A stretch of 64,000 bases of DNA from NCBI GenBank assembly GCA_934130355.1, contig CAKOXV010000005.1, positions 18,690 through 82,689 on the forward strand. The letters run 5' to 3'. Under the pieces are notes generated by a model, which was given only the letters and a program-made list of their open reading frames with translations, made no database searches and was not told where the DNA came from. Source of the DNA: an uncultured Clostridia bacterium (GTDB lineage: Bacteria; Bacillota; Clostridia; TANB77; CAG-508). The translations under genes were made by a program, and so were the position numbers. Below, one piece after another: positions 1 through 64,000 of this stretch (position 1 is its first letter; every line of letters begins with the position of its first letter).

Positions 1-55
1 AGCATTTATAATATTTTCATCAGTAGCAAATAACTTATTATATAACTATATAATC

Positions 56-649
56 ATGAGATATAAAGATGCGAGACCAATTATAATATATAGAATGATT
101 ACAACATTATATATATATATAATTCCAATAACACCAGACACATATATATTTCTTGAATCAATATTAAGAATTATAGTACCATATATAATTTATGTTATCA
201 TAGAAGGATTACATTCAAAAAATAACCAAATAATATCAACAAAACAGAAGATAAAAGAGATTATAATAAGTGTAATTTTATGCATAATAGTAGCATTAAT
301 CGTAATGCTTGTTTCATGTAGATTTAGATTTGGAGCATTAACAATAGGCTCTGGAAGTATGACAGGAACAATAAATAAAGGTGATATAATCATATATGAA
401 AAATATAAAGAAAATGAAAATGTAAAAACAGGAGATATAATAGTATTTACAAGTGATGATACTAGAATAGTTCATAGAGTAACAGAACAAAGAAATTTAG
501 GAGACGAAATAAGATATTATACAAAAGGTGATGCAAACGAACAAGAAGACCAAGGCTATAGATTACGAACTGATGTAGTTGGAAAGGTTAAATTTAGAAT
601 ACCTTATATTGGGTATTTAACATTATTAATAAATGATATGTTTGAATAG
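56..649 (+). CDS. sipW: Signal peptidase I, SipW-like (archaeal/ER-type S26B). Start uncertain; an internal Met is likely.
   Basis: TM helix followed by the catalytic 'GSGSMTGTINKGDII' motif, then 'GDIIVF...HRV' and 'TKGDAN' motifs typical of SipW. Confidence 0.75.
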   Translation: MRYKDARPIIIYRMITTLYIYIIPITPDTYIFLESILRIIVPYIIYVIIEGLHSKNNQIISTKQKIKEIIISVILCIIVALIVMLVSCRFRFGALTIGSGSMTGTINKGDIIIYEKYKENENVKTGDIIVFTSDDTRIVHRVTEQRNLGDEIRYYTKGDANEQEDQGYRLRTDVVGKVKFRIPYIGYLTLLINDMFE

Positions 650-661
650 GGGGAATAAAAA

Positions 662-1774
662 ATGCCAAAAGTATCACAAGAAGTCATATTACAACATCAA
701 AAAAGAAGAAGAAGAACTAAAATAATATTAGGAACATTAGGAGTAGTTTTTCTTGTAATTGCAATAGCTTTAATTAGTATATACTTTATTGCAAGTAAAA
801 ATGAATATAACAAATATAATGAAAAAGCTAAAGTAGATTACAAAGTAAATTTAAAAGAAAATGAATTCTATGATGATAAAACAGTAGATGGAAAAATGAG
901 TGTAGTGGCAAGCCTAATTAAAAACATAGAAGTAGGCTTCAAGTATAACTTAAATTTAGAAAATAGCCAAGATTATATTTATAGTTATAAAATAATTGCA
1001 AAAACAGATGTAAAAGAAGGATCAAGAGCAAATTCAGTATATGAAACATCACAAGAATTACTAAGCAAAGAATTAAAAACAAGTAGTTCTCCAAATCTTG
1101 AAATTTCAGAAAAAGTAGTAATAGATTATAATGAATATAATGAAAAAATTAATAGATTTATAAATATGTATAATCTAGATAACACATCAAATGCATTAGA
1201 GCTAAGTATGTATGTTTATGTAACAAATGTATATGACAATGAAAGAATAAACAAAGAAAGCAAAGTTATGACATTAAACATACCTTTAACAACTAAAACA
1301 GTTGATATAAGCATAAATTCAAATGTAATTGAAGATGAAGGAAAAATACTTTCAAAGAGAAGTGAATATCAAAATATAGAATGGATGTTGCTTGCAGGAT
1401 TAGTAGTGCTTGTAATTGGATTAATCTTTTTTGCAAGATTAATAGTATATACACTAGTAAATAGAAGAGCAGAAACAATATATAGACAAGAATTAAAGAA
1501 AATATTATTTAATTATAAAAGTTATATTCAACAAACAAATAGTGAAATAGATAGTAAAAACTATAAGATAATACAAATAAACACTTTTGAAGAAATACTA
1601 GGAATGAGAGAAACAATGCAATCACCAATTTTAATGTATACAGATGAATCAGAAGAAAGGACCAAATTTATGATTATAAATGATGGAATTCTATATGTAT
1701 ATGTATTAGGTGCAAAAGAAATTAGAGAAGATTTAAGAGCCAAAAGTGCAATGAAACAAGAAAATAAAAAATAA
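662..1774 (+). CDS. Hypothetical bitopic membrane protein (N-terminal TM plus a TM near residue 240) in an operon with sipW.
   Basis: Long ORF 13 bp after sipW. Two hydrophobic helices. No recognisable family. Confidence 0.5.
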   Translation: MPKVSQEVILQHQKRRRRTKIILGTLGVVFLVIAIALISIYFIASKNEYNKYNEKAKVDYKVNLKENEFYDDKTVDGKMSVVASLIKNIEVGFKYNLNLENSQDYIYSYKIIAKTDVKEGSRANSVYETSQELLSKELKTSSSPNLEISEKVVIDYNEYNEKINRFINMYNLDNTSNALELSMYVYVTNVYDNERINKESKVMTLNIPLTTKTVDISINSNVIEDEGKILSKRSEYQNIEWMLLAGLVVLVIGLIFFARLIVYTLVNRRAETIYRQELKKILFNYKSYIQQTNSEIDSKNYKIIQINTFEEILGMRETMQSPILMYTDESEERTKFMIINDGILYVYVLGAKEIREDLRAKSAMKQENKK

Positions 1775-1790
1775 TATAGGGACGAATAGT

Positions 1791-4700
1791 ATGAGAAAAG
1801 TGAAGCTAAGCAGACAGACTTTACTGCTATTCCTTTTACTATTGCTAATAGTATTAATGGGAATAGGATATTCTGCGATAAACTCAGTAACAGGAGAAAT
1901 AGATGGAAAAGTAATTGCAGATATACAAAGTGGAGTATTTATAGCAAGTGTAGAATACAGTAATGATGTTAATGCAGATTTGGACGCTTCTACAATAAAA
2001 TATTATAAAGGAACATATCTGCAAAATACAGTAAAATTATCAGATACAGATGCTAATTCATCAATAACATATAAAGTAACAATATATAATAATTCTGATG
2101 ACTTTACCACATTCTCCGGAGTTGAATATGATGAAGAGTTTTATGATAATTCAGACATAATATTTGAAACAAGTGGCTTAGAAAAAGGGAAAACAATAAA
2201 TAAAAAAGAATCAAAAGATATATATATAACATTTAAATATAAAGATGGAGTTATTCCAGAAAATAAAATCTTAAACGCAAATTTAAGATTTAAGTTTGAT
2301 TGGATAACTAGAATGATGGTAGCCAATCGAAATGACTCTAGTGCCACATATCTAAGAGGAACAATCACAAAAGATAAAATCGAAACAATAAATTTTGCTA
2401 GAGGAAGCACAATATCTGATGAAACAATATCAAGTTTTGATGCATCTGAAAAAGAGAATCAAACTATAATAGGATATTATACAGATATGGATGGTAATGG
2501 ATTATATGAATTAACATTTATGAGTGAAGGAATAATTGCGGCAAATGTAGATGCTTCATATTTATTTGGAGACATGACAAATTTAAAACAAATACTGTTT
2601 GACAATTTTTCTACAAAAGGTGTAACAAACATGTTTAAGATGTTTGGGGCATGTAGTGAATTAACAAGTTTGGATTTGACTAGTTTTAATACAAATCAAG
2701 TAATATCAATGTCAAATATGTTTGATAGTTGCTATAAGTTGATATCTATATATGTAAAACCATATAATGAGGAAAACAATGTGGGTTGGGTGACTTCTGC
2801 AGTAACAGAATCAAATCAAATGTTTAATGCATCAACTAATTTAATTGGAGGAAATGGAACTGAATTTGATGAAAATAATATAGATGTAAATTACGCGAGA
2901 ATAGATACAGTTGAAACTCCTGGATATTTAACAGACATTTCCGATAAACCAGTTATAATGATGAAAGGTAATAATGCTAGTGTTACTCCAAATTATTTGA
3001 GAGGGACAATTGCTAAAAACAGAATTAGAACAATAAGTTTTACAAGGGGAACCACACCACCAGAGGAAATAATAGAAAGTTTTGACGCTTCAGAAAAAGA
3101 AGATAAAAGTATAATGGGATATTATACAGATGCAGGTAATAGCGGATATAACTTGATATTTATGAGTGAATCAGTAATTGCACCAAATGTAGATGCTTCA
3201 TATCTATTTTGCAATTTGAATGTTATGAATCAAATAACATTTGATAATTTTAATACAAATCAAGTAATAGATATGAGTCATATGTTTGAAAAGTGTGAGA
3301 ATCTGAAAAACTTTGATGTAAGCAAATTCAAGACAAATCAATTAACTAACATGAGTTATATGTTTTATTATTGTAGAGGTATAACAGATTTAGACTTAAG
3401 TAATTTTAATACAAGTCAAGTAACCAATATGAGCTATATGCTTTATGCTTGTGATGGCTTAATAAATTTTGATGTAAGTAAATTTAACACAAGTAATGTT
3501 ACAGATATGAGTCATATGTTTGAGCTTTGCAATAAGTTAAATAACATAGATGTAAGTAATTTTGATACAAGCAAAGTAACAGATATGAATTTCATGTTTG
3601 AAGCATGTAAAGCTTTTACAAGCTTGGATGTGAGTAATTTTGACACAAGTCAAGTAACAGACATGGGGGCTATGTTTGCATGGTGTACTAATTTAACGAA
3701 TTTAGACTTAAACAATTTTGATACAAGCCAAGTAACAAATATGAGAAGTATGTTTGAACATTGTGATGCTTTAACAGATTTAAATATAAGCAAATTTGAT
3801 ACTAGTAAAGTAACAGATATGAGTTATATGTTTGATTTTTGTGATAGTTTAACGAGCCTAGACTTAAGTAACTTTGATACAAGTCAAGTAAATGACATGA
3901 AAGTTATGTTTCGTTGTAATAGTCTAACAAACTTGAATATAAGCAGTTTTGATACAAGTAATGTAACAGATATGAATTCAATGTTTAATGATTGCAGTAG
4001 TTTAACAAGTATAGATGTAAGTAATTTTAATACAAGTAATGTAATAGACATGACTAGTATGTTTTGGGGCTGCAGTAGTTTAACAAGCATAGATGTAAGT
4101 AATTTTAATACAAGTAATGTAACCCGAATGATTCAAATGTTTCAAGAGTGTACTAGTTTAACAAGTATAGACTTGAGCAACTTTGATACAAGTAAAGTAA
4201 TAGATATGAGATCATTGTTTAATGGTTGCAGTAAAATAACAAGTATAAATATAAGCAGCTTTGATACAAGTCAAGTAACAAATATGTGGGGTATGTTTTC
4301 ATATTGTAATAACTTAACAAGTATAGATATAAGTAGTTTTAATACAAGTCGAGTTACAGAAATGGGATGGATGTTTTCTAAATCTGCTAAATTATCCCAA
4401 ATTTATGTTAGTGAATTTTCAACTTTAAAAGTTACTAGTTCAGATCATATGTTTTATGATTGTACAAGTTTAGTAGGTGGAAATGGAACGAAATATAATT
4501 CTAGATATCAAGACAAAACTTATGCAAGAATAGACAAATTAGGGGAACCAGGATATTTTACTGAATTAACAAAGGTTAGCAGAATGATGGCAGGTAACAA
4601 TAGTGCTACAAATTATTTAAGAGGAACAATTGCAAAAAACGAAATAAAAACAATAAAATTTATTAGAGGAACTACTCAACCAGAAGGAACAGTATCAAGC

Positions 4701-6809
4701 TTTGACGCATCTGCAAATCATGATGGAAGTATAATGGGGTATTATACAGATGCTGGTGATGGTTTATATGAATTAACATTTATAAGTGATTCAATAATTA
4801 AAGCCAATACAAATGCTTCATATTTATTTCATAATTTAACAGAATTGGAAAAAATCTCATTTGCTAACTTTAGAACTTCAGATGTAACTATTATGACTTC
4901 AATGTTTCAAGGCTGTAGCAAGTTGAAAAATTTGAGTTTAGGTAATTTTGATACAAGTAATGTTACAAGAATGACACTTATGTTTTATAAGTGTAATAAT
5001 CTAGTAAGTTTAGATGTAAGCAGCTTTAATACAAGCAAAGTAGTAGATATGTATGCTATGTTTAATCAATGCAGTAACCTAACAAGCGTAGATGTAAGTA
5101 AATTTGATACAAGTCAAGTAACAAGTATGGGATTTATGTTTGGAGGTTGCCTTAAATTAGAAAGTTTAAATCTAAGTAGTTTTGATACAAGTAAAGTAAC
5201 AAGTATGACCGTTATGTTTAATCAATGCAGTAGTTTAACAAGCTTAGATTTAAAAGGATTTGATACAAGCAAAGTTACTACTATGAGTTATATGTTTGCA
5301 TATTGCACTAAATTATCCACAATTTATGTTGATGACTTTTCTACATCAGCAGTAACTGATGATGCAAATATGTTTAATGCATGTACAAGCCTAGTAGGAG
5401 GAAATGGAACGAGATACAATGCTAGTTATAAGACTAAAACTTATGCAAGGATAGATAAAGCAGGAGAACCAGGATATTTTACCCAAAAGTATAATGAAAC
5501 AGTAATGATGAAAACATCTGGAAGTGATAATAATTCAAATTACTTAAGAGGAGGAATTAAAAAAGTAAATATAGAAAAAATCAAATTTGTAAAAGGAAAG
5601 ACTCAGCCAACTGGAATAATATCAAGTTTTGATGCTTCTGAAAATCAAGATGGAAGTATAATAGGATATTATACAGATATAAATGGAAATGGCTTATATG
5701 AATTAACATTTATGAGTAATTCGACAATAAAAGCAAATGCAGATTCATCATATTTATTTATGTATTTGACAAATTTAAAAGAAATAACATTTGATAACTT
5801 TAAAACAACAGGCACAACTAATATGCTGTATATGTTTTTCTATTGTAGTAATTTAGCAAGTATAGATTTGAGTAATTTTGATACGAGTGAAGTTACAAAT
5901 ATGCAATATTTATTTGGATATTGTAGTAGTTTAGAAAGTTTAGACATAAGTAGTTTTGATACAAGTAAAGTTACAAATATGGGAACAATGTTCCTAGAAT
6001 GTTCAAAATTATCTAAAATTTATGTTGATCAATTTGCAACATCAGCAGTAACCAATTCAGGTGGAATGTTCTATGGATGTACAAATCTAGTAGGAGGAAA
6101 TGGAACAACTTATGATGCTAGTAAAAATGATGCAACTTATGCAAGAATAGACAAGTCTGGAACACCAGGATACTTTACTTTAAAAAACAAGAGTGAAGTA
6201 ATGATGATGGCAACAGAATTAAGCGGAAGTAGTTCTAACTATTTAAGAGGAACAATTATAAGAGGACAAATAGAAAAAGTAAAATTCGTTGAAGGAACAA
6301 CACCACCAACAGGAACAACATCAAGTTTTGATGCTTCAGCAAATCAAGATGGAAGTATAATGGGATATTATACAGATACAGATGGAAATGGTTTGTATGA
6401 ATTGACATTTATGAGTGATGCGATAATTATTTCAAATACAAATGCATCAGGATTATTTATGAATTTTACAAATTTAAAAGAAATAACATTTGATAATTTT
6501 AAAACAACAGGCACAACTAATATGCTGTATATGTTTCTTTATTGTAGTAATTTAACAAGTTTGGACTTAAGTAATTTCGATACAAGTAAAGTTACAAATA
6601 TGCAAACAATGTTTGCAGGATGCTCAAAGCTATCTACGATTTATGTTAAAAACTTTTCAACACTTGAAGTTACTTCTTCTGGAGATATGTTTGGAGGATG
6701 TACAAGCCTAGTAGGAGGAAATGGAACAACATTCAACTCTAGTTATACAGATGCAACATATGCAAGAATAGACAAGTCTGGAACACCAGGATATTTTACA
6801 CAAAAATAA
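1791..6809 (+). CDS. Giant surface protein of 1672 aa. N-terminal signal/anchor and conserved beta-rich domain of about 190 aa, followed by four modules of 26-residue DUF285/TIGR02167 leucine-rich repeats.
   Basis: Repeating '(L)xxLDxSxFDTSxVTxMxxMFxxCxxL' units. Each module ends 'GGNGTxYN..TYARIDKxGxPGYFT'. Signal-like N-terminus 'MRKVKLSRQTLLLFLLLLLIVLMGIGYSAINS'. Confidence 0.85.
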   Translation: MRKVKLSRQTLLLFLLLLLIVLMGIGYSAINSVTGEIDGKVIADIQSGVFIASVEYSNDVNADLDASTIKYYKGTYLQNTVKLSDTDANSSITYKVTIYNNSDDFTTFSGVEYDEEFYDNSDIIFETSGLEKGKTINKKESKDIYITFKYKDGVIPENKILNANLRFKFDWITRMMVANRNDSSATYLRGTITKDKIETINFARGSTISDETISSFDASEKENQTIIGYYTDMDGNGLYELTFMSEGIIAANVDASYLFGDMTNLKQILFDNFSTKGVTNMFKMFGACSELTSLDLTSFNTNQVISMSNMFDSCYKLISIYVKPYNEENNVGWVTSAVTESNQMFNASTNLIGGNGTEFDENNIDVNYARIDTVETPGYLTDISDKPVIMMKGNNASVTPNYLRGTIAKNRIRTISFTRGTTPPEEIIESFDASEKEDKSIMGYYTDAGNSGYNLIFMSESVIAPNVDASYLFCNLNVMNQITFDNFNTNQVIDMSHMFEKCENLKNFDVSKFKTNQLTNMSYMFYYCRGITDLDLSNFNTSQVTNMSYMLYACDGLINFDVSKFNTSNVTDMSHMFELCNKLNNIDVSNFDTSKVTDMNFMFEACKAFTSLDVSNFDTSQVTDMGAMFAWCTNLTNLDLNNFDTSQVTNMRSMFEHCDALTDLNISKFDTSKVTDMSYMFDFCDSLTSLDLSNFDTSQVNDMKVMFRCNSLTNLNISSFDTSNVTDMNSMFNDCSSLTSIDVSNFNTSNVIDMTSMFWGCSSLTSIDVSNFNTSNVTRMIQMFQECTSLTSIDLSNFDTSKVIDMRSLFNGCSKITSINISSFDTSQVTNMWGMFSYCNNLTSIDISSFNTSRVTEMGWMFSKSAKLSQIYVSEFSTLKVTSSDHMFYDCTSLVGGNGTKYNSRYQDKTYARIDKLGEPGYFTELTKVSRMMAGNNSATNYLRGTIAKNEIKTIKFIRGTTQPEGTVSSFDASANHDGSIMGYYTDAGDGLYELTFISDSIIKANTNASYLFHNLTELEKISFANFRTSDVTIMTSMFQGCSKLKNLSLGNFDTSNVTRMTLMFYKCNNLVSLDVSSFNTSKVVDMYAMFNQCSNLTSVDVSKFDTSQVTSMGFMFGGCLKLESLNLSSFDTSKVTSMTVMFNQCSSLTSLDLKGFDTSKVTTMSYMFAYCTKLSTIYVDDFSTSAVTDDANMFNACTSLVGGNGTRYNASYKTKTYARIDKAGEPGYFTQKYNETVMMKTSGSDNNSNYLRGGIKKVNIEKIKFVKGKTQPTGIISSFDASENQDGSIIGYYTDINGNGLYELTFMSNSTIKANADSSYLFMYLTNLKEITFDNFKTTGTTNMLYMFFYCSNLASIDLSNFDTSEVTNMQYLFGYCSSLESLDISSFDTSKVTNMGTMFLECSKLSKIYVDQFATSAVTNSGGMFYGCTNLVGGNGTTYDASKNDATYARIDKSGTPGYFTLKNKSEVMMMATELSGSSSNYLRGTIIRGQIEKVKFVEGTTPPTGTTSSFDASANQDGSIMGYYTDTDGNGLYELTFMSDAIIISNTNASGLFMNFTNLKEITFDNFKTTGTTNMLYMFLYCSNLTSLDLSNFDTSKVTNMQTMFAGCSKLSTIYVKNFSTLEVTSSGDMFGGCTSLVGGNGTTFNSSYTDATYARIDKSGTPGYFTQK

Positions 6810-6817
6810 AACAGAGA

Positions 6818-6860
6818 ATAGAAGTAGAAAACCAAAAAATTCTACTTCTATTTTTTTATC
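6818..6860 (+). terminator. Rho-independent terminator after the first giant repeat gene.
   Basis: Stem GAAGTAGAA...TTCTACTTC followed by a T-run. Confidence 0.7.
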
Positions 6861-6914
6861 CATAATAATACAAAATACTTTTAAATTAACACAAATAAAA
6901 ATTTAATAAACTAC

Positions 6915-6950
6915 TTGAAAAATATGCAAAGAAAATATACAATGTATAAT
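6915..6950 (+). promoter_or_regulatory. Sigma-A-like promoter (TTGAAA-17-TACAAT/TATAAT) upstream of the second giant gene. Homologous to the pth promoter segment at 10575-10610.
   Basis: -35/-10 hexamers. Segment 'tacttgaaaaata(t/c)gcaaa' is duplicated at 10571. Confidence 0.45.
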
Positions 6951-7049
6951 AATAAAATACAAAAATTAGCAATAATTTTTTACAAAATCTTATCCTAAAA
7001 TAGCGAAACATATTGAAGATTAAATATAAAAAATAAACGAGGAAAGGAG

Positions 7050-7091
7050 ATGGTGATATATCTAAAATTAGATATATCATACAAAAGATAG
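7050..7091 (+). other. 13-codon upstream ORF (MVIYLKLDISYKR) with a strong SD. Its stop codon lies 1 nt before the start of the gene at 7093. It contains the 24-bp palindrome GATATATCTAA-AA-TTAGATATATC (7055-7078).
   Basis: GAGGAAAGGAG then ATG at 7050. TAG at 7089-7091, then 'tagtATG'. Perfect 11-bp inverted-repeat arms. Confidence 0.35.
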
Positions 7092-7092
7092 T

Positions 7093-10000
7093 ATGAGAAA
7101 AGTGAAGCTGAGACAAAAAACTTTAATACTATTCCTTTTGCTATTGGTAATAGTATTAATGGGAATAGGATATTCTGCAATAAATTCAATAACAGGCGAA
7201 ATTAAAGGAATTGTAATCGCAAACATACAAGATGGTGTATTTATAGCAAATGTAGAATATGTGAGTAGTGTTAATGCAGATGTAGACAATTCAGCAATTG
7301 AGTATTATAAAGGCACATATTTGCGAAACAAAGCAAAACTATCAGATACAGATGCAAGTTCTTCAATAACATATAAAATAACATTTTATGATAATTCTAA
7401 TAGTTCTTATACATTTGTAGGAGTAGAATATGATGAAGAATTCTATGACAATGTAGACATAATATTTGAAACAAGTAGATTTGACATAGGGCAAGACATA
7501 AACAAGAATGAAACAAAAGAAATGTATATAACATTTAAATACAAAGATGGAGTTCTTCCAGAAAACAAAACTCTAAATGCGAATTTGAACTTCAAATTTG
7601 AAAAAATAAATAGAATGATGGTAGCAGGCAACAATTCTAGTGGAAACTATTTAAGAGGAACAATTGCAAAAGACCAAATAGAAACAATAAGTTTTACAAA
7701 AGGAACTACACCGCCAACAGGAGTAACATCAAGTTTTGATGCTTCTGAAAGTCAAGACAATGGCATAATTGGATATTACACAGATACAGATGGTAATGGA
7801 CTATATGAATTAACATTTATGAGTGAAGGAACAATTTTAGCTAATACAAATAGTTCATATTTGTTTTTCAAGTTGACAAGTTTAAATCAGATAACATTTG
7901 ACAATTTTGATGTAAGTGCTACAAGTAAAGTAACAGACATGAAATATATGTTTTATAGTTGCGGAGGTTTAACTAGTTTGGATGTAAGTAAATTTGATAC
8001 AAGCCAAGTAACAAGTATGAGTTATATGTTTTCTTCTTGCGGTGGTTTAACGAGTTTAGATTTAAGCAATTTTAATACAAGCAAAGTTACAGATGTGGAG
8101 TATATGTTTTATAATTGTAGTAATTTAACAAAGTTAGATGTAAGCAAATTTGACACAAGTCAAGTAACATATATGAGACATATGTTTAATGGTTGCAGTG
8201 GTTTAACCAGTTTAGATGTAAACAACTTTGATACAAGTAAAGTAACAAACATGAGTTATATGTTTTCTTCTTGCAGTGGTTTAACTGATTTAGATGTAAG
8301 CAACTTTAATACAAGTCAAGTAACAGCTATGAATAGTATGTTTGAATCTTGTAGTGGTTTAACCAATTTAGATTTAAGTAACTTTGATACAGGTAAAGTA
8401 ACAGAAATGTATAGTATGTTTGAATCTTGTAGTGGTTTAACCAGTTTAGATGTAAGCAACTTTAATACAAGCAAAGTAACAAATATGAGTGCTATGTTTT
8501 CTTCTTGCAATAGTTTAGCCAGCCTAGATGTAAGCAACTTTGGTACAAGTCAGGTAAGATTTATGAGTACTATGTTTTATGGTTGCAGTAGTTTAACCAA
8601 TTTAGATGTAAGCAACTTTGATACAAGTCAGGTAATGTATATGAGTCATATGTTTACTCAATGCAGTGGCTTAACCAATTTAGATGTAAGCAACTTTAAC
8701 ACAAGTCAAGTAAGAGAGATACAGGATATGTTTAGAGATTGTTTTGGTCTAACCAGTTTAGATTTAAGTAACTTTAACACAGCAGAAGTAACAAATATGA
8801 GTGGTATGTTTGCGAATTGTGTCGGTCTAATCAATTTAGACGTAAGCAGTTTTAACACAAGTAAAGTAACAAGTATGGGTGGTATGTTTGAGGATTGCAT
8901 AAATTTAACAAGTTTAGATTTAAACAGTTTTGACACAGGTCAAGTGAAATATATGAGTGACATGTTTGGGTATTGTAGAAAATTAACAACCATTTATGCT
9001 AAAGATTTTTCAACTTCAAATGTCAGAAATTCCTCAAGTATGTTTAACAAATGTACAAGCCTAGTAGGTGGAAATGGAACGACGTACAATTCTAGTTATA
9101 CAGATGCAACATATGCAAGAATAGACATAGAAGGAACACCAGGATATTTTACGAGACTAACAAGAATGATGGTTGCAAGCTACAGTTTTGATGGAAACCA
9201 TTTAAGAGGAACAATTGCAAAAGATAAAATAGAAAAAATAGTTTTTACCAAAGGCTCTACAGCTCCAACAGGAGCAATATCAAGTTTTGATGCTTCTGAA
9301 AATGAAGATAAAAGTATAATAGGATACTATACAGATACAGACGGAAATGATTTATATGAATTAACATTTATGAGTGAAAGCACAATTTTGGCTAATACAA
9401 ATAGTTCGTATTTGTTTTACGGTTTAAAGAGTTTAAAACAGATAACATTTGACAATTTTAATGTAAGTAATGTAAGCAAGGTAACAGATATGATAAATAT
9501 GTTTACTGGTTGTATTAGTTTAACCAGTTTAGATGTAAGTAAATTTGATACTAGCCAAGTAACAAGTATGAGTTCTATGTTTTATGGGTGTAGTGGATTA
9601 ACGAGTTTGGATGTAAGCAAGTTTGATACAAGTCAAGTAACAAGTATGAGTTCTATGTTTTATGGGTGTAGTGGATTAACGAGTTTGGATGTGAGCAAGT
9701 TTGATACAAGTCAAGTAACAAGTATGAGTTCTATGTTTTATAATTGCAGTGGTTTGACGAGTCTAGATGTAAGCAGCTTTGATACAAGTCAAGTAACATT
9801 AATGGATAGTATGTTTTCTAATTGCAGTAGCTTAACAAGTTTAGATGTAAGCAAATTTGACACAAGTAAAGTAACAGATATGAGTTATATGTTTTTTTAT
9901 TGCAGTAAATTAACAAATTTAGATGTAAGCAAATTTGACACAAGCAAAGTGACGGATATGATGCGTATGTTTTATAATTGCAGTGGTTTGACGAGTTTAG

Positions 10001-10479
10001 ATGTAAGCAAATTTGATACAAGCCAAGTGACAGATATGAGTCATATGTTTTATAATTGCAAAGGTTTAACCGGTTTAGATGTGAGCAATTTTGACACAAG
10101 CAAAGTAACAGGTATGAGGGATATGTTTTCTGGTTGCAAAGGTTTAACCAGTTTAGATGTAAGTAACTTTGATACTAGCCAAGTAACAAATATGATGCAG
10201 ATGTTTACTAATTGCAGTGGCTTAACGAGTTTAGATGTAAGCAAATTTGATACAAGTAAAGTAACAAATATGATGAATATGTTTTTTGGTTGCAGTAAAT
10301 TAACAACAATTTATGTTAAAGATTTTTCAACTTCAAATGTTACAGAGTCTTCGAACATGTTCTATGGTTGCACAAGCCTAGTAGGAGGAAATGGAACTAC
10401 GTACAATTCTAGTTATAAAGATGCAACATATGCAAGAATAGACACAGCTGGAACACCAGGATATTTTACACAAAAATAA
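7093..10479 (+). CDS. Second giant surface protein (1128 aa), paralogue of 1791..6809. The N-terminal domain of about 190 aa is conserved; two modules of 26-residue DUF285 repeats follow.
   Basis: About 85% nt identity to the paralogue over the N-terminus. Same repeat consensus and same C-terminal 'GGNGTTYNSSY.DATYARID..GTPGYFTQK'. Confidence 0.85.
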   Translation: MRKVKLRQKTLILFLLLLVIVLMGIGYSAINSITGEIKGIVIANIQDGVFIANVEYVSSVNADVDNSAIEYYKGTYLRNKAKLSDTDASSSITYKITFYDNSNSSYTFVGVEYDEEFYDNVDIIFETSRFDIGQDINKNETKEMYITFKYKDGVLPENKTLNANLNFKFEKINRMMVAGNNSSGNYLRGTIAKDQIETISFTKGTTPPTGVTSSFDASESQDNGIIGYYTDTDGNGLYELTFMSEGTILANTNSSYLFFKLTSLNQITFDNFDVSATSKVTDMKYMFYSCGGLTSLDVSKFDTSQVTSMSYMFSSCGGLTSLDLSNFNTSKVTDVEYMFYNCSNLTKLDVSKFDTSQVTYMRHMFNGCSGLTSLDVNNFDTSKVTNMSYMFSSCSGLTDLDVSNFNTSQVTAMNSMFESCSGLTNLDLSNFDTGKVTEMYSMFESCSGLTSLDVSNFNTSKVTNMSAMFSSCNSLASLDVSNFGTSQVRFMSTMFYGCSSLTNLDVSNFDTSQVMYMSHMFTQCSGLTNLDVSNFNTSQVREIQDMFRDCFGLTSLDLSNFNTAEVTNMSGMFANCVGLINLDVSSFNTSKVTSMGGMFEDCINLTSLDLNSFDTGQVKYMSDMFGYCRKLTTIYAKDFSTSNVRNSSSMFNKCTSLVGGNGTTYNSSYTDATYARIDIEGTPGYFTRLTRMMVASYSFDGNHLRGTIAKDKIEKIVFTKGSTAPTGAISSFDASENEDKSIIGYYTDTDGNDLYELTFMSESTILANTNSSYLFYGLKSLKQITFDNFNVSNVSKVTDMINMFTGCISLTSLDVSKFDTSQVTSMSSMFYGCSGLTSLDVSKFDTSQVTSMSSMFYGCSGLTSLDVSKFDTSQVTSMSSMFYNCSGLTSLDVSSFDTSQVTLMDSMFSNCSSLTSLDVSKFDTSKVTDMSYMFFYCSKLTNLDVSKFDTSKVTDMMRMFYNCSGLTSLDVSKFDTSQVTDMSHMFYNCKGLTGLDVSNFDTSKVTGMRDMFSGCKGLTSLDVSNFDTSQVTNMMQMFTNCSGLTSLDVSKFDTSKVTNMMNMFFGCSKLTTIYVKDFSTSNVTESSNMFYGCTSLVGGNGTTYNSSYKDATYARIDTAGTPGYFTQK
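9532..9765 (+). repeat. Three near-identical tandem 78-bp (26-codon) repeats inside the second giant gene.
   Basis: 'DVSKFDTSQVTSMSSMFYGCSGLTSL' is encoded three times with 1-3 nt differences. Confidence 0.85.
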
Positions 10480-10502
10480 TTAATATAAATAAAAATTTAA
10501 GT

Positions 10503-10542
10503 AGAAGCAGAAAGTAAAGACTTTTTGCTTCTGCTTTTTTAT
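10503..10542 (+). terminator. Rho-independent terminator after the second giant gene.
   Basis: Stem AGAAGCAGAAAG...CTTTTTGCTTCTGCT followed by TTTTTT. Confidence 0.7.
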
Positions 10543-10574
10543 GTTCCAAAACTCAAATAATTTGACAAAATACT

Positions 10575-10610
10575 TGAAAAATACGCAAAAACAATGTAAA
10601 ATATATAATG
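10575..10610 (+). promoter_or_regulatory. Sigma-A-like promoter for pth (TTGAAA-17-TAAAAT, overlapping TATAAT).
   Basis: Hexamers, and position about 40 bp upstream of the pth ATG. Confidence 0.45.
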
Positions 10611-10648
10611 ATAAAAAGGCGAAAACAATTCGAGTTAGGAGAAAAAAG

Positions 10649-11206
10649 ATGTATTTAATAATAGGATTAGGAAATCCAGAAGAGGAATACAGTAAAACAA
10701 GGCATAATATGGGATTTAACACAATAAACAAAATAGCAGAAAAATACAATTTAAAAGTAGAGCAAAGAAAATTCCAAGGATTATGTGAAAGTGCAATAAT
10801 AGAAGGAAAAAAAGTAATACTAATAAAACCACAAACATACATGAATTTAAGTGGAAACTGTGTAAAAGAATTTGTAGATTTTTATAAAATAGAAAAAGAA
10901 AATATAATAATAATATATGATGATATGGACACAAAACCAGGAGAAATAAGAATAAGAAAAAAAGGAAGCAGTGGAGGACATAATGGAATAAAATCAATTA
11001 TCCAATCATTAGGAACAGAAGAATTTCCGAGAATAAGAATAGGAATTGGAAGACCAGAACACAATGGAGACGAAATAAATTATGTCATAGGAAATATACC
11101 AGAAGCTGAAATAAAAGAATTAGAAAAAGGAACAGAAAAAGCAAAAGAAGCAACAATAGAAATATTAAAAAATGGAATTGATTATGCAATGAACAAATTT
11201 AATTAG
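10649..11206 (+). CDS. pth: Peptidyl-tRNA hydrolase.
   Basis: 'MYLIIGLGNPEEEYSKTRHNMGF' N-terminus and a conserved His/Asn active-site region. RBS AGGAG 8 nt upstream. The ORF track's upstream extension is rejected. Confidence 0.9.
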   Translation: MYLIIGLGNPEEEYSKTRHNMGFNTINKIAEKYNLKVEQRKFQGLCESAIIEGKKVILIKPQTYMNLSGNCVKEFVDFYKIEKENIIIIYDDMDTKPGEIRIRKKGSSGGHNGIKSIIQSLGTEEFPRIRIGIGRPEHNGDEINYVIGNIPEAEIKELEKGTEKAKEATIEILKNGIDYAMNKFN

Positions 11207-11218
11207 AAAGGCAAAAAA

Positions 11219-12397
11219 ATGATAGAACTTATAGTAAACAAAACACAAGAAAATAAAACAATAGCAGTTATAGAAAATGGAAAATTAGTAGAAATATATG
11301 AAGAAAATGAACAAAATAAAAAAGCAAGAAATGAAGGAAACATTTATATAGGAGTAGTAAAAGATATAATTCCAGGAATGCAAGCAGCATTTATAGATAT
11401 AGGAACAGAAAAAAATAGCTTTATACATGTAAAAGATGTAATACCACAAGTTGATGAAAAAGTAGAAAAAAGAATAGAAACAAAAATTAAAGAACAAGTG
11501 AAACCACAGCAAAAAATACTAGTACAAATCCAAAAAGATAGTAATGATAAAAAAGGTGCAAGAACATCAACACATTTAAAATTAACAGGTAAATATGTAA
11601 TATTAATGCCAAACACTACAATAGTCACAATATCACAAAAAATAACAGACGAAAATGAAAAAGAAAGACTATTAAAAATTATAAAATCAAAATTGCCAGA
11701 AAACACAGGAGCTATTTTAAGAACAGCAGCTGAGAAAAAAACAGAAAAAGAGCTAGAACAAGACTTAAATCAACTTATTAAAAAATGGCAAAAAATAAAA
11801 GAAGAATTTGATAATTCAAAAGTGGAGCCAAAGCTATTATATACAAGCCCTAATATTGTAGAAAAAATAATATTAGATATGCCAGAAAACAAAATAGAAA
11901 AAATAATAGTAAATGAACAAAGTGAATACGAAGAACTTAAAAAGAACTTAGAAGAATTGCAAGAAAAAAATATAAAGCTAGAAATAAAACAAGATTTATT
12001 AGAAAAATATGAATTAGAAAAGCAAATAGAAAAAGCAAAACAAAGAAAAATATGGCTAAATTGCGGAGGATTTATAACAATAGACTCAACAGAAGCATTA
12101 GTTGCAATAGATGTAAACTCAGGAAAATTTACAGGAAAAAGTAATCTAGAAGATACAATATACAAAGTAAATTATGAAGCAACAATAGAAATAGCAAAAC
12201 AATTAAGATTAAGAGATATTGGTGGAATAATAATTATAGACTATATAGATATGCATAAAGAAGAAAACAAAGAAAAAATCGAGAAACTTTTGAAAGAATC
12301 ACTAAAACAAGACAGGGCAAAAACACAAGTAGAAGGATTTACAAAACTAAACTTAATGGAACTAACAAGAAAACATATATGTAGTCATAATAGTTAA
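11219..12397 (+). CDS. rng: Ribonuclease G/E-family endoribonuclease (S1 domain plus catalytic domain).
   Basis: S1-like N-terminus. 'GARTSTHLKLTGKYVILMP' and 'ALVAIDVNSG' (the DVNSG catalytic motif). Confidence 0.75.
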   Translation: MIELIVNKTQENKTIAVIENGKLVEIYEENEQNKKARNEGNIYIGVVKDIIPGMQAAFIDIGTEKNSFIHVKDVIPQVDEKVEKRIETKIKEQVKPQQKILVQIQKDSNDKKGARTSTHLKLTGKYVILMPNTTIVTISQKITDENEKERLLKIIKSKLPENTGAILRTAAEKKTEKELEQDLNQLIKKWQKIKEEFDNSKVEPKLLYTSPNIVEKIILDMPENKIEKIIVNEQSEYEELKKNLEELQEKNIKLEIKQDLLEKYELEKQIEKAKQRKIWLNCGGFITIDSTEALVAIDVNSGKFTGKSNLEDTIYKVNYEATIEIAKQLRLRDIGGIIIIDYIDMHKEENKEKIEKLLKESLKQDRAKTQVEGFTKLNLMELTRKHICSHNS

Positions 12398-12534
12398 CGC
12401 TAAAATGGGGACGGTCCTTTTCTTCGCGAATTTGGGGACAGACCTTTAAAATTATTTGAAAATATTATATAAACAAATTAAAAGGTCTGTCCCCAAATTC
12501 GCGAAGAAAAGGACCGTCCCCATTTTAGCTAGCG
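12398..12534. repeat. GC-rich perfect palindrome with arms of about 49 bp (arm sequence 'gctaaaatggggacggtccttttcttcgcgaatttggggacagaccttt') and a loop of about 33 nt. Member of a genomic repeat family.
   Basis: Left arm 12399-12447 is the exact reverse complement of right arm 12481-12529. Contains GGGGACGGTCC / GGGGACAGACC / TTCGCGAA sub-palindromes. A related copy lies at 63491-63540. Confidence 0.85.
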
Positions 12535-12546
12535 AGAGGTGAAAAA

Positions 12547-13905
12547 ATGAAAGTAGGATTTATATCACTAGGATGTAGTAAAAATTTAATAGACACAGAA
12601 ATAGCAATAGGGCATTTCAAAAACAACAAATATGAAATAGAAAATAATCCAGAAAAAGCAGAAATAATAGTAATAAACACATGTGGATTTATAGAATCAG
12701 CAAAAGAAGAAGCAATAAACACAATACTAGAAATGGCTGAGTATAAAAAGAAAAAATGCAAATATCTAATAGTAATGGGATGTTTAGTACAACGTTATTA
12801 TGACGAACTAATAAAAGAACTTCCAGAAGTAGACTTATTCATAAAAATTGATGAATATAACAATATGTGGCAAAAAATAGAAAAACTAATTAAGAAAGAC
12901 GAAGTAGAGATAAGCACAACACATACAAGCAAAAAAATAACAGAAATAAAGCCACTTCCAATGCCAACAGCAAATGAATTTTATGAAAGAATTATAACAA
13001 CAGGAAAAAACTTTGCATATTTAAAAATAGGAGAAGGATGTAGCAATAGATGTACATATTGTGCAATTCCATACATAAGAGGTCCATTTGTAAGTAGACC
13101 ACAAGAAGAAATAATAGAAGAAGCAAAAACACTTGCAAAAAAAGGAATAAAAGAATTAATAATAATTGCACAAGACACAACAAAATATGGAGTAGACATT
13201 TATGGAGAGCCAAGACTAGCAAAACTATTAGAAGAATTAAGCAAAATTCCAGAAATAAAATGGATTAGATTTTTATATTCTTATCCAGAAGGAATAACAG
13301 ATGAACTAATTCAAACTGTTAAAAACAATGAAAAAATCTGCAAATATTTTGACATACCAATTCAACACATTTCAGATAAAATCCTAAAAAAGATGAATAG
13401 AAGAACAAACAAAAAACAAATAGAAAACTTAATAAATAAATTAAGAAAAGAAATACCTGATGTAACATTAAGAACAAGTTTGATAGTAGGATTTCCAGGA
13501 GAAACTGTTGAAGATTTTGAAGAATTAGAAGAATTTGTACAACAAGCCAAATTTGACAAATTAGGTGCATTCATGTATTCAAAAGAAGAAGGAACACCAG
13601 CTGCTAAGATGACAGGACAAATACATGCAAACACTAAAAAGGCAAGATACAATAAAATAATGGCAATTCAGCAAAAAACTTCAAACGAAAAATTACAAGA
13701 AAAAATAGGAAAAGAATTTGAAGTTTTAGTTGAAGACAAAACTTTTGATGGAAAATATTTAATAGGAAGAACTAAACAAGATGTTCCAGACATTGATGGA
13801 CTTATATACATAAAAAATGAGACAACAGAGCAATTAATAGACAAATTTGTAAAAGCAAAAGTCATAGAAGTAAAAGATTATGACTTAATAGGAGAGATTT
13901 GTTAA
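12547..13905 (+). CDS. rimO: Ribosomal protein S12 methylthiotransferase RimO (MiaB-family radical SAM with TRAM domain).
   Basis: 'VGFISLGCSKNLIDTE' N-terminal MTTase domain, 'CSNRCTYCAIP' radical-SAM Cys motif, C-terminal TRAM domain. Confidence 0.75.
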   Translation: MKVGFISLGCSKNLIDTEIAIGHFKNNKYEIENNPEKAEIIVINTCGFIESAKEEAINTILEMAEYKKKKCKYLIVMGCLVQRYYDELIKELPEVDLFIKIDEYNNMWQKIEKLIKKDEVEISTTHTSKKITEIKPLPMPTANEFYERIITTGKNFAYLKIGEGCSNRCTYCAIPYIRGPFVSRPQEEIIEEAKTLAKKGIKELIIIAQDTTKYGVDIYGEPRLAKLLEELSKIPEIKWIRFLYSYPEGITDELIQTVKNNEKICKYFDIPIQHISDKILKKMNRRTNKKQIENLINKLRKEIPDVTLRTSLIVGFPGETVEDFEELEEFVQQAKFDKLGAFMYSKEEGTPAAKMTGQIHANTKKARYNKIMAIQQKTSNEKLQEKIGKEFEVLVEDKTFDGKYLIGRTKQDVPDIDGLIYIKNETTEQLIDKFVKAKVIEVKDYDLIGEIC

Positions 13906-13920
13906 AAAGGGGGAAGAACC

Positions 13921-15105
13921 ATGGAAGAAAATGAAAAAGACAGATATGTTTTTGAGATTTTAGCTTTATTTGAACAAGAAATTGATGCAAAATTACAAGA
14001 AGAAAAAGGAGAAGCTGAAAGGATAAAATATTATGAAAAATTCAATATAAATGGAATTGACTTTGAAAATATATTTATAACAACAGAAAGAGATGAAAAA
14101 GGAAAAGTCAGCTACCATGTATATTGTGGAGGTTCTTCAAATGAAATATTGTCAATAGATGACAAAGGAAATGTAACAATAAAAAATGAAGAATTAGGAA
14201 AGTATTTAGGCGAAGATGTCGATTTAGAGAAAACAATGTCTGAAAATGAAAAAGACCCAAAAGGCTTAAGAGGAATTTCTGAAAAAATGAAGCAAGAAGA
14301 AGAAAAAGAGCAAAAGGAACAAGACAAGCCAGATGAGCCAGACAAAGAAACAGAAAAAATCGAAGAAGAATTAGAAGAACAAGGTGAAGAAGACTTAAAA
14401 ATAAGCAAATACAGAAAAATAAAAGACACTGGAGTAGCCGAAAGAATGCCAGAAGTATTTGGTGGTTCAACAGAAAATGGTATAGCATTTTCAAACAAAC
14501 TAAACAGATATATAATCATTTCAAAAGTCAATGGAAAAACTCAAATAAATGACAATGTTGAGCCTGCAAGAATGACATGGAAAAGTATTATAAGTATAGA
14601 CCCAAATGGCCAAAGTGTTGAAAGAAAAGTGCCACATGCATTAATGAAAACAAATAGAAGTGATAAAGAAATAGCAGTTACAATTGGACAATATGGAGAA
14701 GTTGATATAGAAACAGTGGATGTGCTTCCTTGTCAAGAAAGAATCTCAAGAGAAGTAAGAGTTGATGGAGAAGGGACAGAAAAACAAGAAAGCCGTGAGA
14801 TAAGAAATCAATTTGCACAAGAAGGAAAAGAATACAAACATGATATAGCACATCGAGTTCAAGATATAGAACAAGCACAAAGAGATGCAAATCAAACAGT
14901 AGATTATGATATAACAGAAGATGACTACATCCCAAACACAGAAATGACCTGGGGAGAATTAATGGAAGAAACAGGAGAATCTTTACCTAAACTAATAGAA
15001 AGATATAATAGAGAAATGGGAAAACAAGATGCAAAATCAGAAGATGTTGTAGAAACAATAGAAAATGATTATGGCAATATATCTCATGAACATGGATTAA
15101 ATTAG
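13921..15105 (+). CDS. Hypothetical highly acidic Glu/Lys-rich protein.
   Basis: Long ORF with a good RBS (AAGGGGGAAG). Low-complexity acidic stretch. No family recognised. Confidence 0.5.
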   Translation: MEENEKDRYVFEILALFEQEIDAKLQEEKGEAERIKYYEKFNINGIDFENIFITTERDEKGKVSYHVYCGGSSNEILSIDDKGNVTIKNEELGKYLGEDVDLEKTMSENEKDPKGLRGISEKMKQEEEKEQKEQDKPDEPDKETEKIEEELEEQGEEDLKISKYRKIKDTGVAERMPEVFGGSTENGIAFSNKLNRYIIISKVNGKTQINDNVEPARMTWKSIISIDPNGQSVERKVPHALMKTNRSDKEIAVTIGQYGEVDIETVDVLPCQERISREVRVDGEGTEKQESREIRNQFAQEGKEYKHDIAHRVQDIEQAQRDANQTVDYDITEDDYIPNTEMTWGELMEETGESLPKLIERYNREMGKQDAKSEDVVETIENDYGNISHEHGLN

Positions 15106-15118
15106 AAAGAGGGATGTT

Positions 15119-16345
15119 ATGCTAATAGAACAATTAATATTTATAATAATAGCATTTGCACTATTTGTCTACATGTTCTATCAATTAATAAAAAAGAATG
15201 ACACCAAATATGTGCCAATATTAGCAATAGAAGCAGTTGGAATAGGAATAGACTTTGTTAGACTATATTTTGCTGATGGAGATATAGGAGCAGTAGCAAG
15301 AATAATAATATATACATTTTCAATAGTAATTCCAATACTAGTAATTGTGTTAGAAAGATTAAACAGCAATATGTCTGAAAAAATAAATATTTTTATTGCA
15401 AAAGTTTATTTAGTATTTGGAGATACCAAATCAGCTAAAAATAAATTACTTGAAATTGTTACAGAATACCCTGAAAGCTATCTTGGACATAAGTTATTAG
15501 CTCAAATATATGAAAAAGAAGGCGGACAAAGAAAAGCTGTTGATGAATATACACAAGCAATAGAAATAAATAAAAAAGATTATGATTCATATTACAAAGT
15601 TTCAAATCTATTAATAGATTTAGACAAAAAAGAAGAAGCAACACAACTTTTAACAAATCTATTAAGCAAAAAGCCTGATTATGTAGAAGCATCAATAACA
15701 TTAGGAGACCTTTTGATTGAACAAGAAAATTACAAAGAAGCTGTAAACATATATTTAGATGCATTAAAATATTCGCCAACAAGTTATGATTTAAACTATA
15801 ATTTAGGAATTGCATATACAATGTTAAATGACTTTCAAAATGCCAAAACATCTTATGAAAAAGCAGCTGAATTAAATACATTAGTTTATAATACTAAATA
15901 TAGTTTAGCAGAAATAGCAATGATATATAAAGAACTTGATGAGGCAGAAGAATACTTTTTACAAACAATTGAAGATGAAGAACTTTGTGCAGATGCTTAT
16001 TTAGAATTAGCAAAAATATGTATATTGAAAAATGAAAAAGAACAAGCAATAAAATATGCAAATGTTGCTATTCAAGAAGAGCCAAAAAGAATTGTAGAAA
16101 AAATTCAAAAAGATGTTACATTTGCAATAATAATTTCTAAATTATCAATACCATTTAATTTAGAAATTGAAGGCGAAGAAGAAAGAAAACATAAATTAAC
16201 GCAAAAAGAATTAAATGCAAAAGAACATCTCGAACAAATGGTAGAAATCACAAAAAAGATAGGATATAATGATTTAAAATCAGAAAGAAAAAATGAACAA
16301 GATAAAACATCACAAATAAATTTTCACAAAGAAAGAGAAGAATAA
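15119..16345 (+). CDS. TPR-repeat protein with N-terminal transmembrane helices.
   Basis: Two or three N-terminal hydrophobic helices, then several TPR-like 34-residue repeats (for example 'AYLELAKICILKNEKEQAIKYANVAIQEEP'). Confidence 0.6.
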   Translation: MLIEQLIFIIIAFALFVYMFYQLIKKNDTKYVPILAIEAVGIGIDFVRLYFADGDIGAVARIIIYTFSIVIPILVIVLERLNSNMSEKINIFIAKVYLVFGDTKSAKNKLLEIVTEYPESYLGHKLLAQIYEKEGGQRKAVDEYTQAIEINKKDYDSYYKVSNLLIDLDKKEEATQLLTNLLSKKPDYVEASITLGDLLIEQENYKEAVNIYLDALKYSPTSYDLNYNLGIAYTMLNDFQNAKTSYEKAAELNTLVYNTKYSLAEIAMIYKELDEAEEYFLQTIEDEELCADAYLELAKICILKNEKEQAIKYANVAIQEEPKRIVEKIQKDVTFAIIISKLSIPFNLEIEGEEERKHKLTQKELNAKEHLEQMVEITKKIGYNDLKSERKNEQDKTSQINFHKEREE

Positions 16346-16432
16346 CTCATAAAAAAACGTAAATTTAATATACTAATAATATATTAATCATGTAATTTGA
16401 TAAATCAAGTTCATGGTAAGCATGGAGGAAAT

Positions 16433-17302
16433 ATGAAATTTACGTTTATCGGTGGAGATTTAAGAATGGTAAAACTAGCAGAAATGCTAGCAAAAGAAAA
16501 TGATATTTATACTTATGGATTAGAAAATGCAAAAGAATTAAAAGATGTGCCAAATATAATACAATGTGATACAATAAGAAAAGCTGTACAAGATGCAGAA
16601 ATTATAATAGGACCAATTCCATTTTCAAGCAATGGAAATACAGTAAATGCACCATATTGTGATAAAGAAATTACAATAAGAGAAGTTATGCATGTAATAA
16701 ATGCAAAAGTGCTTATAGCAGGAGGAATAACTCCAGAAGTTTATAATATGGCAAATGATGAATATATTGAAATAATAGACATAATGAAAAGAGAAGAACT
16801 TGCTGTATTAAATACAATTGCAACAGCAGAAGGAACAATTCAAATAGCTATAGAAAACACAAATAAAATTTTACACGGAAGCGAAGTACTTATATTAGGA
16901 TTTGGAAGAATCGGTAAAGTCTTAGCTAGAAAGCTTGCAGGATTATCAGTAAAAGTTACTGCTGCAGCAAGAAAAGATGAAGATTTAGCATGGATACAAG
17001 CTTATGGTCATAAAGCAACAAATATAAATAATTTAGGCGAAAATTTAAGTAAATATGATGTAATAATAAACACAGTACCACACACAATATTAACAGAAGA
17101 AAAACTTGCATATATAAAAAAAGATTGTCTGTTAATAGATTTGGCGTCAAACCCAGGTGGAATTGATAAAAAAGCAGTTAAAGATAAAAATCTTAAATTT
17201 GTTTGGGCTTTATCTCTTCCTGGAAAAGTTGCACCAACAACATCAGCAGAATTTATAAAAGATACAATATATAATATAATTAAAGAAATATACAAGAGTT
17301 AA
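16433..17302 (+). CDS. dpaA: Dipicolinate synthase subunit A.
   Basis: 'FIGGDLR', 'TAEGTIQIAIENT', 'HGSEVLILGFGRIGK', 'LASNPGGID' and 'LPGKVAPTT' align with SpoVFA. RBS GGAGG before the ATG at 16433. Confidence 0.8.
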   Translation: MKFTFIGGDLRMVKLAEMLAKENDIYTYGLENAKELKDVPNIIQCDTIRKAVQDAEIIIGPIPFSSNGNTVNAPYCDKEITIREVMHVINAKVLIAGGITPEVYNMANDEYIEIIDIMKREELAVLNTIATAEGTIQIAIENTNKILHGSEVLILGFGRIGKVLARKLAGLSVKVTAAARKDEDLAWIQAYGHKATNINNLGENLSKYDVIINTVPHTILTEEKLAYIKKDCLLIDLASNPGGIDKKAVKDKNLKFVWALSLPGKVAPTTSAEFIKDTIYNIIKEIYKS

Positions 17303-17322
17303 ATAAGAAAGGAATAAAAATT

Positions 17323-18123
17323 ATGGAAATTTATCAAGCAATAATATTAGGAATAGTACAAGGATTAACAGAGCTTTTACCAATCTCAAGCTCAGCACAT
17401 TTAAAATTAATACCATGGATATTTAAGTGGCAAGAAATGCCAGAAAGTTTTGATGTAGCATTACATCTTGGAACTTTATTGGCAATTACAATATTCTTTT
17501 TCAAAGACTGGCTAAATCTAGTAAAAGGAGGATATGAACAAGTTGTAAAAAAGAAAAAATCAACAGAAGGAAAAATATTCTGGTACATAGTAGCTGTAAC
17601 AATTCCAACAGGAATATTGAGCTTAGTTTTAGATAAATTTTCAGGAATGATTTGTGACAAGTTTGGAATAGAAATACCATTAATAGCAATAGCACTTATA
17701 GTTTTAGGAATAGTTTTATATTTAGTAGACAAGAATTCTGCTTCAGAAACAAAACTTGAAGATATGACATTTAAACAATCATTTTTAATAGGTATTTCAC
17801 AAGCAATTGCAGCAGCATTCCCAGGAACATCAAGATCTGGAATAACAATGACAGTAGCAAGAGGCTTAAAAGTTGATAGAGAAAGTGCAGCCAAATATTC
17901 ATTTTTATTATCAACTCCAATAATATTAGCAGCAGTTATTGTAAGTATAACAGATTTTGAGTTTACACTTGCATTTTTCATGGGTGTTTTATCAAGCTTT
18001 ATAGTAGGATTAGTAGTAATTAAGTTTCTACTAAATTACTTGAAAAAAGGAAGCTTCAAGGTATTTGCAATATACAGGGTAATTCTTGGAATAATCGTAT
18101 TAGCAATGACATTTATAAGATAA
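17323..18123 (+). CDS. uppP: Undecaprenyl-diphosphate phosphatase.
   Basis: 'LLPISSSAHL' and 'PGTSRSG' BacA motifs. Polytopic. Confidence 0.9.
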   Translation: MEIYQAIILGIVQGLTELLPISSSAHLKLIPWIFKWQEMPESFDVALHLGTLLAITIFFFKDWLNLVKGGYEQVVKKKKSTEGKIFWYIVAVTIPTGILSLVLDKFSGMICDKFGIEIPLIAIALIVLGIVLYLVDKNSASETKLEDMTFKQSFLIGISQAIAAAFPGTSRSGITMTVARGLKVDRESAAKYSFLLSTPIILAAVIVSITDFEFTLAFFMGVLSSFIVGLVVIKFLLNYLKKGSFKVFAIYRVILGIIVLAMTFIR

Positions 18124-18137
18124 AAATAAGGAATGCA

Positions 18138-18569
18138 TTAGCATTCCTTATTAATTGTTAAATATCTAACATTTTCATCATTTTCATCTTTTTTAAAGTA
18201 AATTCTAATACAGTTCTTAGGAAGAGCTTCTTCAATAAGTTCGCCCCATTCTATAATACAAATACCAGAAGAAAAATATTCTTCACCACCAATTGCATAA
18301 AATTCACTAACATCTTCTAGACGATAAACATCAAAATGATAAATATTTATATCATCTTTTTTATATTCATTAACAATAGTAAAAGTAGGACTAGAGATTT
18401 CTTCTTCAAGCCCGAAATATTTTAAAAATCCTTCAGTAAATTTTGTTTTACCAGCTCCTAATTCACCAGTTAATACAACAACATCTCCAATATGTAATTT
18501 ACTTGCAAGTTTAGTTGCAAAATCCATTGTTTCATTACTACTATGTGAAGTAAATGTATAAGTCTCCAT
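18138..18569 (-). CDS. tsaE: tRNA t6A37 threonylcarbamoyladenosine biosynthesis protein TsaE (YjeE ATPase).
   Basis: Walker A 'GELGAGKTKFTEGF'. Size 143 aa. Confidence 0.85.
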   Translation of the reverse strand: METYTFTSHSSNETMDFATKLASKLHIGDVVVLTGELGAGKTKFTEGFLKYFGLEEEISSPTFTIVNEYKKDDINIYHFDVYRLEDVSEFYAIGGEEYFSSGICIIEWGELIEEALPKNCIRIYFKKDENDENVRYLTINKEC

Positions 18570-18644
18570 AAGCTTACCTCCATTTACTATTTTAACCGAA
18601 AATAAAAAAAATGTAAAGACTTAAGAAAAATTGAATTTTATACT

Positions 18645-18673
18645 TGACAATTAGAGGAAAAAACATTATAATA
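18645..18673 (+). promoter_or_regulatory. Consensus sigma-A promoter (TTGACA-17-TATAAT) driving the tRNA gene.
   Basis: Perfect hexamers with a 17-bp spacer, 25 nt upstream of the tRNA 5' end. Confidence 0.7.
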
Positions 18674-18698
18674 ATAATGTTCTGTTTAGAACACAGAT

Positions 18699-18775
18699 GG
18701 CGAAGTAGCTCAGTTGGCTAGAGCATTCGGTTCATACCCGACAGGTCGGCGGTTCGAATCCACCCTTCGCTACCA
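18699..18775 (+). tRNA. tRNA with a CAT anticodon (elongator Met or Ile2 type) and an encoded CCA.
   Basis: Cloverleaf: acceptor GGCGAAG/CTTCGCT (G1·U72), D-arm GCTC/GAGC, anticodon loop TTCATAC, T-loop TTCGAAT. There are two stem mismatches (27·43 U·C and 51·63 C·A). Confidence 0.75.
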
Positions 18776-18806
18776 ATAACAAATCTGTTTGAATTGCAGA
18801 TACTAA

Positions 18807-18837
18807 AATCAATCAGTAAAATGATTGATTTTTTTGC
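18807..18837 (+). terminator. Rho-independent terminator after the tRNA.
   Basis: Stem AATCAATCA...TGATTGATT followed by T7. Confidence 0.7.
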
Positions 18838-18862
18838 TGTAACAAGAAATGAGGTAAAAAAC

Positions 18863-19816
18863 ATGCTAATACAAATATTATTAATATTAGTAGGATTCGT
18901 ATTATTAATAAAAGGAGCAGACTTACTTGTAGATGGATCAAGTGCAATAGCAAAAAAATTAAGGATATCAGAAATAGTAATAGGTCTAACAATAGTATCA
19001 ATAGGAACATCAATGCCAGAGCTATTTGTAAGTACAACATCTGCAATACAAGGAGCAGCAGACATATCAATAGGAAATATAATAGGAAGTAATATATGTA
19101 ATTTACTATTAATATTAGGAATCTCAGCAGTAATACATCCAGTAGAATTTCAAAAACAAACAAAATGGATTGAAAATCCAATGTCAATAATCTTAACAGC
19201 GATATTTTTAATAATATGCAATACAAATCAAGAAGTTGGTAGAATTGAAGGAATTATACTAATATTGTTATTTATAGGATTTTTAGTATATACAATAATT
19301 ATGGGAAGAAAAAGCCAAGATGAAGTGATACTAGAAATATCATTAGAAGAAGTAAAAAAGATTAATGTATTTAAAAACATAATGTTAATAATATTAGGAA
19401 TAGTAGCATTAAAAATAGGTGGAGACCTTGTTGTAGAAAATGCAAAACTTGTTGCAACAGCACTAAACGTAAGTGAAAAAATTATAGGATTAACAATAGT
19501 TGCAATAGGAACAAGTTTACCAGAACTTGTAACAAGTGTAACAGCAGCAATAAAGGGAGACAGTGACATAGCAATAGGAAATATAATTGGTTCAAACATA
19601 TTCAACATGTTACTAATAATAGGAGTAACATCAATCATTCAACCAATATCATATAATGTAACATATAATTCACAAATGACAATTTTATTTGTAGGTATGT
19701 CATTAATGTTAATATTCCCATTTATAAAGCCAAAAGACCAGTTATCAAGAAAAAATGGACTAATATTAGTACTACTTTATATATTTTATATGCTTAAATT
19801 ATTTTTTGAAAAATAG
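18863..19816 (+). CDS. Ca2+/Na+ antiporter of the CaCA family (YrbG-like).
   Basis: Two internal repeats containing 'GTSMPELFVS' and 'GTSLPELVTS' alpha-repeat motifs. RBS GAGG before the ATG at 18863. Confidence 0.8.
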   Translation: MLIQILLILVGFVLLIKGADLLVDGSSAIAKKLRISEIVIGLTIVSIGTSMPELFVSTTSAIQGAADISIGNIIGSNICNLLLILGISAVIHPVEFQKQTKWIENPMSIILTAIFLIICNTNQEVGRIEGIILILLFIGFLVYTIIMGRKSQDEVILEISLEEVKKINVFKNIMLIILGIVALKIGGDLVVENAKLVATALNVSEKIIGLTIVAIGTSLPELVTSVTAAIKGDSDIAIGNIIGSNIFNMLLIIGVTSIIQPISYNVTYNSQMTILFVGMSLMLIFPFIKPKDQLSRKNGLILVLLYIFYMLKLFFEK

Positions 19817-29546: not shown

Positions 29547-31583
29547 ATGAAAATGAAAAAATGTGATATTATTATACCTATTTACAACTCACCAGAATGG
29601 GTAAAAATGTGTGTATATGCACTATTCAAAAACACACCAGAAGAATATATTGGAAAAGTAATTTTAATGAATGATAATTCTAATGAATTAACATGTAATT
29701 GTATAGAAAACTTAAAAAGAAAATATCCTGAAAAAATAGAAGTATACAAAAATGAAACAAATTTAGGTTTTATAAAAAATGTTAACAGAGGATTAGAAAA
29801 AACAACAGCAGAATATGTTTTACTTTTAAATACAGATTGCTTAGTATCAACAAACACTATACCAAAATTAATGGGACATGTTGAAAGAAATCCTAAAATA
29901 GGGTTAATATGTCCAATATCAAGTAATGCAGCAAACATATCATTAGACATATTTGAAAACTATAGTTATATGCAAATGAATGACTTGTTATATGCAAATT
30001 TTAAAGACCAAAACTTTGATGCATGTACAGTTGTAGGAAATTGCTTATTAATAACAAGAGAATGTATAGAAAAAGTTGGTGGACTAGATGAAGCTTATGG
30101 AATGGGATATGGAGATGAAACAGACTACCAATTCAAAGCACATGAAAAAGGATTTGAAGCAAAAGTTGCAATAGACACTTATGTATTCCATAAATCAGAA
30201 GTTTCATTTGGAACAAGTAAAGACAAACAAGCTAAAGTAGAAAAAAATAGAAAAATCTTTTTTGAAAGATGGGGAAAACAATACAATGAAAAAATGGCTG
30301 AATATGTAAAAAATGACCCTATAAAATATATAAAAGAAAATCTAAAAATAGATAAAAAGCCTGAACCTGAAGTATTATTTTTCTTACCAGACATACACCA
30401 AAATGCTGGTGGAGTACACATTGTAGTAGATATAGTAAATTACTTAAATATAAATGGAGTATTTGCAAATATTTTAACAGAAAGAATGCATAGTTATGAT
30501 GAAATAATGTTATTTGCACCATCATTTATGAAAAACATATCAAGTATAAAACCAAAAGCTATAGTAGGAACAGTATATCCAAGTATGTTTTTCTGTAACA
30601 CAATAGGTAAACATTATGACATACCAGTAGTAAACTTTATGCAAGGATATGAACCATGTTTTGAAAATGGAAGACCTTTTGGATGGGCAGAATTAGCATG
30701 TAAGAGTAGCCAAAATATATTAGCTATATCAGAATTCTTAAAAGATAAATGCAAAAACAATTTTGGAAAAGAAGCAACAGTAATATCAAATGGAATAAAT
30801 GCAGACTTATTATATAATAATAATGTACAAACAAACAAAGTAAAAAGAATAACAATGATTTTTAGAGATAATTATGCAAAAGGAGACTTTATTCTTACTG
30901 AGATATTAAAACAATTAACATTAAAAGATTATGAACTAGAAATAAACATTGTTCACATGGCAGATATAATATTCCCAATAAACAATAATTCAAAAGTAAA
31001 AATAAATGCTATAAAAGGACCTGTTACAAGAAGACAAATTTCAACATTATTAAATGGTTCAGATATATATGTAGATGCATCATTAATGGAAGGGTTTGGA
31101 TTAACAGCATTAGAATCAATGGCAGCAGGAGTTGTACCAATAGTTTCTGAATCATTTGGAATAGGAGAATATGCAAAAGATGAAGAAAACTGTTTTGTTA
31201 TCAGAGAAGTCAACAATGCAGACAAATATATGGAAAAAATAGAAAAACTATTGTCAGATGATGAAATGCTAAAAAATATGAAAACAGAAGCACAAAAAAC
31301 AGCCTTAGAATTTGATTTTGACAACAAAGTGGACAAATATATAGAATACTTTAAAAATGTAAAAAAAGAAGAAATAAAACTAACTGAACAAGAAGAAGAA
31401 AAAATAAAAGAATGGGTTATAAGTGATGACAAGATTTTTAAAAGAAAACAACCAGAAACAACAATAGATCAAAATCCTTATGTAAGTCCAAAAAGAAAAT
31501 TATATATAAAATTTTTAGGTTTATTCCCAAGAGGACTAAAAACGAAAGTAAAAAATTTCTTAAGAAAACTAATAAACGAATAA
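29547..31583 (+). CDS. Bifunctional glycosyltransferase: N-terminal GT2 (GT-A) plus C-terminal GT4 (GT-B) domain.
   Basis: N-terminus 'CDIIIPIYNSPEWV...MNDNS'. C-terminus 'EGFGLTALESMAAGVVPIVSESFGIGEY...ENCFVI' (the E-x7-E GT4 motif). Confidence 0.8.
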   Translation: MKMKKCDIIIPIYNSPEWVKMCVYALFKNTPEEYIGKVILMNDNSNELTCNCIENLKRKYPEKIEVYKNETNLGFIKNVNRGLEKTTAEYVLLLNTDCLVSTNTIPKLMGHVERNPKIGLICPISSNAANISLDIFENYSYMQMNDLLYANFKDQNFDACTVVGNCLLITRECIEKVGGLDEAYGMGYGDETDYQFKAHEKGFEAKVAIDTYVFHKSEVSFGTSKDKQAKVEKNRKIFFERWGKQYNEKMAEYVKNDPIKYIKENLKIDKKPEPEVLFFLPDIHQNAGGVHIVVDIVNYLNINGVFANILTERMHSYDEIMLFAPSFMKNISSIKPKAIVGTVYPSMFFCNTIGKHYDIPVVNFMQGYEPCFENGRPFGWAELACKSSQNILAISEFLKDKCKNNFGKEATVISNGINADLLYNNNVQTNKVKRITMIFRDNYAKGDFILTEILKQLTLKDYELEINIVHMADIIFPINNNSKVKINAIKGPVTRRQISTLLNGSDIYVDASLMEGFGLTALESMAAGVVPIVSESFGIGEYAKDEENCFVIREVNNADKYMEKIEKLLSDDEMLKNMKTEAQKTALEFDFDNKVDKYIEYFKNVKKEEIKLTEQEEEKIKEWVISDDKIFKRKQPETTIDQNPYVSPKRKLYIKFLGLFPRGLKTKVKNFLRKLINE

Positions 31584-31595
31584 AGGAGAAATAAA

Positions 31596-33164
31596 ATGAA
31601 AAATAAGAAAATTTATATTCCAATAATAATAATTGCAATAGCTATAATATTTTTCTCTTATGCACCTGTAATAACATTTGACACATCACATTATTTGTGG
31701 TTAGTAAACATGTTATCACCAAATGCAGCTTTTGCAGATTGGGATATAGCAAGAGGACTAGTATTTCCATTAATGATATATGCTTCAACAATTATATTTG
31801 GAGCAGGCTCAGATGGTATTTTAGTAACAATGTTTATAATGTATATGACAATGATAAGTTTTGTATACCTGACATTTAAAAAAGCAATCAAAGACTTCAA
31901 AGTATTTGAAAATGTAAGAAACAGAATTATATTAGGAGTACTTGTAAGCATACTAATTATATTTAATCCAATTGTATTTGGCTATTATCACGTATTATTA
32001 ACAGAATTTGTAGGAATGACATTAGCAGTTGTAATGACATATTTATCATGGGATTGGATAGACTTTGATTTTAAAGATAACAAGAAAAAATATATAATAT
32101 ATACTTTAGTTTTTTCAATATTAACAGCATTTGCATGGAGTTTAAAACAACCTTATGTAAGTTGTGTAATGTTTCCAATATTAGTAGCATCATTAATTGC
32201 AATAATTAGAAAATTCAATGTAAAACAAGTAATACAGAGAATTGTCACAATTATAGTATGTATTATAATGTTAATAATTAGTATAGTAATATGGAATAAA
32301 ATCTTAGAATTTGGACATGTTTCAATGCAAGAAGACAGAACATCAGAAAGCTTTTTAAGTAATGGAATAATAGATGGAATAACACAACTTGAAGAAACAG
32401 GAATTAATAATATAAAAGAAATAGAAATCAGTGAAAAAGATCAAAAAGAAATTGAAAATATAGCAAATGGAACATCAAAATACAAAAACTATAAATTATT
32501 CAAAAATAAAAATGAAAATTCAAAAGGAATGGTATTATTCTCAAAAGAAGAAAACCCATCAACAGGTGAATCAATAAAATTCTGGTTTAAAACTTTAGGA
32601 ACAACACCATCAACAATAATAAGAAGTTATATAAATAACTATTTATGTACAATTAATATATTTAAAATCACATTTACAGGACCAGCATCAGAAGTAACAA
32701 CAGAATTAAACTTATTTGGAGCTGCTGAAAATGAAGCAATTAGTTATAAAATATATAGAGACTTAGACTCAAATGTATTTCCAACATTAGAAGGATATGA
32801 GCCTTTTGTAGAACCATATAAATCAAAACAAGAACCAATAAAAATAGTAAATGTAACAATGAAAGCATTAGGCAGATTTAGCACAATGTGTGCAAAAGTA
32901 GGTTTCTTAATATTACCAATAGTACTAATATGGGTAATAGTAGTTACTATAAAAAATAGAAAAGAAACTAACAAACACAAACTTTATGATTTATTAATAG
33001 TATTATTAGGATTTAGTTATTTACATGTTCTTATGCACATAGTATTGGGAGCTTGCATAGACAGATACACAGTACCTGCAATAGTTCCAATGTATACTTC
33101 ATATATAATTATCGGATATATGATATTTGAAAACAGGAAGAATAAGACTAAACTACCAAAATAA
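31596..33164 (+). CDS. Polytopic membrane protein, a putative GT-C-type glycosyltransferase or polymer-modifying enzyme.
   Basis: Eight or more TM helices at the N-terminus with an early extracytoplasmic 'FDTSHY' acidic loop, a soluble domain, and three C-terminal TMs. Sits within the glycan locus. Confidence 0.45.
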   Translation: MKNKKIYIPIIIIAIAIIFFSYAPVITFDTSHYLWLVNMLSPNAAFADWDIARGLVFPLMIYASTIIFGAGSDGILVTMFIMYMTMISFVYLTFKKAIKDFKVFENVRNRIILGVLVSILIIFNPIVFGYYHVLLTEFVGMTLAVVMTYLSWDWIDFDFKDNKKKYIIYTLVFSILTAFAWSLKQPYVSCVMFPILVASLIAIIRKFNVKQVIQRIVTIIVCIIMLIISIVIWNKILEFGHVSMQEDRTSESFLSNGIIDGITQLEETGINNIKEIEISEKDQKEIENIANGTSKYKNYKLFKNKNENSKGMVLFSKEENPSTGESIKFWFKTLGTTPSTIIRSYINNYLCTINIFKITFTGPASEVTTELNLFGAAENEAISYKIYRDLDSNVFPTLEGYEPFVEPYKSKQEPIKIVNVTMKALGRFSTMCAKVGFLILPIVLIWVIVVTIKNRKETNKHKLYDLLIVLLGFSYLHVLMHIVLGACIDRYTVPAIVPMYTSYIIIGYMIFENRKNKTKLPK

Positions 33165-33168
33165 GGAT

Positions 33169-33198
33169 TTGAAAGTAGCAACCTCCGTGTGTTATAAT
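33169..33198 (+). promoter_or_regulatory. Sigma-A promoter with an extended -10 (TTGAAA-18-TGtTATAAT) for the GH25 gene. The spacer carries an arm that is complementary to the RBS region downstream.
   Basis: Hexamers as listed. Inverted repeat CAACCTCCGTGTG / CACAGGAGGTTG. Confidence 0.55.
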
Positions 33199-33235
33199 AT
33201 TCTTAAGGGATATATAGACACAGGAGGTTGTTATT

Positions 33236-35344
33236 ATGTTTTATGCAAAGATAACAAAAATAATGCTTTTTCTATTTATAATATTTGGAGTAATAATACT
33301 TTTTGATAATCCAGTTACAGCCCAAAGTAATTACACAGCCAGAACGTGGATTGATAGCCCCAAAAGTGAAGATATATCTTTTGAAAAAATGGTTGTATCT
33401 GGTTGGAAACTAAGTAATGACAAAGATTCTAAACTAAAAATATTAATAGATGACAAAGAACAGAAGATAGAAAACTTAACAACTAGAAGTAGAGCAGATG
33501 TAATAAGTACTATACCGGGATATGGCGGAATAGAACTAAACCCAGAACCAGGATATTCAGCAACAATAGATATCTCAGGAATTAAAAGAGGATATCACAC
33601 ATTAAAAACACAAATAATATCTGCTGAAGGAAAAATATTAACAGAACAAAGTAGAAAAATATACATAGAATCATATAAAGCCAGAACATATATAGACAGT
33701 CCCAAACAAAATGCAAATATAGAAGGAACAAAATTAGTTGTACAAGGATGGATAATGTCTGATGATTTATCTAGAGATGTAAAAATATTTTTAGACGACA
33801 AAGAACAGCAAATTACACAAACAACTACAAGAACTAGACCAGATGTAATAAGTGCTGTACCAGGATATGGTGGAATTAATAAAAATCCGGAACCAGGATA
33901 TTCATCAACAATAGATGTATCAAAAATAAAAAGTGGAAAATATAAATTAAAAGTACAAGTCATATCAAGAAATGGTGAAATATTGACTGAACAAACAAGA
34001 GATATATTTATTGAAAATTATAGAGCAAGAACTTATATAGATTCTCCAAAACAAGAAGCGGTTATAGAAGGGGCAAGTTTGGCTGTACAAGGATGGTATA
34101 TGAGTAGTGAAAAAACTAAAAATTTAAGAATATTAATAGATGGTCAAGAACATGAAATTATTCAAACTACAACAAGACCAAGACCTGATGTAATATCAGC
34201 AGTACCAGGTTATGGAGGTATCGAAACAAATCCAGAACCAGGATATTCAGCAACAATAGATATCTTAAAAATCAAAGATGGAAAACACAATTTAAAAGTA
34301 CAAATTTTATCAAGTGATAATGAAGTAATGGCAGAAGATGAAAGACAAATAATAGTCCAAAAATATAAAGCAAAAACATATATAGATTATCCCAAAGGAA
34401 ATAGTCAAACAAAAGATACTTTAACAGTATCAGGATGGGTAATGTCAACAGATGCAAATAGAAAAATAAATATTTACTTAAATGGAGAAAAACAAATAAT
34501 AAATAATATTACGACAAGGCCAAGACCTGATGTAATATCAGCTGTTCCAAGTTATGGAGGAATTGATACAAATGCTCAACCAGGATATTCAACAACAATT
34601 GATGTTTCCAACAAAGAGGATGGGAAATATACATTGAAAGTTCAAATCGTTTCAAGCACAGGAGAAGTTTTAACTGAAGATACAAGACAAATCTATATAC
34701 ATATAAATTATGAATTTGGCATAGATGTCTCAACACACAATGGAACAATAGATTGGGGAAAAGTAAAGCAAAGTGGAGTAAAATTTGCAATAATAAGAGC
34801 AGGATTTAGAGGCTATGGAAAAGCTGGAACATTAGTACAAGATGCAAAATTTGTGGAAAATATGAAAGGTGCTATATCTAATGGAATTGATGTTGGAATA
34901 TATTTTTATTCACAAGCAATAAATACTCAAGAAGCTATTGAAGAAGTTGAAATGATATTAAAATTGATAAGAGAAAATGGATTTTCAAAGAGTATTGCAT
35001 TACCAATAATAATAGATACAGAAGAATCATCAGGAAGAGCTGACCAAATATCAATAGATCAGAGAACAAAGGCTGTAAAGGCATTTTGTGACAGGGTAGA
35101 ACAAGCAGGTTATAAATCAATGATATATTCTAATAAATATTGGCTTTCTGCTAAGCTAAATATGAATGAATTGTCTCAATATGATTTTTGGCTAGCACAT
35201 TATACTGGCACAAATGACCCAATAAATAATCCGTCTGATTACAAGGGGAGTTATCAAATTTGGCAATATAGTTCAACAGGTAGAGTTGATGGAATTAATG
35301 GAAATGTGGACTTAAATATTAAATATAAGAAGTATTCTTTCTAA
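33236..35344 (+). CDS. Secreted GH25 muramidase (lysozyme) with five N-terminal GW-containing repeats of about 110 aa each.
   Basis: Signal peptide. Five copies of 'ARTYIDSPK...V.GW.MS...RPDVISAVPGYGG...NPEPGYS.TID'. C-terminal 'FGIDVSTHNGTIDWGKVK...GIDVGIYFYS' GH25 motifs. Confidence 0.8.
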   Translation: MFYAKITKIMLFLFIIFGVIILFDNPVTAQSNYTARTWIDSPKSEDISFEKMVVSGWKLSNDKDSKLKILIDDKEQKIENLTTRSRADVISTIPGYGGIELNPEPGYSATIDISGIKRGYHTLKTQIISAEGKILTEQSRKIYIESYKARTYIDSPKQNANIEGTKLVVQGWIMSDDLSRDVKIFLDDKEQQITQTTTRTRPDVISAVPGYGGINKNPEPGYSSTIDVSKIKSGKYKLKVQVISRNGEILTEQTRDIFIENYRARTYIDSPKQEAVIEGASLAVQGWYMSSEKTKNLRILIDGQEHEIIQTTTRPRPDVISAVPGYGGIETNPEPGYSATIDILKIKDGKHNLKVQILSSDNEVMAEDERQIIVQKYKAKTYIDYPKGNSQTKDTLTVSGWVMSTDANRKINIYLNGEKQIINNITTRPRPDVISAVPSYGGIDTNAQPGYSTTIDVSNKEDGKYTLKVQIVSSTGEVLTEDTRQIYIHINYEFGIDVSTHNGTIDWGKVKQSGVKFAIIRAGFRGYGKAGTLVQDAKFVENMKGAISNGIDVGIYFYSQAINTQEAIEEVEMILKLIRENGFSKSIALPIIIDTEESSGRADQISIDQRTKAVKAFCDRVEQAGYKSMIYSNKYWLSAKLNMNELSQYDFWLAHYTGTNDPINNPSDYKGSYQIWQYSSTGRVDGINGNVDLNIKYKKYSF

Positions 35345-35346
35345 AC

Positions 35347-35376
35347 TAAAAGGCTCATTTTATTTGAGCCTTTTTA
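35347..35376 (+). terminator. Rho-independent terminator after the GH25 gene.
   Basis: Stem AAAGGCTCA...TGAGCCTTT followed by TTT. Confidence 0.7.
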
Positions 35377-35400
35377 CTATTAAAATTAATTCATATATTT

Positions 35401-35476
35401 TGCTGTATATATATTAAAAATAATGGAAAGTTTAGCTTGTCCAAAATTTGGAATGTTTTTTAATATATATACAGCA
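35401..35476. repeat. Perfect 20-bp-stem hairpin (TGCTGTATATATATTAAAAA / TTTTTAATATATATACAGCA) enclosing a 36-nt loop with the conserved motif 'GAAAGTTTAGCTTGTCCAAAATTTGGAATG'. Probably a deletion derivative of the element family at 59753-60088.
   Basis: The motif plus 'TTTTTAATATATATAC' is identical to 60010-60055. The left arm interior 'TATATATTAAA(AA)TAATGGA' matches 59786-59808. Confidence 0.75.
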
Positions 35477-35546
35477 AATATATTGAATTTATTTAACTTT
35501 AATGATAAAATTCAAAAAGAATAAATATAAAATAGGAGGAATAGAC

Positions 35547-36242
35547 GTGAAAACGCTAATAGTAGTACCTGCATACAACGAAGCATTAAACATAGAAAAA
35601 ACAATAGCAGACCTAAAACAAAACGCTAATGAATATGAATATATAATAATAAATGACTGTTCAAAAGACAATACAAAAGAAATATGTGAAAAAAATGAAT
35701 TTAATGTAATATCATTGCCAGTAAACTATGGACTAACAAGTGCTATACAAATAGGCATGAAATATGCTTATGCAAATGATTATGATATAGTAATACAATT
35801 TGATGGAGATGGACAACATCAAGCACAATATTTAAAAGAATTAGTAAAAGCAATAGAAGAAGATGGAAATGATATTTCAATTGGTTCAAGATTTGTAGAA
35901 AAGAAAAAGCCATTTACAATGAGGATGTTTGGAAGTAATATAATACAATCAACAATAAAATTAGTAACAGGGAAAAAGATTACAGACCCAACTTCTGGGA
36001 TGAGAGCATACAACAAAAAAGCAATAAAAGAATTTGTGACAAATTCAAGCTTAACTCCAGAACCAGATACACTTGTATATATGCTAAAAAAAGGAATGAA
36101 AATACAAGAAGTACAAGTTGAAATGAAAGAAAGAGAATTTGGAGAAAGCTATTTAAATGCAGTAAAATCAATGGAATACATGTTAAGTATGATGTTTTCA
36201 ATCATATTTATCAGAGTATTTACTAAAAAAGGAGGCAAATAA
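35547..36242 (+). CDS. Family 2 glycosyltransferase (soluble, DPM1-like; GTG start).
   Basis: 'LIVVPAYNEALNIEKTIADL...IINDCSKDNT...DGDGQH' motifs. RBS AGGAGG before the GTG at 35547. Confidence 0.8.
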   Translation: MKTLIVVPAYNEALNIEKTIADLKQNANEYEYIIINDCSKDNTKEICEKNEFNVISLPVNYGLTSAIQIGMKYAYANDYDIVIQFDGDGQHQAQYLKELVKAIEEDGNDISIGSRFVEKKKPFTMRMFGSNIIQSTIKLVTGKKITDPTSGMRAYNKKAIKEFVTNSSLTPEPDTLVYMLKKGMKIQEVQVEMKEREFGESYLNAVKSMEYMLSMMFSIIFIRVFTKKGGK

Positions 36243-36243
36243 A

Positions 36244-36576
36244 ATGTCACTTATACTAAGAATTATACTAATTGTATGTTCATTAATATCATTTATATTA
36301 TGTATAAAAAAAGTAAAGCAATCTAAATTAAGAGTAGCAGATTCAATAATATGGCTTACAGGAAGCTTTTGCTTAATATTAATGAGTATATTTTCAAATG
36401 CAGTACAATGGATAGCAACAAAATTAGGATTTATAGCGCCTGTAAACTTCGTATTTTTAGTAGTAATAGGATTCCTACTAATAGAAAATTTTATGAACAA
36501 TTTAAAAATATCAATGTTAAATGAAAAGGTAAAAAATTTAAATCATTATATAGCACTAAAAGAATATGAAAAATAA
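36244..36576 (+). CDS. DUF2304-like small membrane protein (partner of the preceding GT2).
   Basis: 110 aa, three TM helices. Conserved pairing with DPM1-like GT2 genes. Confidence 0.6.
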   Translation: MSLILRIILIVCSLISFILCIKKVKQSKLRVADSIIWLTGSFCLILMSIFSNAVQWIATKLGFIAPVNFVFLVVIGFLLIENFMNNLKISMLNEKVKNLNHYIALKEYEK

Positions 36577-36590
36577 AAGGAGTACTGATT

Positions 36591-37634
36591 GTGGAAAAAA
36601 TAAAAGTAACTATAGTTGTACCAGTATATAAAGTAGAGAAATACTTAAGAAGAAGTATGGATTCATTAGTGAATCAAACATTAGATGGAGTTGAAATTAT
36701 ATGTATAAATGATGGTTCACCAGATAATTCTTTAAATATATTAAAAGAGTACAAGGAAAAATATCCGGACAAGCATATTGTGATAATTGATAAACAAAAT
36801 GAAGGAACTTGGAAAGGACGTTTAGATGGAATTGCAAAAGCAACAGGAGAATATATAGGTTTTGTAGATTCAGATGATTATGTTGCTTTAGATTATGCTG
36901 AAAAATTATATAATGCAGCAAAAAGTTCAAATGCAGATATAACAGTATGTGGATTTAAAAGAGTTAATTCAGAAACAGGAAATGCATATTCTACTGAAAT
37001 GAATCAATTTGCGGGTAAAATAATTGACATGGACAAAAATCCAGAAGATATATTATCAATAAATACAGCATTATGGAATAAGCTATGTAAAACAGAATTA
37101 GTAAAAAACATAAGGATATTACCTAAAAATCCTAAAATTTTCGAAGATATGATATGTATATTATTAATATACATGAATACTAAAAAAATTACATTTATAG
37201 AAGATAGCTTATATTATTATATGGTAAGGCCTGATTCAACAATGGGAACAATAAAAAAAGAATATGTAGAAAGTACACAAAATGCCTTATTAGAAGTTAA
37301 GAAAATTTATGCTAAAGAAAATGCCACAAAAGAACTTTTATCAGTAATAGATGCAATGGCATTTATACATTTAGGAGTTTCACTAATGATTAAAGTTTCT
37401 GAAGACAAAACAAGTAATTTTAAAGAGGAATTAAAAAAGAGTGAAAAATATTTAAATGAAAATTTTCCAACATGGAAAACAACTCAATATCTAAATTTAT
37501 TTTATTGCTTAAAACATAAATGCAATGTTAAACCAGCAATAATAAGAATAATTTATAAACTAAGATTATTTAGGCCATTTATAAATGTTTACAACTTCAT
37601 GATAAATAAACTAAAAGTAGATATAAAATGGTAG
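36591..37634 (+). CDS. Family 2 glycosyltransferase (GTG start).
   Basis: 'VTIVVPVYKVEKYLRRSMDSLVNQTLDGVEIICINDGSPDNS'. Confidence 0.8.
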   Translation: MEKIKVTIVVPVYKVEKYLRRSMDSLVNQTLDGVEIICINDGSPDNSLNILKEYKEKYPDKHIVIIDKQNEGTWKGRLDGIAKATGEYIGFVDSDDYVALDYAEKLYNAAKSSNADITVCGFKRVNSETGNAYSTEMNQFAGKIIDMDKNPEDILSINTALWNKLCKTELVKNIRILPKNPKIFEDMICILLIYMNTKKITFIEDSLYYYMVRPDSTMGTIKKEYVESTQNALLEVKKIYAKENATKELLSVIDAMAFIHLGVSLMIKVSEDKTSNFKEELKKSEKYLNENFPTWKTTQYLNLFYCLKHKCNVKPAIIRIIYKLRLFRPFINVYNFMINKLKVDIKW

Positions 37635-37647
37635 AAAGAGGTATCAA

Positions 37648-39876
37648 ATGAAAAAAACAACAAAAATATTATTTTTTATTTTAATATTAATATCTTTCAT
37701 AATGTTAATAAAAGTTCCTAGAAGTGTTGCAGCAACTGCAAAAACAAAGATATGGTTCGACTATCCAAAACAAGGAACAGAATATAAAAAAGAATTAAAT
37801 ATACATGGATGGGTTATGTCAGAATTAGCAGAAAAAACAGTAAAAATATATATTGATGATAAAGACATAACATCACAAATAAAATTATATAATAGACCAG
37901 ATGTAACCAAAACTGTAAAAGGATTTGGAACGGCAGAACAAAATCCACTTGCAGGATTTGATGGAACAATAGATATATCTGGATATAAAGACGGAAGTCA
38001 TAAAGTAACTGTAAAAGTATTAGAAAATGCAACACAAAATGTAATTCAAGAAAACACAAGCATAATACAAATTAAAAAATATCAAACAAAAATATTTTTT
38101 GATTATCCAAAACAATCTGAAACAGTATTTAAAACAATAAATGTGCATGGATGGGTAATGTCAGAAGCAGAAAATAAAACAGTTCAAATATTTTTAGATG
38201 ATACAGATATAACAAAACAAATAAAAAGATATGCAAGACCAGATGTAATAAAAGCAGTAAAAAATTATGGTACAGAAAAACAAAATCCACAATCAGGATT
38301 TGACGGAAATGTAGATATTTCTAAACTTACAGTTGGAAAACATGCTGTAAAAATGAAAGTAATAAATAATGATACATCAGAGACAATAGCAGAAGAAACA
38401 AGAAAAATTAATGTAAGAGATTATTATACAAAAATATGGTTTGATTATCCAAAACAAAACAATGAATATAAAGCTTCACTAAATGTACATGGATGGATAA
38501 TGTCAGAACAAGCAGACAAAATTGTAAAATTCTATATTGATAATAATGATGTAACAGAACAAATAAAAAGATATGCAAGACCAGATGTAACAGGAACTGT
38601 AAAAGGATTCGGAACAGCAGAACAAAATACACTTGCAGGATTTGACGGAACAATAGATATGTCAAAATATAAAGATGGTAAACATAGTGTAACAATAAAA
38701 GTATTAGAAAAAACAACAGAAAGAGAAATTTCTCAAAGCACTACTACATTTACAATACATAAATATGCAACAAAATTACATGTAGATTATCCACATCAAC
38801 AACAAAACAGTAAAAATGTTTTAAAAATACATGGATGGGTTATGTCAGAACAAGCAGATAAAAGTATGAAATTTTATTTGAATAATGAAGATATAACATC
38901 ACAAATAAAATTATATGATAGACCAGATGTAATAAAAGCAATTAAAAATTATGGAACAGCAGCACAAAATCCAACAGCAGGATATGATGGACAAATTGAT
39001 GTAGAAAAATTAACTGCTGGAAATTATACTTTAAAAATACAAGTAATATCAAATGTTACAAAAGAAGTATTAGAAACAGCACGAGTTCAAATAACATTAA
39101 ACAAAATACTTTTAGAAAAAGGTGTTTATGGAAAATCAGGTCTAGCAATAAAAGGTGATTATAGAGGAAGTGACCTTATATATTACAAAATAGGTGACGG
39201 AGAAAATGTATTATTTACAACATTTTCAGTACATGGATATGAAGATGAATGGGATCAAGATGGTGCAGAATTAACAAAAATAGCAGAACAATTTAAAAAT
39301 AAATTAATACAATTACAAGATAGAGAATTAGACAAAAAATGGACAATCTATATTTTCCCAATGGTTAATCCAGATGGACAAAAATATGGAACAACACATA
39401 ATGGACCAGGAAGAACAACATTATATAGTGCTGCACCAGGTCACAAGGGTGTAGATATGAACCGTTGTTGGAGTTCAAATTTTGAAGAAAAAACAAATAA
39501 TAGAAATTATACAGGACCAGAACCATTTTTAGCTTATGAAGCAAGATATTTAAGAGACTTTTTACTAAAAAATAAATCAAAAACAGGTCAAACAATACTT
39601 GTAGATTTACATGGATGGTATAATCAATCAATAGGTGATGAAGCTGTAGGAAAATATTATAGAGAACAATTAGGAATTACAAAACCACATAAAAGCACTT
39701 ATGGAACTGGATATTTAGTTGGATGGGCAAAAGATAATTTAGGAAACAAAAATTATTCTGCTAAATCAGAACTAATAGAATTAGTACCAGTAGAAAACCA
39801 AGAAGAAGTTGCTTCAAGAAGATATGGAGAAAAATACATAACAGCAACAATAAATATGTTAAAAGGAATTCTATAA
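37648..39876 (+). CDS. Secreted M14-family zinc carboxypeptidase-like cell-wall peptidase with four N-terminal repeats of the GW-containing type also found in the GH25 enzyme.
   Basis: Signal peptide. Four copies of 'KIWFDYPKQ...HGWVMSE...RPDV.K.VK.(F/Y)GT..QNP..G(F/Y)DG.ID'. C-terminus 'HGYEDEWD...PMVNPDG...GVDMNRCW' (M14 Zn-ligand and 'NRxW' motifs). Confidence 0.7.
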   Translation: MKKTTKILFFILILISFIMLIKVPRSVAATAKTKIWFDYPKQGTEYKKELNIHGWVMSELAEKTVKIYIDDKDITSQIKLYNRPDVTKTVKGFGTAEQNPLAGFDGTIDISGYKDGSHKVTVKVLENATQNVIQENTSIIQIKKYQTKIFFDYPKQSETVFKTINVHGWVMSEAENKTVQIFLDDTDITKQIKRYARPDVIKAVKNYGTEKQNPQSGFDGNVDISKLTVGKHAVKMKVINNDTSETIAEETRKINVRDYYTKIWFDYPKQNNEYKASLNVHGWIMSEQADKIVKFYIDNNDVTEQIKRYARPDVTGTVKGFGTAEQNTLAGFDGTIDMSKYKDGKHSVTIKVLEKTTEREISQSTTTFTIHKYATKLHVDYPHQQQNSKNVLKIHGWVMSEQADKSMKFYLNNEDITSQIKLYDRPDVIKAIKNYGTAAQNPTAGYDGQIDVEKLTAGNYTLKIQVISNVTKEVLETARVQITLNKILLEKGVYGKSGLAIKGDYRGSDLIYYKIGDGENVLFTTFSVHGYEDEWDQDGAELTKIAEQFKNKLIQLQDRELDKKWTIYIFPMVNPDGQKYGTTHNGPGRTTLYSAAPGHKGVDMNRCWSSNFEEKTNNRNYTGPEPFLAYEARYLRDFLLKNKSKTGQTILVDLHGWYNQSIGDEAVGKYYREQLGITKPHKSTYGTGYLVGWAKDNLGNKNYSAKSELIELVPVENQEEVASRRYGEKYITATINMLKGIL

Positions 39877-39887
39877 GGAGGAAAAGC

Positions 39888-40898
39888 ATGTCAATATTAG
39901 TTACAGGAGGTGCTGGCTACATTGGTAGCCACACCGTTGTAGAATTGATAAAAGAAGGAAGAGATGTTATCATAATTGATAATTTTTCTAATAGTAAACC
40001 GGAAGTATTAGATAAAATAAAAGAAATAACCAAAAAAGACTTTAAATTTTATGAATTAGATTATCTAAACAGAAATGAATTAGAAAAAGTATTTGAAGAA
40101 AATGACATTGAAGCAGTAATGAATTTTGCTGGATATAAAGCAGTTGGAGAATCTGTAAAAAAACCACTAGAATATTATGAGAATAATATTTCAGGTGCAA
40201 TAGTATTATTAGAAACAATGAAGAAATATAATGTAAAGAAATTTATATTTAGTTCATCAGCAACTGTATATGGCGAGCCAGAACGAATTCCAATAACAGA
40301 AGAATGCAAAACAGGTGGAACAACAAATCCTTATGGAACAACAAAATTGTTTATAGAACAAATTTTACAAGATTTATACAAATCTGATAACACATTTGAC
40401 ATAGCAATATTGAGATATTTTAATCCAGTTGGAGCAGATGAAAGTGGCTTAATAGGTGAAGAACCACAAGGAATACCTAATAATTTAATGCCTTATATTG
40501 TAAGAGTTGCATCAGGTCAATTAGAAGAATTGTCAGTATTCGGCAATGATTTTGACACACCTGATGGAACAGGTGTAAGAGATTATATACATGTAGTAGA
40601 TTTAGCAAAAGGACATATTAAAGCACTAGAAAAACTTGAAAAACAAAAGACAGGAATATATATATATAATTTGGGTACAGGAGTAGGATATAGTGTCTTA
40701 GATATGGTAAAGGCATTTGAAGAAACAACAGGAAGAAAAGTAAAATATAAAATAACAGCACGCCGTCCAGGAGATATAGCTACATGCTATTCAAACCCAG
40801 AAAAAGCAAAAAAAGAATTAGGCTGGGAAGCAACTAAAACATTAAAAGATATGTGTTTAGATTCTTGGAGATATATACAAAGCAAAACTAAAAATTAA
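39888..40898 (+). CDS. galE: UDP-glucose 4-epimerase.
   Basis: 'ILVTGGAGYIGSH' Rossmann motif, YxxxK catalytic motif, and homology along the full length. Confidence 0.9.
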   Translation: MSILVTGGAGYIGSHTVVELIKEGRDVIIIDNFSNSKPEVLDKIKEITKKDFKFYELDYLNRNELEKVFEENDIEAVMNFAGYKAVGESVKKPLEYYENNISGAIVLLETMKKYNVKKFIFSSSATVYGEPERIPITEECKTGGTTNPYGTTKLFIEQILQDLYKSDNTFDIAILRYFNPVGADESGLIGEEPQGIPNNLMPYIVRVASGQLEELSVFGNDFDTPDGTGVRDYIHVVDLAKGHIKALEKLEKQKTGIYIYNLGTGVGYSVLDMVKAFEETTGRKVKYKITARRPGDIATCYSNPEKAKKELGWEATKTLKDMCLDSWRYIQSKTKN

Positions 40899-40916
40899 TA
40901 AAAAAGGAAGAAAAAA

Positions 40917-41852
40917 ATGGATAAAATTTCAGTAGTTGTTTCATGCTATAATGAGGAAAAAGCATTACCATTATTTTATAAAGAAATGGAAAGAGTAAGA
41001 GAGCAAGATTTTGGAGAATCTGTCGAATTTGAGTATATATTCGTAAATGATGGGTCAAAAGATCAAACATTAGATGTAATAAAACTATTAAGGTCTCAAG
41101 ATTCAAAAGTAAAATATATATCTTTTTCAAGAAACTTTGGAAAAGAAGCTGCAATGTTAGCAGGTCTAGAAGCGGCAACAGGAGATTATATAACATTAAT
41201 GGATGCAGATTTACAAGATCCACCAGCATTATTAAAACAAATGTATAATGCTATTATTAATGAAGGCTATGATTCTGTTGGAACTAGAAGAGTTACAAGA
41301 AAAGGTGAACCACCAATAAGAAGCTTTTTTGCCAGAATGTTTTATAAAATAATAAATAAAATATCAGACATAGAAATGGTTGATGGTGCTAGAGATTATA
41401 GATTAATGAAAAGGCAAGTTGTAGATGCAATTATTTCATTAAAAGAATATAATAGATATTCAAAAGGACTATTTAGTTTTGTTGGATTTAATACTAAATG
41501 GATTGAATATGAAAATGTAGAAAGAGTTGCAGGAGAGACCAAATGGTCATTCTGGAAACTTTTCAAATATGCATTAGAAGGAATAACAGCATTTTCAACA
41601 ACACCATTAATATTATCATCTATATTAGGACTATTATTTTGTGGAATTGCATTTTTAGCAATAATATTTATAATAGTAAAGACTTTAGTATATGGTAATC
41701 CAACATCAGGTTGGCCATCACTTGTATGTATAATAGTGTTTGTTAGTGGTGTTCAATTATTCTCTATAGGTGTAATTGGACAATACTTATCAAAAACATA
41801 TTTAGAAGTAAAAAACAGACCAATATATATTATAAAAGAAAAAGAGTTTTAA
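40917..41852 (+). CDS. GtrB/ArnC/CsbB-like GT2: polyprenyl-phosphate sugar transferase with two C-terminal TM helices.
   Basis: 'ISVVVSCYNEEKAL', 'DADLQDPP', and a C-terminal membrane anchor. Confidence 0.8.
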   Translation: MDKISVVVSCYNEEKALPLFYKEMERVREQDFGESVEFEYIFVNDGSKDQTLDVIKLLRSQDSKVKYISFSRNFGKEAAMLAGLEAATGDYITLMDADLQDPPALLKQMYNAIINEGYDSVGTRRVTRKGEPPIRSFFARMFYKIINKISDIEMVDGARDYRLMKRQVVDAIISLKEYNRYSKGLFSFVGFNTKWIEYENVERVAGETKWSFWKLFKYALEGITAFSTTPLILSSILGLLFCGIAFLAIIFIIVKTLVYGNPTSGWPSLVCIIVFVSGVQLFSIGVIGQYLSKTYLEVKNRPIYIIKEKEF

Positions 41853-41905
41853 AAAGAAACTTTTTTGAGAAAGGGATAAAAATGAAAATAAGGAGAAAAG
41901 ATATA

Positions 41906-42262
41906 ATGAAAGTAGTATTTGTAATGATTTATCTAGTATTAACAGTATCAGGCTTAATTTTGATGAAAAAAGGTGGAAATGCAGGAAAAATAAAAATTGC
42001 AGCAGGAGAATTTAATTTAAGTATAAGCTTAGTAAGTTGTCTTGGATTTTTATGTTATATATGTAGTTTTTTACTATACACAAGAATAGTAATGATGTTT
42101 GAAAATTTAAGTTACATAACACCGATTTGCACAGGACTATCACAAATAATGATATTACTTGCATCATGGTTAGTACTAAAAGAAAAAATATCAGGTTTAA
42201 CAATTGGAGGAGTTGCATTAGTAATTGTTGGAATTGTAATAATGAACTTAAAAATACAATAA
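41906..42262 (+). CDS. Small four-TM DMT/SMR-like protein (ArnE/ArnF- or GtrA-like flippase subunit).
   Basis: 119 aa, four TM helices, immediately downstream of the GtrB/ArnC-like gene. RBS AAGGAG. Confidence 0.55.
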   Translation: MKVVFVMIYLVLTVSGLILMKKGGNAGKIKIAAGEFNLSISLVSCLGFLCYICSFLLYTRIVMMFENLSYITPICTGLSQIMILLASWLVLKEKISGLTIGGVALVIVGIVIMNLKIQ

Positions 42263-42310
42263 GGTTTATAGGTAAATCCAAACAAAAACCTAAATATCTA
42301 CAAGTAAGGA

Positions 42311-43306
42311 TTGAAGAAAATGTTTAAATTTGGTCAAGATATAGGAATAGACTTAGGAACAGCAACAGTAATAGCTTATGTAAAAGGTAAAGGTGTAGTT
42401 TTAAGAGAACCATCTGTTGTTGCAGTAGACAGTAACACAAAAGAAGTTTTAGCAGTTGGACAAGAAGCCAGAAGAATGCTTGGAAGAACACCAGGAAACA
42501 TAGTAGCAACAAGACCTCTAAGAGAAGGTGTAATTTCAGATTATACAGTAACAGAAAAAATGTTAAAATATTTTATCAATAAAATAAATGGAAAAACAAT
42601 ATTTGCACCAAGAACAATGATATGTATACCATCAAGAGTAACAGAAGTTGAGAAAAAAGCAGTAATAGATGCAGCAACACAAGCAGGAGCAAGAAAAGTA
42701 TTTCTTATAGAAGAACCAATTGCAGCAGCAATAGGAGCAGGAATAGATATAGCAAAACCATGTGGAAATATGGTAGTAGATATTGGGGGAGGAACAACAG
42801 ATATAGCTGTAATTTCTCTTGGAGGCTCAGTTGAAAGCACATCACTAAAAGTAGCTGGAGACAAATTTGATGAATATATTGTTAAATATATAAAGAAAAA
42901 ACACAATATTATGATAGGAGAAAGAACAGCAGAAGATTTAAAAATAAATATAGGCTGTGTATATCCAAAAATTCAAGATACAGAAATGGAAATTAGAGGA
43001 AGAGATTTAACAACAGGACTTCCAAAAACAATAACAGTATACTCAAGTGAAATGTTAGAAGCAATGATTGAACCAGCAATGATGATAGTAGATGCAGTAC
43101 ATTCAGTATTAGAAAAAACACCACCAGAACTTTCTGCAGACATCAGTGATAGGGGAATTTATATGACAGGTGGAGGTTGTCTAATAGATGGATTAGACAA
43201 ATTATTACAAGAAAAAACAGGAATAAATGTTATGATTGCAAATGATGCAGTATCTTGTGTTGCACTTGGCACAGGAAAAGCTTTAGATAATTTAGATGTA
43301 TTATAA
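42311..43306 (+). CDS. mreB: Rod-shape determining actin homologue (MreB/Mbl family).
   Basis: 'DIGIDLGTATV', 'VDIGGGTTDIAV', and the full-length actin-like ATPase fold. Confidence 0.9.
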   Translation: MKKMFKFGQDIGIDLGTATVIAYVKGKGVVLREPSVVAVDSNTKEVLAVGQEARRMLGRTPGNIVATRPLREGVISDYTVTEKMLKYFINKINGKTIFAPRTMICIPSRVTEVEKKAVIDAATQAGARKVFLIEEPIAAAIGAGIDIAKPCGNMVVDIGGGTTDIAVISLGGSVESTSLKVAGDKFDEYIVKYIKKKHNIMIGERTAEDLKINIGCVYPKIQDTEMEIRGRDLTTGLPKTITVYSSEMLEAMIEPAMMIVDAVHSVLEKTPPELSADISDRGIYMTGGGCLIDGLDKLLQEKTGINVMIANDAVSCVALGTGKALDNLDVL

Positions 43307-43397
43307 AATGAAAAGGGACCGGGGTTTGTTTAGCAAAACAGACCTGGTCTCTTTCTAATTTTATAGCAAAATTCTAAGATTTCCTACTAATTATGTG

Positions 43398-43517
43398 TTA
43401 GCAACAACCTCCTCTGTTACCACCGCAACAGCAGCAGATTAAAAGTATAAGAATGATTATCCAGCAGCAATCATCACCAAAACCGAAACCACATCCGCAT
43501 CCTCTATTTTCTGGCAT
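43398..43517 (-). CDS. Tiny Cys/Gly-rich single-TM peptide (39 aa), YjcZ-like; unannotated.
   Basis: Translation 'MPENRGCGCGFGFGDDCCWIIILILLICCCCGGNRGGCC'. Strong SD (AAAGGGGGG) 6 nt upstream. GC-rich codons in an AT-rich genome. Confidence 0.5.
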   Translation of the reverse strand: MPENRGCGCGFGFGDDCCWIIILILLICCCCGGNRGGCC

Positions 43518-43684
43518 AAAAAACCCCCCTTTCCATTAAAAACAATCTTAACTAAAGTCGAACTTTAGGATTTTCTTTTGATAATATATAATATGGGATA
43601 AATAAAAAAGTGTTACAAAAAATACTTGATAAAAAAAAAGAACAATGATAAAATACAGGTAAAACAAAAGAACACTTAGAGGGG

Positions 43685-45847
43685 TTGAAGAAAATGGGAA
43701 ATATAGTTTTATTAGATGATCTAACTGTAAATAAAATAGCAGCAGGTGAAGTTATAGAAAGACCAGCATCAGTTGTAAAAGAAATGGTAGAAAACTCAAT
43801 AGATGCAGGAGCAACAAATATAACAGTTGAAATAAAAAATGGAGGAATCTCTTACATAAGAGTAACAGATAATGGAAAAGGAATTCCAGAAGATGACTTA
43901 GAAATAGCATTTGAAAGACACGCGACGAGTAAAATTAGATGTGCAGATGATTTAAGCACAGTAACTTCTATGGGGTTCAGAGGAGAAGCATTAGCAAGTA
44001 TTGCAGCAATTGCAAGAGTTGAATTAACCTCAAAAACAGCAGAACAACAAAACGGATTCAGAGTTGTTGTTGAAGGTGGAAATGTATTAGAAAAAACAGA
44101 AGCAGGTTCACCAAAAGGAACATCAATTGTTGTAACAAACTTATTTTATAATACACCAGTAAGATATAAATTCTTGAAAAAAGATTTCACAGAATCAGGA
44201 TATATAGAAGACGTAATTTCTAGAGTAGCATTAGTACATCCAGAAATTGCAATAAAATTAATAAACACAGGAAAAACAATTATTCAAACAAATGGAAATG
44301 GAGACTTAAAAACTGTAATATATAGTATATATGGAAAAGATGTAGCAGAAGCATTAATAGATACAGAATATACTTATGAAGATATGCACATTTATGGTGT
44401 AGTGGGAAAACCAGAAATTGCACGTTCAAACAGATCAAATCAAATATTTTTCGTAAATAAAAGATACATAAAAGATAAATCTTTAACATCAGCAGTAGAA
44501 AAAGCATTTAAAGGAATGTTACCTATAGGAAAATACAGTTTTCTTGTATTAAATATAGAAATGAATCCTGCAAAAGTAGATGTAAACGTTCATCCAGCAA
44601 AGCTAGAAGTAAGATTTGAAGATGAAAACACAGTATTTAAAGCAGTATATCACGCAATAAGAGATGCATTGTTAAAAGCTGAGCTAGTTGCAATACCAGA
44701 ACATGCAACAAGTGAAACACGTGCAGAAAGCAAACTATTTGGTGGAAATAATAGAGAAATACCAAACTTACAAAAAAGCCAAGATGTATTGAAAAAGCTT
44801 CAAGAAATGAAAGAAAAAATAATGAAAGAAGCAGGAATACACAAAGTTGAAGAACCAAAAATTGAATATAAATATGAAACAACACCAAATGTAGAAATTC
44901 CAGTAAGTGTAGGAGCACCAAAAGTAGAAACACCAAATGTTGAAATGCCAAATTCAAGCATTGAAACAACAAATATTGAACAGTCAAATGTTGAAATACC
45001 TCAAGAAACAAAAGAAATGCCAGTGGTAGAAGCAGCATTTACAGAAGAAAAAGTTGAAAAAGAAGAACCAAATCCAAATATAATAGAAGACATAGTAAAT
45101 AGCAAAATAGAAGAAACACCAGAAAACTTTGAAGAAATGTATTTAAAACTATTTGGAACAAAGCCAATTCAAGAAGAAACAGAAGAAAACAAAAAAGTAG
45201 TAGAAGATGCACAAGATATAGCAACATTAGGAAACACATCAATGTTTGATGGAATAGAAGAATTTAAGAAACCAAATTACAAATTCATTGGAATAGTATT
45301 TAATACATATATTATACTTGAAATTGAAAAAGAAATGTATATAATAGACCAACACGCAGCAGCCGAAAGAGTTTTATATGAAAAAATAAAAGCAAATTAT
45401 TATAGTGATAATGAAAGAAATTCACAACTAATGCTTTTACCAGACATAATAACATTAACACATAAAGAGATGGAAGTTGCAAAAGAAAATATGGATATGT
45501 TTAGAAAAGCAGGATTTGTATTAGAAGAATTTGGAGAAAACACAATAAAATTAACAGGTGTTCCAGAAATCTGCTTAAACTTAGAAACAAAAGAAATGTT
45601 CTTAGAAACTTTAGATGAAATAAATTCAGTATCAAGAACAGCAAAACAAGAAATAGAAGACAGATTTATAGCAACAATAGCATGTAAGGCAGCAGTTAAA
45701 GCAAATATGGTATTATCAAAAGAAGAAGTAGACAGTTTAATGGATCAACTTTTAGTATTACCAAACCCATTTACATGCCCACATGGAAGACCAACAGTAA
45801 TAAAAATGTCTAAATATGACCTTGAAAGAAAATTTGCAAGAACATAA
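43685..45847 (+). CDS. mutL: DNA mismatch repair protein MutL.
   Basis: GHKL ATPase N-terminus 'KIAAGEVIERPASVVKEMVENSIDAGA'. C-terminal dimerisation domain 'FTCPHGRP'. Confidence 0.9.
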   Translation: MKKMGNIVLLDDLTVNKIAAGEVIERPASVVKEMVENSIDAGATNITVEIKNGGISYIRVTDNGKGIPEDDLEIAFERHATSKIRCADDLSTVTSMGFRGEALASIAAIARVELTSKTAEQQNGFRVVVEGGNVLEKTEAGSPKGTSIVVTNLFYNTPVRYKFLKKDFTESGYIEDVISRVALVHPEIAIKLINTGKTIIQTNGNGDLKTVIYSIYGKDVAEALIDTEYTYEDMHIYGVVGKPEIARSNRSNQIFFVNKRYIKDKSLTSAVEKAFKGMLPIGKYSFLVLNIEMNPAKVDVNVHPAKLEVRFEDENTVFKAVYHAIRDALLKAELVAIPEHATSETRAESKLFGGNNREIPNLQKSQDVLKKLQEMKEKIMKEAGIHKVEEPKIEYKYETTPNVEIPVSVGAPKVETPNVEMPNSSIETTNIEQSNVEIPQETKEMPVVEAAFTEEKVEKEEPNPNIIEDIVNSKIEETPENFEEMYLKLFGTKPIQEETEENKKVVEDAQDIATLGNTSMFDGIEEFKKPNYKFIGIVFNTYIILEIEKEMYIIDQHAAAERVLYEKIKANYYSDNERNSQLMLLPDIITLTHKEMEVAKENMDMFRKAGFVLEEFGENTIKLTGVPEICLNLETKEMFLETLDEINSVSRTAKQEIEDRFIATIACKAAVKANMVLSKEEVDSLMDQLLVLPNPFTCPHGRPTVIKMSKYDLERKFART

Positions 45848-45866
45848 AATCAAAAAAGGAGCAAAA

Positions 45867-46769
45867 ATGGACAAGCCAAAAGTAATAGTAATTTGTGGAC
45901 CAACTGCATCAGGAAAAACATCATTATCAATAGAATTAGCTAAAAAGATAAATGGAGAAATTGTATCTTCAGATTCTATGCAAATTTATAAATATATGGA
46001 TATAGGAACAGCAAAGCCTACTAAAGAAGAAATGCAAGGAATAAAACATTATTTAGTAGACTTTGTTGAACCTGACCAAAGATATAGTGTAGCAGACTTC
46101 AAAAAAGATGCAGAAACAGCAATAGAAGAAATTTTAAAAAAAGGAAAAACTCCAATAATTGTTGGAGGAACAGGATTATATGTTGATAGTCTAATATATG
46201 GTATAGAATATCAAGAAATAAAATTTGATGCTCAATATAGGCAAGAATTAGAAGAAAGAGCAGAAAAAGAAGGACTTGAAAAATTATATGAAGAAGCAAC
46301 TCAAATAGATCCTCAAGCAATGGAAAAAATAAGCAAAAATGACAAAAAGAGAATTTTAAGAGTCCTAGAAATATATAAAGCAACAGGAAAAAACAAAACA
46401 CAACAAGAAATTGAATCTAGAAAAAATGAAGTAAAATATGATTATAAAGTATTTGCCATAAACTTAGAAAGAGCTCTTTTATATGATAGAATAAATAAAA
46501 GAGTTGATATTATGATGGAAAATGGTTTAGTAGAAGAAGTTGAACAACTACTAAAAAAATACAAAGAATTTCCAACAGCAATGCAAGGATTAGGATATAA
46601 AGAAGTGGTAGAATACTTACAAGGTGAGCTAACAAAAGAAGAAATGTGTGAAAAAATTAAAATGGAAACAAGAAGATATGCCAAAAGACAAATTACATGG
46701 TTTAAGAAAAATAAGCAAACTATTTGGATTGAACCTAAAGATATACAAACAATTTTAGCTCAAATTTAA
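45867..46769 (+). CDS. miaA: tRNA dimethylallyltransferase.
   Basis: 'VIVICGPTASGKTSLSIELAK' P-loop. 'DSMQIYKYMDIGTAKP'. Confidence 0.9.
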   Translation: MDKPKVIVICGPTASGKTSLSIELAKKINGEIVSSDSMQIYKYMDIGTAKPTKEEMQGIKHYLVDFVEPDQRYSVADFKKDAETAIEEILKKGKTPIIVGGTGLYVDSLIYGIEYQEIKFDAQYRQELEERAEKEGLEKLYEEATQIDPQAMEKISKNDKKRILRVLEIYKATGKNKTQQEIESRKNEVKYDYKVFAINLERALLYDRINKRVDIMMENGLVEEVEQLLKKYKEFPTAMQGLGYKEVVEYLQGELTKEEMCEKIKMETRRYAKRQITWFKKNKQTIWIEPKDIQTILAQI

Positions 46770-46796
46770 AAGTTTAATGAAGAAAGGAGAAAGGCC

Positions 46797-47999
46797 TTGG
46801 CAAAAAGTAAAAAAATTATAGCAATTATATCAATAATAATAGTATTAGGATGTATATTAAGTGCTGTATATTTATTAATAATACATCCAACAGATGTATA
46901 TGTAATAAAACAAGGTTCACTTTCAGAAGAAGACGAAACAGCAGGATATGTAATAAGAGATGAAATTGTTATAAAAGGTGAAAACTATGAAAATGGAATA
47001 TATGCAATTGCATCTGAAGGAAAAAGAGTAGCAGTTCAAGATTCTATATTTAGATATTATAGTGATAACGAAAAAGAAACAAGAGACAAGATAAATGAAT
47101 TAAACAGCCAAATACAAGAAATGTTAGCACAAGAGAAAAATACACCTTCAGCAGATATAAAAGTTATAGAAAATCAGATTGAGGAAAAAATAAAAAATAT
47201 AAATAGATTAACAAATTATCAAGAAATTACAGAAAACAAAAAAGACATAGACAATCTAATTAGCAAAAAAATTAATTATTTAGCTGATGCAACAAAAAAC
47301 AAAGAAACAAAACAATTAATAAAAGAAAGAAATCAATATGAAGAACAACTAAAAAAAGGCTCAGAAGAGCAGAAAACCAAAATTGCAGGAATCGTTTCAT
47401 ATAGAGTAGATGGGTTAGAAGAAAAACTTACACCAAATAATTTTGATGAAATAACAGAAAAATATTTAAACTCATTAGATTTAAAAACAGGAAATATAGT
47501 ATCAGCAAGTAATGAATGTGGAAAAGTAATAAACAATTTCAAATGTTATATAGCAATAACAATGAACTCTAAAAATGCGATGAAAGCACAAGTTGGGGAC
47601 ACTCCAACATTAAGAGACGCAAACAATGTAGAATATAAATCTAAAATTGTGCAAATAAACGAAGAAAGTGGAAAAAGAACAATAATATTTCAAATAAATG
47701 TTATGACAGAAAACTTAATAAACCATAGAAAAATTGCATTAGATGTAATTTGGTGGGATGAAAGTGGATTAAAAGTCCCAAAACAAGCACTAACAGAAGA
47801 AAATGGACTATATTATGTAACTATTAATAAAACAACTACTCAAACAAAAACACTAGTAAAAGTAAAAAGACAAACAGATAAATTTGCAATAATTGAAGCT
47901 TATGAAAACAAGGAATTACAAGAGTTAGGATATAGTGCTACAGAAATAAAAAATTATAAAAAAATCGCAAACTATGATGAAATAGTAATTGAACAATAA
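46797..47999 (+). CDS. HlyD-family / efflux adaptor-like membrane protein (TTG start).
   Basis: N-terminal TM. Long coiled coil flanked by beta-barrel-like segments. Confidence 0.55.
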   Translation: MAKSKKIIAIISIIIVLGCILSAVYLLIIHPTDVYVIKQGSLSEEDETAGYVIRDEIVIKGENYENGIYAIASEGKRVAVQDSIFRYYSDNEKETRDKINELNSQIQEMLAQEKNTPSADIKVIENQIEEKIKNINRLTNYQEITENKKDIDNLISKKINYLADATKNKETKQLIKERNQYEEQLKKGSEEQKTKIAGIVSYRVDGLEEKLTPNNFDEITEKYLNSLDLKTGNIVSASNECGKVINNFKCYIAITMNSKNAMKAQVGDTPTLRDANNVEYKSKIVQINEESGKRTIIFQINVMTENLINHRKIALDVIWWDESGLKVPKQALTEENGLYYVTINKTTTQTKTLVKVKRQTDKFAIIEAYENKELQELGYSATEIKNYKKIANYDEIVIEQ

Positions 48000-48135
48000 T
48001 GTTACAATATTGTTACAGGAATGTTAAATTTTTATTACAAATTGAAAAAGTATTGACAAAATAGAAAAAAAGTTAGATACTTAAGGCAAAGTTAAAAAAA
48101 TACGAAAGTGTAAAAATATTAGGAGGTTAAGAAAA

Positions 48136-48621
48136 ATGGCAGGAGCTATAATGGACAAAGTATGGGGACTATTCGGAGGGGTAGACCAAGATAACGATGA
48201 AGATGTTGATAATGATGAAGGATATGATTACGAAGAAAAAGGTAACTATGATGGAGAAGAAGAAGAAAGAAAATTCTTCGGAAGAAAAGGAAAAGTAGTG
48301 CCAATAAATGCACAAGGACAATCTGTAAAAATGGTAATATCTCAACCAACAACATTTGAACAATCAGAAGAAATTTGTTCTTTATTAAAAGAAAAAAAAT
48401 CTGTAATCGTTAATTTAGAGTATGTTAACAAAGATGTCGCTAGAAGAATAGTAGACTTTATTAGTGGAGGAGTTTATGCCTTAGATGGACATATCCAAAA
48501 AATATCAAATTCAATATTCTTAATAGCTCCAGTAAACTATGAAATAACAAATGAAATGGCAAGAGAAGAAATAAAAAGCAAACTATCTGTTTCTTGGTTA
48601 AAAAATAATAGTATAAACTAA
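48136..48621 (+). CDS. sepF: Cell division protein SepF.
   Basis: Acidic linker, then the conserved SepF core 'VISQPTTFEQSEEICSLLKEKKSVIVNLEYVN...IAPVNYEI'. Confidence 0.85.
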   Translation: MAGAIMDKVWGLFGGVDQDNDEDVDNDEGYDYEEKGNYDGEEEERKFFGRKGKVVPINAQGQSVKMVISQPTTFEQSEEICSLLKEKKSVIVNLEYVNKDVARRIVDFISGGVYALDGHIQKISNSIFLIAPVNYEITNEMAREEIKSKLSVSWLKNNSIN

Positions 48622-48645
48622 CAAAAAAGCAGGAGGCGAGCTAAT

Positions 48646-49134
48646 ATGATTACACCATTAGATATAGAAAATAAAAAATTTAGTAAACAAATGATGAATG
48701 GATATAATGTCGATGAAGTAGATGAGTTCTTAGATGAAATAATGGAAGATTATGAAGCAAATTATAAAGAACTTATAGCATTGCGTCCAAAAGTAGAAGA
48801 ATTGAATGGTTCATTGGAACATTATAAAAATATAGAAACAACATTACAAAATACATTAGTAATGGCTCAAACTACAGCAGAAGAAGTAAAAAATGTTGCA
48901 AAACAACAAGCAGAACAAATAGTAAGTGAAGCTCAAAGAAGAGCAGATGATATAGTAAGACAATCACAAGAAAGTTCAGTTAAAGCTGTAGCAGAACTTG
49001 AACAACAGATTAGAATGAAAGAACAACAATTTAATGATGTGAAAAAACAATTTGATATATATAAAGCAAAAATGGAATCATTGTTAATTTCACAATCTGA
49101 ACTAATTAAAGAAATAAACAAAGAGGATGAATAA
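48646..49134 (+). CDS. divIVA: DivIVA-domain cell-division protein.
   Basis: 'ITPLDIENKKFSKQMMNGYNVDEVDEFLDEI' DivIVA N-terminus plus coiled coil. Confidence 0.85.
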   Translation: MITPLDIENKKFSKQMMNGYNVDEVDEFLDEIMEDYEANYKELIALRPKVEELNGSLEHYKNIETTLQNTLVMAQTTAEEVKNVAKQQAEQIVSEAQRRADDIVRQSQESSVKAVAELEQQIRMKEQQFNDVKKQFDIYKAKMESLLISQSELIKEINKEDE

Positions 49135-49172
49135 TCCTCTTTTTCTTTTTAATACTCAAAGAGCCACACTTT

Positions 49173-49521
49173 CTTGGTACTTGCAGGCATGACTCTCAGG
49201 TATATAGTGCACCAAAAGTACCAAAAATGCATTACAGATTTTGGATAAGCCAATCTTCCCACAGAAGTTCTAATTTAATAAAAAAAGCCGCTTTCACTTA
49301 GCTAAAAATTAATATTAACTATGAAGTAAAGCAAAGACCCCCGACGAAGACCCCAGCTATGTTTTTGCTACGGAATAGTTAATATTAATTTTTATCGTGA
49401 ACATCCCTCTTTTTATTAAATAAGAACTTCTAGTGTTAAGATTAGATACACAAAATCTTTCATTTATTTTCGGTACTTTTGGTGCACTATATACCAGGGA
49501 CTTATGTCTGCAAGTACCAAG
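49173..49521 (+). repeat. Approximately 350-bp structured element (copy A). Long imperfect outer stem (38 bp with an internal bubble), nested inner helices, and a conserved core of about 110 nt (49303-49410) that itself carries a 19-bp inverted repeat.
   Basis: Outer arms 49173-49222 / 49472-49521. Core is 'aaaaattaatattaactatgaagtaaagcaaagaccc..gaccccagctatgtttttgctacggaatagttaatattaattttt'. A homologous copy in the opposite orientation lies at 59753-60088. Confidence 0.8.
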
Positions 49522-49650
49522 AAAATATGGCTTAGGTTGTGTTACAATATTACAGAATTATTAAAACTATATTACAATTTCATTAAAACACTTGACAATA
49601 GACAAAAAAAGAATAAAATATTAGTATAAAAGAAAGGCTGAAAAAGCAAT

Positions 49651-50214
49651 ATGAGAATAATAAGTGGAAAAGCAAGAGGAACAAAATTATATACACTAGA
49701 GGGAGAAAACACAAGACCTACATTAGATAGAGTAAAAGAATCAGTATTTAATATAATACAAGGAGAAATAGAAGGAAAAAAAGTATTAGACTTATTTTCT
49801 GGAAGTGGGGCAATAGGTTTAGAATTTATAAGCAGAGGAGCCGAAAAAGCTGTTCTATGTGATAAATCAAAAGAAGCAGTAGATATTATAAAAAAGAATA
49901 TTGAAAAAACAAGAACTCAAGACAAAGTGCAAGTGTTTAATACAGACTTTGAAAATTGTTTAGAAAAAATAAAAAATGAACAATTTGATATAATTTATTT
50001 AGATCCACCTTATGCAACAGATTATATAGCAAGAGCATTAGCAAAACTTTTGCAGCTAAATATCATAAAAAAAGAAAGTTTAATAATCATTGAAACAGAC
50101 GATGAACAAAGAATAGAAAAAGAAATAGAAAACCTAGACATTGAAATTATTGATAAAAGAAAATATGGAAGAGCAGCAATAATATTTTTAAGTCAAAAGC
50201 ATTTAAATGCCTAG
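49651..50214 (+). CDS. rsmD: 16S rRNA (guanine966-N2)-methyltransferase RsmD.
   Basis: 'MRIISGKARG...TRPT.DRVKES.FNI'. 'DLFSGSGAIGLE'. 'LDPPY'. Confidence 0.85.
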   Translation: MRIISGKARGTKLYTLEGENTRPTLDRVKESVFNIIQGEIEGKKVLDLFSGSGAIGLEFISRGAEKAVLCDKSKEAVDIIKKNIEKTRTQDKVQVFNTDFENCLEKIKNEQFDIIYLDPPYATDYIARALAKLLQLNIIKKESLIIIETDDEQRIEKEIENLDIEIIDKRKYGRAAIIFLSQKHLNA

Positions 50215-50227
50215 AAAGGGGTAAACA

Positions 50228-50731
50228 ATGGAAATATTTACATTATTAGAAACATTAGAAGATTTATTAGAAAATAGTAAAGGTCTACCATTTACAAATA
50301 AAGCAATGGTGGATAAAGAAGAAATGCTTGAAATAATTAAAGAAATAAGAATAAAATTACCAGATGAATTAAAACAAGCTAAATGGATAAAAGAAGAAAG
50401 ACAAAGAATATTAGTTGAAGCTCAAAAAGAAGCTGATGGAATTGTAAAAGAAGCAGAAAATAGAATTATTTCTATGATAGACGAACATGAAATTACAAGA
50501 AAAGCTTATGAACAAAAAGCAGAAATCATAGAAACAGCTAATGAAATGTCAAGAGAAATTTCACAAGGTACAAAAGAATACGCGAATAATTTATTAGATA
50601 CAACAGAAAATGTTCTAACAGATACACTAGCAAAATTAGACAAGAACTTAGGAGAAGCTGTTAGATTAATGGAAATGTCTTTAGAAGATACAATAAAAAC
50701 AATTCAAAATAGTAAAAAGGAACTTCAATAA
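50228..50731 (+). CDS. Hypothetical coiled-coil protein.
   Basis: ORF with an RBS (AAAGGGG). Helical throughout. Confidence 0.5.
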   Translation: MEIFTLLETLEDLLENSKGLPFTNKAMVDKEEMLEIIKEIRIKLPDELKQAKWIKEERQRILVEAQKEADGIVKEAENRIISMIDEHEITRKAYEQKAEIIETANEMSREISQGTKEYANNLLDTTENVLTDTLAKLDKNLGEAVRLMEMSLEDTIKTIQNSKKELQ

Positions 50732-50739
50732 AAATTGGG

Positions 50740-50790
50740 GGCACCCCTTTATTTAAAAGGAGTGCTCCCTTTTTCAAGTAAGTTTATTGA
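50740..50790 (+). terminator. Rho-independent terminator.
   Basis: Stem GGGGGCAC...GTGCTCCC followed by TTTTT. Confidence 0.6.
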
Positions 50791-50812
50791 TGAAGGGATG
50801 ATGAAGTAACAA

Positions 50813-53167
50813 ATGGCAAAAAGAAAATATAAAAAAAGACAAAACCAAAAGAAAAAGCTAGACTTTGGAGTAATAATAACAATAATTTTTAGTTGTTTAA
50901 TAGCAGGTTTAATATACACTCAATCAGGGTATTTCGGAATTTTGCTTAGTGATTTCTTTGGGGGAATGTTAGGAATAATAAAATATGTAGTACCAATAGG
51001 CGCATTTGCAGTAGCAATAAAAAAGATGGCAAAAGATGATGATGGTTACTTATCTTCTAAAATAGCTCAATATACATTATTATTAATTTTTATAGCAGTA
51101 ATACTTAGTGTATATCAAATTTATAATGGTGGGATAAATATAGAACAAGGTATATCAGATATAATAAAAGATGCATATACTTTGGGTGAAAGAAACATGG
51201 GGGGAGGAGCCCTAGGAACATTAGTTGCAGTACCATTATTCAAACTATTTGGAAAAGTTGGAACAATAATTATAAGTATAGGAGTAGCAATAATATTATT
51301 TGCGGTGACATTTGGAATAGATGCTTCAGAAATAGTAAGTAATTGGACTCAAGAAATGATTGAAAAACGTAAACAAAAACATGAAGAAAGAATGTTAGCA
51401 AAAGAACAAAAAGAAGATGATGAGCCAGACCCAAGAAATGTACCACAACAAAAAGAAGCCCCAGACTTAAAAGCACAAATAAAAATAAATCTAAATGGAA
51501 GAGAACTTGAAGAAGAAAAAGGTAGAAAGAAATACAAACACGAAAAAGATGATTTAGTTCCATTAGGAATGGAAGAAAAACCAAAAATGGAACCAGATTT
51601 TATCGAAGGAAATTTATTTAAACAAGAAGAAGAAAAGAAAGAAGAAAAAGTAAAACAAGTATTACAACTTGAACATGCAGTTTCAGTAGAAGAAGATGAA
51701 CACTATGAATATCCACCAGTAGAACTATTAAGCAAGGGAAATAAAAAAGCATTAAAAGGTGGTGCAAAAGCCTTAACAGATGTAGCAACAAGATTACAAA
51801 AAACACTATATAGTTTTGGGGTTCAAGCAAAAGTTGAAAATGTTTCAGTAGGACCAGCAATAACAAGATATGAACTAAAACCAGCAGAAGGAGTTAGAGT
51901 AAGTAAAATTGCTAATTTGGCAGATGATATTGCTTTAAACTTAGCAGCAGAAACAATAAGAATAGAAGCACCAATACCTGGAAAACAAGCTGTTGGAATA
52001 GAAGTACCAAATACAGAAAAAGAAACAGTTCACTTCAGAGATGTTGTAGAAAGTGATGATTTCCAAGATGCAAAATCAAAATTAAGTGTAGCACTAGGAA
52101 AAGATGTTGCAGGAAATATGGCAATAGCAGATATAGCAAAAATGCCACATGCATTAATCGCAGGAGCAACAGGTTCAGGAAAAAGTGTATGTATTAATAC
52201 AATAATAACAAGTATAATATATAAAGCAAAACCAAGTGAAGTAAAATTTGTAATGGTTGACCCTAAAGTAGTAGAGTTATCAGTATATAATGGAATTCCA
52301 CACTTATTAATTCCAGTAGTAACAGACCCTAAAAAAGCAGCAGGAGCACTTGCATGGGCTGTACAAGAAATGGATAACAGATATAATGTATTTGCACAAA
52401 AAGGAGTAAGAGACTTAAAAGGATATAATGCATTAGCAGAAAAAGAAGAAGGAATGGGAAAACTACCACAAATAGTAATAATAATTGATGAGTTGGCAGA
52501 TTTAATGATGGTAGCTGCAAAAGAAGTAGAAGATTCAATATGTAGACTAGCACAAAAAGCAAGAGCTGCAGGAATGCACTTAATAATTGCAACTCAAAGA
52601 CCATCTGTAGACGTAATCACAGGAATAATAAAAGCAAATATACCATCAAGAATAGCATTTGCAGTATCATCACAAGTAGATTCTAGAACAATTTTAGACC
52701 AAGTAGGAGCAGAAAAACTATTAGGAAAAGGAGACATGCTATTTTATCCATCAGGAGCACCAAAACCTACGAGAGTGCAAGGTGCTTATGTATCAGATGA
52801 AGAAGTAGAAAAAATTGTATCATTTGTAAAATCAAATGGAGAAGCTACATATAGTGAAGATATATTGCAAAGTATTGAAAATAGTAACAAAACAGATAAA
52901 GAACTTGCAGCAGAAGCAGAAGGAACAGATGATGATACAGATCCATTTTTAATGGAAGCAATAGATGTCGTTGTAGAAACAGGACAAGCGTCAACATCAT
53001 TTATTCAAAGAAGATTTAAAGTTGGATATGCCAGAGCTGGAAGAATTATAGACCAAATGGAAGAAAGAGGAATAATCTCAGGCTATCAAGGAAGTAAGCC
53101 ACGTCAAGTGCTCATGTCAATGGAACGTTGGCAAGAATTAAAGATGGGAGAAAACAATGCTAATTAA
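50813..53167 (+). CDS. ftsK: DNA translocase FtsK/SpoIIIE.
   Basis: N-terminal TMs, linker, 'GATGSGKSV' Walker A, and a C-terminal gamma winged-helix domain. Confidence 0.9.
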   Translation: MAKRKYKKRQNQKKKLDFGVIITIIFSCLIAGLIYTQSGYFGILLSDFFGGMLGIIKYVVPIGAFAVAIKKMAKDDDGYLSSKIAQYTLLLIFIAVILSVYQIYNGGINIEQGISDIIKDAYTLGERNMGGGALGTLVAVPLFKLFGKVGTIIISIGVAIILFAVTFGIDASEIVSNWTQEMIEKRKQKHEERMLAKEQKEDDEPDPRNVPQQKEAPDLKAQIKINLNGRELEEEKGRKKYKHEKDDLVPLGMEEKPKMEPDFIEGNLFKQEEEKKEEKVKQVLQLEHAVSVEEDEHYEYPPVELLSKGNKKALKGGAKALTDVATRLQKTLYSFGVQAKVENVSVGPAITRYELKPAEGVRVSKIANLADDIALNLAAETIRIEAPIPGKQAVGIEVPNTEKETVHFRDVVESDDFQDAKSKLSVALGKDVAGNMAIADIAKMPHALIAGATGSGKSVCINTIITSIIYKAKPSEVKFVMVDPKVVELSVYNGIPHLLIPVVTDPKKAAGALAWAVQEMDNRYNVFAQKGVRDLKGYNALAEKEEGMGKLPQIVIIIDELADLMMVAAKEVEDSICRLAQKARAAGMHLIIATQRPSVDVITGIIKANIPSRIAFAVSSQVDSRTILDQVGAEKLLGKGDMLFYPSGAPKPTRVQGAYVSDEEVEKIVSFVKSNGEATYSEDILQSIENSNKTDKELAAEAEGTDDDTDPFLMEAIDVVVETGQASTSFIQRRFKVGYARAGRIIDQMEERGIISGYQGSKPRQVLMSMERWQELKMGENNAN

Positions 53168-54650
53168 AAAAAATCAAAATGAAGAATTGGAAAAGGTTTT
53201 AAAACAAAAAGATATAGATGAACAAGCAAAAAACCTTCTCCAAGGAATATTATATAAGATTGAAGTAGCATATAAAGATTATCAAAAGGTAAAATCTAAA
53301 AAACAAACAGAAGCAGAATATGTTGAAGAAATAATAAAAAACATAAGTAAAAAATGTGATAAAATAAAAATTGTAAAACCAACACAAAAGCTAGCTGATG
53401 AAGAAATACAAAAAGAGTTAGACAAAAACAAGTTTTATGTTGGAAAAGAAATTGTAAGTTATCCTATTGAAGAAAAAATTTTGTATGCAATAGAGAAAAA
53501 ATCACGTAATGAGAAAATATTAAACAACAAATATGGAGAAATAGCAATAACATTATCACATTTAATAAACGAGGGAAAAAACATGGACAGAATAGAAGTT
53601 CTAAGGGACTTTAATGGCTGGTCATGGACAACAATAAAAAGTGAAATTGAAAATCTTGAAGCAAACTTAATTTATCAAACATTACAAATAATGTTAGGAG
53701 AAGAATTTCTTAACAATTGGTGCGAAGATAAAGACGGAATAGTAGACTATTTAGAAGAATTTTCAGTTCAAATGAAATCACAATATGGTGAAAAAATAGC
53801 AGAAGAACAAAAAGATTTGTTAATAAAAATTTCTTTAGCAAACATGCTAAAAACAGAGCCTATGTTTTTACAAGAAATAACAGAAAAATTGCAACAAATT
53901 ACAAATCAAATTGAGAAATATGAAAATACAAAATCACGAATTGATGAATTAACAGCTCACAAAAAAGAAGCATTAAAACAAATAAATGAATTGGAAAAAG
54001 TATTAGGACAGAATTTTAGATTAAAAGAAGAATATGAAAGAGTAAATGCAAACGCAGAAATTGAGCAAAAAATATTTAATATAAAAACATTTAAAAGACA
54101 ATTAGAACAAAAGAAAGAAAAATTAAAAGAACAAATAGAAGAAGATAATTATTATTTAAATCCTTCAAATTATATAGAAGAAAAAAATAAATTATTAGAG
54201 CAAAAAGAAGAAATACAAGAAATGCTTAATATGCCAGAACAAGAAGAAAAACTTGTAAGAGAATATCTTAAAAACTTTTTAAAATGTTTTGAAATATTAA
54301 TTCAAAATGCAAAAACACAAGAAGAAATCATAAAATTAATCTATCAACTTAGGTATTTCATATTACTACCTTATAAAAACAAAAAAGTTACAAAAGATAT
54401 TATATCATTAGAAAATAAATTATTAGAAAAAGCAATAGAAAAAAAGGTAATTGTTTCATTACCTTATGAAATCATGCAACATGTATTTGAAACAAGAATA
54501 ATAATATTAGAAGATTTATATTATGAAATAACAACTAATGATAATAAAAAGTATGTACAAATATTTGATGAAAATGTAAGTGAAGATAAATTCGAAATTG
54601 CATTAACAGATAATATTAAAACAAACAAAAAGATAAAAATATTTATTTAA
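53157..54650 (+). CDS. Hypothetical coiled-coil protein whose start overlaps the ftsK stop by 11 nt (translationally coupled).
   Basis: ORF overlaps the 3' end of ftsK. No recognisable domain. Confidence 0.5.
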   Translation: MLIKKNQNEELEKVLKQKDIDEQAKNLLQGILYKIEVAYKDYQKVKSKKQTEAEYVEEIIKNISKKCDKIKIVKPTQKLADEEIQKELDKNKFYVGKEIVSYPIEEKILYAIEKKSRNEKILNNKYGEIAITLSHLINEGKNMDRIEVLRDFNGWSWTTIKSEIENLEANLIYQTLQIMLGEEFLNNWCEDKDGIVDYLEEFSVQMKSQYGEKIAEEQKDLLIKISLANMLKTEPMFLQEITEKLQQITNQIEKYENTKSRIDELTAHKKEALKQINELEKVLGQNFRLKEEYERVNANAEIEQKIFNIKTFKRQLEQKKEKLKEQIEEDNYYLNPSNYIEEKNKLLEQKEEIQEMLNMPEQEEKLVREYLKNFLKCFEILIQNAKTQEEIIKLIYQLRYFILLPYKNKKVTKDIISLENKLLEKAIEKKVIVSLPYEIMQHVFETRIIILEDLYYEITTNDNKKYVQIFDENVSEDKFEIALTDNIKTNKKIKIFI

Positions 54651-54664
54651 TAGGAGAATAGCGT

Positions 54665-56308
54665 ATGAAAATAACATTTTTAGGTGCCACCAAAATGGTA
54701 ACAGGTTCAAACTTTTTGGTAGAAGCTGCAGGCAAAAAATTCTTAGTAGATTGTGGTATGTATCAAGGAAAAGCAGAATTAGAAGAGGAAAATTACAAAC
54801 CATTTGATTATAATCCAGCAGAAATAGATTTCATGTTATTAACACATGCACATATAGACCACTCTGGAAGAATTCCTAAACTATATAATGAAGGATTTTC
54901 AGGACCAATTTATGCACATAAAGCAACATGTGATTTATGTGGAATAATGTTACCAGATAGTGGACACATTCAAGAAATGGAATCTCAATGGAAAAACAAA
55001 AAAAGATTAAGAAAAGGAGAACAAGAACTTCCACCACTATATACAGCAGAAGATGCAATAAGATGTCTAGAAATATTTACACCAGTAAAATATGATGAAA
55101 TCATAGAAATAACACCAGAAATTTATGTAAGATTTAATGATGCAGGACACATGTTAGGTTCAAGTATTATTGAAATCTGGGCAAAAGAAGATGGAAAAGA
55201 AACAAAAGCAGTATTTACAGGAGATTTAGGAAATAATGATATCCCATTACTTGCATCACCAACAATGATAGATAATTGTGATTATCTTGTAATGGAATCA
55301 ACATATGGAAGCAGACTTCATAACAGAAATGAGCAAAAAGCAGAAATATTCTTAAATGTTGTATCAGAAACGATTGATCATGGAGGAACAGTAGTAATTC
55401 CATCATTTGCAGTAGGAAGAACACAAGAAATATTATATGAATTAAACAAAATAAAAGAAACTAGAGATGACGAAGAATTTAAAAGAAAATATAAAACATT
55501 AATGAAAGCACCTGTATATGTAGACAGTCCACTTGCAATATCAGCAACAGAAGTTTTTAAACAAAATACAGATTTATTTGATGATGAAATAAAAGAAGAA
55601 ATGGAAAAAGGAGATAATCCTTTAGAATTCCCAGGCTTAAGATTTACTCAAACAGCAGATGAATCAAAAGCACTAAATGAAAGTCAAGAACCAGCAATAA
55701 TCATTTCAGCAAGTGGAATGTGTGACGTTGGAAGAATTAAACACCATCTAAAACATAATATTTGGAACCCAAATAGTACAATATTATTTGTAGGATATCA
55801 AGCAAATGGGACACTTGGATATTCAATTGTAAATGGAGCTAAAAAAGTAACAATATTTGGTGAAGAATTTGCAGTAAATGCTAGAGTTGAGTATATTGAA
55901 GGATATTCAGGACACGCTGATCAAGAATGGTTAATGAATTTTATATATTCATTTATAACAAAACCAAAACACATCTTTTTAGTACATGGCGAAGAAGATT
56001 CGCAAGAAGTATTAAGAGACAAAATTATAGAAGAAACAGGGATTGGAGTTTCTATTCCAGAATATGGTGAAACTTATGAATTAAGTGATGATTTAAAAGT
56101 TGTTAATAAAATAAAAATACAAAAGAAGATTGGAATGAAACAAGAAATTCAAGAAAGACTAAACAAATTACAACGTGAAATGAAAGAAATGGATACAATT
56201 GTTAGAGAAGACATTGAAGATACTAGTCTTAAAGAAGAAGACATCTTTAGAATAAATGAAAAGATTAAAGAACTAGAGAAAAATATAGTTAATATAATAG
56301 AAGGATAA
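54665..56308 (+). CDS. MBL-fold beta-CASP ribonuclease (RNase J / CPSF-like family).
   Basis: 'LLTHAHIDHSG' motif 2, plus later beta-CASP motifs and a C-terminal RNA-specificity region. Confidence 0.75.
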   Translation: MKITFLGATKMVTGSNFLVEAAGKKFLVDCGMYQGKAELEEENYKPFDYNPAEIDFMLLTHAHIDHSGRIPKLYNEGFSGPIYAHKATCDLCGIMLPDSGHIQEMESQWKNKKRLRKGEQELPPLYTAEDAIRCLEIFTPVKYDEIIEITPEIYVRFNDAGHMLGSSIIEIWAKEDGKETKAVFTGDLGNNDIPLLASPTMIDNCDYLVMESTYGSRLHNRNEQKAEIFLNVVSETIDHGGTVVIPSFAVGRTQEILYELNKIKETRDDEEFKRKYKTLMKAPVYVDSPLAISATEVFKQNTDLFDDEIKEEMEKGDNPLEFPGLRFTQTADESKALNESQEPAIIISASGMCDVGRIKHHLKHNIWNPNSTILFVGYQANGTLGYSIVNGAKKVTIFGEEFAVNARVEYIEGYSGHADQEWLMNFIYSFITKPKHIFLVHGEEDSQEVLRDKIIEETGIGVSIPEYGETYELSDDLKVVNKIKIQKKIGMKQEIQERLNKLQREMKEMDTIVREDIEDTSLKEEDIFRINEKIKELEKNIVNIIEG

Positions 56309-56325
56309 TAAGGAAGGACTTTAAA

Positions 56326-58218
56326 ATGGAAAAATACCTAAATGAAGCAATTATCGGAAACAAGAATATGTTAGTAACTTTTTCTGAAAATGGGGAAATG
56401 TTAAGATTATCATATCCAAATAAAGATAATAGACAATATTTAAAATATTTTCATACAGGAGTAAAAATAAACGATTCAGAACTAATAAAAATGAATGAAG
56501 ATATTAATAATAATTATGTACAATATTATGACACAGATACAAATATATTAAATACAGAAATAACAAATACATATTTCAACCTAAAAATTTTACAAACAGA
56601 CTTTGTATCAATAAAAGAAGACATCTTAATAAAAAGATATACATTCATAAATGAAAATAATATTGGTCTAGACACAAAATTTTTAATACATTCAGAACTT
56701 TTATCAGACCAAAACAATTTTGTTAGTGGAATGAGAACAGATACAGGAATGATACAATATGCTCATGACTTTTCAGTTGCAACATTTTCAAAAACACATA
56801 AAATTTTGGATGTTCAAATTAATGGAAGTTCTGAAAACATCAATTCAGGAGTTATTGGTGGAAAAGATTATATTGGAATGTCAAAAGATTCAAGTGTAAG
56901 CTATGACCTTGGAATAATAGAACCAGGAGAGAAAAAAATTCTTGAAATTTGTATATATATTGATGAAAACAAAAAAACAATGCAAGCAATAGAAGACGAA
57001 ATTGAAAGAATCAGAAAAATAGACTTAAACAAAGAATATTCAAATGTAAAATCATATTGGAGAAAATATGTAAAAGAGCATAATGGATTAGGATTAAAAG
57101 AACCAGAAAATAGTTACGAGGAAAAAATTCAAAGCATATACAGAAGAAGTATATTACTATTTCCACTATTAACAAATCAAACAACAGGAGGAATAATAGC
57201 AGCACCAGAAGTAGATGAAAATTTAACACAATGTGGAAGATATGCATATTGTTGGCCTAGAGATGCAGTATTTATTACAAAAGCATTAGACATTTTAAAA
57301 ATGACTAAAGAAACAGAAAAATTCTATAGTAATTTCTGCAGAATGACACAAAGCAAAAATGGAATGTGGGAACAACGTTTCTACACAGATGGAAGGTTAG
57401 CACCATGCTGGGGATATCAAGTTGATGAAACAGCAAGTGTAATATATGGAGTATACTCACATTACGAATATACTCAAAATGAAAAATTCTTAAAAGCCAA
57501 TTTATACATGTGTGAAAAAGCAGTAGATTTCTTAAAAAGATATGTTAAAGACATATTTGCTCAAACAGGTATTTATGCACCAAGTTATGATTTATGGGAA
57601 GAAAATGAAGGTATACATCTATATTCTTTATCAGCAATTTTCGCAGCATTTGAAGCAATGCTTAAAATATATAATGTATTAGGTGATAACCTTTCAGATT
57701 TTGAAAATAACAGACTAAAAGAAGAAAAAGTAAACAAAAATATCCGAGAAATAAAACAATTACAAGTAGAACTAAAAAAATATATTGAGGAAAATTTTTA
57801 TGATGAAAACAGAAAATCTTTTGTAAGAAATAAAGAAGATAAAAGAATAGATATAAGCTTACTTGGAGCAGTGTATCCATTTAAAGTATTTTCAACAAAA
57901 GAAAAGAAAATATTAAATACAGTAGATAATATCAATTTGACGATAAGAACATATACAGGCGGATATCAAAGATATGAATATGATGGTTATAGAAATGGAG
58001 CTCCATGGCCAATTGCAAATTTATGGCTAACATTATATTATTTAGAAAATGGAGAAAAGAAAAAAGCCAAAGAAACATTTGACTTTGTGCTAAAAACAGT
58101 TGGAAAACATAGTTATTTAGGAGAACAAGTAGATAATAAAACATTAAAACCAAATTGGGTTATTGGTTTAGGTTGGACTCATGCAATGTTTATCATTGTG
58201 CTTGAAAAAATGAGATAA
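56326..58218 (+). CDS. Glycoside hydrolase family 15-like (glucoamylase-type alpha/alpha-6 barrel) protein.
   Basis: 'CWPRDA', 'GYQVDETASVIYG', 'LWEENEG' and 'GAPWPIANLWL' resemble GH15 catalytic motifs. Confidence 0.6.
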   Translation: MEKYLNEAIIGNKNMLVTFSENGEMLRLSYPNKDNRQYLKYFHTGVKINDSELIKMNEDINNNYVQYYDTDTNILNTEITNTYFNLKILQTDFVSIKEDILIKRYTFINENNIGLDTKFLIHSELLSDQNNFVSGMRTDTGMIQYAHDFSVATFSKTHKILDVQINGSSENINSGVIGGKDYIGMSKDSSVSYDLGIIEPGEKKILEICIYIDENKKTMQAIEDEIERIRKIDLNKEYSNVKSYWRKYVKEHNGLGLKEPENSYEEKIQSIYRRSILLFPLLTNQTTGGIIAAPEVDENLTQCGRYAYCWPRDAVFITKALDILKMTKETEKFYSNFCRMTQSKNGMWEQRFYTDGRLAPCWGYQVDETASVIYGVYSHYEYTQNEKFLKANLYMCEKAVDFLKRYVKDIFAQTGIYAPSYDLWEENEGIHLYSLSAIFAAFEAMLKIYNVLGDNLSDFENNRLKEEKVNKNIREIKQLQVELKKYIEENFYDENRKSFVRNKEDKRIDISLLGAVYPFKVFSTKEKKILNTVDNINLTIRTYTGGYQRYEYDGYRNGAPWPIANLWLTLYYLENGEKKKAKETFDFVLKTVGKHSYLGEQVDNKTLKPNWVIGLGWTHAMFIIVLEKMR

Positions 58219-58221
58219 AAA

Positions 58222-58250
58222 AAGTATGCTTTTGCATACTTTTTATTTTT
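58222..58250. terminator. Bidirectional terminator between the GH15 gene (+) and murC (-).
   Basis: Stem AAAGTATGC-tttt-GCATACTTT with T-runs on both sides. Confidence 0.65.
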
Positions 58251-59634
58251 GGGTTAACATTGGACCAATATCAGTAACTGTACCAGCTCCAAGAGTTAAA
58301 ACAATATCATCTTTTTGAACATGGTCTTTTATATAAGAAGCACAACCTTCAAGAGAAGGAATATAAATTGCATCTTTTCCTAATTTTGTAATTGCATCAG
58401 CCAAATCTTTAGAAGAAATATTATAAGTGTTAGTTTCTCTTGCTGCATAAATATCAGTAACAATAATATTATCAAAAGAAAGTAAAGCTTTAGCAAAATC
58501 ATCTAAAAGATTAAATGTTCTACTATATGTATGTGGTTGAAAAATAACCCATGATTTATTATAAGTTTTATTTTTTAAAGCTTTAGCAGTAGCAATTACT
58601 TCTGTTGGATGATGACCATAATCATCATATACTTTAGCACCATTAACAATTCCTTTATATTGGAATCTACGTTCAGCTCCAGTAAATTTTTCTAAAGCAG
58701 TTTTCATGCAATCAACAGAAATTCCATAACTATCACATAATGAAATACAAGCTAATGCATTTAAAACATTGTGTCTACCAGGAATTGAAAGTTTAAAATG
58801 TCCGAAAAGTTCATTATTTTTATAACAATCAAACTCTGGAAAACCATTTTCGTCAAAAGCAATATTTTTTGCACAATAATCGACATCTTTATTTTCTATA
58901 CCATATTTAATAACAGGTGCTTTAGAATGTTCAGGTAAAATTAAACAATTTGCATCATCTGCATTTATAATAAGATGACCATCTTTTGGCAAAAGCTCAA
59001 CATATTTTATAAAAGCTTTTTTGATATTTTCAATATTTTTGTAATAGTCTAAATGATCATTATCAATATTTAAAATAATTTCACTTCTTGGACTGAATTT
59101 TAAAAAGCTTTCAACATATTCACAAGCTTCAATTATAAAGTTTTCACTATTTCCAACTCTATAATTTCCACCAAGTTCTTTAATAATTGCTCCAACTTGA
59201 ATACTAGGATCTCTAAGAGCTTCTATAAAACATAAAGATACAAGTGAAGTTGTTGTAGTTTTTCCATGTGTTCCAGAAATTGCAATAGTATTTTTATAAC
59301 ATCTTGTAAGTTCACCTAAAAAGTCTGAACGTTCAATAACTGGAATTCCAAGTTCTTTTGCACGAACAAGTTCAGGATTATCTTGTTTTATAGCAGCTGT
59401 ATAAACTACACAGTCAGCACCTTCAACATTTTTTGCATTATGTCCGACAAAAGTTTTAATATTTGCTTTATTTAATATATGTAAAATTTCTGAATCAACA
59501 TTATTACTTCCTGAAACTTCAAAACCCCAATTAACAAGGATTTCAGCAATTCCACTCATACTTATACCGCCGATTCCAATCATAAAGATTTTTTTGTATT
59601 TCTTAATATTTTTAATATTAGGCATTATAAACAC
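58243..59634 (-). CDS. murC: UDP-N-acetylmuramate--L-alanine ligase.
   Basis: 'IGIGGISMSG' at the N-terminus. 'GTHGKTTTTS' P-loop. Full-length Mur ligase. Confidence 0.9.
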   Translation of the reverse strand: MFIMPNIKNIKKYKKIFMIGIGGISMSGIAEILVNWGFEVSGSNNVDSEILHILNKANIKTFVGHNAKNVEGADCVVYTAAIKQDNPELVRAKELGIPVIERSDFLGELTRCYKNTIAISGTHGKTTTTSLVSLCFIEALRDPSIQVGAIIKELGGNYRVGNSENFIIEACEYVESFLKFSPRSEIILNIDNDHLDYYKNIENIKKAFIKYVELLPKDGHLIINADDANCLILPEHSKAPVIKYGIENKDVDYCAKNIAFDENGFPEFDCYKNNELFGHFKLSIPGRHNVLNALACISLCDSYGISVDCMKTALEKFTGAERRFQYKGIVNGAKVYDDYGHHPTEVIATAKALKNKTYNKSWVIFQPHTYSRTFNLLDDFAKALLSFDNIIVTDIYAARETNTYNISSKDLADAITKLGKDAIYIPSLEGCASYIKDHVQKDDIVLTLGAGTVTDIGPMLTQK

Positions 59635-59752
59635 TCCTTAAATTTATTTGGCAATAAATTAACATTTTTTATTATATACTTATATAATGCAAATTTCAAG
59701 GCTTTTGTTACAAAAAATATGGAACTAATAATAGTTTTAATACACACCTCGA

Positions 59753-60088
59753 CACAAATGGCTTCATGGCACCACTGGAACTAGGTATATATATTAAATA
59801 ATGGATAATTTTGTGCATCTAAACTTGAGGATAGAAAATCTTAAAGTACATACACGAGGAATGCTCACGTCAAAAATTAATATATTACTATTCCATGGCA
59901 AAAACATAGCTGGGGTCATCCCCATAGTGGGTCTTTGCCTTATTTCATAGTAATATATTAATTTTTGGACTAAGAGAGAGAGGCTCGTGTTGTACTTTTA
60001 GATTTTATATGAAAGTTTAGCTTGTCCAAAATTTGGAATGTTTTTAATATATATACCTGGTTACAGTGGTGCCATGAAACCATTTGTG
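59753..60088 (-). repeat. Approximately 340-bp structured element (copy B, opposite orientation). 40-bp terminal inverted repeats, nested helices, and the same core of about 110 nt as copy A.
   Basis: Arms 'cacaaatggcttcatggcaccactggaactaggtatatat' / reverse complement at 60049-60088. The core's reverse complement 'aaaaattaatatattactatgaaataaggcaaagaccc..gaccccagctatgtttttgccatggaatagtaatatattaatttttg' is about 85% identical to 49303-49410. Confidence 0.8.
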
Positions 60089-60256
60089 TCAAGGTATGCA
60101 TTAGAACTATTAATTAGCAACATAAATTTAAAATAAAAAAATATTAAAAAATTTGTAAAAAAAGAGGGAAAAAAATTAGAATAGGAGAATAATATACATA
60201 GTACATAAGAATACACGTATATGTACAAATTTAAAATAACAGTGGAGGTGCACACA

Positions 60257-60529
60257 ATGCAAATAACAGACGTACGTTTAAGAAAAGTAAATTCAGAGAA
60301 CAGAATGAAAGCTGTTGCTTCTGTAACATTCGATAATGAATTTGTTATCCATGATATCAAAGTTATCGAAAGTCAAAATGGATTATTCATTGCTATGCCA
60401 AGCAGAAAAACTCCAAACGGAGAATTCAAAGACATAGCTCATCCAATCAATGCTGAAACAAGAGAGAAAGTTCAAAAAGCTATATTAGAAGCTTATGACG
60501 CTCCTGAAACAGAAGAATCAGCAGAATAA
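60257..60529 (+). CDS. spoVG: Septation protein SpoVG.
   Basis: '[38 protein letters not shown]' matches SpoVG almost in full. RBS GGAGGTG. Confidence 0.9.
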
Positions 60530-60672
60530 TTATAAATACAAATTAATTTCGAAGAAGATACATCAAATAGATGTATCTTTTTTGAGTTATAAAATAAATC
60601 AAAAAATAAGTAATAAAAAAGGAACAACTTCAATATACATTAATAAACAAAAAATGTAGAGGAGGTTTTTTC

Positions 60673-62208
60673 ATGGAAATAAACACAACAAAAGAGACTT
60701 TAAATGTAAACAAAGTGATATGTGAAAAGAAAGAAATAATCAATATACAAGGAGATGTAATAGTTCCAGATTCAAAGCCAGATATATTAAATGCAATCAC
60801 AACAAGTGGAAATGTATGTATATACAAAAAAGAAATAATGGACGGAAAACTTAGAATAGATGGTAATATACTTACATATATTATGTATTTAGCAGATAGT
60901 AGCACAGACAATATAAGAGGATTAAACACAGGGCTAGACTTTTCAGAAAATATAAATATTCCCGAACTAGAAACAGGAATGAATGTTGAATTAGCAACAT
61001 CAATAAAATTTATCGAATGTAAGGTATTAAATGGTAGAAAAATTGCCATAAAAGTTACACTAGAAGTAAGGATGAAAGTATATTCAAAAGAAACAATTGA
61101 AATAGTAACAGATTTAAATAACGAAAATGTTCAAATATTAAGTAAAAATCTAACAGTTAATTCATTACTAGGAGATGGCACAACAAAAGCCTATATTAAA
61201 GAAAATATATCAATACCAAACACAGATAACCTTGCAGAAATTTTGGGATTACAAATATGTTTAGTAGACAAAGATACAAAAATAAGTTACAACAAAGTAT
61301 TAGCAAAATCAGAAGTTGAAATAAAAATGACATATTTAACAGAAGATGGTCGTATATGTAAAAATCAAACAAGATTACCACTTGTAGGATTTATCGATAT
61401 GCCAAATATCAAAGAAGAAAATGTATGTGACACAATATATGTAATTAAAAATATATTAATTAAGCCTAATGCCATAGAAGAACACTCAGTATATATAGAA
61501 ATAGAAACAGAAATTTCATGTATGGCTTATGAAGAAAAAGAAGTAAAAGTTATTCAAGATATGTATTGTCCGGGACAAAAGATGAATTTTGAACAAACAA
61601 TGGCAAATACAATAACAAGTAAGCAATGCAAAAAAAATACATGTAATATAAGAGAAAAGGTAAATGTTCCAGAGCTTGAAAATGGAACAATTGTAGATGT
61701 TGATATTACTCCAAATATTAACAAAGAAAGCAAAATGAATGGTAAAATTTTATTTGAAGGTGAAATTGAGCTAAACTTTATTTTTACAGATAATTCAGCA
61801 ATGGGAGTAAACAGCAAAAAAATAACACTTCCTTTTGAGCAAACAGTTGATGGAGTTTCAGAAAATTGTAAGGCAGACACAGAAATTGAAGTTAATTCAC
61901 AAGAATTTTCTGAACAAGCAGGAGTTGTAAATGTAAATTTAGACTTAAATTTTGAAACAAATTCTTATAGCACAGCTTCAATACCTGTAATAAGCAACAT
62001 TTCAACAGAAGATGAAAATAACATGCAAGACTATAGTGTAATAATATATGTTGTAAAAGCTGGAGACAGTTTGTGGAAAATCGCAAAAAGGTATGGAAGT
62101 ACAGTTGACGACATTGCAAGAGTAAATGGAATTGAAAATCCTGATAGAATAAATGCCGGAGAAAAAATATATATTCCTAGATATGTACTAAGAAAAGTAA
62201 ATGTCTAA
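60673..62208 (+). CDS. DUF3794 (SPOCS) plus C-terminal LysM domain protein, SipL/SafA-like sporulation protein.
   Basis: N-terminal 'VIVPDSKPDILNAI' SPOCS signature (repeated). C-terminal LysM 'YVVKAGDSLWKIAKRYGSTVDDIARVNGI'. Confidence 0.6.
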   Translation: MEINTTKETLNVNKVICEKKEIINIQGDVIVPDSKPDILNAITTSGNVCIYKKEIMDGKLRIDGNILTYIMYLADSSTDNIRGLNTGLDFSENINIPELETGMNVELATSIKFIECKVLNGRKIAIKVTLEVRMKVYSKETIEIVTDLNNENVQILSKNLTVNSLLGDGTTKAYIKENISIPNTDNLAEILGLQICLVDKDTKISYNKVLAKSEVEIKMTYLTEDGRICKNQTRLPLVGFIDMPNIKEENVCDTIYVIKNILIKPNAIEEHSVYIEIETEISCMAYEEKEVKVIQDMYCPGQKMNFEQTMANTITSKQCKKNTCNIREKVNVPELENGTIVDVDITPNINKESKMNGKILFEGEIELNFIFTDNSAMGVNSKKITLPFEQTVDGVSENCKADTEIEVNSQEFSEQAGVVNVNLDLNFETNSYSTASIPVISNISTEDENNMQDYSVIIYVVKAGDSLWKIAKRYGSTVDDIARVNGIENPDRINAGEKIYIPRYVLRKVNV

Positions 62209-62881
62209 AATCTATTCAAGAAAAAGGTTTATAATCAAAAGAAAAAGGAAGATAATCAAAATTACACTAACACTAGTCATAGCTGTAATTATATATAAAA
62301 TAACAATTGGTTTCGTTGGTCCTGTTTTTGAAACATTATGTGAAGAAAAAGTAAGAATAATATCAACAATAATTTCAAATCAGGAGTCAACGAAAATCAT
62401 GAATAAATATCAATATGAAGAATTATATACAATTGAAAAAGATGAGGTCGGAGATGTAACAATTATAAAATCAAATGTAGTTCCTATAAATAATATGATT
62501 TCTGATCTAACTGAAGCAATTCAAAATAGATTTAATGAAGTTGAAAATACTGAAATTAAAATCACTTTGGGAAATTTATTAGGAGGGTATTATTTCTCAG
62601 GAATTGGACCTTCTATACCTATTAAAGTACGAAGCTCTGGAACAATTGATACAGAAATAAAAAGTGAGTTTATAGCACAAGGCATAAATCAAACATTACA
62701 TAGAGTCTATGTGAATTTTGAGTGTTATTTTAAGGTTATAACACCTGTTAAAAATTTTGAGAAAAAGGTTACTAATCAGGTTATAATTGCAGAACATGTT
62801 ATTGTTGGAAATATTCCAGATGCCTACTATAATCTTGAGGGAGTGAATAGCACTGGGGATATGTTGAATTCGATTAAATAA
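62201..62881 (+). CDS. yunB: Sporulation protein YunB family.
   Basis: N-terminal TM and conserved YunB core ('ITLGNLLGGYYFSGIGPSIPIK...'). Confidence 0.65.
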   Translation: MSKIYSRKRFIIKRKRKIIKITLTLVIAVIIYKITIGFVGPVFETLCEEKVRIISTIISNQESTKIMNKYQYEELYTIEKDEVGDVTIIKSNVVPINNMISDLTEAIQNRFNEVENTEIKITLGNLLGGYYFSGIGPSIPIKVRSSGTIDTEIKSEFIAQGINQTLHRVYVNFECYFKVITPVKNFEKKVTNQVIIAEHVIVGNIPDAYYNLEGVNSTGDMLNSIK

Positions 62882-62886
62882 TCTAA

Positions 62887-62920
62887 AAGAGAAGTACAAT
62901 GTGCACTTCTCTTTTTAAAC
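62887..62920 (+). terminator. Rho-independent terminator.
   Basis: Stem GAGAAGT...ACTTCTC followed by TTTTT. Confidence 0.6.
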
Positions 62921-63003
62921 TATTAAACAACTTCAATATACCCTCTTGTATAAAAAAAAATACTTTGATATAATTTAAACATAATAGCAAAGGAGGAGAT
63001 AAA

Positions 63004-63483
63004 ATGGAAGAACAATGCAAGTGCGGATGTAGCGGAAAAGACGAATTTTTAGAAGGTTTATGTGAAAAATATAAGCCAATAAAAGACAATTTAATACAAA
63101 TGTTAAACGAAGTACAAGAACATTATGGATATGTACCAATGAAAGCTCAAAAAGTTTTATCAGAATATTTAAATTTACCAATGGCAGAGATATATGGTGT
63201 AGTAACATTTTATTCAAGATTTACACTAAAACCAAAAGGAAAATACAACATAGCAGTATGTTTAGGAACAGCATGTTATGTAAAAGGTTCACAAAAAATA
63301 ATGGACAGATTAAAAGATAGATTAAAAATAGAACCAGGAGAAACAACGCCAGACGGAAAATTTTCAATAGAAGAAACCAGATGTGTTGGAGCATGCGGAT
63401 TAGCTCCTGTATTTACAGTAAATGGAAAAGTATATGGAAAAGCAACAGTGCAAATGTTAGACCAAGTCTTAGATGAGCTATAA
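63004..63483 (+). CDS. NuoE-family [2Fe-2S] subunit (24-kDa type) of an NADH-dependent hydrogenase or dehydrogenase.
   Basis: 'CLGTACYVKGS...CVGACGLAPV' thioredoxin-like 2Fe-2S motif. Confidence 0.8.
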   Translation: MEEQCKCGCSGKDEFLEGLCEKYKPIKDNLIQMLNEVQEHYGYVPMKAQKVLSEYLNLPMAEIYGVVTFYSRFTLKPKGKYNIAVCLGTACYVKGSQKIMDRLKDRLKIEPGETTPDGKFSIEETRCVGACGLAPVFTVNGKVYGKATVQMLDQVLDEL

Positions 63484-63490
63484 ATGTAAA

Positions 63491-63540
63491 AAAAAGGACC
63501 GTCCCCAAATTCGCGAAAAAAAGGACCGTCCCCAAATTAA
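63491..63540. repeat. Two tandem copies of the GC-rich unit 'GGACCGTCCCCAAATT(CGCGAA)', equivalent to half of the 12398-12534 palindrome.
   Basis: Units at 63496-63517 and 63523-63538. Identical to the right arm of the 12.4-kb palindrome. Confidence 0.8.
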
Positions 63541-63554
63541 CAAGGGGGAATAAA

Positions 63555-64000
63555 ATGAAAACTTTAGAAGAGATTAACCAAATAAGAGAAGAAAAAAGAA
63601 AAGAATTAGAGTTGAGAGTAAGTACAAAAGCAGATACAAGAGAAAAACATATATTGGTGTGTCACGGAACAGGTTGTACATCATCAGGAACGCCAGAGAT
63701 ATTAGAAAATTTTAAAAGAATATTAAAAGAAAAAAATGTAGAAAATGTTAGAGTGATTAAGACGGGATGTTTTGGACTTTGTGCAAAAGGACCAATAGTA
63801 ATTATAAGACCTGAAGATACATTTTATTCAAATGTAAAACCTGAAGATTGTGAAGAAATTATACAAAAACATATTATTGATGGAGAGACAGTAACAAGAC
63901 TTTTATGCAAAGATATTGATGGAAGTATAGTAAATAAATTAGATGAATTAAATTTTTATAAAAAGCAAAAAAGAATTGCATTGAAAAATTGTGGTGTTAT
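63555..64000 (+). CDS. Partial (3'-truncated by the window end) NuoF/HndC-like hydrogenase subunit, N-terminal thioredoxin-like [2Fe-2S] domain.
   Basis: 'ILVCHGTGCTSSG...GCFGLCAKGP' motif. RBS GGGGGAA. The ORF runs off the window. Confidence 0.6.
   Translation, partial: MKTLEEINQIREEKRKELELRVSTKADTREKHILVCHGTGCTSSGTPEILENFKRILKEKNVENVRVIKTGCFGLCAKGPIVIIRPEDTFYSNVKPEDCEEIIQKHIIDGETVTRLLCKDIDGSIVNKLDELNFYKKQKRIALKNCGV

What the first reader, a model, noticed from the sequence alone, without database searches (positions are those of the whole stretch)
56..10479. SipW-type signal peptidase operon with a two-TM membrane protein and two giant 26-residue-repeat surface proteins
sipW is followed with short gaps by an unknown bitopic membrane protein and then two paralogous giant proteins of 1672 and 1128 aa. 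Each giant protein has an N-terminus (MRKVKL..LLLFLLLL..GIGYSAINS(V/I)TGEI) resembling the SipW-cognate class of signal peptides. In Bacillus, SipW processes the fibre proteins TasA and TapA. Here the apparent cargoes are DUF285/TIGR02167 leucine-rich-repeat adhesin-like proteins. Each has a conserved N-terminal beta-rich domain of about 190 aa that could be TasA/camelysin-like. This points to a dedicated SipW-dependent surface-fibre or adhesin system, with the membrane protein at 662-1774 as an accessory or anchoring factor. I do not know this combination as a described system.
Basis: partly seen in the sequence, partly recalled or inferred. Interest (0 to 1): 0.7.

Follow-up and report, generated by a model that had tools for sequence, protein, structure and literature searches.

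The report
Gut Clostridia pilus-like adhesin gene cluster
A self-contained gene module in uncultured gut Clostridia pairs an unusual many-helix signal peptidase and its DUF5305 partner with a small secreted protein and giant repeat adhesins that share that protein's leader and first domain, which most likely means an adhesin-tipped surface fibre of the TasA/Tafi/AbpX kind.

Summary
All four ORFs exist as described, but the window edge cuts the cluster. On the full contig the "197-aa SipW" is the C-terminal half of a 374-aa peptidase with about 9 membrane segments. A 172-aa secreted β-sandwich protein lies just upstream, outside the window.

That small protein and both giants share a nearly invariant leader junction, (V/I)GY(A/S)↓(A/S)I. 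The first ~150 residues of the giants are homologous to the small protein (hhalign 97.3%, E 2.7e-11).

In 24 non-redundant loci from gut Clostridia MAGs only three gene families recur: this domain family, the polytopic peptidase and DUF5305. Relatives fuse the same N-domain to BspA-LRR, DUF285, CBM, ricin-lectin or FGE-like modules.

The layout matches recently described TasA-superfamily pilus loci: haloarchaeal Tafi, and AbpX with its ten-TM SPase I plus DUF5305.

Verdict: a dedicated peptidase–cargo module is well supported, and a donor-strand fibre with plug-in adhesins is the best but unproven mechanism. It is a new variant of a known kind.

The parts
2..649 (+). C-terminal 215 codons of a 374-aa polytopic SipW/ER-type signal peptidase I. 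The gene starts 476 nt upstream of the window; catalytic domain with GSGSM...VHRV...KGDAN.
   Evidence: ORF open from base 2. Full gene is L001 8864-9988. TIGR02228 95.9-98.2 bits against cutoff 51.85. About 9 hydrophobic segments. S278, H317, R318 and G335-D336-A337-N338 are invariant in 24 homologues down to 30% identity.
662..1774 (+). DUF5305 (TafG-family) bitopic membrane protein, proposed SPase I accessory subunit. Inferred topology: short cytoplasmic N-terminus, TM1 at 26-44, ~200-aa extracellular domain, TM2 at 244-262, ~110-aa cytoplasmic C-terminal domain.
   Evidence: PF17231 49.2 bits against cutoff 29. TM segments. Sits directly after the peptidase in 23 of 24 loci. Role proposed in PMC11821415, PMC12337348 and bioRxiv 10.64898/2026.01.04.697558.
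1791..1874 (+). Leader of giant 1 (aa 1-28): basic n-region, ~17-residue hydrophobic core, junction IGYS|AINS. The cleavage site is predicted, not shown.
   Evidence: Junction conserved in about 90 proteins. No Cys in the first 176 aa, so not a lipoprotein.
1875..2309 (+). Pilin-like N-domain of giant 1 (aa 29-173): free N-terminal segment, then an 8-strand beta-sandwich. Homologous to the 172-aa upstream protein.
   Evidence: hhalign A1 vs A2: 97.3%, E 2.7e-11, 146 columns. AF2 pLDDT 81.5 with the same order of elements as the small protein.
2310..6809 (+). Passenger of giant 1: five capped PARCEL/DUF285 LRR-like modules. Each has an N-cap (YLRG...FDAS), 26-aa repeats and a C-cap (GGNGT...PGYF). 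No C-terminal anchor.
   Evidence: Protein ends ...GTPGYFTQK.
6820..6857 (+). Terminator-like hairpin after giant 1: AGAAGTAGAA, 10-nt loop, TTCTACTTCT, then ATTTTTTT.
   Evidence: Read directly from the sequence. The scanner missed it because the stem is AT-rich and the loop is 10 nt.
7093..7176 (+). Leader of giant 2 (aa 1-28), junction IGYS|AINS.
7177..7611 (+). Pilin-like N-domain of giant 2 (aa 29-173).
   Evidence: 73% identical to giant 1 over the N-terminal 181 aa. giantN HMM E 4.5e-80 and pilin HMM E 7.9e-08.
7612..10479 (+). Passenger of giant 2: two capped PARCEL modules, including three identical consecutive 26-aa units. One unit is missing in another strain.
   Evidence: L003 allele is 1102 aa against 1128 aa.
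10499..10546 (+). Intrinsic-terminator-like hairpin (17 pairs) plus T-run that closes the cluster. pth follows.
   Evidence: pth and RNase G lie downstream.

Best explanation
The cluster is the right-hand part of a self-contained surface-assembly module: small cargo protein (172 aa, just outside the window), polytopic SipW-type signal peptidase, DUF5305 accessory protein, and adhesin fusions. Proposed mechanism follows. (1) All cargo is exported by Sec with a shared leader. (2) The dedicated peptidase, working with DUF5305, cuts at the invariant (V/I)GY(A/S)|(A/S)I junction. The Tyr at -2 and a bulky residue at P2' make it, like TasA, a poor substrate for housekeeping SPase. (3) Cleavage frees a ~20-residue amphipathic N-terminal segment that AF2 leaves unstructured in the monomer. 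(4) That segment acts as a donor strand that completes the beta-sandwich of a neighbouring subunit, so the small protein polymerises into a thin fibre, as in TasA, ABP, threads, Tafi and AbpX. (5) The two giants carry the same leader, donor segment and sandwich at their N-terminus, so they plug into the fibre at its end or along it. They display 5 and 2 PARCEL LRR-like modules as adhesins, and repeat number varies between strains. Shown: gene content, homology of the N-domains, the conserved junction, the conserved three-family module, the variety of binding modules fused to the N-domain, and an intact catalytic site. Inferred: the cleavage position, dependence on this peptidase, polymerisation by strand donation, and adhesion. 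The confidence of 0.55 is for the whole chain including the fibre; the dedicated peptidase-cargo module alone I put at about 0.9.
Confidence: 0.55

Rival explanations
1. Dedicated processing without polymerisation. The peptidase and DUF5305 process a family of surface proteins whose shared N-domain is a retention or stalk module. It would bind the cell wall, or the extracellular sandwich of DUF5305, and hold the adhesins on the cell. The small protein is then a surface coat or a competitor for the same site, not a fibre subunit.
Against: It does not explain why a stand-alone copy of the domain sits first in the operon in 24 of 24 loci. It does not explain the free N-terminal segment with conserved alternating hydrophobic positions (V/I)-x-L-x-I-x-G. 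Every characterised system with SPase I plus DUF5305 makes donor-strand filaments.
Confidence: 0.27
2. Chance adjacency. A housekeeping signal peptidase happens to lie next to ordinary Sec-secreted PARCEL surface proteins, and the shared N-terminus only reflects recent duplication of the two giants.
For: No curated SipW-cognate signal hit. PARCEL proteins are common, horizontally spread surface proteins (PMC2996958).
Against: The three-family module is conserved in 24 loci with unrelated flanks. The N-domain is homologous to the operon's first gene and is fused to many different passengers. The peptidase has an unusual polytopic domain with invariant polar residues. One relative also has a separate conventional 207-aa S26 peptidase nearby (L031).
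Confidence: 0.03
3. Type IV pilin- or archaellin-like subunits. The hydrophobic N-terminal helix is retained and forms the filament core after prepilin-peptidase cleavage.
Against: Read directly from the sequences, there is no G/A|hydrophobic class III site and no Glu+5. The invariant motif lies at the C-terminal end of the hydrophobic core with small residues at -3 and -1, as for SPase I. No prepilin peptidase, ATPase or platform gene occurs in any of the 24 loci. The linked enzyme is an S26 peptidase.
Confidence: 0.03
4. Mycoplasma-style PARCEL lipoproteins anchored by an N-terminal lipid.
For: NF045896 (PARCEL repeat surface lipoprotein) gives partial hits through the repeats: 193 and 225 bits, cutoff 500.
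Against: No Cys anywhere in the first 176 residues, so no lipobox. The hits are below cutoff and confined to the repeats.
Confidence: 0.01

Closest known systems
AbpX-type loci (TasA superfamily) of archaea and bacteria, bioRxiv 10.64898/2026.01.04.697558
   Same: Small (~160-aa mature) secreted beta-sandwich subunit. Dedicated TIGR02228-type SPase I with many TM helices (ten reported; about 9-10 hydrophobic segments here). DUF5305 accessory with two TM helices. Extra proteins that share the subunit domain, described there as minor subunits or tips. Tyr-Ala at -2/-1 of the leader junction. Present in Bacillota.
Haloarchaeal Tat-fimbriae (Tafi: TafA/TafE pilins, TafD peptidase, TafG = DUF5305), PMC11821415 and PMC12337348
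   Different: Tafi uses Tat leaders in archaea. TafD has 4 TM helices and an extra C-terminal domain rather than an N-terminal polytopic extension. A TafB regulator is present there and absent here.
Bacillus subtilis tapA-sipW-tasA and Clostridium perfringens sipW-bsaA
   Same: A dedicated ER-type S26B peptidase encoded with its fibre-forming cargo. The cleavage junction has an aromatic at -2, Ala at -1 and a bulky P2' residue. A second protein that shares the leader joins the fibre (TapA).
   Different: SipW is a small protein with few TM segments and there is no DUF5305. The cargo matches TIGR04088, TasA or BsaA models, and ours does not. There are no adhesin fusions.
PARCEL / DUF285 / TIGR02167 surface proteins of Mollicutes and Firmicutes (PMC2996958)
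   Same: 26-residue amphipathic repeats, copy-number variation, surface location.
   Different: Those are mostly lipoproteins or use ordinary signals. Here the repeats are passengers on a pilin-like N-domain tied to a dedicated peptidase.
Chaperone-usher tip adhesins (FimH, PapG) and sortase-pilus tip adhesins
   Same: Two-part logic: a pilin-type domain that joins the fibre plus a binding domain that varies.
   Different: Unrelated machinery. In FimH and PapG the pilin domain is C-terminal and lacks its own donor strand. No usher, chaperone or sortase is present here.

Membership tests
ER/SipW-type signal peptidase I (S26B, TIGR02228) | HMM score above the curated cutoff | tested here: met
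   98.2 bits (window fragment) and 95.9 bits (full length) against cutoff 51.85.
ER/SipW-type signal peptidase I (S26B, TIGR02228) | Catalytic Ser and His (not Lys) plus the GDxN box | tested here: met
   GSGSM (S278), VHRV (H317), KGDAN (335-338), all invariant in 24 homologues.
Bacillus SipW equivalog (NF046067) | Score of at least 190 bits; small protein with few TM segments | tested here: not met
   78 bits. The protein is 374 aa with about 9 hydrophobic segments.
DUF5305 / TafG SPase-accessory family | PF17231 above the gathering score | tested here: met
   49.2 bits against 29, covering profile positions 5-217 of 217.
DUF5305 / TafG SPase-accessory family | Two TM helices flanking an extracellular domain, a cytoplasmic C-terminal domain, and a gene next to SPase I | tested here: met
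   TM segments at 26-44 and 244-262. Adjacent to the peptidase in 23 of 24 loci. The folds of the two soluble domains were not modelled.
SipW-dependent-type signal peptide (TIGR04088) | HMM score of at least 19 bits on the N-terminus | tested here: not met
   No hit at E<=10 for the 60-aa and ~270-aa N-termini, the 172-aa protein or divergent relatives. The TasA positive control scores 38 bits, and AbpX also fails.
TasA / camelysin (Peptidase_M73, NF046066, TIGR04090) | HMM match of the mature domain | tested here: not met
   No hit. hhalign A3 vs TasA gives 0.9%.
TasA superfamily in the broad sense (TasA, AbpA, AbpX, Tafi, threads, CanA) | Beta-sandwich/jelly-roll core preceded by a free N-terminal strand | tested here: met
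   AF2 models: unstructured 23-45 then 8 strands (pLDDT 87.9), and the same for the giant (pLDDT 81.5).
TasA superfamily in the broad sense (TasA, AbpA, AbpX, Tafi, threads, CanA) | Specific structural or profile similarity to solved members | tested here: inconclusive
TasA superfamily in the broad sense (TasA, AbpA, AbpX, Tafi, threads, CanA) | Polymerisation by donor-strand complementation | not testable with these tools
AbpX family | Aromatic at mature position 2, acidic at position 4, pI about 4, about 15% Asp/Glu | tested here: not met
   Predicted mature starts are AITS and AINS; pI 4.85; D+E 8.8%. Divergent relatives read ALTD, QFTD and TLSD.
PARCEL / TIGR02167 / DUF285 repeat proteins | Tandem 25-26-residue repeats matching the HMMs | tested here: met
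   757.6 and 871.7 bits with 24-25 matched stretches; 78-bp period.
Bacterial lipoprotein (Mbov_0838-type PARCEL lipoprotein) | Lipobox with an invariant Cys at the end of the signal | tested here: not met
   No Cys in residues 1-176. NF045896 scores 193 and 225 bits, below the cutoff of 500.
Type IV pilin / class III signal | Cleavage before the hydrophobic helix, and a prepilin peptidase, ATPase and platform in the locus | tested here: not met
   The motif lies after the helix. No such genes recur in the 24 loci.
Sortase-dependent pilus or surface protein | C-terminal LPXTG sorting signal and a sortase gene | tested here: not met
   Both giants end ...GTPGYFTQK. No sortase family is linked.

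The most novel reading that the evidence does not exclude
This is a widespread, so far unrecognised pilus class of human and animal gut Clostridia. A new pilin family polymerises by strand donation. The polytopic domain fused to the peptidase, together with DUF5305, acts as a membrane assembly and anchoring platform rather than only as a protease. Dozens of interchangeable adhesins per genome (PARCEL, BspA-LRR, lectins, CBMs) plug into the fibre through the shared N-terminal pilin domain.
Probability: 0.3. Interest if true: 0.8.

Novelty: new variant of a known kind. Interest (0 to 1): 0.6.

Why it matters
If the mechanism holds, abundant but uncultured gut Clostridia have a sortase-independent, TasA/Tafi-like fibre system. 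These are relatives of Clostridium sp. CAG:356, whose peptidase alone was seen on 770 contigs. The fibre's tips would be exchangeable adhesins that vary in repeat number. That would give a molecular handle on how these small-genome commensals attach to mucus, fibre or other cells. It would extend the recently recognised cross-domain SPase I + DUF5305 assembly module to a very large unannotated protein family (3,032 clusters at 50% identity). It would also explain how PARCEL and BspA-type repeat proteins are displayed in Gram-positive gut bacteria. The fused polytopic domain of the peptidase, with its invariant polar residues, is an open functional question.

Tried and rejected
1. TIGR04088, TasA and Peptidase_M73 scans of the full proteins, the isolated N-termini, the upstream protein and divergent relatives found nothing.

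2. Profile searches of A1 and A3 against PDB sequences found no pilin or TasA-family hit.

3. hhalign against AbpX and TasA single sequences was not significant: 9.6%, 54.6% over 22 columns, and 0.9%. The single-sequence targets limit sensitivity.

6. The exhaustive profile search lists only the best 150 hits, all close relatives, so it could not reveal bridging families. The peptidase search likewise listed only hits of at least 57% identity.

7. The idea that the donor segment is the most conserved part was tested and not borne out on average.

8. I rejected the lipoprotein, type IV pilin, sortase and chance-adjacency readings; reasons are under the rival explanations.

9. The NCBI placement of 'Candidatus Scybalousia' is ambiguous (listed under Bacteroidales), so I did not use it for taxonomy.

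10. The polytopic domain of the peptidase matches no Pfam or NCBIfam model.
Full report
**Observation.**
- The first matches ER/SipW-type signal peptidase I: TIGR02228 98.2 bits against cutoff 51.85. It falls below the Bacillus SipW equivalog: NF046067 78 bits against 190.
- The second is a DUF5305 protein (PF17231 49.2 bits against 29) with two hydrophobic segments at 26-44 and 244-262.
- The two giants are PARCEL/TIGR02167/DUF285 proteins (757.6 and 871.7 bits) with a 78-bp period.
- By motif positions, the 1672-aa protein has five capped modules and the 1128-aa protein has two.
- Intergenic gaps are 12, 16 and 283 nt. The last gap has a 10-bp hairpin plus T-run (6820-6857, read) and a promoter-like site. 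The second giant is therefore probably transcribed separately.

**What the window hides.** An exact-match look-up of the DUF5305 protein returned long human-gut metagenome contigs, for example a 166-kb Hadza contig. Window base 1 corresponds to L001 9340.
- There the peptidase gene is 374 aa (L001 8864-9988).
- The extra ~235 residues hold about eight hydrophobic segments. With the segment before the catalytic domain that makes about nine.
- Directly upstream is a 172-aa gene with a strong ribosome-binding site (L001 8310-8828). Its product begins MNKSTKVLTAVVVFLAVVLVAVGYAAITSVNLKISG. This is the same junction as the giants' ...LMGIGYSAINSVTGEIDG.

**Relationship of the cargo proteins.**
- BLASTP links the small protein and a giant's N-terminus weakly (E 6e-4).
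- Family alignments are A1 (41 small proteins) and A2 (24 giant N-termini). They give hhalign probability 97.3%, E 2.7e-11, over 146 columns, so the match covers the whole domain and not just the leader.
- AF2 models agree. Both show a leader helix, an unstructured low-confidence segment of about 20 residues, and then eight strands at matching positions (pLDDT 87.9 and 81.5).
- No Cys occurs in the first 176 residues of the 1672-aa giant or of the second giant (read), so neither is a lipoprotein.
- The junction (V/I)GY(A/S)|(A/S)I has small residues at -3 and -1, Tyr at -2 and a bulky P2' residue. It is conserved in about 90 proteins.

**Conservation.**
- A scan of one genome per species found 44 loci in about 25 gut MAGs. 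Most are titled uncultured Clostridia, and one is a complete 1.55-Mb chromosome.
- I annotated them with custom profiles. The order small protein, polytopic peptidase, DUF5305, N-domain fusion recurs, sometimes with the fusion upstream.
- I clustered all neighbouring ORFs of 24 non-redundant loci. Only three families recur: the N-domain family (24), the peptidase (24) and DUF5305 (23). Flanking genes are unrelated housekeeping genes.
- Two loci read in full (L038, L047) have only the three-gene core. The MAG that holds L038 encodes 500-aa N-domain fusions elsewhere.
- Passengers fused to the N-domain in relatives are binding modules: BspA-type LRR_5, DUF285, CBM49/CBM_2, ricin-B lectin and FGE-sulfatase-like domains.
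- The small-protein profile finds 3,032 cluster representatives at E<=1e-3. In 146 of the 150 listed the domain starts within the first 8 residues; the others are one at residue 19 and three that look like fragments. Roughly 40% of the 150 carry C-terminal extensions.
- The peptidase has 1,112 relatives at 90% clustering. One, from Clostridium sp. CAG:356, was seen on 770 contigs.
- Its catalytic Ser278, His317-Arg318 and GDAN box are invariant down to 30% identity. So are several polar residues of the polytopic domain: E113, R116, N170.

**Comparison with the literature.**
- DUF5305 is TafG of the haloarchaeal Tat-fimbriae. It is proposed to assist the pilus-specific signal peptidase TafD, and deleting tafD blocks TafA processing and fimbriae (PMC11821415; PMC12337348).
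- A 2026 preprint on AbpX describes TasA-superfamily loci in archaea and in Bacillota and Chloroflexota. They contain a major subunit, minor subunits, predicted tip proteins, a structurally distinct ten-TM SPase I and a DUF5305 accessory protein.
- The present module has the same machinery and the same logic.
- The AbpX leader junction from the preprint's supplement...IGLTYA|QWSETLSLSATISTG, resembles ours.

**Tests of membership.**
No TIGR04088, TasA, BsaA or Peptidase_M73 hit appears for any cargo protein or for divergent relatives.
AbpX also misses TIGR04088, so this failure does not exclude the wider superfamily.
- Profile searches against PDB sequences and hhalign against AbpX and TasA give nothing significant.
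- TasA and AbpX are not in the 60 hits listed. The giants' domain gives only generic hits.
- Superfamily membership is therefore open. "Works like" rests on the machinery, the domain logic and the free N-terminal segment.

**Mechanism.** I consider a dedicated peptidase-cargo module close to certain. The steps after that are inferred:
- cleavage at GY(A/S)|(A/S)I;
- release of an amphipathic N-terminal segment;
- strand donation that polymerises the small protein;
- incorporation of the giants through their homologous N-domain, so that they display PARCEL modules as adhesins.

Repeat number varies between strains. One allele lacks exactly one 26-aa unit inside a run of identical units. What holds the structure on the cell is unknown, and DUF5305 or the polytopic domain are candidates.

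The main rival is that the N-domain is a retention module and nothing polymerises. Chance adjacency, type IV pilin and lipoprotein readings are rejected for the reasons given under the rivals.

**Novelty and score.** The kind of system is known but recent. The cargo family is unannotated and has no detectable sequence link to described members. I did not find the giant PARCEL fusions or the many alternative adhesin fusions described in the literature searched. I rate it a new variant of a known kind, interest 0.6.

Noticed in passing
window 7041-7092: A strong Shine-Dalgarno (GGAAAGGAG) precedes a 13-codon uORF (MVIYLKLDISYKR, 7050-7091) that ends one base before the ATG of the second giant, which has no good SD of its own. 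The uORF contains two copies of the palindrome GATATATC 8 nt apart. This may mean translational coupling or regulation.
   Followed up: no
L003 11124-14432; L002 14593-18076; L005 2121-2957: Strain-level variation of the giants. One allele has one 26-aa unit fewer. One allele is split into 866 + 344 aa, by frameshift or assembly. One short contig has a giant-2-type N-domain directly after DUF5305, which suggests recombination between the two giants or an assembly collapse.
   Followed up: partly
L001 8864-9570 (upstream of the window) and window 2-230: The ~235-aa polytopic extension of the peptidase matches no Pfam or NCBIfam model. It still has invariant residues across 24 homologues (Y78, G81, P104, E113, R116, N170, P201), so it has a conserved function of its own.
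   Followed up: partly
L001 8310-8828: The predicted mature small protein is 24% Thr and 13% Ala, with no Cys or Arg and pI 4.85. Such a Thr-rich surface could be O-glycosylated, as archaeal pilins of this kind are.
   Followed up: no
L024 7926-16164; L032; L034; L007: Tandem arrays of up to four 450-800-aa genes, each with the small-protein-type N-domain and a BspA-LRR, DUF285 or FGE-like C-terminus, lie far from any peptidase gene. Some MAGs carry at least 8-10 such genes.
   Followed up: partly
L025 4522-4800 and protein P0014: A called protein joins the C-terminal part of a small subunit to a giant's leader and N-domain. In L025 a subunit fragment lies just upstream of a giant. This is likely a frameshift or assembly artefact, and it shows the two genes can be immediate neighbours.
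   Followed up: no
L031 3155-3775: One relative has a separate conventional 207-aa S26 signal peptidase about 5 kb upstream of the module. This is consistent with the polytopic enzyme being a specialised second copy.
   Followed up: no
L045 11722-13431: In a Christensenellaceae MAG the DUF5305 protein is 570 aa rather than ~370 aa. The extra part has no Pfam hit.
   Followed up: no
L001 7140-8138: A spore photoproduct lyase gene lies just upstream of the module, along with thyA and folA, which suggests the host forms spores.
   Followed up: no
window 13921-15105: A 394-aa ORF that is very rich in Glu, Lys and Asp, which I did not scan for families, lies between the MiaB-like gene and a TPR-like protein.
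   Followed up: no
window 58243-59634: This is the only large gene on the minus strand in the window, and it coincides with the single dip in GC skew (58-60 kb). All other large ORFs are on the + strand.
   Followed up: no

Follow-up and report, generated by a model that had tools for sequence, protein, structure and literature searches.

The window analysed here, that is, the whole stretch of 64,000 nucleotides of Clostridial DNA, carries a long palindrome between a gene for an RNase_E_G protein and one for a RimO-type radical SAM protein, in keeping with the names rng and rimO chosen in the first-pass annotation. The perfect inverted repeat described there, with arms of about 49 bp and an AT-rich loop of 33 nt, is exact (12399-12447 / 12481-12529). 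A repeat search extends the arms to 59 nt each (12399-12457 and 12471-12529, 95% complementary, spacing 13 nt), while the innermost 13 nt (12458-12470) do not pair even then. The rng stop codon (12395-12397) sits 1 nt ahead of the left arm, and the right arm terminates in GTCCCCATTTTAGC, with the Shine-Dalgarno sequence of rimO (GAGAGGTG) 6 nt further on and its ATG (12547) 17 nt on. Each arm is one unit of a repeat, the C-rich strand of the left unit lying on the minus strand and hence antisense to rng and rimO. Two assemblies made independently from separate Hadza samples (L007 and L008) contain the same palindrome sequence, which is therefore no assembly artefact. A solo unit occurs in the hydrogenase operon, where the neighbours had been correctly recognised as HydC/NuoE-like and HydB/NuoF-like subunits, followed by HydA; it takes up the hydC-hydB gap, beginning 1 nt past the stop codon of hydC and leaving 4 nt free ahead of the Shine-Dalgarno sequence of hydB (AAGGGGG). 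The features of the two sites, and of the intergenic region upstream of hydC that is discussed below, are as follows.

12399..12457, minus strand: left arm of the palindrome, one unit (nhmmer 12452-12398, minus strand, E = 6.9e-19)
12407..12417, minus strand: left arm, outer box GGACCGTCCCC, read on the plus strand as GGGGACGGTCC
12423..12430, no strand: left arm, palindromic linker TTCGCGAA (pattern search)
12434..12444, minus strand: left arm, inner variant box GGTCTGTCCCC, read on the plus strand as GGGGACAGACC; matches the GGGGWSAS motif (PMC3733652)
12448..12480, no strand: loop of the palindrome, 33 nt, AT-rich, separating the perfect 49-nt arms
12471..12529, plus strand: right arm of the palindrome, one sense-oriented unit (nhmmer 12476-12530, plus strand, E = 4.7e-19)
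12484..12494, plus strand: right arm, inner variant box GGTCTGTCCCC (pattern search)
12498..12505, no strand: right arm, palindromic linker TTCGCGAA (pattern search)
12511..12521, plus strand: right arm, outer box GGACCGTCCCC (pattern search)
62882..63003, no strand: yunB-hydC intergenic region, an empty site at which the relatives L018/L019, L023, L024-L027 and L028 have a RAYT-like gene
63485..63541, plus strand: solo repeat unit, sense, equivalent to one palindrome arm (nhmmer E = 8.5e-18)
63496..63506, plus strand: solo unit, first box GGACCGTCCCC (pattern search)
63510..63517, no strand: solo unit, palindromic linker TTCGCGAA (pattern search)
63523..63533, plus strand: solo unit, second box GGACCGTCCCC, 27 bp past the first

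The arm is laid out as an A-run, GGACCGTCCCC, AAA, TTCGCGAA, NAAAA, GGACCGTCCCC and AAATTA, with a box spacing of 27 bp. At up to two mismatches GGACCGTCCCC occurs seven times in the window against 0.30 expected, a number reached in none of 100 shuffles (the match at 47595 is probably due to chance), and TTCGCGAA is found three times against 0.00 expected. The inner boxes contain GGGGACAG, an exact GGGGWSAS, and the outer boxes GGGGACGG, which agrees with that motif at 7/8 positions. Between the solo unit and a palindrome arm there are eight differences in 54 alignment columns, mostly terminal. The tandem duplication of the unit proposed for 63491-63540 holds for the 11-nt box plus AAATT, seen twice 27 bp apart, and not for the 22-mer GGACCGTCCCCAAATTCGCGAA, which occurs once. 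Among the supposed sub-palindromes TTCGCGAA is a true one, GGGGACGGTCC merely holds an odd-centred GGAC-G-GTCC, and GGGGACAGACC is not palindromic. Likewise the contrast of about 60% GC with a genome of about 28% describes the box-to-box core (58%, against 27.8% for the window) better than the whole arm (49%). On direct reading of the sequence, every box is preceded by a Shine-Dalgarno-like AAAAGGA.

Rfam at gathering thresholds identified one tRNA in the window and no match to the repeat, and a full-text literature search with the box sequences returned unrelated primer and vector matches alone. We know of no promoter, sigma-54, Spo0A-box, cre, parS/NBS or CsrA-site pattern that fits the spacing or the conserved positions of the unit. 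A coding origin was considered, the 27-bp period being equal to nine codons and a KKGPSPNSR frame being open, and was rejected because the frame relative to the upstream gene is not constant between copies. Pairing of GUCCCC with the downstream Shine-Dalgarno sequence, in the manner of an anti-Shine-Dalgarno, was also discarded; it is good at hydB (GGGGGA) alone and not at the other copies.

Near-identical units were found in one of 185,579 GTDB species genomes, a goat-colon Clostridia MAG (RGIG2116), with exact matches at five loci in that MAG and at one in a JGI metagenome contig. Every copy is intergenic and scores 54-66 bits with the unit HMM (nhmmer); the copies at 63485-63541 and at loci L002-L006 are singlets, and L001 holds a three-box unit and a lone box. 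A 58-bp stretch of the solo site (63482-63539) is 100% identical to the goat-MAG locus L005 (3161-3218), despite an identity of 77% between the HydA proteins of the two organisms. The positions of the copies are never orthologous between genomes: within the hyd operon the window genome has a unit between hydC and hydB and none between hydB and hydA, the gap in which the unit of the goat MAG lies. Presence also varies between species: where RimO is 86-87% identical, the rng-rimO gaps (48 and 104 bp) lack the repeat. The genes downstream of the copies are rimO, hydB, hydA, an addA-like helicase gene, plsY and one gene running off the end of L001. On this contig the unit HMM detects two loci, both within the 64-kb window; the additional ~20 kb of flanking sequence has none, which gives a density of two loci per ~84 kb compared with four to seven per 20 kb in relatives. 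A scan of viral contigs with the box pattern gave no match and a protein scan only distant Y1 homologues (at most 42% identity), so that nothing points to a phage vector. Both the palindrome and the solo unit belong to a REP-like family of intergenic repeats that is small and lineage-specific.

Sister species carry variants of the box (GGAACCGTCCCC, GAACCGACCCC, GGGACCGGGTCCC, GGGACCWGGTCCC and GTACCSGGTAC), which often occupy identical intergenic gaps of the hyd operon. A copy from another variant family is present in the goat MAG itself (L002, 2898-2951), placed in the same way as the sense-oriented window-type units, close ahead of a Shine-Dalgarno sequence. At L017 the variants consist of A5, an 18-bp stem and T5 (-33.8 kcal/mol as single-stranded DNA), the shape of a bidirectional terminator, and they are located behind spoVG, yunB, hydA and the gene following it; at L011 an element of 346 bp has arms of 116 nt. 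Beyond its own family, the window-type HMM scores best on the 3' flank of a RAYT-like gene (L025-L027, E = 5.7e-6), and the repeat beside the RAYT gene of L028, GGCAAAATGGGGACGGTTCTTTTTTTGCC, is close to the outer end of the window palindrome, GCTAAAATGGGGACGGTCCTTTTC.

This RAYT-like gene, which occupies the yunB-hydC interval of at least five types of related contig (L018/L019, L023, L024-L027 and L028), encodes a Y1 HUH protein of 257-259 aa that matches Pfam Y1_Tnp (PF01797, E = 7e-12). Within NCBIfam it matches NF047646 (REP-associated tyrosine transposase) alone, with a score of 63.5 bits that is below the cutoff of 80. The HUH and Y---NP motifs are invariant in the protein family, and the protein has roughly 1,000 homologues. 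Searches of PDB sequences with the protein and with a 33-sequence profile gave no match, and an AlphaFold model (pLDDT 84.8), helical in its C-terminal half, has as its top Foldseek match 4ER8, E. coli TnpA-REP with a REP hairpin (E = 1.8e-7, TM 0.71), ranking above the IS608/IS200 transposases. In L018 the gene (6462-7241) is bracketed by inverted arms of the local repeat (6409-6470 / 7321-7382; 62 nt, 87% complementary). Repeats also adjoin the gene in L022, L023, L024-L027 and L028, on one side only in L023, and the flanks in L023 and L024 contain GGGGACAG. The RAYT proteins of L025-L027 are 84% identical to that of L023, the nearest sampled relative of the window organism; the genes for P0333 and P0326, the RAYT proteins closest to that of this relative, are flanked by repeats related, not identical, to the window type. 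The first-pass suggestion that a RAYT would be worth seeking is thus borne out in sister species, where a RAYT-like Y1 gene is flanked by inverted repeat copies.

In the window genome, the expectation of a RAYT elsewhere was disappointed over the range searched. The yunB-hydC gap contains just an ordinary AT-rich terminator hairpin and promoter-like sequence, and tblastn detected no RAYT-like gene in the window, in about 20 kb of extra contig flank or in the goat-MAG loci. Because the syntenic site is empty and no RAYT gene was found, mobilisation in the window genome is a matter of inference only: the Y1 protein of the sister species presumably mobilises the repeats, and we infer that the window genome has, or lately had, a RAYT copy of its own.

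The genomic context bears directly on two other origins for the repeats. They might be operators for a dimeric regulator at GGAC-N-GTCC and TTCGCGAA that controls the hydrogenase and other genes, as the palindromic sub-motifs within the unit and the presence of copies in or beside the hyd operon in several species would allow. This binding-site function, raised in the first-pass annotation, is disfavoured by the unrelated downstream genes, the unshared positions and the turnover of sequence between species, which is complete between sister species that conserve the operon. The sites moreover lie between cistrons, past stop codons, and not at promoters, and the inner box GGTCTGTCC disrupts the palindrome; the presence of the RAYT-like gene next door accounts more simply for the clustering of copies at the hyd operon, and we consider an operator highly improbable. 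Equally remote in our estimate is an origin as a MITE of some conventional DDE insertion sequence, in which the palindrome would be two TIRs with the middle deleted and the solo units would be remnants of single TIRs. Two arms surrounding a short non-repeat centre, and the long-armed element of L011, resemble such a structure. Solo arms are, however, the commonest form and share both ends, and the inverted arms of the palindrome are accompanied neither by a target-site duplication (the flanks read ...GTTAAC, then GCTAAAAT ... ATTTTAGC, then TAGCGAG) nor by a parent insertion sequence: the sole transposase type seen beside the repeats is Y1, with no DDE transposase among the Pfam assignments in the loci for which genes were called.

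The palindrome and the single unit behave very differently on folding. The former reaches -96.9 kcal/mol as RNA (z = -17.9) and -64.7 kcal/mol as single-stranded DNA (z = -18.3), whereas single units as single-stranded DNA form no significant hairpin (-3.9 and -5.9 kcal/mol; z = -0.3 and -1.3). Nor is self-pairing open to the 11-nt box, since GGAC-C-GTCC leaves a centre of 1 nt; HUH-Y1 enzymes normally require a hairpin. As a transcript, the G-rich strand of the solo unit gives -16 to -18 kcal/mol followed by 6-8 U, and the sense strand -7 to -11 kcal/mol with no U-tract, the structure of the latter not being significant (z = +0.55 to -1.15). Of the eight single units, seven have the sense orientation; the six with a fully readable right flank end 0-4 nt ahead of a Shine-Dalgarno sequence, a start codon following soon after. 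Short operon gaps leave no other place for tolerated insertions than beside a stop codon and a Shine-Dalgarno sequence. Tight placement of this kind could also mean a selected function. The sole antisense copy, in L002, lies directly after pflB, with a fold of -21 kcal/mol (z = -2.6) and a U-run; it is the exception whether orientation is referred to replication or to transcription. The 3' side of the palindrome provides 4 U only (AUUUUAGC), and a consensus terminator scan called neither the palindrome nor the solo site. From these predicted folds, only the full palindrome or an antisense solo unit could plausibly serve to terminate transcription or to stabilise mRNA.

These data allow two functional explanations to be weighed. 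The repeats could be mainly terminators or RNA-stability hairpins, homogenised in each species by recombination, their closeness to the Y1 gene being incidental. The extreme stability of the palindrome hairpin between AAAAT and ATTTT, the textbook bidirectional shapes at L017 and the antisense copy right behind pflB all speak for such a function; most window-type copies are nevertheless inside operons in the orientation that lacks a U-tract, a simple terminator scan makes no call at the site, and the window genome has ordinary AT-rich terminators in gaps where relatives hold repeats. The 62-nt inverted copies around the Y1 gene, and identical sequence in genomes 23% diverged in HydA, would also be left unexplained, and we judge the explanation unlikely. 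Slightly less probable still is a selected cis-acting leader or intercistronic mRNA element controlling the gene directly downstream, whether as a regulator binding site, a ribosome standby site or Shine-Dalgarno-like enhancer, or a module for RNase processing and 5' stabilisation. The orientation and placement of the single units, repeated in the different variant family at L002 2898-2951, the Shine-Dalgarno-resembling sequence ahead of each box and the very high conservation across genomes with 77% HydA identity are what such an element would lead one to expect. Against it, the downstream genes are unrelated, no position is common to both repeat-bearing genomes even inside one operon, intervening species lack the repeat or have other sequences in the same gaps, the sense transcript has no significant structure, the placement is one that short operon gaps impose on any tolerated insertion, and Rfam offers no match.

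The family fits the RAYT/TIRYT-associated repeats with a GGGGWSAS motif. The TIRs flanking TIRYT genes share this motif (PMC3733652; PMC6006769), and such TIR families, or TIRtrons, were described by Di Nocera et al. 2013 (PMC3733652); TIRYTs are equivalent to subclass 2.1 of the TnpA-Y1 proteins in Quentin et al. 2018 (PMC6006769) and probably to the RAYTs placed in Group 1 by Bertels et al. 2017 (PMC5581495), which have been recorded 'also in the Clostridia' (PMC5581495). Here we find a RAYT-like Y1 HUH protein distinct from the short IS200 TnpA, in relatives only; a gene within long terminal inverted repeats, in L018; the shared motif, exact in the inner boxes; and TIR copies dispersed as a repeat family. 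The sister-species protein is likened to TIRYTs of subclass 2.1 by such features rather than by formal class assignment: it is RAYT-like but longer, with a helical C-terminal extension, its gene is single-copy, syntenic and bracketed by long inverted repeats carrying GGGGWSAS or a near match, and the scattered copies, low to moderate in number, occur singly, as dimers and in clusters. Unlike known TIRYT families, this one belongs to an uncultured low-GC (28%) gut Clostridia lineage, has an arm built as a two-box direct repeat of 27-bp period around a palindromic linker, places its copies so that they hug Shine-Dalgarno sequences, and yielded no cognate gene in the searched part of the window genome. 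No enzyme of the TIRYT group has been experimentally shown to move its own repeats (PMC3733652, PMC6006769), and the 2018 survey listed long, HTH-tailed subclass 2.1 enzymes with no REP-like sequences nearby (PMC6006769).

The REP/BIME-like nature claimed for the repeats at the outset stands in so far as they form a dispersed, structured extragenic family with variants in sister species; the GTAG/GTGG foot and a GC-rich hairpin in each unit are missing. None of GTAG, CTAC, GTGG and CCAC occurs in 12385-12545 or 63475-63555, and CGTC lies inside the box, not in an unpaired foot. Resemblance to the REP and REPIN systems of E. coli TnpA-REP and Pseudomonas resides in the short extragenic singlets and inverted dimers that form long hairpins, in the repeats flanking a single-copy Y1 transposase (a REPtron, here seen for variant families in relatives), in species-specific variants and in 4ER8 as the best structural match. 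In contrast to those systems, the solo unit is not a self-folding, GC-rich imperfect palindrome of 20-40 nt, the copies seen (two loci in about 84 kb here, five exact loci in the goat MAG) appear far fewer than the tens to hundreds per genome typical of REPs, and the score against the NCBIfam RAYT model falls short of the cutoff. S. pneumoniae BOX, RUP and Correia/NEMIS elements are similarly modular (ends plus variable internal modules, here two or three boxes), intergenic, co-transcribed and hairpin-capable, but there is no sequence kinship with them and no target-site duplication, and a Y1 enzyme takes the place of a DDE transposase. The GC clusters of yeast mitochondria are likewise short, GC-rich and partly palindromic, and are scattered through the intergenic DNA of a very AT-rich genome, but they have an unrelated host and presumed mechanism, with no part for an HUH enzyme. 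The family adds a Clostridial case to a familiar class of genomic parasite and does not amount to a novel regulator.

Taken whole, the best explanation, to which we assign a probability of about 0.7, is that the palindrome and the solo unit are repeats of the REP kind, TIR repeats of the TIRYT type, copied by a Y1 nuclease and filtered by selection. A single-copy, chromosomally fixed Y1 nuclease would recognise the G-rich box (GGGGACGG / GGGGACAG) in single-stranded DNA and copy units of ~55 bp into intergenic DNA, as singles or as head-to-head dimers, the dimer at 12399-12529 representing a putative hairpin-forming, REPIN-like state and 63485-63541 the singlet. Selection would limit the sites at which copies persist. 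One tolerated kind of site would extend from a stop codon to the next Shine-Dalgarno sequence, in the orientation with a weak transcript fold; we propose that operons remain unbroken there because the transcript folds weakly and has no U-tract. The other would be the ends of genes, for copies that are dimeric or inverted; the transcript would there acquire a hairpin with U residues that may terminate or stabilise RNA. Several observations weigh against this explanation: the empty syntenic site and the negative RAYT search over the range covered, the low density of copies, the lack of a significant hairpin in a single unit, the missing GTAG/GTGG foot, and the one-sided repeats at the L023 gene.

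To our knowledge, studies of REPs and RAYTs have been almost wholly Proteobacterial, and the TIRYT branch has been catalogued only, with none of its enzymes tested. We found no description of such repeats in Clostridia, or in this gut lineage, in the literature searched. The repeats have practical consequences, as they break metagenome assemblies (most of the RAYT-like genes are on contigs of ~1 kb) and, beside ribosome-binding sites, can be mistaken for regulatory motifs. A broader reading, which we offer tentatively and at somewhat less than even odds, is that RAYTs of the subclass 2.1 type maintain co-evolving, species-specific repeats in uncultured low-GC gut Clostridia, the gene being vertically fixed by the hydrogenase operon, the sequence being replaced in the same gaps, and copies inserting or surviving between stop codon and Shine-Dalgarno sequence. 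If so, the window genome would represent a natural state after loss or relocation of the RAYT, and the identical family in the goat MAG, which belongs to another subclade by HydA identity, would indicate horizontal spread of RAYT and repeats together. With many closely spaced species, each with its own repeat variants, and a syntenic single-copy enzyme gene, the clade is a good natural series, suited to following the co-evolution of a domesticated HUH nuclease with its repeats and to seeing whether the repeats decay after loss of the enzyme.

The inverted repeat at 12399-12529 presents, in a repeat search of the window, arms of 59 nt that are 95% complementary and separated by 13 nt. The perfect palindrome that the first-pass annotation had described between rng and rimO, with 49 nt per arm and an AT-rich loop of 33 nt, is present as claimed, and its neighbours are indeed an RNase E/G-family gene and a RimO-type radical-SAM gene. 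The palindrome is among the most stable structures possible at such composition, folding as RNA with -96.9 kcal/mol against -29.9 +/- 3.8 for shuffles and as single-stranded DNA with -64.7 kcal/mol (z = -18.3). The window originates from a Hadza human-gut assembly, and an independent assembly of a second Hadza sample, in which RimO is 99% identical, contains the palindrome identical base for base, which excludes an assembly artefact.

Alignment of all copies defines a unit of about 55 bp, A-run - GGACCGTCCCC - AAA - TTCGCGAA - NAAAA - GGACCGTCCCC - AAATTA(G/C/A), in which two G+C-rich 11-nt boxes spaced 27 bp flank an 8-nt linker. The first box reads GGTCTGTCCCC in both palindrome arms and in locus L001, and GGACTGTCCCC in loci L002 and L004 of a goat-colon MAG, one of whose copies contains a third box and a second linker. 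Among the sub-palindromes proposed earlier, TTCGCGAA is truly palindromic and the others are not; the second site (63485-63541), previously read as a 22-mer twice in tandem, is one unit, a solo copy of one palindrome arm, and lies as named between the HydC (NuoE-like) and HydB (NuoF-like) subunit genes of a HydABC [FeFe]-hydrogenase operon. With up to two mismatches GGACCGTCCCC occurs seven times in the window against 0.30 expected, and TTCGCGAA three times against 0.00; the GC contrast noted earlier also holds, with 58% GC in the box-to-box core and 27.8% in the window. The 27-bp period corresponds to nine codons, and the frame AAA AAA GGA CCG TCC CCA AAT TCG CGA (KKGPSPNSR) is open throughout the unit, ending at AAT-TAA or AAT-TAG (window 63484-63541; L005, a goat-MAG locus, 3159-3213); it continues the frame of the upstream gene beyond the stop codon at hydC in the window and der in L005, though not in L001 and L004. 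A consensus scan places a promoter-like site (GGGACA-18-TATAAT, 10/12 matches) at window 12464-12493 on the minus strand, pointing leftwards from the right arm into the loop, with its -35-like hexamer being part of a box; it may be meaningless, yet the boxes of the window-type family resemble TTGACA. Elsewhere in the window (5389-10451), the GC-rich 10-mers CCTACTAGGC and CTGGTGTTCC recur every ~1.3 kb, some upstream of and some within a 1128-aa ORF at 7093-10479, indicating internal protein repeats.

Among one genome for each of 185,579 GTDB species, the window-type pattern is found only in the goat-colon MAG 'Clostridia bacterium RGIG2116', at five loci; a scan of JGI metagenomes adds one contig and a viral collection gave no matches. 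The window species itself is evidently absent among the GTDB representatives.

Copies of the window-type repeat in the goat-colon MAG
between der and plsY
upstream of an addA-like gene
after an HD-domain gene
after pflB
between hydB and hydA

None of these sites is orthologous to a window copy: in the window the unit occupies the hydC-hydB gap and the hydB-hydA gap is an ordinary 30 bp. Despite HydA being only 77% identical between the two organisms, the window solo unit shares a stretch of 58/58 identical positions with L005. In species with a RimO 86-87% identical to that of the window, the rng-rimO gaps (48 and 104 bp) contain no trace of the repeat. A homologue search with the goat HydA, followed by examination of the contigs, revealed different yet clearly related repeats in sister species, many in the same hydrogenase gaps.

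Variant repeats in relatives
L017: GGAACCGTCCCC, in inverted pairs with a TTTTTTGCGTAAAAAA spacer
L018: GTAAAAAGGGACCGGGTCCCTTTTTAC, with AAATTGCGT linkers
L022 and one goat-MAG site: GGGACCWGGTCCC
L023: GTACCSGGTAC together with GAACCGTCCCC
L011: GAACCGACCCC

The relatives' variants are dense (4-7 loci per 20 kb) and many fold strongly as single-stranded DNA (-15 to -34 kcal/mol, z -3.6 to -9). This is a short intergenic repeat family that is dispersed, lineage-specific and rapidly turning over. Between dpaA and bacA, L011 contains a 346-bp palindromic element (14946-15291) with arms of 116 nt, 88% complementary, 114 nt apart and composed of GAACCGACCCC repeats. Its right arm stops just short of the bacA Shine-Dalgarno sequence, as the window palindrome does at rimO, and the element may represent either a dimer resembling a MITE or a RAYT locus that has collapsed. 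The goat MAG has at least two repeat families beyond the window type, one (GCTAGCATTTGGGGACAGG...) after hydA and after the next gene (L004 4400-4520, 5950-6090), the other an L022-type GGGACCWGGTCCC doublet (L002 2898-2951) whose end (CCCAAATTACC) directly precedes a Shine-Dalgarno sequence, which suggests several cognate enzymes. Three spaced TGTAAC / TTGTAA motifs (aaaatgtaacaaaaatgtaacacaattgtaacaa) also follow hydA in the goat MAG (L004 5950-5985) and, past the end of the window, in the window genome (L013 14182-14307); they might serve the following gene as a conserved operator or promoter element. Giant DUF285 proteins (called lengths 1,591-6,184 aa, several cut short where the contig ends) are encoded a few kb downstream of the hyd operon both in the window genome and in its relatives.

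Sister species carry a single-copy, syntenic RAYT-like Y1 gene flanked by such repeats.

RAYT-like Y1 genes (257-259 aa) between yunB and hydC
L018: 6462-7241, minus strand
L019
L023: 10001-10774
L024-L027
L028: 103-882

The 259-aa protein of L018 and L019 matches Pfam Y1_Tnp (E = 7e-12) and, as its sole NCBIfam match, the model NF047646 ('REP-associated tyrosine transposase'), whose cutoff of 80 bits it misses with a score of 63.5; it retains an HVH motif and YVHRNP, both invariant in 33 homologues. Among PDB entries, the AlphaFold model of the homologue P0355 (mean pLDDT 84.8) best matches the REP-associated tyrosine transposase of E. coli in complex with a REP hairpin (4ER8; E = 1.8e-7, TM 0.71 on target), ahead of the IS608, IS200 and ISDra2 transposases. 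In L018 the gene is flanked by inverted arms of 62 nt, 87% complementary, built from that species' own repeat, and every examined Y1 locus with enough flank (L023, L024-L027, L028) has both the yunB-hydC position and adjoining repeats; the L022 gene, near a contig end, has other upstream neighbours, following a VWA-domain gene, and has repeats on both sides. Homologues number 1,085 at E <= 1e-10, mostly on ~1 kb contigs, as expected if assemblies break at the flanking repeats. Distant RAYT-like homologues, 25-42% identical, also occur in L029-L035, IMG/VR contigs classed as viral.

The Y1 gene is missing from the yunB-hydC position in the window genome (62882-63003), where there is only an AT-rich terminator hairpin and promoter-like sequence, and in L017, where the gap holds a triple repeat (2775-2870); tblastn did not find it in the window, the extra flanks of its contig or the goat loci. 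Nevertheless, the best match of an HMM of the window-type unit outside its own family lies in the sequence flanking the L025-L027 Y1 gene on its 3' side (E = 5.7e-6), AAAGGTCTGTCCC...GAACCGTCCCC, with the same two boxes ordered as in window-type units. The Y1 proteins of these loci are 84% identical to that of L023, the closest relative of the window organism by HydA (87% identity). The repeat adjoining the L028 gene, GGCAAAATGGGGACGGTTCTTTTTTTGCC, is comparable to the outer end of the window palindrome, GCTAAAATGGGGACGGTCCTTTTC. The window solo unit lies only ~480 bp from the relatives' Y1-gene position and may be a leftover of a former Y1-gene neighbourhood.

The C-rich strand is the sense strand of the flanking genes in seven of eight single units, which start a few bases from the upstream stop codon. 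Six of these, with a fully readable right flank, end 0-4 nt from the next Shine-Dalgarno sequence; the seventh, a lone box in L001, is well upstream of its gene. The sole antisense unit directly follows the pflB stop codon, and the left arm of the palindrome follows that of rng. On the G-rich strand the two boxes pair with each other, with additional G-U pairing, and the resulting hairpin (-16 to -18 kcal/mol) precedes a run of 6-8 U; the sense strand of a solo unit lacks a U-tract and, at only -7 to -11 kcal/mol, folds no more stably than shuffled sequence. A selected RNA leader or translation element, attractive for the Shine-Dalgarno-adjacent placement, is the main rival, but the unrelated downstream genes, non-orthologous positions, sequence turnover between species and lack of sense-strand structure weaken it. 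A primary role as transcription terminator fits in part, suiting the palindrome and the L017-type variants, although the majority orientation of single units is unsuited to it and the bracketing of the Y1 gene is left unaccounted for. An operator for a dimeric regulator or a DDE-type MITE fits poorly.

The repeats are most likely a REP-type system. The enzyme would recognize the G-rich box in single-stranded DNA and spread units, the head-to-head dimer at 12399-12529 would represent a hairpin-forming, REPIN-like state and 63485-63541 a singlet, and the cognate enzyme would be, or recently have been, present in the window genome. Placement and orientation bias would mainly reflect selection: tight operons would tolerate insertions only between stop codon and Shine-Dalgarno sequence, and only in the orientation lacking the hairpin plus U-tract, while the opposite orientation or a dimer could persist where genes end, as behind pflB and rng, and where termination would be largely harmless or useful. 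Alternatively, the enzyme may prefer certain targets, or the orientation bias may be linked to replication.

The earlier REP/RAYT proposal is largely right in kind, given dispersed repeats and a repeat-flanked RAYT-like gene in sister species, but not in its classical details, and the functions it proposes are putative. Unlike classical REPs, the window-type repeat has no GTAG/GTGG foot, its single unit forms no significant hairpin and its copy number appears low. Classical REPs also have a GC-stem design, whereas the lone box in L001 (7015-7065), AAGGACCGTCCCC, occupies a hairpin loop on an AT-rich stem, CTGCAACTTT / AAAGTTTCAG (-7.1 kcal/mol as single-stranded DNA, z = -3.3), and several variant units in relatives likewise carry a G+C-rich box at the tip of an AT-rich stem with a GC clamp, e.g. 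GCGTAAAAA-box-TTTTTACGC. The TIRtron/TIRYT class is a better match, comprising RAYT-like genes with long flanking inverted repeats, many containing GGGGWSAS, with further copies scattered in moderate numbers singly, as dimers or in clusters (Di Nocera et al., 2013, PMC3733652); the window box GGGGACAG matches GGGGWSAS exactly and GGGGACGG at 7/8 positions. Most TIRYTs have been equated with subclass 2.1, whose proteins are long and end in a C-terminal domain of HTH-like type, and near whose genes REP-like sequences were not found (Quentin et al., 2018, PMC6006769). Group 1 RAYTs are 'also found in the Clostridia' (Bertels et al., 2017, PMC5581495), Di Nocera et al. (2013, PMC3733652) make no mention of Firmicutes or Clostridia, and our literature search yielded no account of repeats of this type from Clostridia. 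Systems of this kind are known, but for this host group we found no earlier description. The main value lies in a natural series of close species that have distinct repeat variants and an enzyme gene in synteny, among them the window genome, in which that gene is missing from its usual place.

Follow-up and report, generated by a model that had tools for sequence, protein, structure and literature searches.

In LytC of Streptococcus pneumoniae (PDB 2ww5), tandem wall-binding repeats at the N-terminus precede a C-terminal GH25 domain; these choline-binding repeats are units of ~20 residues that form a beta-hairpin solenoid and bind phosphocholine on teichoic acid. The GW modules of Listeria surface proteins and autolysins (InlB, Ami, IspC), repeated units with a conserved Gly-Trp, are SH3-like domains of ~80 residues that bind lipoteichoic acid, and the Pfam family Big_7 (PF17957), a beta-sandwich with no defined ligand, is familiar mainly from chitinases and adhesins. 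In C. difficile, CWB2 domains serve as tandem non-covalent anchors on wall hydrolases and surface proteins and are encoded near a wall-glycopolymer locus, as set out in PMC4973711 and PMC5065235, and Acp of Clostridium perfringens combines a signal peptide and ten SH3b repeats with a GH73 domain, according to PMC8470621. In Vibrio cholerae GbpA, the Ig-like middle domains 2-3 bind the producer's own surface (PMC3257281). Here we compare with these systems two co-directional open reading frames in a 64,000-nt window of DNA from an uncultured Clostridia bacterium (GCA_934130355.1, CAKOXV010000005.1:18690-82689), which an initial annotation had placed correctly and had identified as GH25 and M14 enzymes, identities that Pfam backs:

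24259..42262, + strand throughout: wall-glycan locus around both genes (Pfam, TM counts, intergenic gaps), in the order GT2, ABC-2 permease, GT2, 400-aa ABC ATPase, 417-aa unknown, GT2+GT1 fusion, 522-aa polytopic membrane protein, the GH25 gene, GT2 + DUF2304, GT2, the M14 gene, GalE-type epimerase, and GtrB-like GT2 + small EamA-like membrane protein
33236..35344, + strand: gene for a putatively secreted GH25 muramidase, 702 aa (ORF; Pfam GH25 E = 1.4e-35)
33236..33322, + strand: predicted lysozyme signal peptide, ~residues 1-29, ending in VTA before QS (translation read directly; hydrophobic segment from residue 1; cleavage site placed by the AXA rule)
33329..33673, + strand: lysozyme repeat 1, residues 32-146 (HMM stretch i-E = 2.9e-47)
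33674..34018, + strand: lysozyme repeat 2, residues 147-261 (HMM; unit modelled with AF2, pLDDT 93.7)
34019..34363, + strand: lysozyme repeat 3, residues 262-376 (HMM and motif positions)
34364..34705, + strand: lysozyme repeat 4, residues 377-490 (HMM and motif positions)
34721..35296, + strand: GH25 catalytic domain, residues 496-687 (Pfam Glyco_hydro_25)
37648..39876, + strand: gene for a putatively secreted M14-type metallopeptidase, 742 aa (ORF; Pfam Peptidase_M14 E = 1e-14)
37735..38079, + strand: peptidase repeat 1, residues 30-144 (HMM and motif positions)
38080..38421, + strand: peptidase repeat 2, residues 145-258 (HMM and motif positions)
38422..38763, + strand: peptidase repeat 3, residues 259-372 (HMM and motif positions)
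38764..39105, + strand: peptidase repeat 4, residues 373-486 (HMM and motif positions)
39106..39873, + strand: M14-like catalytic region, residues 487-742, with HGYE, NRCW and DLHGW motifs (Pfam M14 at residues 557-656; carboxypeptidase A4 alignment)

The sequences point to a GH25 N-acetylmuramidase and, on a partial profile match, an M14 zinc peptidase, both of them secreted hydrolases of peptidoglycan. The GH25 gene is preceded by an AGGAGG ribosome-binding site, and its product, which has a single N-terminal hydrophobic segment, is laid out as a signal peptide, four Ig-like repeats and a C-terminal GH25 domain that matches the Pfam profile end to end (positions 1-180 of 180). The nearest solved relatives of this domain are LytC (the closest, E = 1.8e-16), cellosyl (1jfx) and Psm (4krt), with E values from 1e-16 to 1e-11, and the GIDVS, IIDTEE and VDLN segments read from the translation are what we take, by analogy with Cpl-1 and cellosyl, to be the catalytic Asp/Glu sites. 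The M14 gene, which lies 13 bp downstream of a GT2 gene and 11 bp upstream of galE, encodes the same layout with a C-terminal M14-like domain. Its Peptidase_M14 match spans profile positions 82-183 of 286, a carboxypeptidase A4 match (E = 2.5e-5) aligns NRCW (NR..W) and DLHGW (DLH), and HGYE, an HxxE-type zinc-ligand motif, was read directly from the sequence; no counterpart of the catalytic Glu270 was identified. Both enzymes would be secreted and their signal peptides cleaved.

The shared module reported in the initial annotation is real: the N-terminal regions of the two proteins are 35.7% identical over 493 residues (BLASTP E = 1.9e-93), far beyond chance, with repeats 45-66% identical inside one protein and 27-40% identical between lysozyme and peptidase. 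The motifs described earlier, V.GW.MS and RPDVISAVPGYGG..NPEPGYS.TID in the lysozyme and RPDV.K.VK.[FY]GT..QNP..G[FY]DG.ID in the peptidase, are all present in the sequence. The lysozyme, however, has four repeats rather than the five first counted, with GW dipeptides at residues 56, 171, 286 and 400 (period 115 aa, array at residues 32-490); the HMM also picks up a fifth stretch, but with i-E = 75 this is noise. The count of four in the peptidase stands, with GW at 54, 168, 282 and 396 (period 114, array at residues 30-486). An HMM search found no further repeat-carrying protein within the window. The repeat regions have near-neutral pI values (7.1 and 8.9), which counts against a wall-binding role, as binders of anionic polymers are often strongly basic. 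A chance or compositional repeat, a misassembly or duplicated sequence is suggested by the AT-rich composition only (about 27% GC), and we regard this explanation as virtually impossible and refuted by the BLASTP E value, a confident AF2 model, 1,622 homologous clusters, and the recovery of both sequences, identically, on independent metagenome contigs.

The structure prediction that had been proposed for a single repeat yields a confident Ig-like beta-sandwich with AlphaFold (pLDDT 93.7), in which an insertion of ~20 residues forms two short helices (residues 56-61 and 67-70) and bears the RxDV...NPxPG[FY] motif. A didomain model (pLDDT 90.4, pTM 0.68) separates the domains by 3 residues, and neighbouring repeats are contiguous and linker-free (median gap -1). 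The near-invariant signature of the repeat reads I-D-x-P, G-W, R-x-D-V, Y, N-P-x-P-G-[FY] and G-x-H, and its conservation over 562 repeats is 99% for G, 98% for W, 98% for R, 99% for D, 91% for V, 87% for Y, 98% for G and 98% for F/Y. We found no close match for the repeat among solved structures, and its structural neighbours are mostly Ig-like spacer or accessory modules without known ligand, which weighs against a wall-binding role.

Among sequence families, the kinship lies with Big_7, with which the repeat has in common the beta-sandwich, the IDxP start and the 'vDG' and 'G.H.l.v' motifs. As whole proteins the lysozyme and the peptidase score 39.7 and 30.6 bits against a gathering score of 24.1, with the best stretches in lysozyme repeat 4 (residues 383-469 vs profile positions 5-70) and peptidase repeat 3 (residues 265-350), whereas scanning the eight repeats one by one gives a Big_7 match at E <= 0.01 for just two of them (best 9.6e-6). 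At 114-115 residues the repeat is longer than Big_7 (~70), and the Big_7 match covers 87 residues for 66 profile positions; the difference from the 70-position model consists of ~20 extra residues, folded as the two inserted helices that carry RxDV...Y...NPxPG[FY], together with the invariant GW. The same GW/RxDV/G[FY] signature occurs in strong Big_7 scorers such as P0134 (130 bits, 4 stretches) and P0055 (192 bits, 6 stretches), and the top Big_7 scorer among repeat-family members, P0120, reaches 240 bits over 8 stretches. The module had been called unrecognised, and this holds in part only: six of the eight single repeats fall short of E <= 0.01, but the whole proteins pass the Big_7 cut-off, and neither fold nor family is without precedent. 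Our literature search found no paper on the repeat subfamily. The initial annotation was right to set the module apart from CWB2, SH3b, LysM, ChW and choline-binding repeats, as neither protein matches these Pfam families (CW_binding_1 for the last), nor SLH or GW, at E <= 1. The resemblance it had noted to Listeria GW modules is coincidental and was rejected, since no GW family matched at that threshold and the repeat folds as an Ig-like sandwich, not SH3-like, so that the likeness is limited to the dipeptide. GbpA offers a precedent for Ig-like domains with a surface-binding role, but the repeat resembles it only weakly (NCBIfam PRK13211, with E = 1.1e-7 across 40 residues; Foldseek 2xwx, E = 1e-5, TM 0.51; a faint precomputed GbpA_D3 match), far below family level, and GbpA differs in its Gram-negative host, single copies and lack of a hydrolase partner. 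Taken together, the repeat very probably constitutes a distinct Ig-like/E-set subfamily at the margin of Big_7, a distant relative of it, that is tied to peptidoglycan hydrolases.

The module is widespread beyond the two proteins, as the initial annotation had suspected: an exhaustive search recovered 1,622 protein clusters with the repeat at E <= 1e-3 and 300 at <= 1e-30, nearly all members being metagenome-derived, with 2-10 tandem copies per protein among the best 150 hits. We tallied partner domains in 151 proteins, these 150 plus the fragment P0001, and found a catalytic domain in at least 128, of the peptidoglycan-hydrolase type in 125. GH25 is the most frequent partner counted (59 proteins), followed by Amidase_3 (30, 18 of them also with GH73), GH73 without amidase (20), M14 (10), C39-like (5), S8 (2) and GDSL (2), with C39-like and GDSL together in one protein, which puts 127 proteins in the classes named. 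The common architecture is a signal peptide, contiguous repeats and then a peptidoglycan-hydrolase catalytic domain. In uncultured Clostridia, wall hydrolases are almost the only proteins on which the repeat occurs. No match was found in 50,697 phage records, an IMG/VR pattern scan found no repeat match and BFVD gave generic Ig folds only, a weak negative in view of the sparse phage sampling for such uncultured hosts; this lack of endolysin matches counts against a wall-binding role, as genuine wall-binding domains are often common to them.

An N-terminal hydrophobic segment is present in 121 of the 151 proteins and an LPXTG-like motif in just 2, so that in most members the repeats are the only candidate anchor. 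A few also contain SH3_3 or ChW, in which case something other than the repeat could be the anchor. This distribution bears on whether the array is an inert stalk, a ligand-free semi-rigid rod of ~4 nm per domain that sets catalytic reach or aids folding or stability, with conserved Asp/Asn residues that possibly bind Ca2+. The signature residues may indeed have a structural role in packing the inserted loop, or they may bind Ca2+. However, as most members lack another retention device, a secreted autolysin with an inert rod would have nothing to tether it; in spacer Ig domains conservation is usually limited to core positions, whereas here subfamily-specific polar and aromatic residues of the inserted loop are near-invariant across all catalytic contexts; and generic stalks spread over adhesins and other surface proteins, whereas this family is almost confined to peptidoglycan hydrolases. 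We therefore consider an inert spacer possible, though on the unlikely side.

Both genes are embedded among glycosyltransferases, as first described, with ABC-2 exporter, GalE and GtrB-like genes in the same run. They are co-directional with their neighbors, with gaps of 11-157 bp, and no intrinsic terminator is predicted from 24135 to 42500. The hydrolase genes are putatively co-transcribed with the glycan genes. This setting had led to the proposal that the repeat is a lectin for the glycopolymer made by the surrounding locus, like CWB2 for PSII in C. difficile, a precedent described in PMC4973711. The neighborhood does recur: in 12 of the 13 loci examined, spanning five catalytic types, polysaccharide-synthesis genes adjoin the repeat-protein gene, and a Ricin-B lectin occupies the equivalent slot in one homologue. 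As a control, however, we looked at three close repeat-less GH25 homologues, and two of them (ChW-GH25 and RicinB-GH25), with ChW or Ricin-B lectin in the slot of the repeat, also lie inside similar glycan loci. The linkage therefore belongs to the hydrolases and does not single out the repeat; placement in a glycan locus is a trait of the hydrolase lineage, whichever accessory module it carries, and the C. difficile-like neighborhood stands as an observation without being specific to the repeat. In addition, gene content varies among the family loci (ABC vs Wzx export, RgpF, heptose, rhamnose, pyruvyl transferase, MBOAT), while signature residues remain 98-99% invariant, which is easier to reconcile with a conserved ligand or a structural motif than with a polymer peculiar to one strain, and the lysozyme and peptidase repeats, though encoded in one locus, are alike only in the family-wide signature. 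Specificity for the polymer of the locus is thus not supported, and we judge it improbable.

In architecture, the repeat fills the slot of the wall-binding domain in Gram-positive autolysins, in agreement with the targeting role first suggested for it. LytC shares the order of tandem repeats and GH25 domain, but the repeats here are 115-residue Ig-like units; Acp shares the signal peptide, many tandem accessory domains at a comparable repeat count and a peptidoglycan hydrolase, but its SH3b fold is not Ig-like, and the co-occurrence of SH3_3 with the repeat in P0134 indicates that the two modules are not equivalent by sequence. CWB2 differs in fold and family, in having a glycan-locus linkage that here is not specific to the repeat, and in that its PSII binding is experimentally proven, whereas binding by the repeat is putative.

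Given tandem copies across secreted peptidoglycan hydrolases of such differing types (GH25, Amidase_3, GH73, M14 and C39-like), we favor, at somewhat better than even chances, the reading that the array is a non-covalent wall-retention or targeting module of both hydrolases. Several weak carbohydrate-binding sites, putatively built from the conserved Trp, Tyr, Phe, Arg, Asp and Asn residues, would jointly keep the enzyme bound to the wall, while the domains, as a semi-rigid rod, would bring the catalytic domain into position on peptidoglycan; the candidate ligands are peptidoglycan or a conserved feature of a secondary polymer. By analogy, the array would most likely do for these enzymes what choline-binding repeats do for LytC, SH3b for C. 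perfringens Acp and CWB2 for the Cwp proteins of C. difficile.

Two co-directional hydrolase genes in the AT-rich window (~27% GC), both at the coordinates where the initial annotation had placed them, encode proteins with tandem N-terminal repeats.

33236-35344, + strand: ORF A, the lysozyme, 702 aa, with a full-length Pfam GH25 match (residues 496-687, E = 1.4e-35)
37648-39876, + strand: ORF B, the peptidase, 742 aa, with a partial Pfam Peptidase_M14 match (residues 557-656, E = 1e-14)

A good ribosome-binding site precedes both genes, and in both products a single hydrophobic segment at the N-terminus leads into an AXA-like site (VTA/QS and SVA/AT, one per protein). In their N-terminal regions the two proteins are 35.7% identical across 493 residues (BLASTP E = 1.9e-93), and the identical two proteins and their locus were recovered on independent metagenome contigs, which together exclude an artefact. 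GW dipeptides recur at positions 56, 171, 286 and 400 of ORF A (period 115) and at 54, 168, 282 and 396 of ORF B (period 114), and from this spacing we count four repeats in each protein. The initial annotation had likewise given the peptidase four repeats and quoted motifs that are all found in the sequence, but the five that it counted in the lysozyme are one too many: the fifth stretch, with an HMM i-E of 75, was rejected as noise. Repeats are 45-66% identical inside one protein and 27-40% across the two, with 13 columns invariant over all eight, and a six-frame HMM scan of the 64-kb window found no further copies. Elsewhere in the window, two paralogous giant secreted proteins of 1672 and 1128 aa (1791-6809 and 7093-10479, + strand) carry 10-12 DUF285 repeats plus LRR-like stretches, with nearly identical signal peptides and C-termini (...GGNGTT.NSSY.DATYARID..GTPGYFTQK), and contain neither the Ig-like repeat nor a recognised wall anchor.

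Judged by profile matches and structure prediction, the repeat is an Ig-like domain at the margin of Pfam Big_7 (PF17957, 'Bacterial Ig domain'). The whole proteins score 39.7 (A) and 30.6 (B) bits against a gathering score of 24.1, and when repeats were scanned singly, 2 of 8 reached Big_7 (best E = 9.6e-6). The repeat exceeds the 70-position Big_7 model by ~45 residues, ~20 of which form an insertion inside the matched core (87 residues vs 66 profile positions). AlphaFold2 predicts one repeat (pLDDT 93.7, pTM 0.84) as a beta-sandwich of nine strands with two short helices, at 56-61 and 67-70, that fall within the RPDV...GYGG...NP segment. Structural neighbours of this model include the sulfite oxidase C-terminal domain, CbhA Fn3-like modules, a porphyran-binding CBM, chitinase N-terminal domains and GbpA. 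Sequence-profile searches of the PDB with both repeat profiles returned nothing convincing, the sole match being a marginal one to DUF4955 (8jiy, E = 6e-4); the family-wide profile returned none, and these searches found no solved structure of any family member. The module had been called unrecognised, and this stands insofar as the CWB2, SH3b, LysM, ChW, choline-binding, SLH and GW profiles match neither protein at Pfam E <= 1, but not with respect to Big_7, whose gathering score both whole proteins exceed. Listeria GW modules, to which the dipeptide had been likened, are SH3-like, whereas the repeat here is predicted to be an Ig-like beta-sandwich; with a different fold and no GW profile match, kinship with them is ruled out. 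Other proteins from the repeat-family search score strongly as Big_7, specifically P0134 (130 bits) and P0055 (192 bits), whose repeats have the same GW/RxDV/G[FY] signature, and P0120 (240 bits), and the repeat family therefore grades into Big_7 as a continuum.

The family is large. Exhaustive HMMER searching of 1.84 billion cluster representatives found 1,622 repeat-family clusters (counted at 50% identity) at E <= 1e-3, 693 at <= 1e-10 and 300 at <= 1e-30, so the scant yield of word-indexed protein searches (one match with repeat profile A1, five with A3, built from 38 diverse repeats) reflects a limit of the index and not rarity. Across 562 repeats the near-invariant signature comprises I-D-x-P, G25 (99%), W26 (98%), D41, R54 (98%) separated by one residue from D56 (99%) and V57 (91%), Y64 (87%), N70, G74 (98%), F/Y75 (98%), D80, G87 (98%) and H89 (75%). 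Members come almost all from metagenomes only, and the sole named NCBI record, MDD3223937.1, is an 'Ig-like domain-containing protein [Clostridium sp.]' and leads to Clostridium sp. MAGs. Scanning genome contigs with repeat profile A2 retrieved four MAG loci from Clostridia or Bacillota, and scanning with the full lysozyme retrieved no relative. In the literature on Big_7/PF17957 and cell wall, peptidoglycan, Clostridium or autolysins we found no description of this subfamily, and neither Big nor Ig-like domains figure in a survey of autolysin architectures (PMC8051824). The repeat is a real, large and uncharacterised subfamily with a putative function; its fold is known, its Pfam family loosely defined and its architectural role familiar, and in kind it is unsurprising.

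The domains that accompany the repeat were tallied in 151 proteins (the best 150 matches plus the fragment P0001) by masking the repeats and classifying the remainder, with representatives of each class confirmed with Pfam.

Partner domains of the repeat among 151 proteins
GH25: 59/151
Amidase_3: 30/151, 18 of those also with GH73
GH73 without amidase: 20/151
M14: 10/151
Peptidase_C39_2-like: 5/151
S8: 2/151
GDSL: 2/151

The rows total 128 for 127 proteins, one having both C39-like and GDSL domains, and the 22 unclassified proteins are mostly fragment-like. An N-terminal hydrophobic segment is present in 121/151 and an LPXTG-like motif in 2/151. The near confinement of the family to wall hydrolases, most of them with no other anchor, together with a polar and aromatic loop motif kept family-wide, argues against reading the tandem Ig-like domains as a spacer with no ligand, which we consider unlikely. 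Such an inert stalk would nevertheless be consistent with the generic fold, the near-neutral pI of the two repeat regions (7.1 and 8.9) and the additional SH3_3 or ChW domains in a few of the 151 proteins. It would also fit the packing of the repeats: the best 150 of the 1,622 clusters have between 2 and 10 copies in tandem, 5 or 6 being the commonest number, and the copies adjoin without linkers (median gap -1); a two-repeat AlphaFold2 model (pLDDT 90.4, pTM 0.68) has three residues between domains. Its last support is that no phage endolysin with the repeat was found when both repeat regions were searched by tblastn, when IMG/VR was scanned by pattern, or with Foldseek against BFVD.

Both hydrolase genes lie between era-recO and mreB, within a locus (24259-42262) whose genes are all on the + strand.

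Gene order of the locus, all + strand
Part 1: GT2, ABC-2 permease, GT2, 400-aa ABC ATPase, 417-aa protein
Part 2: GT2+GT1 fusion, 522-aa polytopic membrane protein, GH25 enzyme
Part 3: GT2 plus DUF2304, GT2, M14 enzyme
Part 4: GalE-type epimerase, GtrB-like GT2 plus small EamA-like membrane protein

This gene order, the short gaps flanking the two hydrolase genes (71, 157, 13 and 11 bp) and the lack of any predicted intrinsic terminator in 24135-42500 confirm that both are embedded in a glycan locus, as had been proposed. A promoter-like site just 5′ of the lysozyme gene (33169-33198, + strand; TTGAAA-18-TATAAT with an extended -10 TG, 11/12 matches) carries little weight, because such sites are not enriched in this AT-rich region (137 found vs 139 expected from shuffles). 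Several further features were observed in and around the locus:

27078-28280, + strand: 400-aa ABC exporter ATPase with a C-terminal extension of ~220 residues without Pfam match; equivalent ATPases in related loci carry a Wzt_C glycan-end-binding domain
35502-36576 and 40917-42262, + strand: two pairs of a GtrB-like GT2 and a small membrane protein (DUF2304 and a 126-aa EamA-like protein, respectively)
31596-33164, + strand: 522-aa protein (about nine TM segments plus a large loop) that matches no Pfam family
13921-15105 (394 aa), 19876-22146 (756 aa) and 28289-29542 (417 aa), + strand: proteins lacking both Pfam matches and TM segments; an unannotated 768-aa gene of a related contig, L007, occupies the same position, upstream of era
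58243-59634, - strand: the sole long minus-strand ORF, the rest of the window being entirely plus-strand; the local GC skew falls to -0.085 over 58001-60000

The GT2/small-membrane-protein pairs and the 522-aa protein look like a three-component extracytoplasmic glycosylation system, and a comparable place in related loci is taken by YfhO, DUF2142, DUF6020 or PMT_2 proteins.

Polysaccharide-synthesis genes directly adjoin the repeat-bearing protein in 12 of the 13 loci examined, namely the window, the MAG loci L001-L004, and the loci of P0002, P0005, P0096, P0134, P0120, P0149 and P0003, with P0042 as the single exception (1/13). The linkage covers GH25, M14, Amidase_3+GH73, GH73+SH3 and S8 partners, and the linked loci include both ABC-2/Wzt and Wzx-type export. 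It is possible that the repeat reads the glycopolymer made by its surrounding locus, as the initial annotation had suggested, but two observations weaken this reading. First, among three close GH25 homologues without the repeat (catalytic domain 45-51% identical), P0204 (ChW+GH25) and P0195 (Ricin-B+GH25) are inside glycan loci and P0286 is not, so that linkage, in this small sample (2/3), is a trait of the hydrolase lineage and not of the repeat; we accordingly rejected it as evidence of repeat specificity. Second, the signature stays invariant despite highly varied gene content (RgpF, heptose, rhamnose, MBOAT, YfhO, DUF2142, PMT_2), which favours peptidoglycan or another conserved feature over a locus-specific polymer as ligand. 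In the GH25 homologues the slot of the repeat is filled by ChW, a putative wall-binding module, or Ricin-B, a known lectin, which lends indirect support to a binding role for the repeat. The glycan-embedded GH25 homologues with ChW or Ricin-B in place of the Ig-like repeat map to L015:10001-10975 and L016:10001-11053, two related metagenome loci. These arrangements suggest that these Clostridia may, as a general rule, encode a muramidase with a swappable accessory head inside their wall-glycan loci.

Taking the observed architecture, fold class, family and context together, we infer, as the most likely mechanism, that both enzymes would be exported with cleavage of their signal peptides and that the tandem Ig-like array would retain them non-covalently on the wall. 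Retention would depend on multivalent, individually weak carbohydrate contacts, to which the inserted loop would contribute its conserved aromatic and polar residues, and the array would double as a semi-rigid arm for presenting the catalytic domain. Three systems are the closest functional analogues. Pneumococcal LytC, the nearest solved catalytic relative of ORF A, has the same order, its choline-binding repeats at the N-terminus being followed by a GH25 domain at the C-terminus. C. perfringens Acp, which is described as combining ten SH3b repeats with GH73, is the second and differs in having SH3b where the proteins here have Ig-like repeats. C. difficile CWB2 proteins, reported to bind PSII (PMC4973711), are the third. 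We tentatively speculate, with some doubt, that the repeat may amount to an undescribed CBM/CWB family, a novel lectin-type module for cell-wall binding that tethers GH25, GH73, Amidase_3, M14, C39-like and S8 hydrolases to a secondary wall glycopolymer in uncultured gut Clostridia, and that it might be routine for wall-glycan loci to carry genes for their own autolysins, fitted with exchangeable glycan-reading heads (repeat, ChW or Ricin-B), which would couple wall remodelling to whether the correct polymer is present.

Should the repeat be merely a spacer, the finding would be ordinary. If it binds the wall, it would constitute a large uncharacterised anchoring family of ~1,600 clusters, almost all from uncultured Clostridia, and would join the few Gram-positive wall-binding modules (LysM, SH3b, CWB1/2, SLH, GW and ChW). 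It would then aid the annotation of autolysins in gut metagenomes, where the present label is merely 'Ig-like domain-containing protein', and could serve as a basis for cell-targeting probes or chimeric lysins. The possibility of a new wall-binding family in gut Clostridia makes the repeat worth an experiment, and hydrolases with interchangeable heads in wall-glycan loci offer a testable lead on how autolysis and secondary-polymer synthesis may be coupled.

Follow-up and report, generated by a model that had tools for sequence, protein, structure and literature searches.

What are the two long hairpins that stand just upstream of rsmD and murC in this uncultured Clostridia bacterium, leaders that regulate these genes or mobile DNA lodged beside them? 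The window, that is, the whole 64,000-nt stretch analysed here, is AT-rich clostridial DNA in which 48 of 50 long ORFs lie on the + strand. A first-pass annotation made from the letters alone had pointed to two look-alike structured copies, and they are real: copies A and B have a core in common, an exact 20-mer (GACCCCAGCTATGTTTTTGC, at 49349-49368 on the + strand and 59898-59917 on the - strand, with a chance expectation of 0), nested inverted repeats and folding z-scores of about -20 each. Their extent had been slightly underestimated, but the hairpins themselves are where they were said to be. The parts to which we refer below are the following.

49120-49142, + strand: intrinsic terminator of divIVA, given for context and outside the element; copy A starts directly after its T-run.
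49146-49541, + strand: full copy A segment, missing from the orthologous divIVA-rsmD spacer of the relative L170.
49161-49533, + strand: rod-like hairpin of copy A (MFE -165.2 kcal/mol, z -19.6).
49263-49431, + strand: inner segment of copy A between its 25-nt middle arms (49263-49287/49407-49431, 92% complementary), inverted in another sample.
49303-49394, + strand: core unit of copy A, made of P1, internal loop, P2 and apical loop (DNA fold z -8.0).
49303-49322/49375-49394, + strand: P1 stem of copy A, a perfect 20-bp helix.
49330-49369, + strand: conserved module of copy A, with pairing statistics over 25 copies.
49330-49338/49361-49369, + strand: P2 helix of copy A, in which AGCAAAGAC pairs with GTTTTTGCT and includes a G.T wobble; it closes a 22-nt apical loop whose 3' portion, GACCCCAGCTAT, is 49349-49360.
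59724-60118, - strand: rod-like hairpin of copy B, between the divergent murC and spoVG (MFE -187.5 kcal/mol, z -20.8).
59871-59967, - strand: core unit of copy B, with a perfect 21-bp P1 (59871-59891/59947-59967).
59939-59931/59905-59897, - strand: P2 helix of copy B, in which GGCAAAGAC pairs with GTTTTTGCC; loop at 59930-59906.

Copy A is placed after the divIVA terminator and before the rsmD promoter. Its outer arms of 82 nt (49162-49243/49451-49532) are 85% complementary, while copy B has outer arms of 70 nt (59729-59798/60043-60112) that are 90% complementary and middle arms of 20 nt (59831-59850/59991-60010). The outermost arms of the two copies are non-homologous, each being self-complementary, and a 16-nt insertion in copy A is symmetric, present in both arms. 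When the predicted pairs of A are projected onto B, 25 pairs are changed on both sides and still complementary, and 12 of these 25 are also partners in B's own fold (49237-49457).

Two more members bring the total for the window to three copies and one derivative.

23094-23200, - strand: copy 3, degenerate, 107 nt, between era and yqzL/recO; loop GAAGACCCAGAATATGTTTT.
35383-35494, no strand assigned: tip-less deletion derivative of a copy-B-like element, retaining both ends and an inverted repeat.

The nhmmer match of copy 3 is weak (E 0.13), and it is backed by the same stem, internal-loop and loop layout and by an inverted repeat; its sequence is identical across six samples. The derivative, which had been suspected near 35401-35476, is borne out by two blocks in which the reverse complement of 35395-35482 matches copy B (60056-60011, 46/46; 59811-59785, 25/27), about 200 nt including the core and its conserved tip being gone. 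The first-pass annotation had also proposed searching within and across genomes for more copies, and had held that finding none would speak against it; about 35 were found beyond the window in other uncultured Clostridia. Thirteen lie in six species-representative MAGs of uncultured Clostridia from animal and human guts (20-mer scan, one genome per species) and about 18 in gut metagenome contigs (17-mer scan), and an HMM built from 21 cores recovers diverged copies that exact patterns missed, namely copy 3, L125 600-668 and L185 13035-13103, the last with the loop variant GACTCCAGCTAT. The lineage of the window is dense in copies: the closest relative, L185, carries two copies in 20 kb, and the HMM search of nine other relatives, 180 kb in all, gave none. 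The hairpins of the family range from about 85 to 400 nt, and in most other genomes they typically measure 85-130 nt and consist of an AT-rich stem, often of 30-36 perfect pairs, and the tip. A 14-mer scan of IMG/VR returned 89 matches, all of them chance or protein-coding, phage and plasmid collections searched by BLASTN with copy A gave no match, and a literature search by sequence and topic brought up no relevant description of the element. About 13 soil-metagenome matches bearing AAGACCCCAGCTATGTTTTT (L104, L105, L110, L119, L123, L126, L132, L139, L143, L149, L153, L158, L160) were set aside as probably unrelated: there the motif sits inside a GACCCC...GGGGTC hairpin, in non-coding DNA that is GC-rich and conserved, and a stretch resembling a promoter, TTGCGACTTTGAGCC...TATAGAATAGCTCAC, likewise conserved, comes after it; Rfam gave no match.

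Related genomes differ by insertion or loss of the element as DNA. Comparison of orthologous intergenic regions, another check suggested at the outset, revealed presence/absence polymorphism at three loci. The divIVA-rsmD spacer has 516 nt in the window and 123 nt in L170 (RsmD 83% identical), where ...GTCCTCTTTTT (the terminator, ...CCTCTTTTT) is joined directly to TGTTACAATATTACAG and the window has about 395 nt between them. The murC-spoVG spacer has about 630 nt in the window as against 286-360 nt in relatives without the element, four of which (L171, L172, L176, L177) are empty at this site. After yunB it is the window that is empty (62881-63004), and L185 has a copy directly after the yunB terminator with closely matching flanks; this filled/empty pair falls in an A/T run, so that a target duplication is unreadable there. 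Relative to the window, L185 has an additional insertion of about 215 nt (12625-12840) directly after the yunB stop. Other palindromic elements occupy the divIVA-rsmD and murC-spoVG spots in L168, L173, L174 and L178, which makes these two spacers insertion hot spots. A general rule of insertion after terminator T-runs did not hold, being true for copy A and the L185 copy, with the terminator merely close for L013.

The position of both copies upstream of a gene had suggested either a large cis-regulatory leader or an insertion that delivers an outward-reading promoter. The promoters decide against both.

49592-49619, + strand: native rsmD promoter, downstream of copy A (context), TTGACA-16-TAAAAT, 11/12 matches to consensus.
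59671-59699, - strand: native murC promoter, between copy B and murC (context), TTGAAA-17-TATAAT, 11/12 matches to consensus.

The rsmD promoter is conserved in L167, L168 and L170, all without the element, and the murC promoter in all relatives, whether the element is present or absent; inside copies A and B there is no promoter above chance. Since each native promoter stands on the gene side of the element, and relatives with an empty site have it too, neither reading can stand: the element does not serve rsmD or murC as a regulatory leader. Nor does the family show a fixed 5' UTR position before a coherent set of genes: the neighbours of the roughly 35 copies are unrelated housekeeping genes, and orientation relative to tandem neighbours is mixed (15 antisense and 6 sense, two-sided p about 0.08, not significant). 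An antisense bias had appeared among the first 15 copies (11/13) and lost significance once the metagenome copies were added. A role as intrinsic terminator was likewise discarded, the rods having no following T-run. The segment 49541-49615 does start at the insertion boundary, as had been proposed, but it is not a duplication of the sepF upstream region made by the insertion: the two are only about 70% similar, and the segment is native rsmD promoter DNA, also found where relatives have no element. Upstream of sepF (48001-48075) and of rsmD there is a similar module, TGTTACAATATT..TATTACAA..TTGACAA.AGA.AAAAAAG, which may be a common promoter or operator; GTTACAA-like words also end some subfamilies of the element.

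What the family conserves is its tip. Common to all copies are a 9-bp P2 helix and a 21-25-nt loop, of which the 5' part (7-13 nt) is variable and the 3' part (GACCCCAGCTAT) is conserved, relaxing in diverged copies to GACYC-N3-4-(A/C)TAT. The inner five pairs of P2 are invariant (C-G, A-T, G.T, A-T, A-T, that is, AAGAC/GTTTT), and the next four covary, as in GCA/TGC, GTCA/TGAC, ATCA/TGAT, GAAA/TTTC, AGAC/GTCT and GCC/GGC. Across 24 distinct copies, pairing in P2 holds in 99.5% of cells, 29 of them double-changed, and none of 500 shuffles attains the observed covariation; in controls with slid partner columns, only 37-56% of cells pair. Such covariation attests a conserved secondary structure, with which RNA and single-stranded DNA fit equally. 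The G.T (G.U) wobble is invariant and present on the GACCCC strand only. Six copies, four of them from one sheep jejunum MAG and the others L115 and L155, have a permuted layout, in which P2 with its wobble is capped by a loop of 4-5 nt, its strand order being swapped and its pairing kept, the long stem exits from the former loop via a conserved AAAACC/GGTTTT helix, and the strand ...TAGGAAGACCCCAGCTAT is retained as a one-sided bulge. Because these copies swap the order of the P2 strands and yet keep pairing and wobble, it is the single-strand fold that is conserved, and not a linear order or a duplex DNA site. The tip is therefore a conserved fold on one specific strand, even in the permuted layout. 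Three further candidates within the loop did not hold up: a third short helix (CC..GG) and a CAUAG/CUAUG pairing each fit only about half to two thirds of copies, and a small ORF from the loop AUG is unconserved, with lengths of 4, 7 and 37 codons.

The arms behave differently: outside the tip the rod varies among copies and subfamilies, and in every one it is self-complementary. The pairing preserved in spite of changed sequence had been taken as the signature of a functional structured RNA, and this is statistically solid for the tip helix, but the mismatch types of the long arms give no such signature. Outside the invariant wobble we tallied about 31 mismatches of G.T type, 41 of A.C type and 110 transversion mismatches; with no G.U enrichment, the arms behave as DNA palindromes, so that arm pairing alone is no proof of a functional RNA. 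Divergence of the arms between copies is nevertheless far greater than mismatch within a copy, which means that complementarity is actively maintained.

Inner segments invert, and internal deletions occur. In L165 (Logan SRR29133963, with an identical RsmD) the copy A segment between the 25-nt arms is inverted: the contig joins 49263-49356, in reverse complement, to the right flank of the window and ends inside the loop. The new junction has only about 9 identical bases, and it is thus not a k-mer assembly artefact. Relative to copy B, L175 has its arms exchanged or flipped and the orientation of the tip kept, with one outer arm deleted and 35 nt added. In the ERZ1643249 subfamily eight copies have the tip in one orientation relative to the arms and two in the other, inversions are found in L142/L152, and several contigs end inside the tip. 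The window has three occurrences of a unit bounded by GTATATATATTAAA..., and the inverted repeat that flanks it differs among the three; several subfamilies bracket the core unit with (T)AGTCC...GGAC(G). Taken together, these findings suggest repeated insertion at the apex of existing palindromes. At copy B's site, L174 and L178 (murC-spoVG spacer, about 2000-2450) have a different palindromic element of about 300 nt, whose centre of about 150 nt is inverted between the two samples, with TTAATAATATATTGTTTT / AAAACAATATATTATTAA as bounds, and has an inverton-like look.

Our best reading is that these copies form a REP/MITE-like palindromic repeat family, apparently undescribed, with an unusual conserved apical module. 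We put at roughly 0.6 the probability that this is a non-autonomous mobile foldback DNA repeat family of uncultured gut Clostridia in which the tip is a single-strand recognition module. REP hairpins and the end hairpins of IS608 are imperfect palindromes that Y1 HUH enzymes read as single-stranded DNA. In a similar manner, the tip would be a cis-acting site read as a single-stranded hairpin by an enzyme encoded in trans, most plausibly a single-strand DNA transposase of the HUH/Y1 type, as in REP-RAYT and IS200/IS605. The complementarity of the arms would then be kept by hairpin-templated, arm-to-arm correction (template switching in quasi-palindromes is an established mutational mechanism) or by selection for a hairpin intermediate, as has been proposed for REPINs, and not by an RNA function; the successive arm layers may record insertions into the apex of palindromes that were already there, and read-through from neighbouring transcription would yield a long RNA hairpin as a side effect. 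The published account of REPINs describes hairpins that keep their pairing through compensatory changes (Bertels and Rainey, 2011, PMC3116915).

Several observations sit uneasily with this reading. A conserved tip with variable ends is the reverse of what REPINs and classical MITEs show, a loop of 21-25 nt far exceeds in size those of the hairpins that Y1 transposases are known to bind, and the G.U wobble of the conserved strand, like the permuted architecture, is a classic feature of RNA. Target-site features are inconsistent (a 9/10 direct repeat in L107, a possible 6-mer in L151 and none in the other copies), and no cognate mobilising enzyme was found, no homolog of the Y1/RAYT-like gene discussed below being present in any element-bearing locus that we fetched.

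Several known systems come close to the family. With REP/REPIN-RAYT systems it has in common high-copy extragenic hairpin palindromes, compensatory pairing, a conserved stem imperfection and a non-autonomous nature; this clade does have a RAYT-like gene and a bona fide family of REPIN-like repeats, which the window carries too. As to the GTAG or CGTC tag that REPs have at the 5' foot of the hairpin, (G/A)TAG stands before the GTCC... stem in the ERZ subfamily and TTAGTCC in copy B, and L004, L005, L010 and L138 have neither. REPs and REPINs, however, have conserved arms around a variable spacer where the element has a conserved tip and variable arms, and the stems of the element are AT-rich and far longer, with a loop of 21-25 nt and a permuted form. 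The Y1_Tnp gene of L181-L190 encodes 260 aa at a fixed syntenic single-copy site between yunB and a 2Fe-2S gene, and the best NCBIfam match of its product is NF047646 (REP-associated tyrosine transposase) at 62 bits, below the cutoff of 80. It is flanked by inverted GGGACCGGTTC-type repeats and not by the tip-bearing element, which among these ten loci the HMM finds only in L185, a locus without the Y1_Tnp gene; the gene is absent from that site in both the window and L185. Since the RAYT-like gene is flanked by another repeat family, is missing from this site in the window and L185 and has no homolog near any copy, we do not count the element among REPIN-RAYT systems, and we dropped the idea that this gene of the relatives is linked to it.

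Some side observations belong here. The loop GGAAGACCCCAGCTATGT resembles one REP variant, GGAACCGACCCCATATGT. The second palindromic family (TTTGGGGACGGTCC... / GGGACCGGTTC) occurs in the window at 12399-12529, as a REPIN-like hairpin with 59-nt arms, and at 63493-63539, in L168 at about 2235-2390, and in the Y1_Tnp flanks of L181-L190. In L188 (GCA_037069365.1, 14031-15760) a DDE_Tnp_1 insertion sequence lies beside the RAYT-like gene, with the adjacent promoter region duplicated.

The ERIC/IRU, Correia (NEMIS), RUP/BOX and bcr1-type (Bacillus cereus) repeats are intergenic, co-transcribed, long imperfect palindromes of 100-200 nt, with indel size variants, presence/absence polymorphism and a transposase that is borrowed or not known. 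The element resembles them in size class, location in spacers, palindromes, size variants and polymorphism, but has no sequence similarity to them, and those families are defined by conserved termini or a whole-length consensus. None of them is known to have an apical stem-loop that is strictly conserved and covaries, a wobble that never changes, or a permuted form of such a tip. Integron attC sites offer another parallel, in that their sequence varies and a strand-specific single-strand hairpin with specific imperfections is conserved; there, however, the base of the hairpin (R/L boxes) is conserved and here the tip, and attC sites lie in cassette arrays beside an integrase, neither of which applies to the element.

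These copies add a repeat family, apparently one not described before, to the poorly known Clostridia of human and animal guts; extrapolated from the window, its numbers are probably high. Its conservation is inside-out relative to REPINs and MITEs, tip, invariant wobble and permuted version being kept and the ends not. This pattern points to a recognition or functional module, and following it up could reveal a small RNA motif or a system of single-strand DNA mobilisation that is new. The elements also break metagenome assemblies and cause strain-level insertions and inversions beside core cell-division genes, and they teach that pairing in long palindromes should not be read as evidence of RNA function without strand-specific tests.

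A bolder proposal, conceivable if rather doubtful, takes the tip (the AAGAC/GUUUU wobble helix with its loop ...GACCCCAGCUAU) as a new autonomous functional module, selected for its fold on one strand and riding on elements that insert at apices. An undescribed enzyme acting on single-stranded DNA might nick or recognise such a tip, or the tip might be a small RNA that is catalytic or binds a protein. Apex insertion of tip-bearing elements would account both for the permuted layout and for the way in which unrelated arms, each self-complementary, are stacked like the skins of an onion.

The main rival reading, which we consider unlikely, makes the tip an RNA that works through its structure, whether as an sRNA domain or as a small motif for catalysis, processing or protein binding. 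Its transcript would come from the GACCCC strand, the arms would merely hold it up on a stable stem, and the DNA would be repeated because a mobile element carries the RNA gene or module, or because that gene or module has turned into one. The significant covariation of P2 would suit this reading, as would an invariant G.U wobble that reads as an A.C mismatch on the opposite strand, a permuted architecture that keeps the fold and not the order, a loop sequence conserved across subfamilies and the many copies in short operon spacers, where transcription is unavoidable. Permuted small RNAs such as the twister and hammerhead ribozyme types similarly have the same helices and conserved strand in reordered form and many dispersed copies. 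The element, however, has one conserved helix and a one-sided loop, with no recognisable cleavage-site signature, and when the window and short copies were compared with Rfam 15 at gathering and permissive thresholds, no family reached the gathering threshold, the permissive matches being generic AT-rich hairpins (miRNA precursor) on both strands and far below it. The element has no promoter or terminator of its own, its orientation to flanking transcription is inconsistent, and from sample to sample its tip changes orientation relative to arms and flanks. Selected RNA structure would, moreover, not typically have 20-36 perfect AT pairs in its stems or arms that lack G.U enrichment.

The first-pass annotation had offered a MITE-like family as its alternative, and the part of it that concerns mobility and multiplicity stood, borne out by the sites found empty, the additional copy that L185 carries and the deletion derivative; the copies do not, however, take the predicted form, in which they would be numerous and identical, with conserved terminal repeats and target-site duplications. 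That the family is a classical MITE, a deletion derivative of a DDE-transposase insertion sequence moved via terminal inverted repeats, with the centre as a passenger or relic, is improbable. The ERZ1643249 and permuted sheep subfamilies do have similar termini (GTTACA(G/A)TTCA...), L107 is flanked by CTTTATTCCT / CTTATTCCCT, and the tip-less derivative retains both ends. Yet the termini of A and B are unrelated within the same genome, and a target-site duplication of fixed length is convincing in L107 only, which speaks against a classical MITE; the short copies have no common terminal motif or duplications, the centre and not the ends is conserved, under a structural constraint that a relic would not keep, and neither the window nor the fetched loci showed an insertion sequence that would match.

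Very improbable is an invertible DNA switch in which a recombinase flips the strand-specific centre via the nested repeats and so alters neighbouring transcripts or promoters, since the opposite orientations that recommend it (copy A between the window and L165, copy B between the window and L175, two of ten ERZ cores and the other murC-spoVG element between L174 and L178) occur between samples and never within one, and could be by-products of palindrome instability, copy 3 does not vary among its six samples, the would-be recombinase sites differ in sequence from copy to copy, there is no internal promoter or coding end to be switched, and no dedicated invertase or recombinase gene was noticed nearby in a reading of the window's ORFs.

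Elsewhere in the window we noticed repeats of other kinds. Two large ORFs at 1791-10479 (1672 and 1128 aa) contain about 40 diverged tandem repeats of 78 nt (26 aa) and look like surface proteins with leucine-rich repeats. The ORFs 33236-35344 and 37648-39876 contain, at 33395-34698 and 37744-39069, repeats of 342-345 nt in 3-4 copies with 70-80% identity.

Follow-up and report, generated by a model that had tools for sequence, protein, structure and literature searches.

A Palindrome Between murC and spoVG in an Uncultured Gut Clostridia Genome Is Probably a Three-Layer Interspersed Hairpin Repeat Reshaped by Template Switching

1. The murC–spoVG Spacer and Copy B

The window, i.e., the whole 64-kb stretch of DNA that was analysed, carries the divergently transcribed genes murC and spoVG. 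In the spacer between them, the initial annotation placed a structured element at 59753–60088, referred to here as copy B. The features of the locus are as follows; M denotes the middle layer of the element, and percentages given for its arms are identities to the corresponding arms of copy A and of locus L053.

58243–59625, minus strand: murC, start codon ATG at 59625, product of 460 aa; the identical protein carries Pfam Mur_ligase domains
59626–60256: murC–spoVG spacer, 631 nt
59671–59699, minus strand: murC σA-type promoter-like site, TTGAAA-17-TATAAT, 11/12 matches to consensus; 30 nt outside the left end of copy B
59729–59796: outer left arm, 85% pairing with 60041–60112; locus-specific
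59797–59871, plus strand: M left arm (AATAATGGATAATTTTGTGCATC…CTCACGTC), 70% to copy A, 74% to L053
59872–59966, plus strand: central hairpin of about 92 nt, the apex unit, with stem AAATTAATATATTACTAT and conserved tip GGCAAAAACATAGCTGGGGTCATCCCCATAGTGGGTCTTTGCC at 59896–59940
59967–60040, plus strand: M right arm, ending in the motif GAAAGTTTAGCTTGTCCAAAATTTGGAATG of the initial annotation, 68% to copy A, 71% to L053
60041–60112: outer right arm, pairing with 59729–59796
60163–60190, plus strand: spoVG promoter-like site, AGAGGGAAA-12-GGAGAAT, found by direct reading and presumed σH-like; 51 nt outside the right end of copy B
60257–60529, plus strand: spoVG, 90 aa; PF04026 on the identical protein

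Copy B is an imperfect palindrome of 384 bp, extending from 59729 to 60112, that is, 24 nt beyond the coordinates first given at both ends. Its outermost inverted-repeat arms, 59729–59798 and 60043–60112, are 70 nt long, 90% complementary, and separated by 244 nt. On folding, a 391-nt stretch over copy B forms a single long imperfect hairpin on either strand (plus strand, −176.3 kcal/mol, z = −18.0; minus strand, −183.7 kcal/mol, z = −22.9), and on neither strand did any of 100 shuffles fold as well. A structured element is thus indeed present and, with 61% of the 631 nt, it does fill most of the spacer. That it is an insertion relative to related species also holds, as the spacer measures only 286–294 bp in L001, L002, and L006.

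Both predicted promoters lie outside the element. The murC σA-type site is conserved in sequence in L002–L010, whether the insert is present or absent. The spoVG site, which we take to be σH-like from the B. subtilis consensus, recurs with its spacing in L002 and other relatives. Both motifs are also kept in relatives that do not carry the element, as is the AT-rich tract that precedes the spoVG motif. Inside the element, a σ70-type scan predicts no outward-facing promoter and picks up two weak, mirror-image, inward-facing sites (9/12). The proposal that the element reshapes spoVG and/or murC regulation is unsupported by this arrangement; rather, copy B appears, from the sequence comparison, to be tolerated where it lies, between two divergent promoters. 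Other lineages carry other repeats in this spacer. For example, L003 and L009 (spacer 360 bp) have three tandem copies of a GGGGTCGGTTCC-type REP and L006 (294 bp) has one, a REP copy number that varies from strain to strain.

2. Three Nested Layers

The apex unit is the innermost layer. In copy B it scores 97.3 bits (E = 5 × 10−19) with R1, a covariance model built from apex-unit copies with an exact tip. The conserved tip is about 37 nt long, GCAAAAACATAGCTGGGG…GGGTCTTTGC, also written GGCAAAAACATAGCTGGGG…GGGTCTTTGCC. The pattern ATAGCTGGGG-N(3–14)-GGGTCTTTGC occurs twice in the window, against 0.00 occurrences expected from shuffles. Between copies A and B, the central unit of 90–95 nt is 84% identical and the middle arms 68–70%.

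The M arms behave differently from a simple inverted repeat. Copy A and L053 share 88% identity in the left arm and 81% in the right, yet the two arms of one copy are only 66–70% complementary; in copy B, the figure is 66%. As each arm is conserved and the two pair poorly, M is best described as a repeat with two distinct, imperfectly inverted ends, in the manner of a MITE. These ends (…ATGAAAGATTTTG and CAAAATCTGTAATG…) recur in conserved form in A, B, C, and L053. Direct reading of the copies revealed no conserved ORF in M or in the element. A micro-ORF or small toxin, MKDFVYLILTLEVLI, was considered and set aside: it encodes 15–16 aa in copy A and L053, no ribosome-binding site precedes it, and copy B does not conserve it.

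The outer arms show the opposite pattern. Those of A, B, and L053 are 82–85% self-complementary within each copy, whereas identity between copies is about 45–53%, i.e., they are unrelated. By inspection, their G+C content is above that of the AT-rich spacers. Inverted copying of the local flank would not obviously explain them, and it was rejected as their source, the arms having no similarity to the spacer of element-free relatives.

The layers are separable. The apex unit stands alone at L055, 13022–13116, with the same stem as in copy B. M is found without the apex unit in another species (L053, L058, and L060), where the tip is a small hairpin, GGCAAACTTATAAGTTTGAGCC. In L053 this unit-less tip, at about 3190–3215, reads GGCAAAC-TTATAA-GTTTGAGCC; it resembles both the closing helix of the apex unit (GGCAAA…TTTGCC) and the helix of REPs that flank RAYT genes (GGGCAA…TTTGCCC), a likeness that may stem from common descent or a shared target. 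The conservation of the tip and of the asymmetric internal loops of M across species suggests that some constraint acts on them.

3. Other Copies in the Window and in Related Genomes

The window holds four loci of the family. Besides copy B, these are:

23099–23194, plus strand: copy D, lying between era and recO; an apex unit on its own, diverged in sequence (R1 score 45.2 bits, E = 5 × 10−7)
35383–35494, plus strand: copy C, an M remnant between the GH25 muramidase and GT2 genes, with both M ends kept, the centre lost, and outer arms of its own
49162–49532, minus strand: copy A, the M plus apex-unit composite between divIVA and an rsmD-like gene, with outer arms of its own (82 nt, 85% complementary)

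Copy A thus lies in opposite orientation to copy B, in agreement with the description of copy B as an inverted copy of the same element. The 45-nt motif at the spoVG-proximal end of copy B was said to recur near 35421; the match is 35/35 at 35426–35460 and, on direct reading, lengthens to 45/46 with a single T indel. This motif is the end of the M layer, and the site near 35421 is an internally deleted copy of M.

Uncultured gut Clostridia yielded about 20 intergenic copies of the apex unit. A scan with an 18-mer of the tip, run against one genome per species, found 15 exact intergenic copies in six MAGs of uncultured Clostridium/Clostridia, of which five are of human gut origin and one comes from sheep jejunum, with four extra matches in unrelated phyla attributable to chance. 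Most of the 18-mer copies are the bare hairpin of about 90 nt. R1 added the unit at 23099–23194, a second unit in a conspecific contig (L005/L055), and one in L038. Of the seven tip matches in JGI metagenomes, those in L036 and L038 are genuine and five, in unrelated high-GC contigs, are chance. All family copies sit between housekeeping genes. Distant blastn with the 384 bp found no match in plasmid and phage collections, the tip 18-mer and the M motif had none among IMG/VR viral contigs, and a protein query based on a 49-aa ORF that happens to span M and the unit yielded no further copies. A keyword search of the literature turned up no publication on this repeat. We conclude that it is a previously undescribed family of an uncultured gut Clostridium/Clostridia clade.

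Two variants of the unit deserve description. In the sole tandem case seen, L021/L026 (CALXUT010000016.1), two apex units separated by about 80 nt share one stem arm. In L017, L019, L027, L028, and L036, which come from the sheep jejunum Clostridia MAG and one metagenome contig, the element is about 190 nt long. In this variant GTCTTTGCC, the helix partner of GGCAAAAAC, is located 5′ of GGCAAAAAC with a TTCG loop, not 3′ of the tip, a rearrangement of the conserved tip that resembles a circular permutation. Beyond its ends, TTACAATTCACAGC…GCTGTGAATTGTAA, each locus has perfect palindromic extensions of its own.

The window also contains repeats of other kinds. Two very large ORFs at 1791–10479 (1672 and 1128 aa) consist of about 40 copies of a 78-nt (26-aa) repeat that looks BspA-type leucine-rich. 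Tandem repeats of 342–345 nt are found at 33395–34698, within the GH25 muramidase gene (33236–35344), and at 37744–39069, within an M14 carboxypeptidase gene (37648–39876). Both proteins match Big_7, a bacterial Ig domain, and the repeats are probably Ig-like domains.

4. DNA Palindrome or Structured RNA

The stems of the apex unit vary between copies and still pair, in 97% of pair cells. Compensatory double changes occupy 45 cells and affect 15 of the 25 pairs; none of 500 shuffles reached the observed values. Such strong covariation, together with the tip kept across species and the asymmetric internal loops of M retained between copies, is what would be seen if the element were a structured non-coding RNA or cis-acting RNA, the apex unit or M being transcribed into a hairpin that might, for instance, stabilise mRNA 3′ ends, be cleaved by RNase III, or bind a protein. 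The placement of the units fits this reading too. Most oriented units start 11–97 nt past the upstream stop codon, and, relative to co-directional neighbour genes, 15 of 18 have GCAAAAAC… on the sense strand and three on the antisense strand. Firmicutes genes tend to follow the direction of replication. The orientation bias could reflect an RNA effect, selection on orientation, or equally a replication-strand bias of insertion.

The character of the pairing argues against an RNA. G-U pairs make up only 3 of 298 pair cells (1%) in the unit alignment, and the pairing is Watson–Crick on both strands. The long copies have 4–8 G-U pairs out of about 150, and which strand is the more stable varies among A, B, and L053. 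That is, neither the G-U rate nor the strand stability of A, B, and L053 shows an RNA-type strand asymmetry. With G-U pairs so few and no strand consistently better, complementarity is kept on both DNA strands, which selection at the RNA level does not require. The apex unit does covary as an RNA should, but a DNA palindrome would give the same outcome.

Other observations likewise tell against transcription into a functional RNA. Stems as long as about 190 bp set the element apart from known bacterial RNAs, and the orientation of the element differs between strains (Section 5). Copy B is upstream of both flanking promoters, and its internal promoter-like sites are weak and face inward. No Rfam family matches: at the gathering threshold the whole window yields tRNA only, and at E ≤ 10 the segment 59600–60260 yields generic AT-rich hairpin matches only, among which lactis-plasmid ranks highest with 29.7 bits (cut-off 70). 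We regard an RNA identity as quite unlikely. A DNA repeat, kept complementary on both strands, is the preferred reading.

5. Strain Variation and Inversion

The same loci in other metagenomes were retrieved by exact-protein look-up; the comparisons below are between metagenome assemblies, not reads. Copy B is identical in four contigs (L030–L033). In L005, the flanks of which are 100% identical, M is inverted; the apex unit keeps the chromosomal orientation seen in the window and hence is flipped relative to M. One outer arm and an M end are missing from this copy, with the junction at an AACT microhomology, and there is an extra insert of 38 nt.

Copy A is likewise variable. In L044, the inner segment of about 200 nt is inverted (the GAAGTTCT level), both crossovers falling within the 9-bp inverted repeat AGAAGTTCT. 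L044 also has a clustered change, CTCAGG to CCCTGG, as a result of which the arm now matches its partner. In L047, everything inside the perfect 24-bp repeat GGTATATAGTGCACCAAAAGTACC is inverted (the AAAGTACC level). In L042, both outer arms are gone, and the deletions, at TTTT and GTGTTA microhomologies, also remove 9 and 30 nt of the conserved M ends. We considered L042 as the ancestral arm-less state; the loss of conserved M-end nucleotides rules this out and marks it as a deletion derivative. In the species with unit-less M, M is inverted between L053/L058 and L060, which align at 98.4% in reverse. Taken together, inversions occur across strains at three nesting levels. Of the ten contigs encoding an identical DivIVA protein, five end inside copy A (L045, L047, L048, L049, and L050). 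Given that the exact inverted repeats are no longer than 24 bp, well under typical assembly k-mers, the inversions are unlikely to be a trivial assembler ambiguity, as judged from the assembled sequences.

An unrelated hairpin element is present in the murC–spoVG spacer of another species, at about 2640–2840 in L004 and about 2645–2845 in L008. It is bounded by TTGCAATTCA…TGAATTGCAA and contains the inner repeat AATTAATAATATATTGTTTT; its non-palindromic centre of about 100 nt is inverted between the two contigs.

Segments flanked by inverted repeats and present in both orientations among close strains recall invertons, such as the RecV-dependent switches of Clostridioides difficile and the invertible promoters of Bacteroides. 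Copy B might be such a phase-variable switch, in which a site-specific recombinase flips M and/or the apex unit and thereby alters expression of spoVG, murC, or neighbouring genes. Near-identical strains do differ by inversions at every locus examined, and the separate L004/L008 hairpin shows one as well. Contigs also break within the element, which a mixture of both orientations in one sample would be expected to cause. One crossover maps inside 9 bp of identity, which is short for homologous recombination; a site-specific enzyme would also fit. Unlike in an inverton, however, the crossovers fall at three nesting levels in locus-specific arms, with no common recombination site apparent, and no recombinase was found in the 64-kb window, of which 30 proteins were scanned, or near the loci of relatives. 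Neither an outward-facing promoter of σ70 type nor an orientation-dependent terminator was found in the invertible part, and each gene has a conserved predicted promoter of its own that lies outside the element. Moreover, the segment is nearly palindromic, so flipping alters little sequence. We therefore consider a programmed switch at copy B unlikely.

The preferred explanation of the inversions, exchange between the arms of a DNA palindrome, has precedents. According to three reports, template switching between imperfect inverted repeats causes arm homogenisation, inversion of the spacer, and repeat expansion (PMC8604942, PMC13100816, PMC8794818). It would explain the complementary arms of our element, the inversion of enclosed segments, and possibly arm growth. 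Template switching is favoured as the mechanism since both the inversions and the arm-improving clustered change match these published outcomes. It is a mutational process, not an element family, and leaves the conserved tip, the spread to multiple loci, and the G+C-rich unique outer arms unexplained. As to the losses in L005 and L042, microhomology-flanked deletion of long palindromes is familiar in bacteria.

6. The RAYT Lead

All related species examined carry a single-copy RAYT-type Y1 transposase gene (PF01797; 257–263 aa) with yunB on one side and a 2Fe-2S thioredoxin-like gene on the other. Its orientation varies, and one homologue is named RayT by JGI. In at least seven related species the gene is flanked by REPs of the GGGGACGGTTC, GGGACCGGTTCT, or GGGGTCGGTTCC type. 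The survey of this site covered loci L051–L054 and L056–L069; the equivalent site in the window, 62881–63004, has no gene. Here the conspecific L055 has an insert of about 465 nt that includes an apex unit. L055 also has, after yunB, an extra segment of about 190 nt (about 12650–12900) that is missing from the window and encodes a 28-aa ORF, MTSFDLIWRLIVLLLNTYNEKKPDSDKD, with GGAGG upstream.

The window itself contains REPs, AATGGGGACGGTCCTTTT and ATTTGGGGACAGACC, that match the RAYT-flanking REPs of relatives, at 12399–12529 and 63493–63539. The first site, between an RNase E/G-family gene and a radical-SAM gene (UPF0004/TRAM-domain), is an inverted doublet pair that forms a hairpin with 59-nt arms.

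These findings raise the possibility that the apex unit is of REP/REPIN type and was spread by a RAYT (Y1/HUH) transposase acting on single-stranded DNA hairpins. The RAYT genes occupy a conserved site and are flanked by REPs (e.g., GGGCAATTTGGGGTCGGTTCCATTTTTGCCC), which the tip, GGCAAA-…TGGGGTCTTCC…-TTTGCC, loosely resembles, and strand-specific single-strand transposition would be expected to produce the orientation bias of the units. The resemblance between tip and REP is short, however, and without statistical support, and REPs of the flanking type (GGGGACGGTTC) form a separate family in the window, at the two sites just given. With R1, no apex unit was found beside RAYT genes (9 loci plus 9 loci examined), and with tblastn no RAYT was found in the window or in the apex-bearing loci examined. 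A link between RAYT and the apex unit is thus unsupported by the R1 and tblastn searches of RAYT loci in relatives and homologues, which revealed no association, and we rate spread by RAYT as very doubtful.

7. Comparison with Known Systems

An interspersed hairpin repeat of DNA remains the reading we prefer, and the nearest known systems are REPs and MITEs. Like the REPs and REPINs of Proteobacteria, the apex units are short, intergenic, non-coding, multi-copy hairpins that vary between strains; REPs, too, often form inverted doublets that give longer hairpins (PMC3116915, PMC5581495, PMC3733652). They also differ from REPs, which conserve their stem and a tag, GTAG or CGTC (PMC3733652), whereas in the apex unit the tip is conserved, the stems vary, and there is no terminal GTAG or CGTC. 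The apex unit is about 92 nt long, as against 20–40 nt for REPs. REPs flank a single-copy RAYT gene; apex units flank none of those examined.

M is closer to MITEs and other hairpin repeats, such as Correia/NEMIS, ERIC/IRU, RUP, and BOX (PMC3184786), in that it has two conserved, imperfectly inverted ends and is non-coding, multi-copy, and intergenic. It shows the terminal inverted repeats, the several copies, and the absence of coding sequence by which MITEs are recognised. Nesting of repeats, as seen here, is also known for MITEs. In contrast to MITEs, neither a target-site duplication nor a parent insertion sequence was found for M, and every copy of M is enclosed by long locus-specific inverted arms that classical MITEs do not have.

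8. Origin of the Element

No direct repeats or target-site duplications were found at the flanks of the copies; the flanks are inverted repeats. The difference between L055 and the window is a complex indel of about 465 nt, not a clean empty/filled pair. No recombinase or transposase is present among the 30 window proteins scanned or among the annotated genes around A and B, and a related autonomous insertion sequence was found neither in the window and the neighbourhoods of A and B nor in the plasmid, phage, and viral collections. In view of the failure to find a target-site duplication, a cognate transposase, or a clean empty/filled pair, the mobility of the repeat is deduced from its distribution only.

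We suggest the following course of events. The hairpin unit would have inserted into the tip of M, and the M plus unit composite would then have been copied to at least two loci, A and B. Template switching during replication, or recombination, between the arms may maintain their complementarity and, in doing so, flip the segment that they enclose. The same arm-to-arm process, along with slippage, may also erode the palindrome. Copy B, positioned between two divergent promoters, would be tolerated there and dispensable for both genes.

A more elaborate scheme would make the hairpin layers a new kind of mobile DNA that inserts into the tips of other hairpins and exists as flip and flop isomers in rapid interconversion. 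The tip and the M loops would be sites for a hairpin-binding enzyme, and the inversions would be programmed, phase-variable events that affect neighbouring genes or produce long hairpin RNAs, not a side effect of replication. This we find improbable. In our judgement, copy B is most likely a non-coding, three-layer DNA quasi-palindrome, a MITE/REP-like interspersed hairpin repeat reshaped by arm-to-arm template switching. It is probably selfish repeat DNA rather than a regulator, and probably neither a structured RNA nor a dedicated switch.

9. Significance

For the biology of spoVG and murC, the element is probably of little import, as the predicted promoters are intact and close relatives do without it. 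Its consequences for sequence analysis are more tangible. The element breaks gut metagenome assemblies, as in the five of ten contigs that stop in copy A. Its inversion polymorphisms would likely be called phase-variable by inverton finders that rely on inverted repeats, although no promoter or recombinase appears to be involved. Similarly, a conserved tip on covarying, variable stems could mislead RNA-motif discovery that is based on covariation only.

The host belongs to the abundant uncultured gut Clostridia, in which this repeat family has been unreported. The strain evidence from these bacteria is consistent with template switching as a process that shapes long bacterial palindromes, accompanied by microhomology-flanked deletion of their arms.
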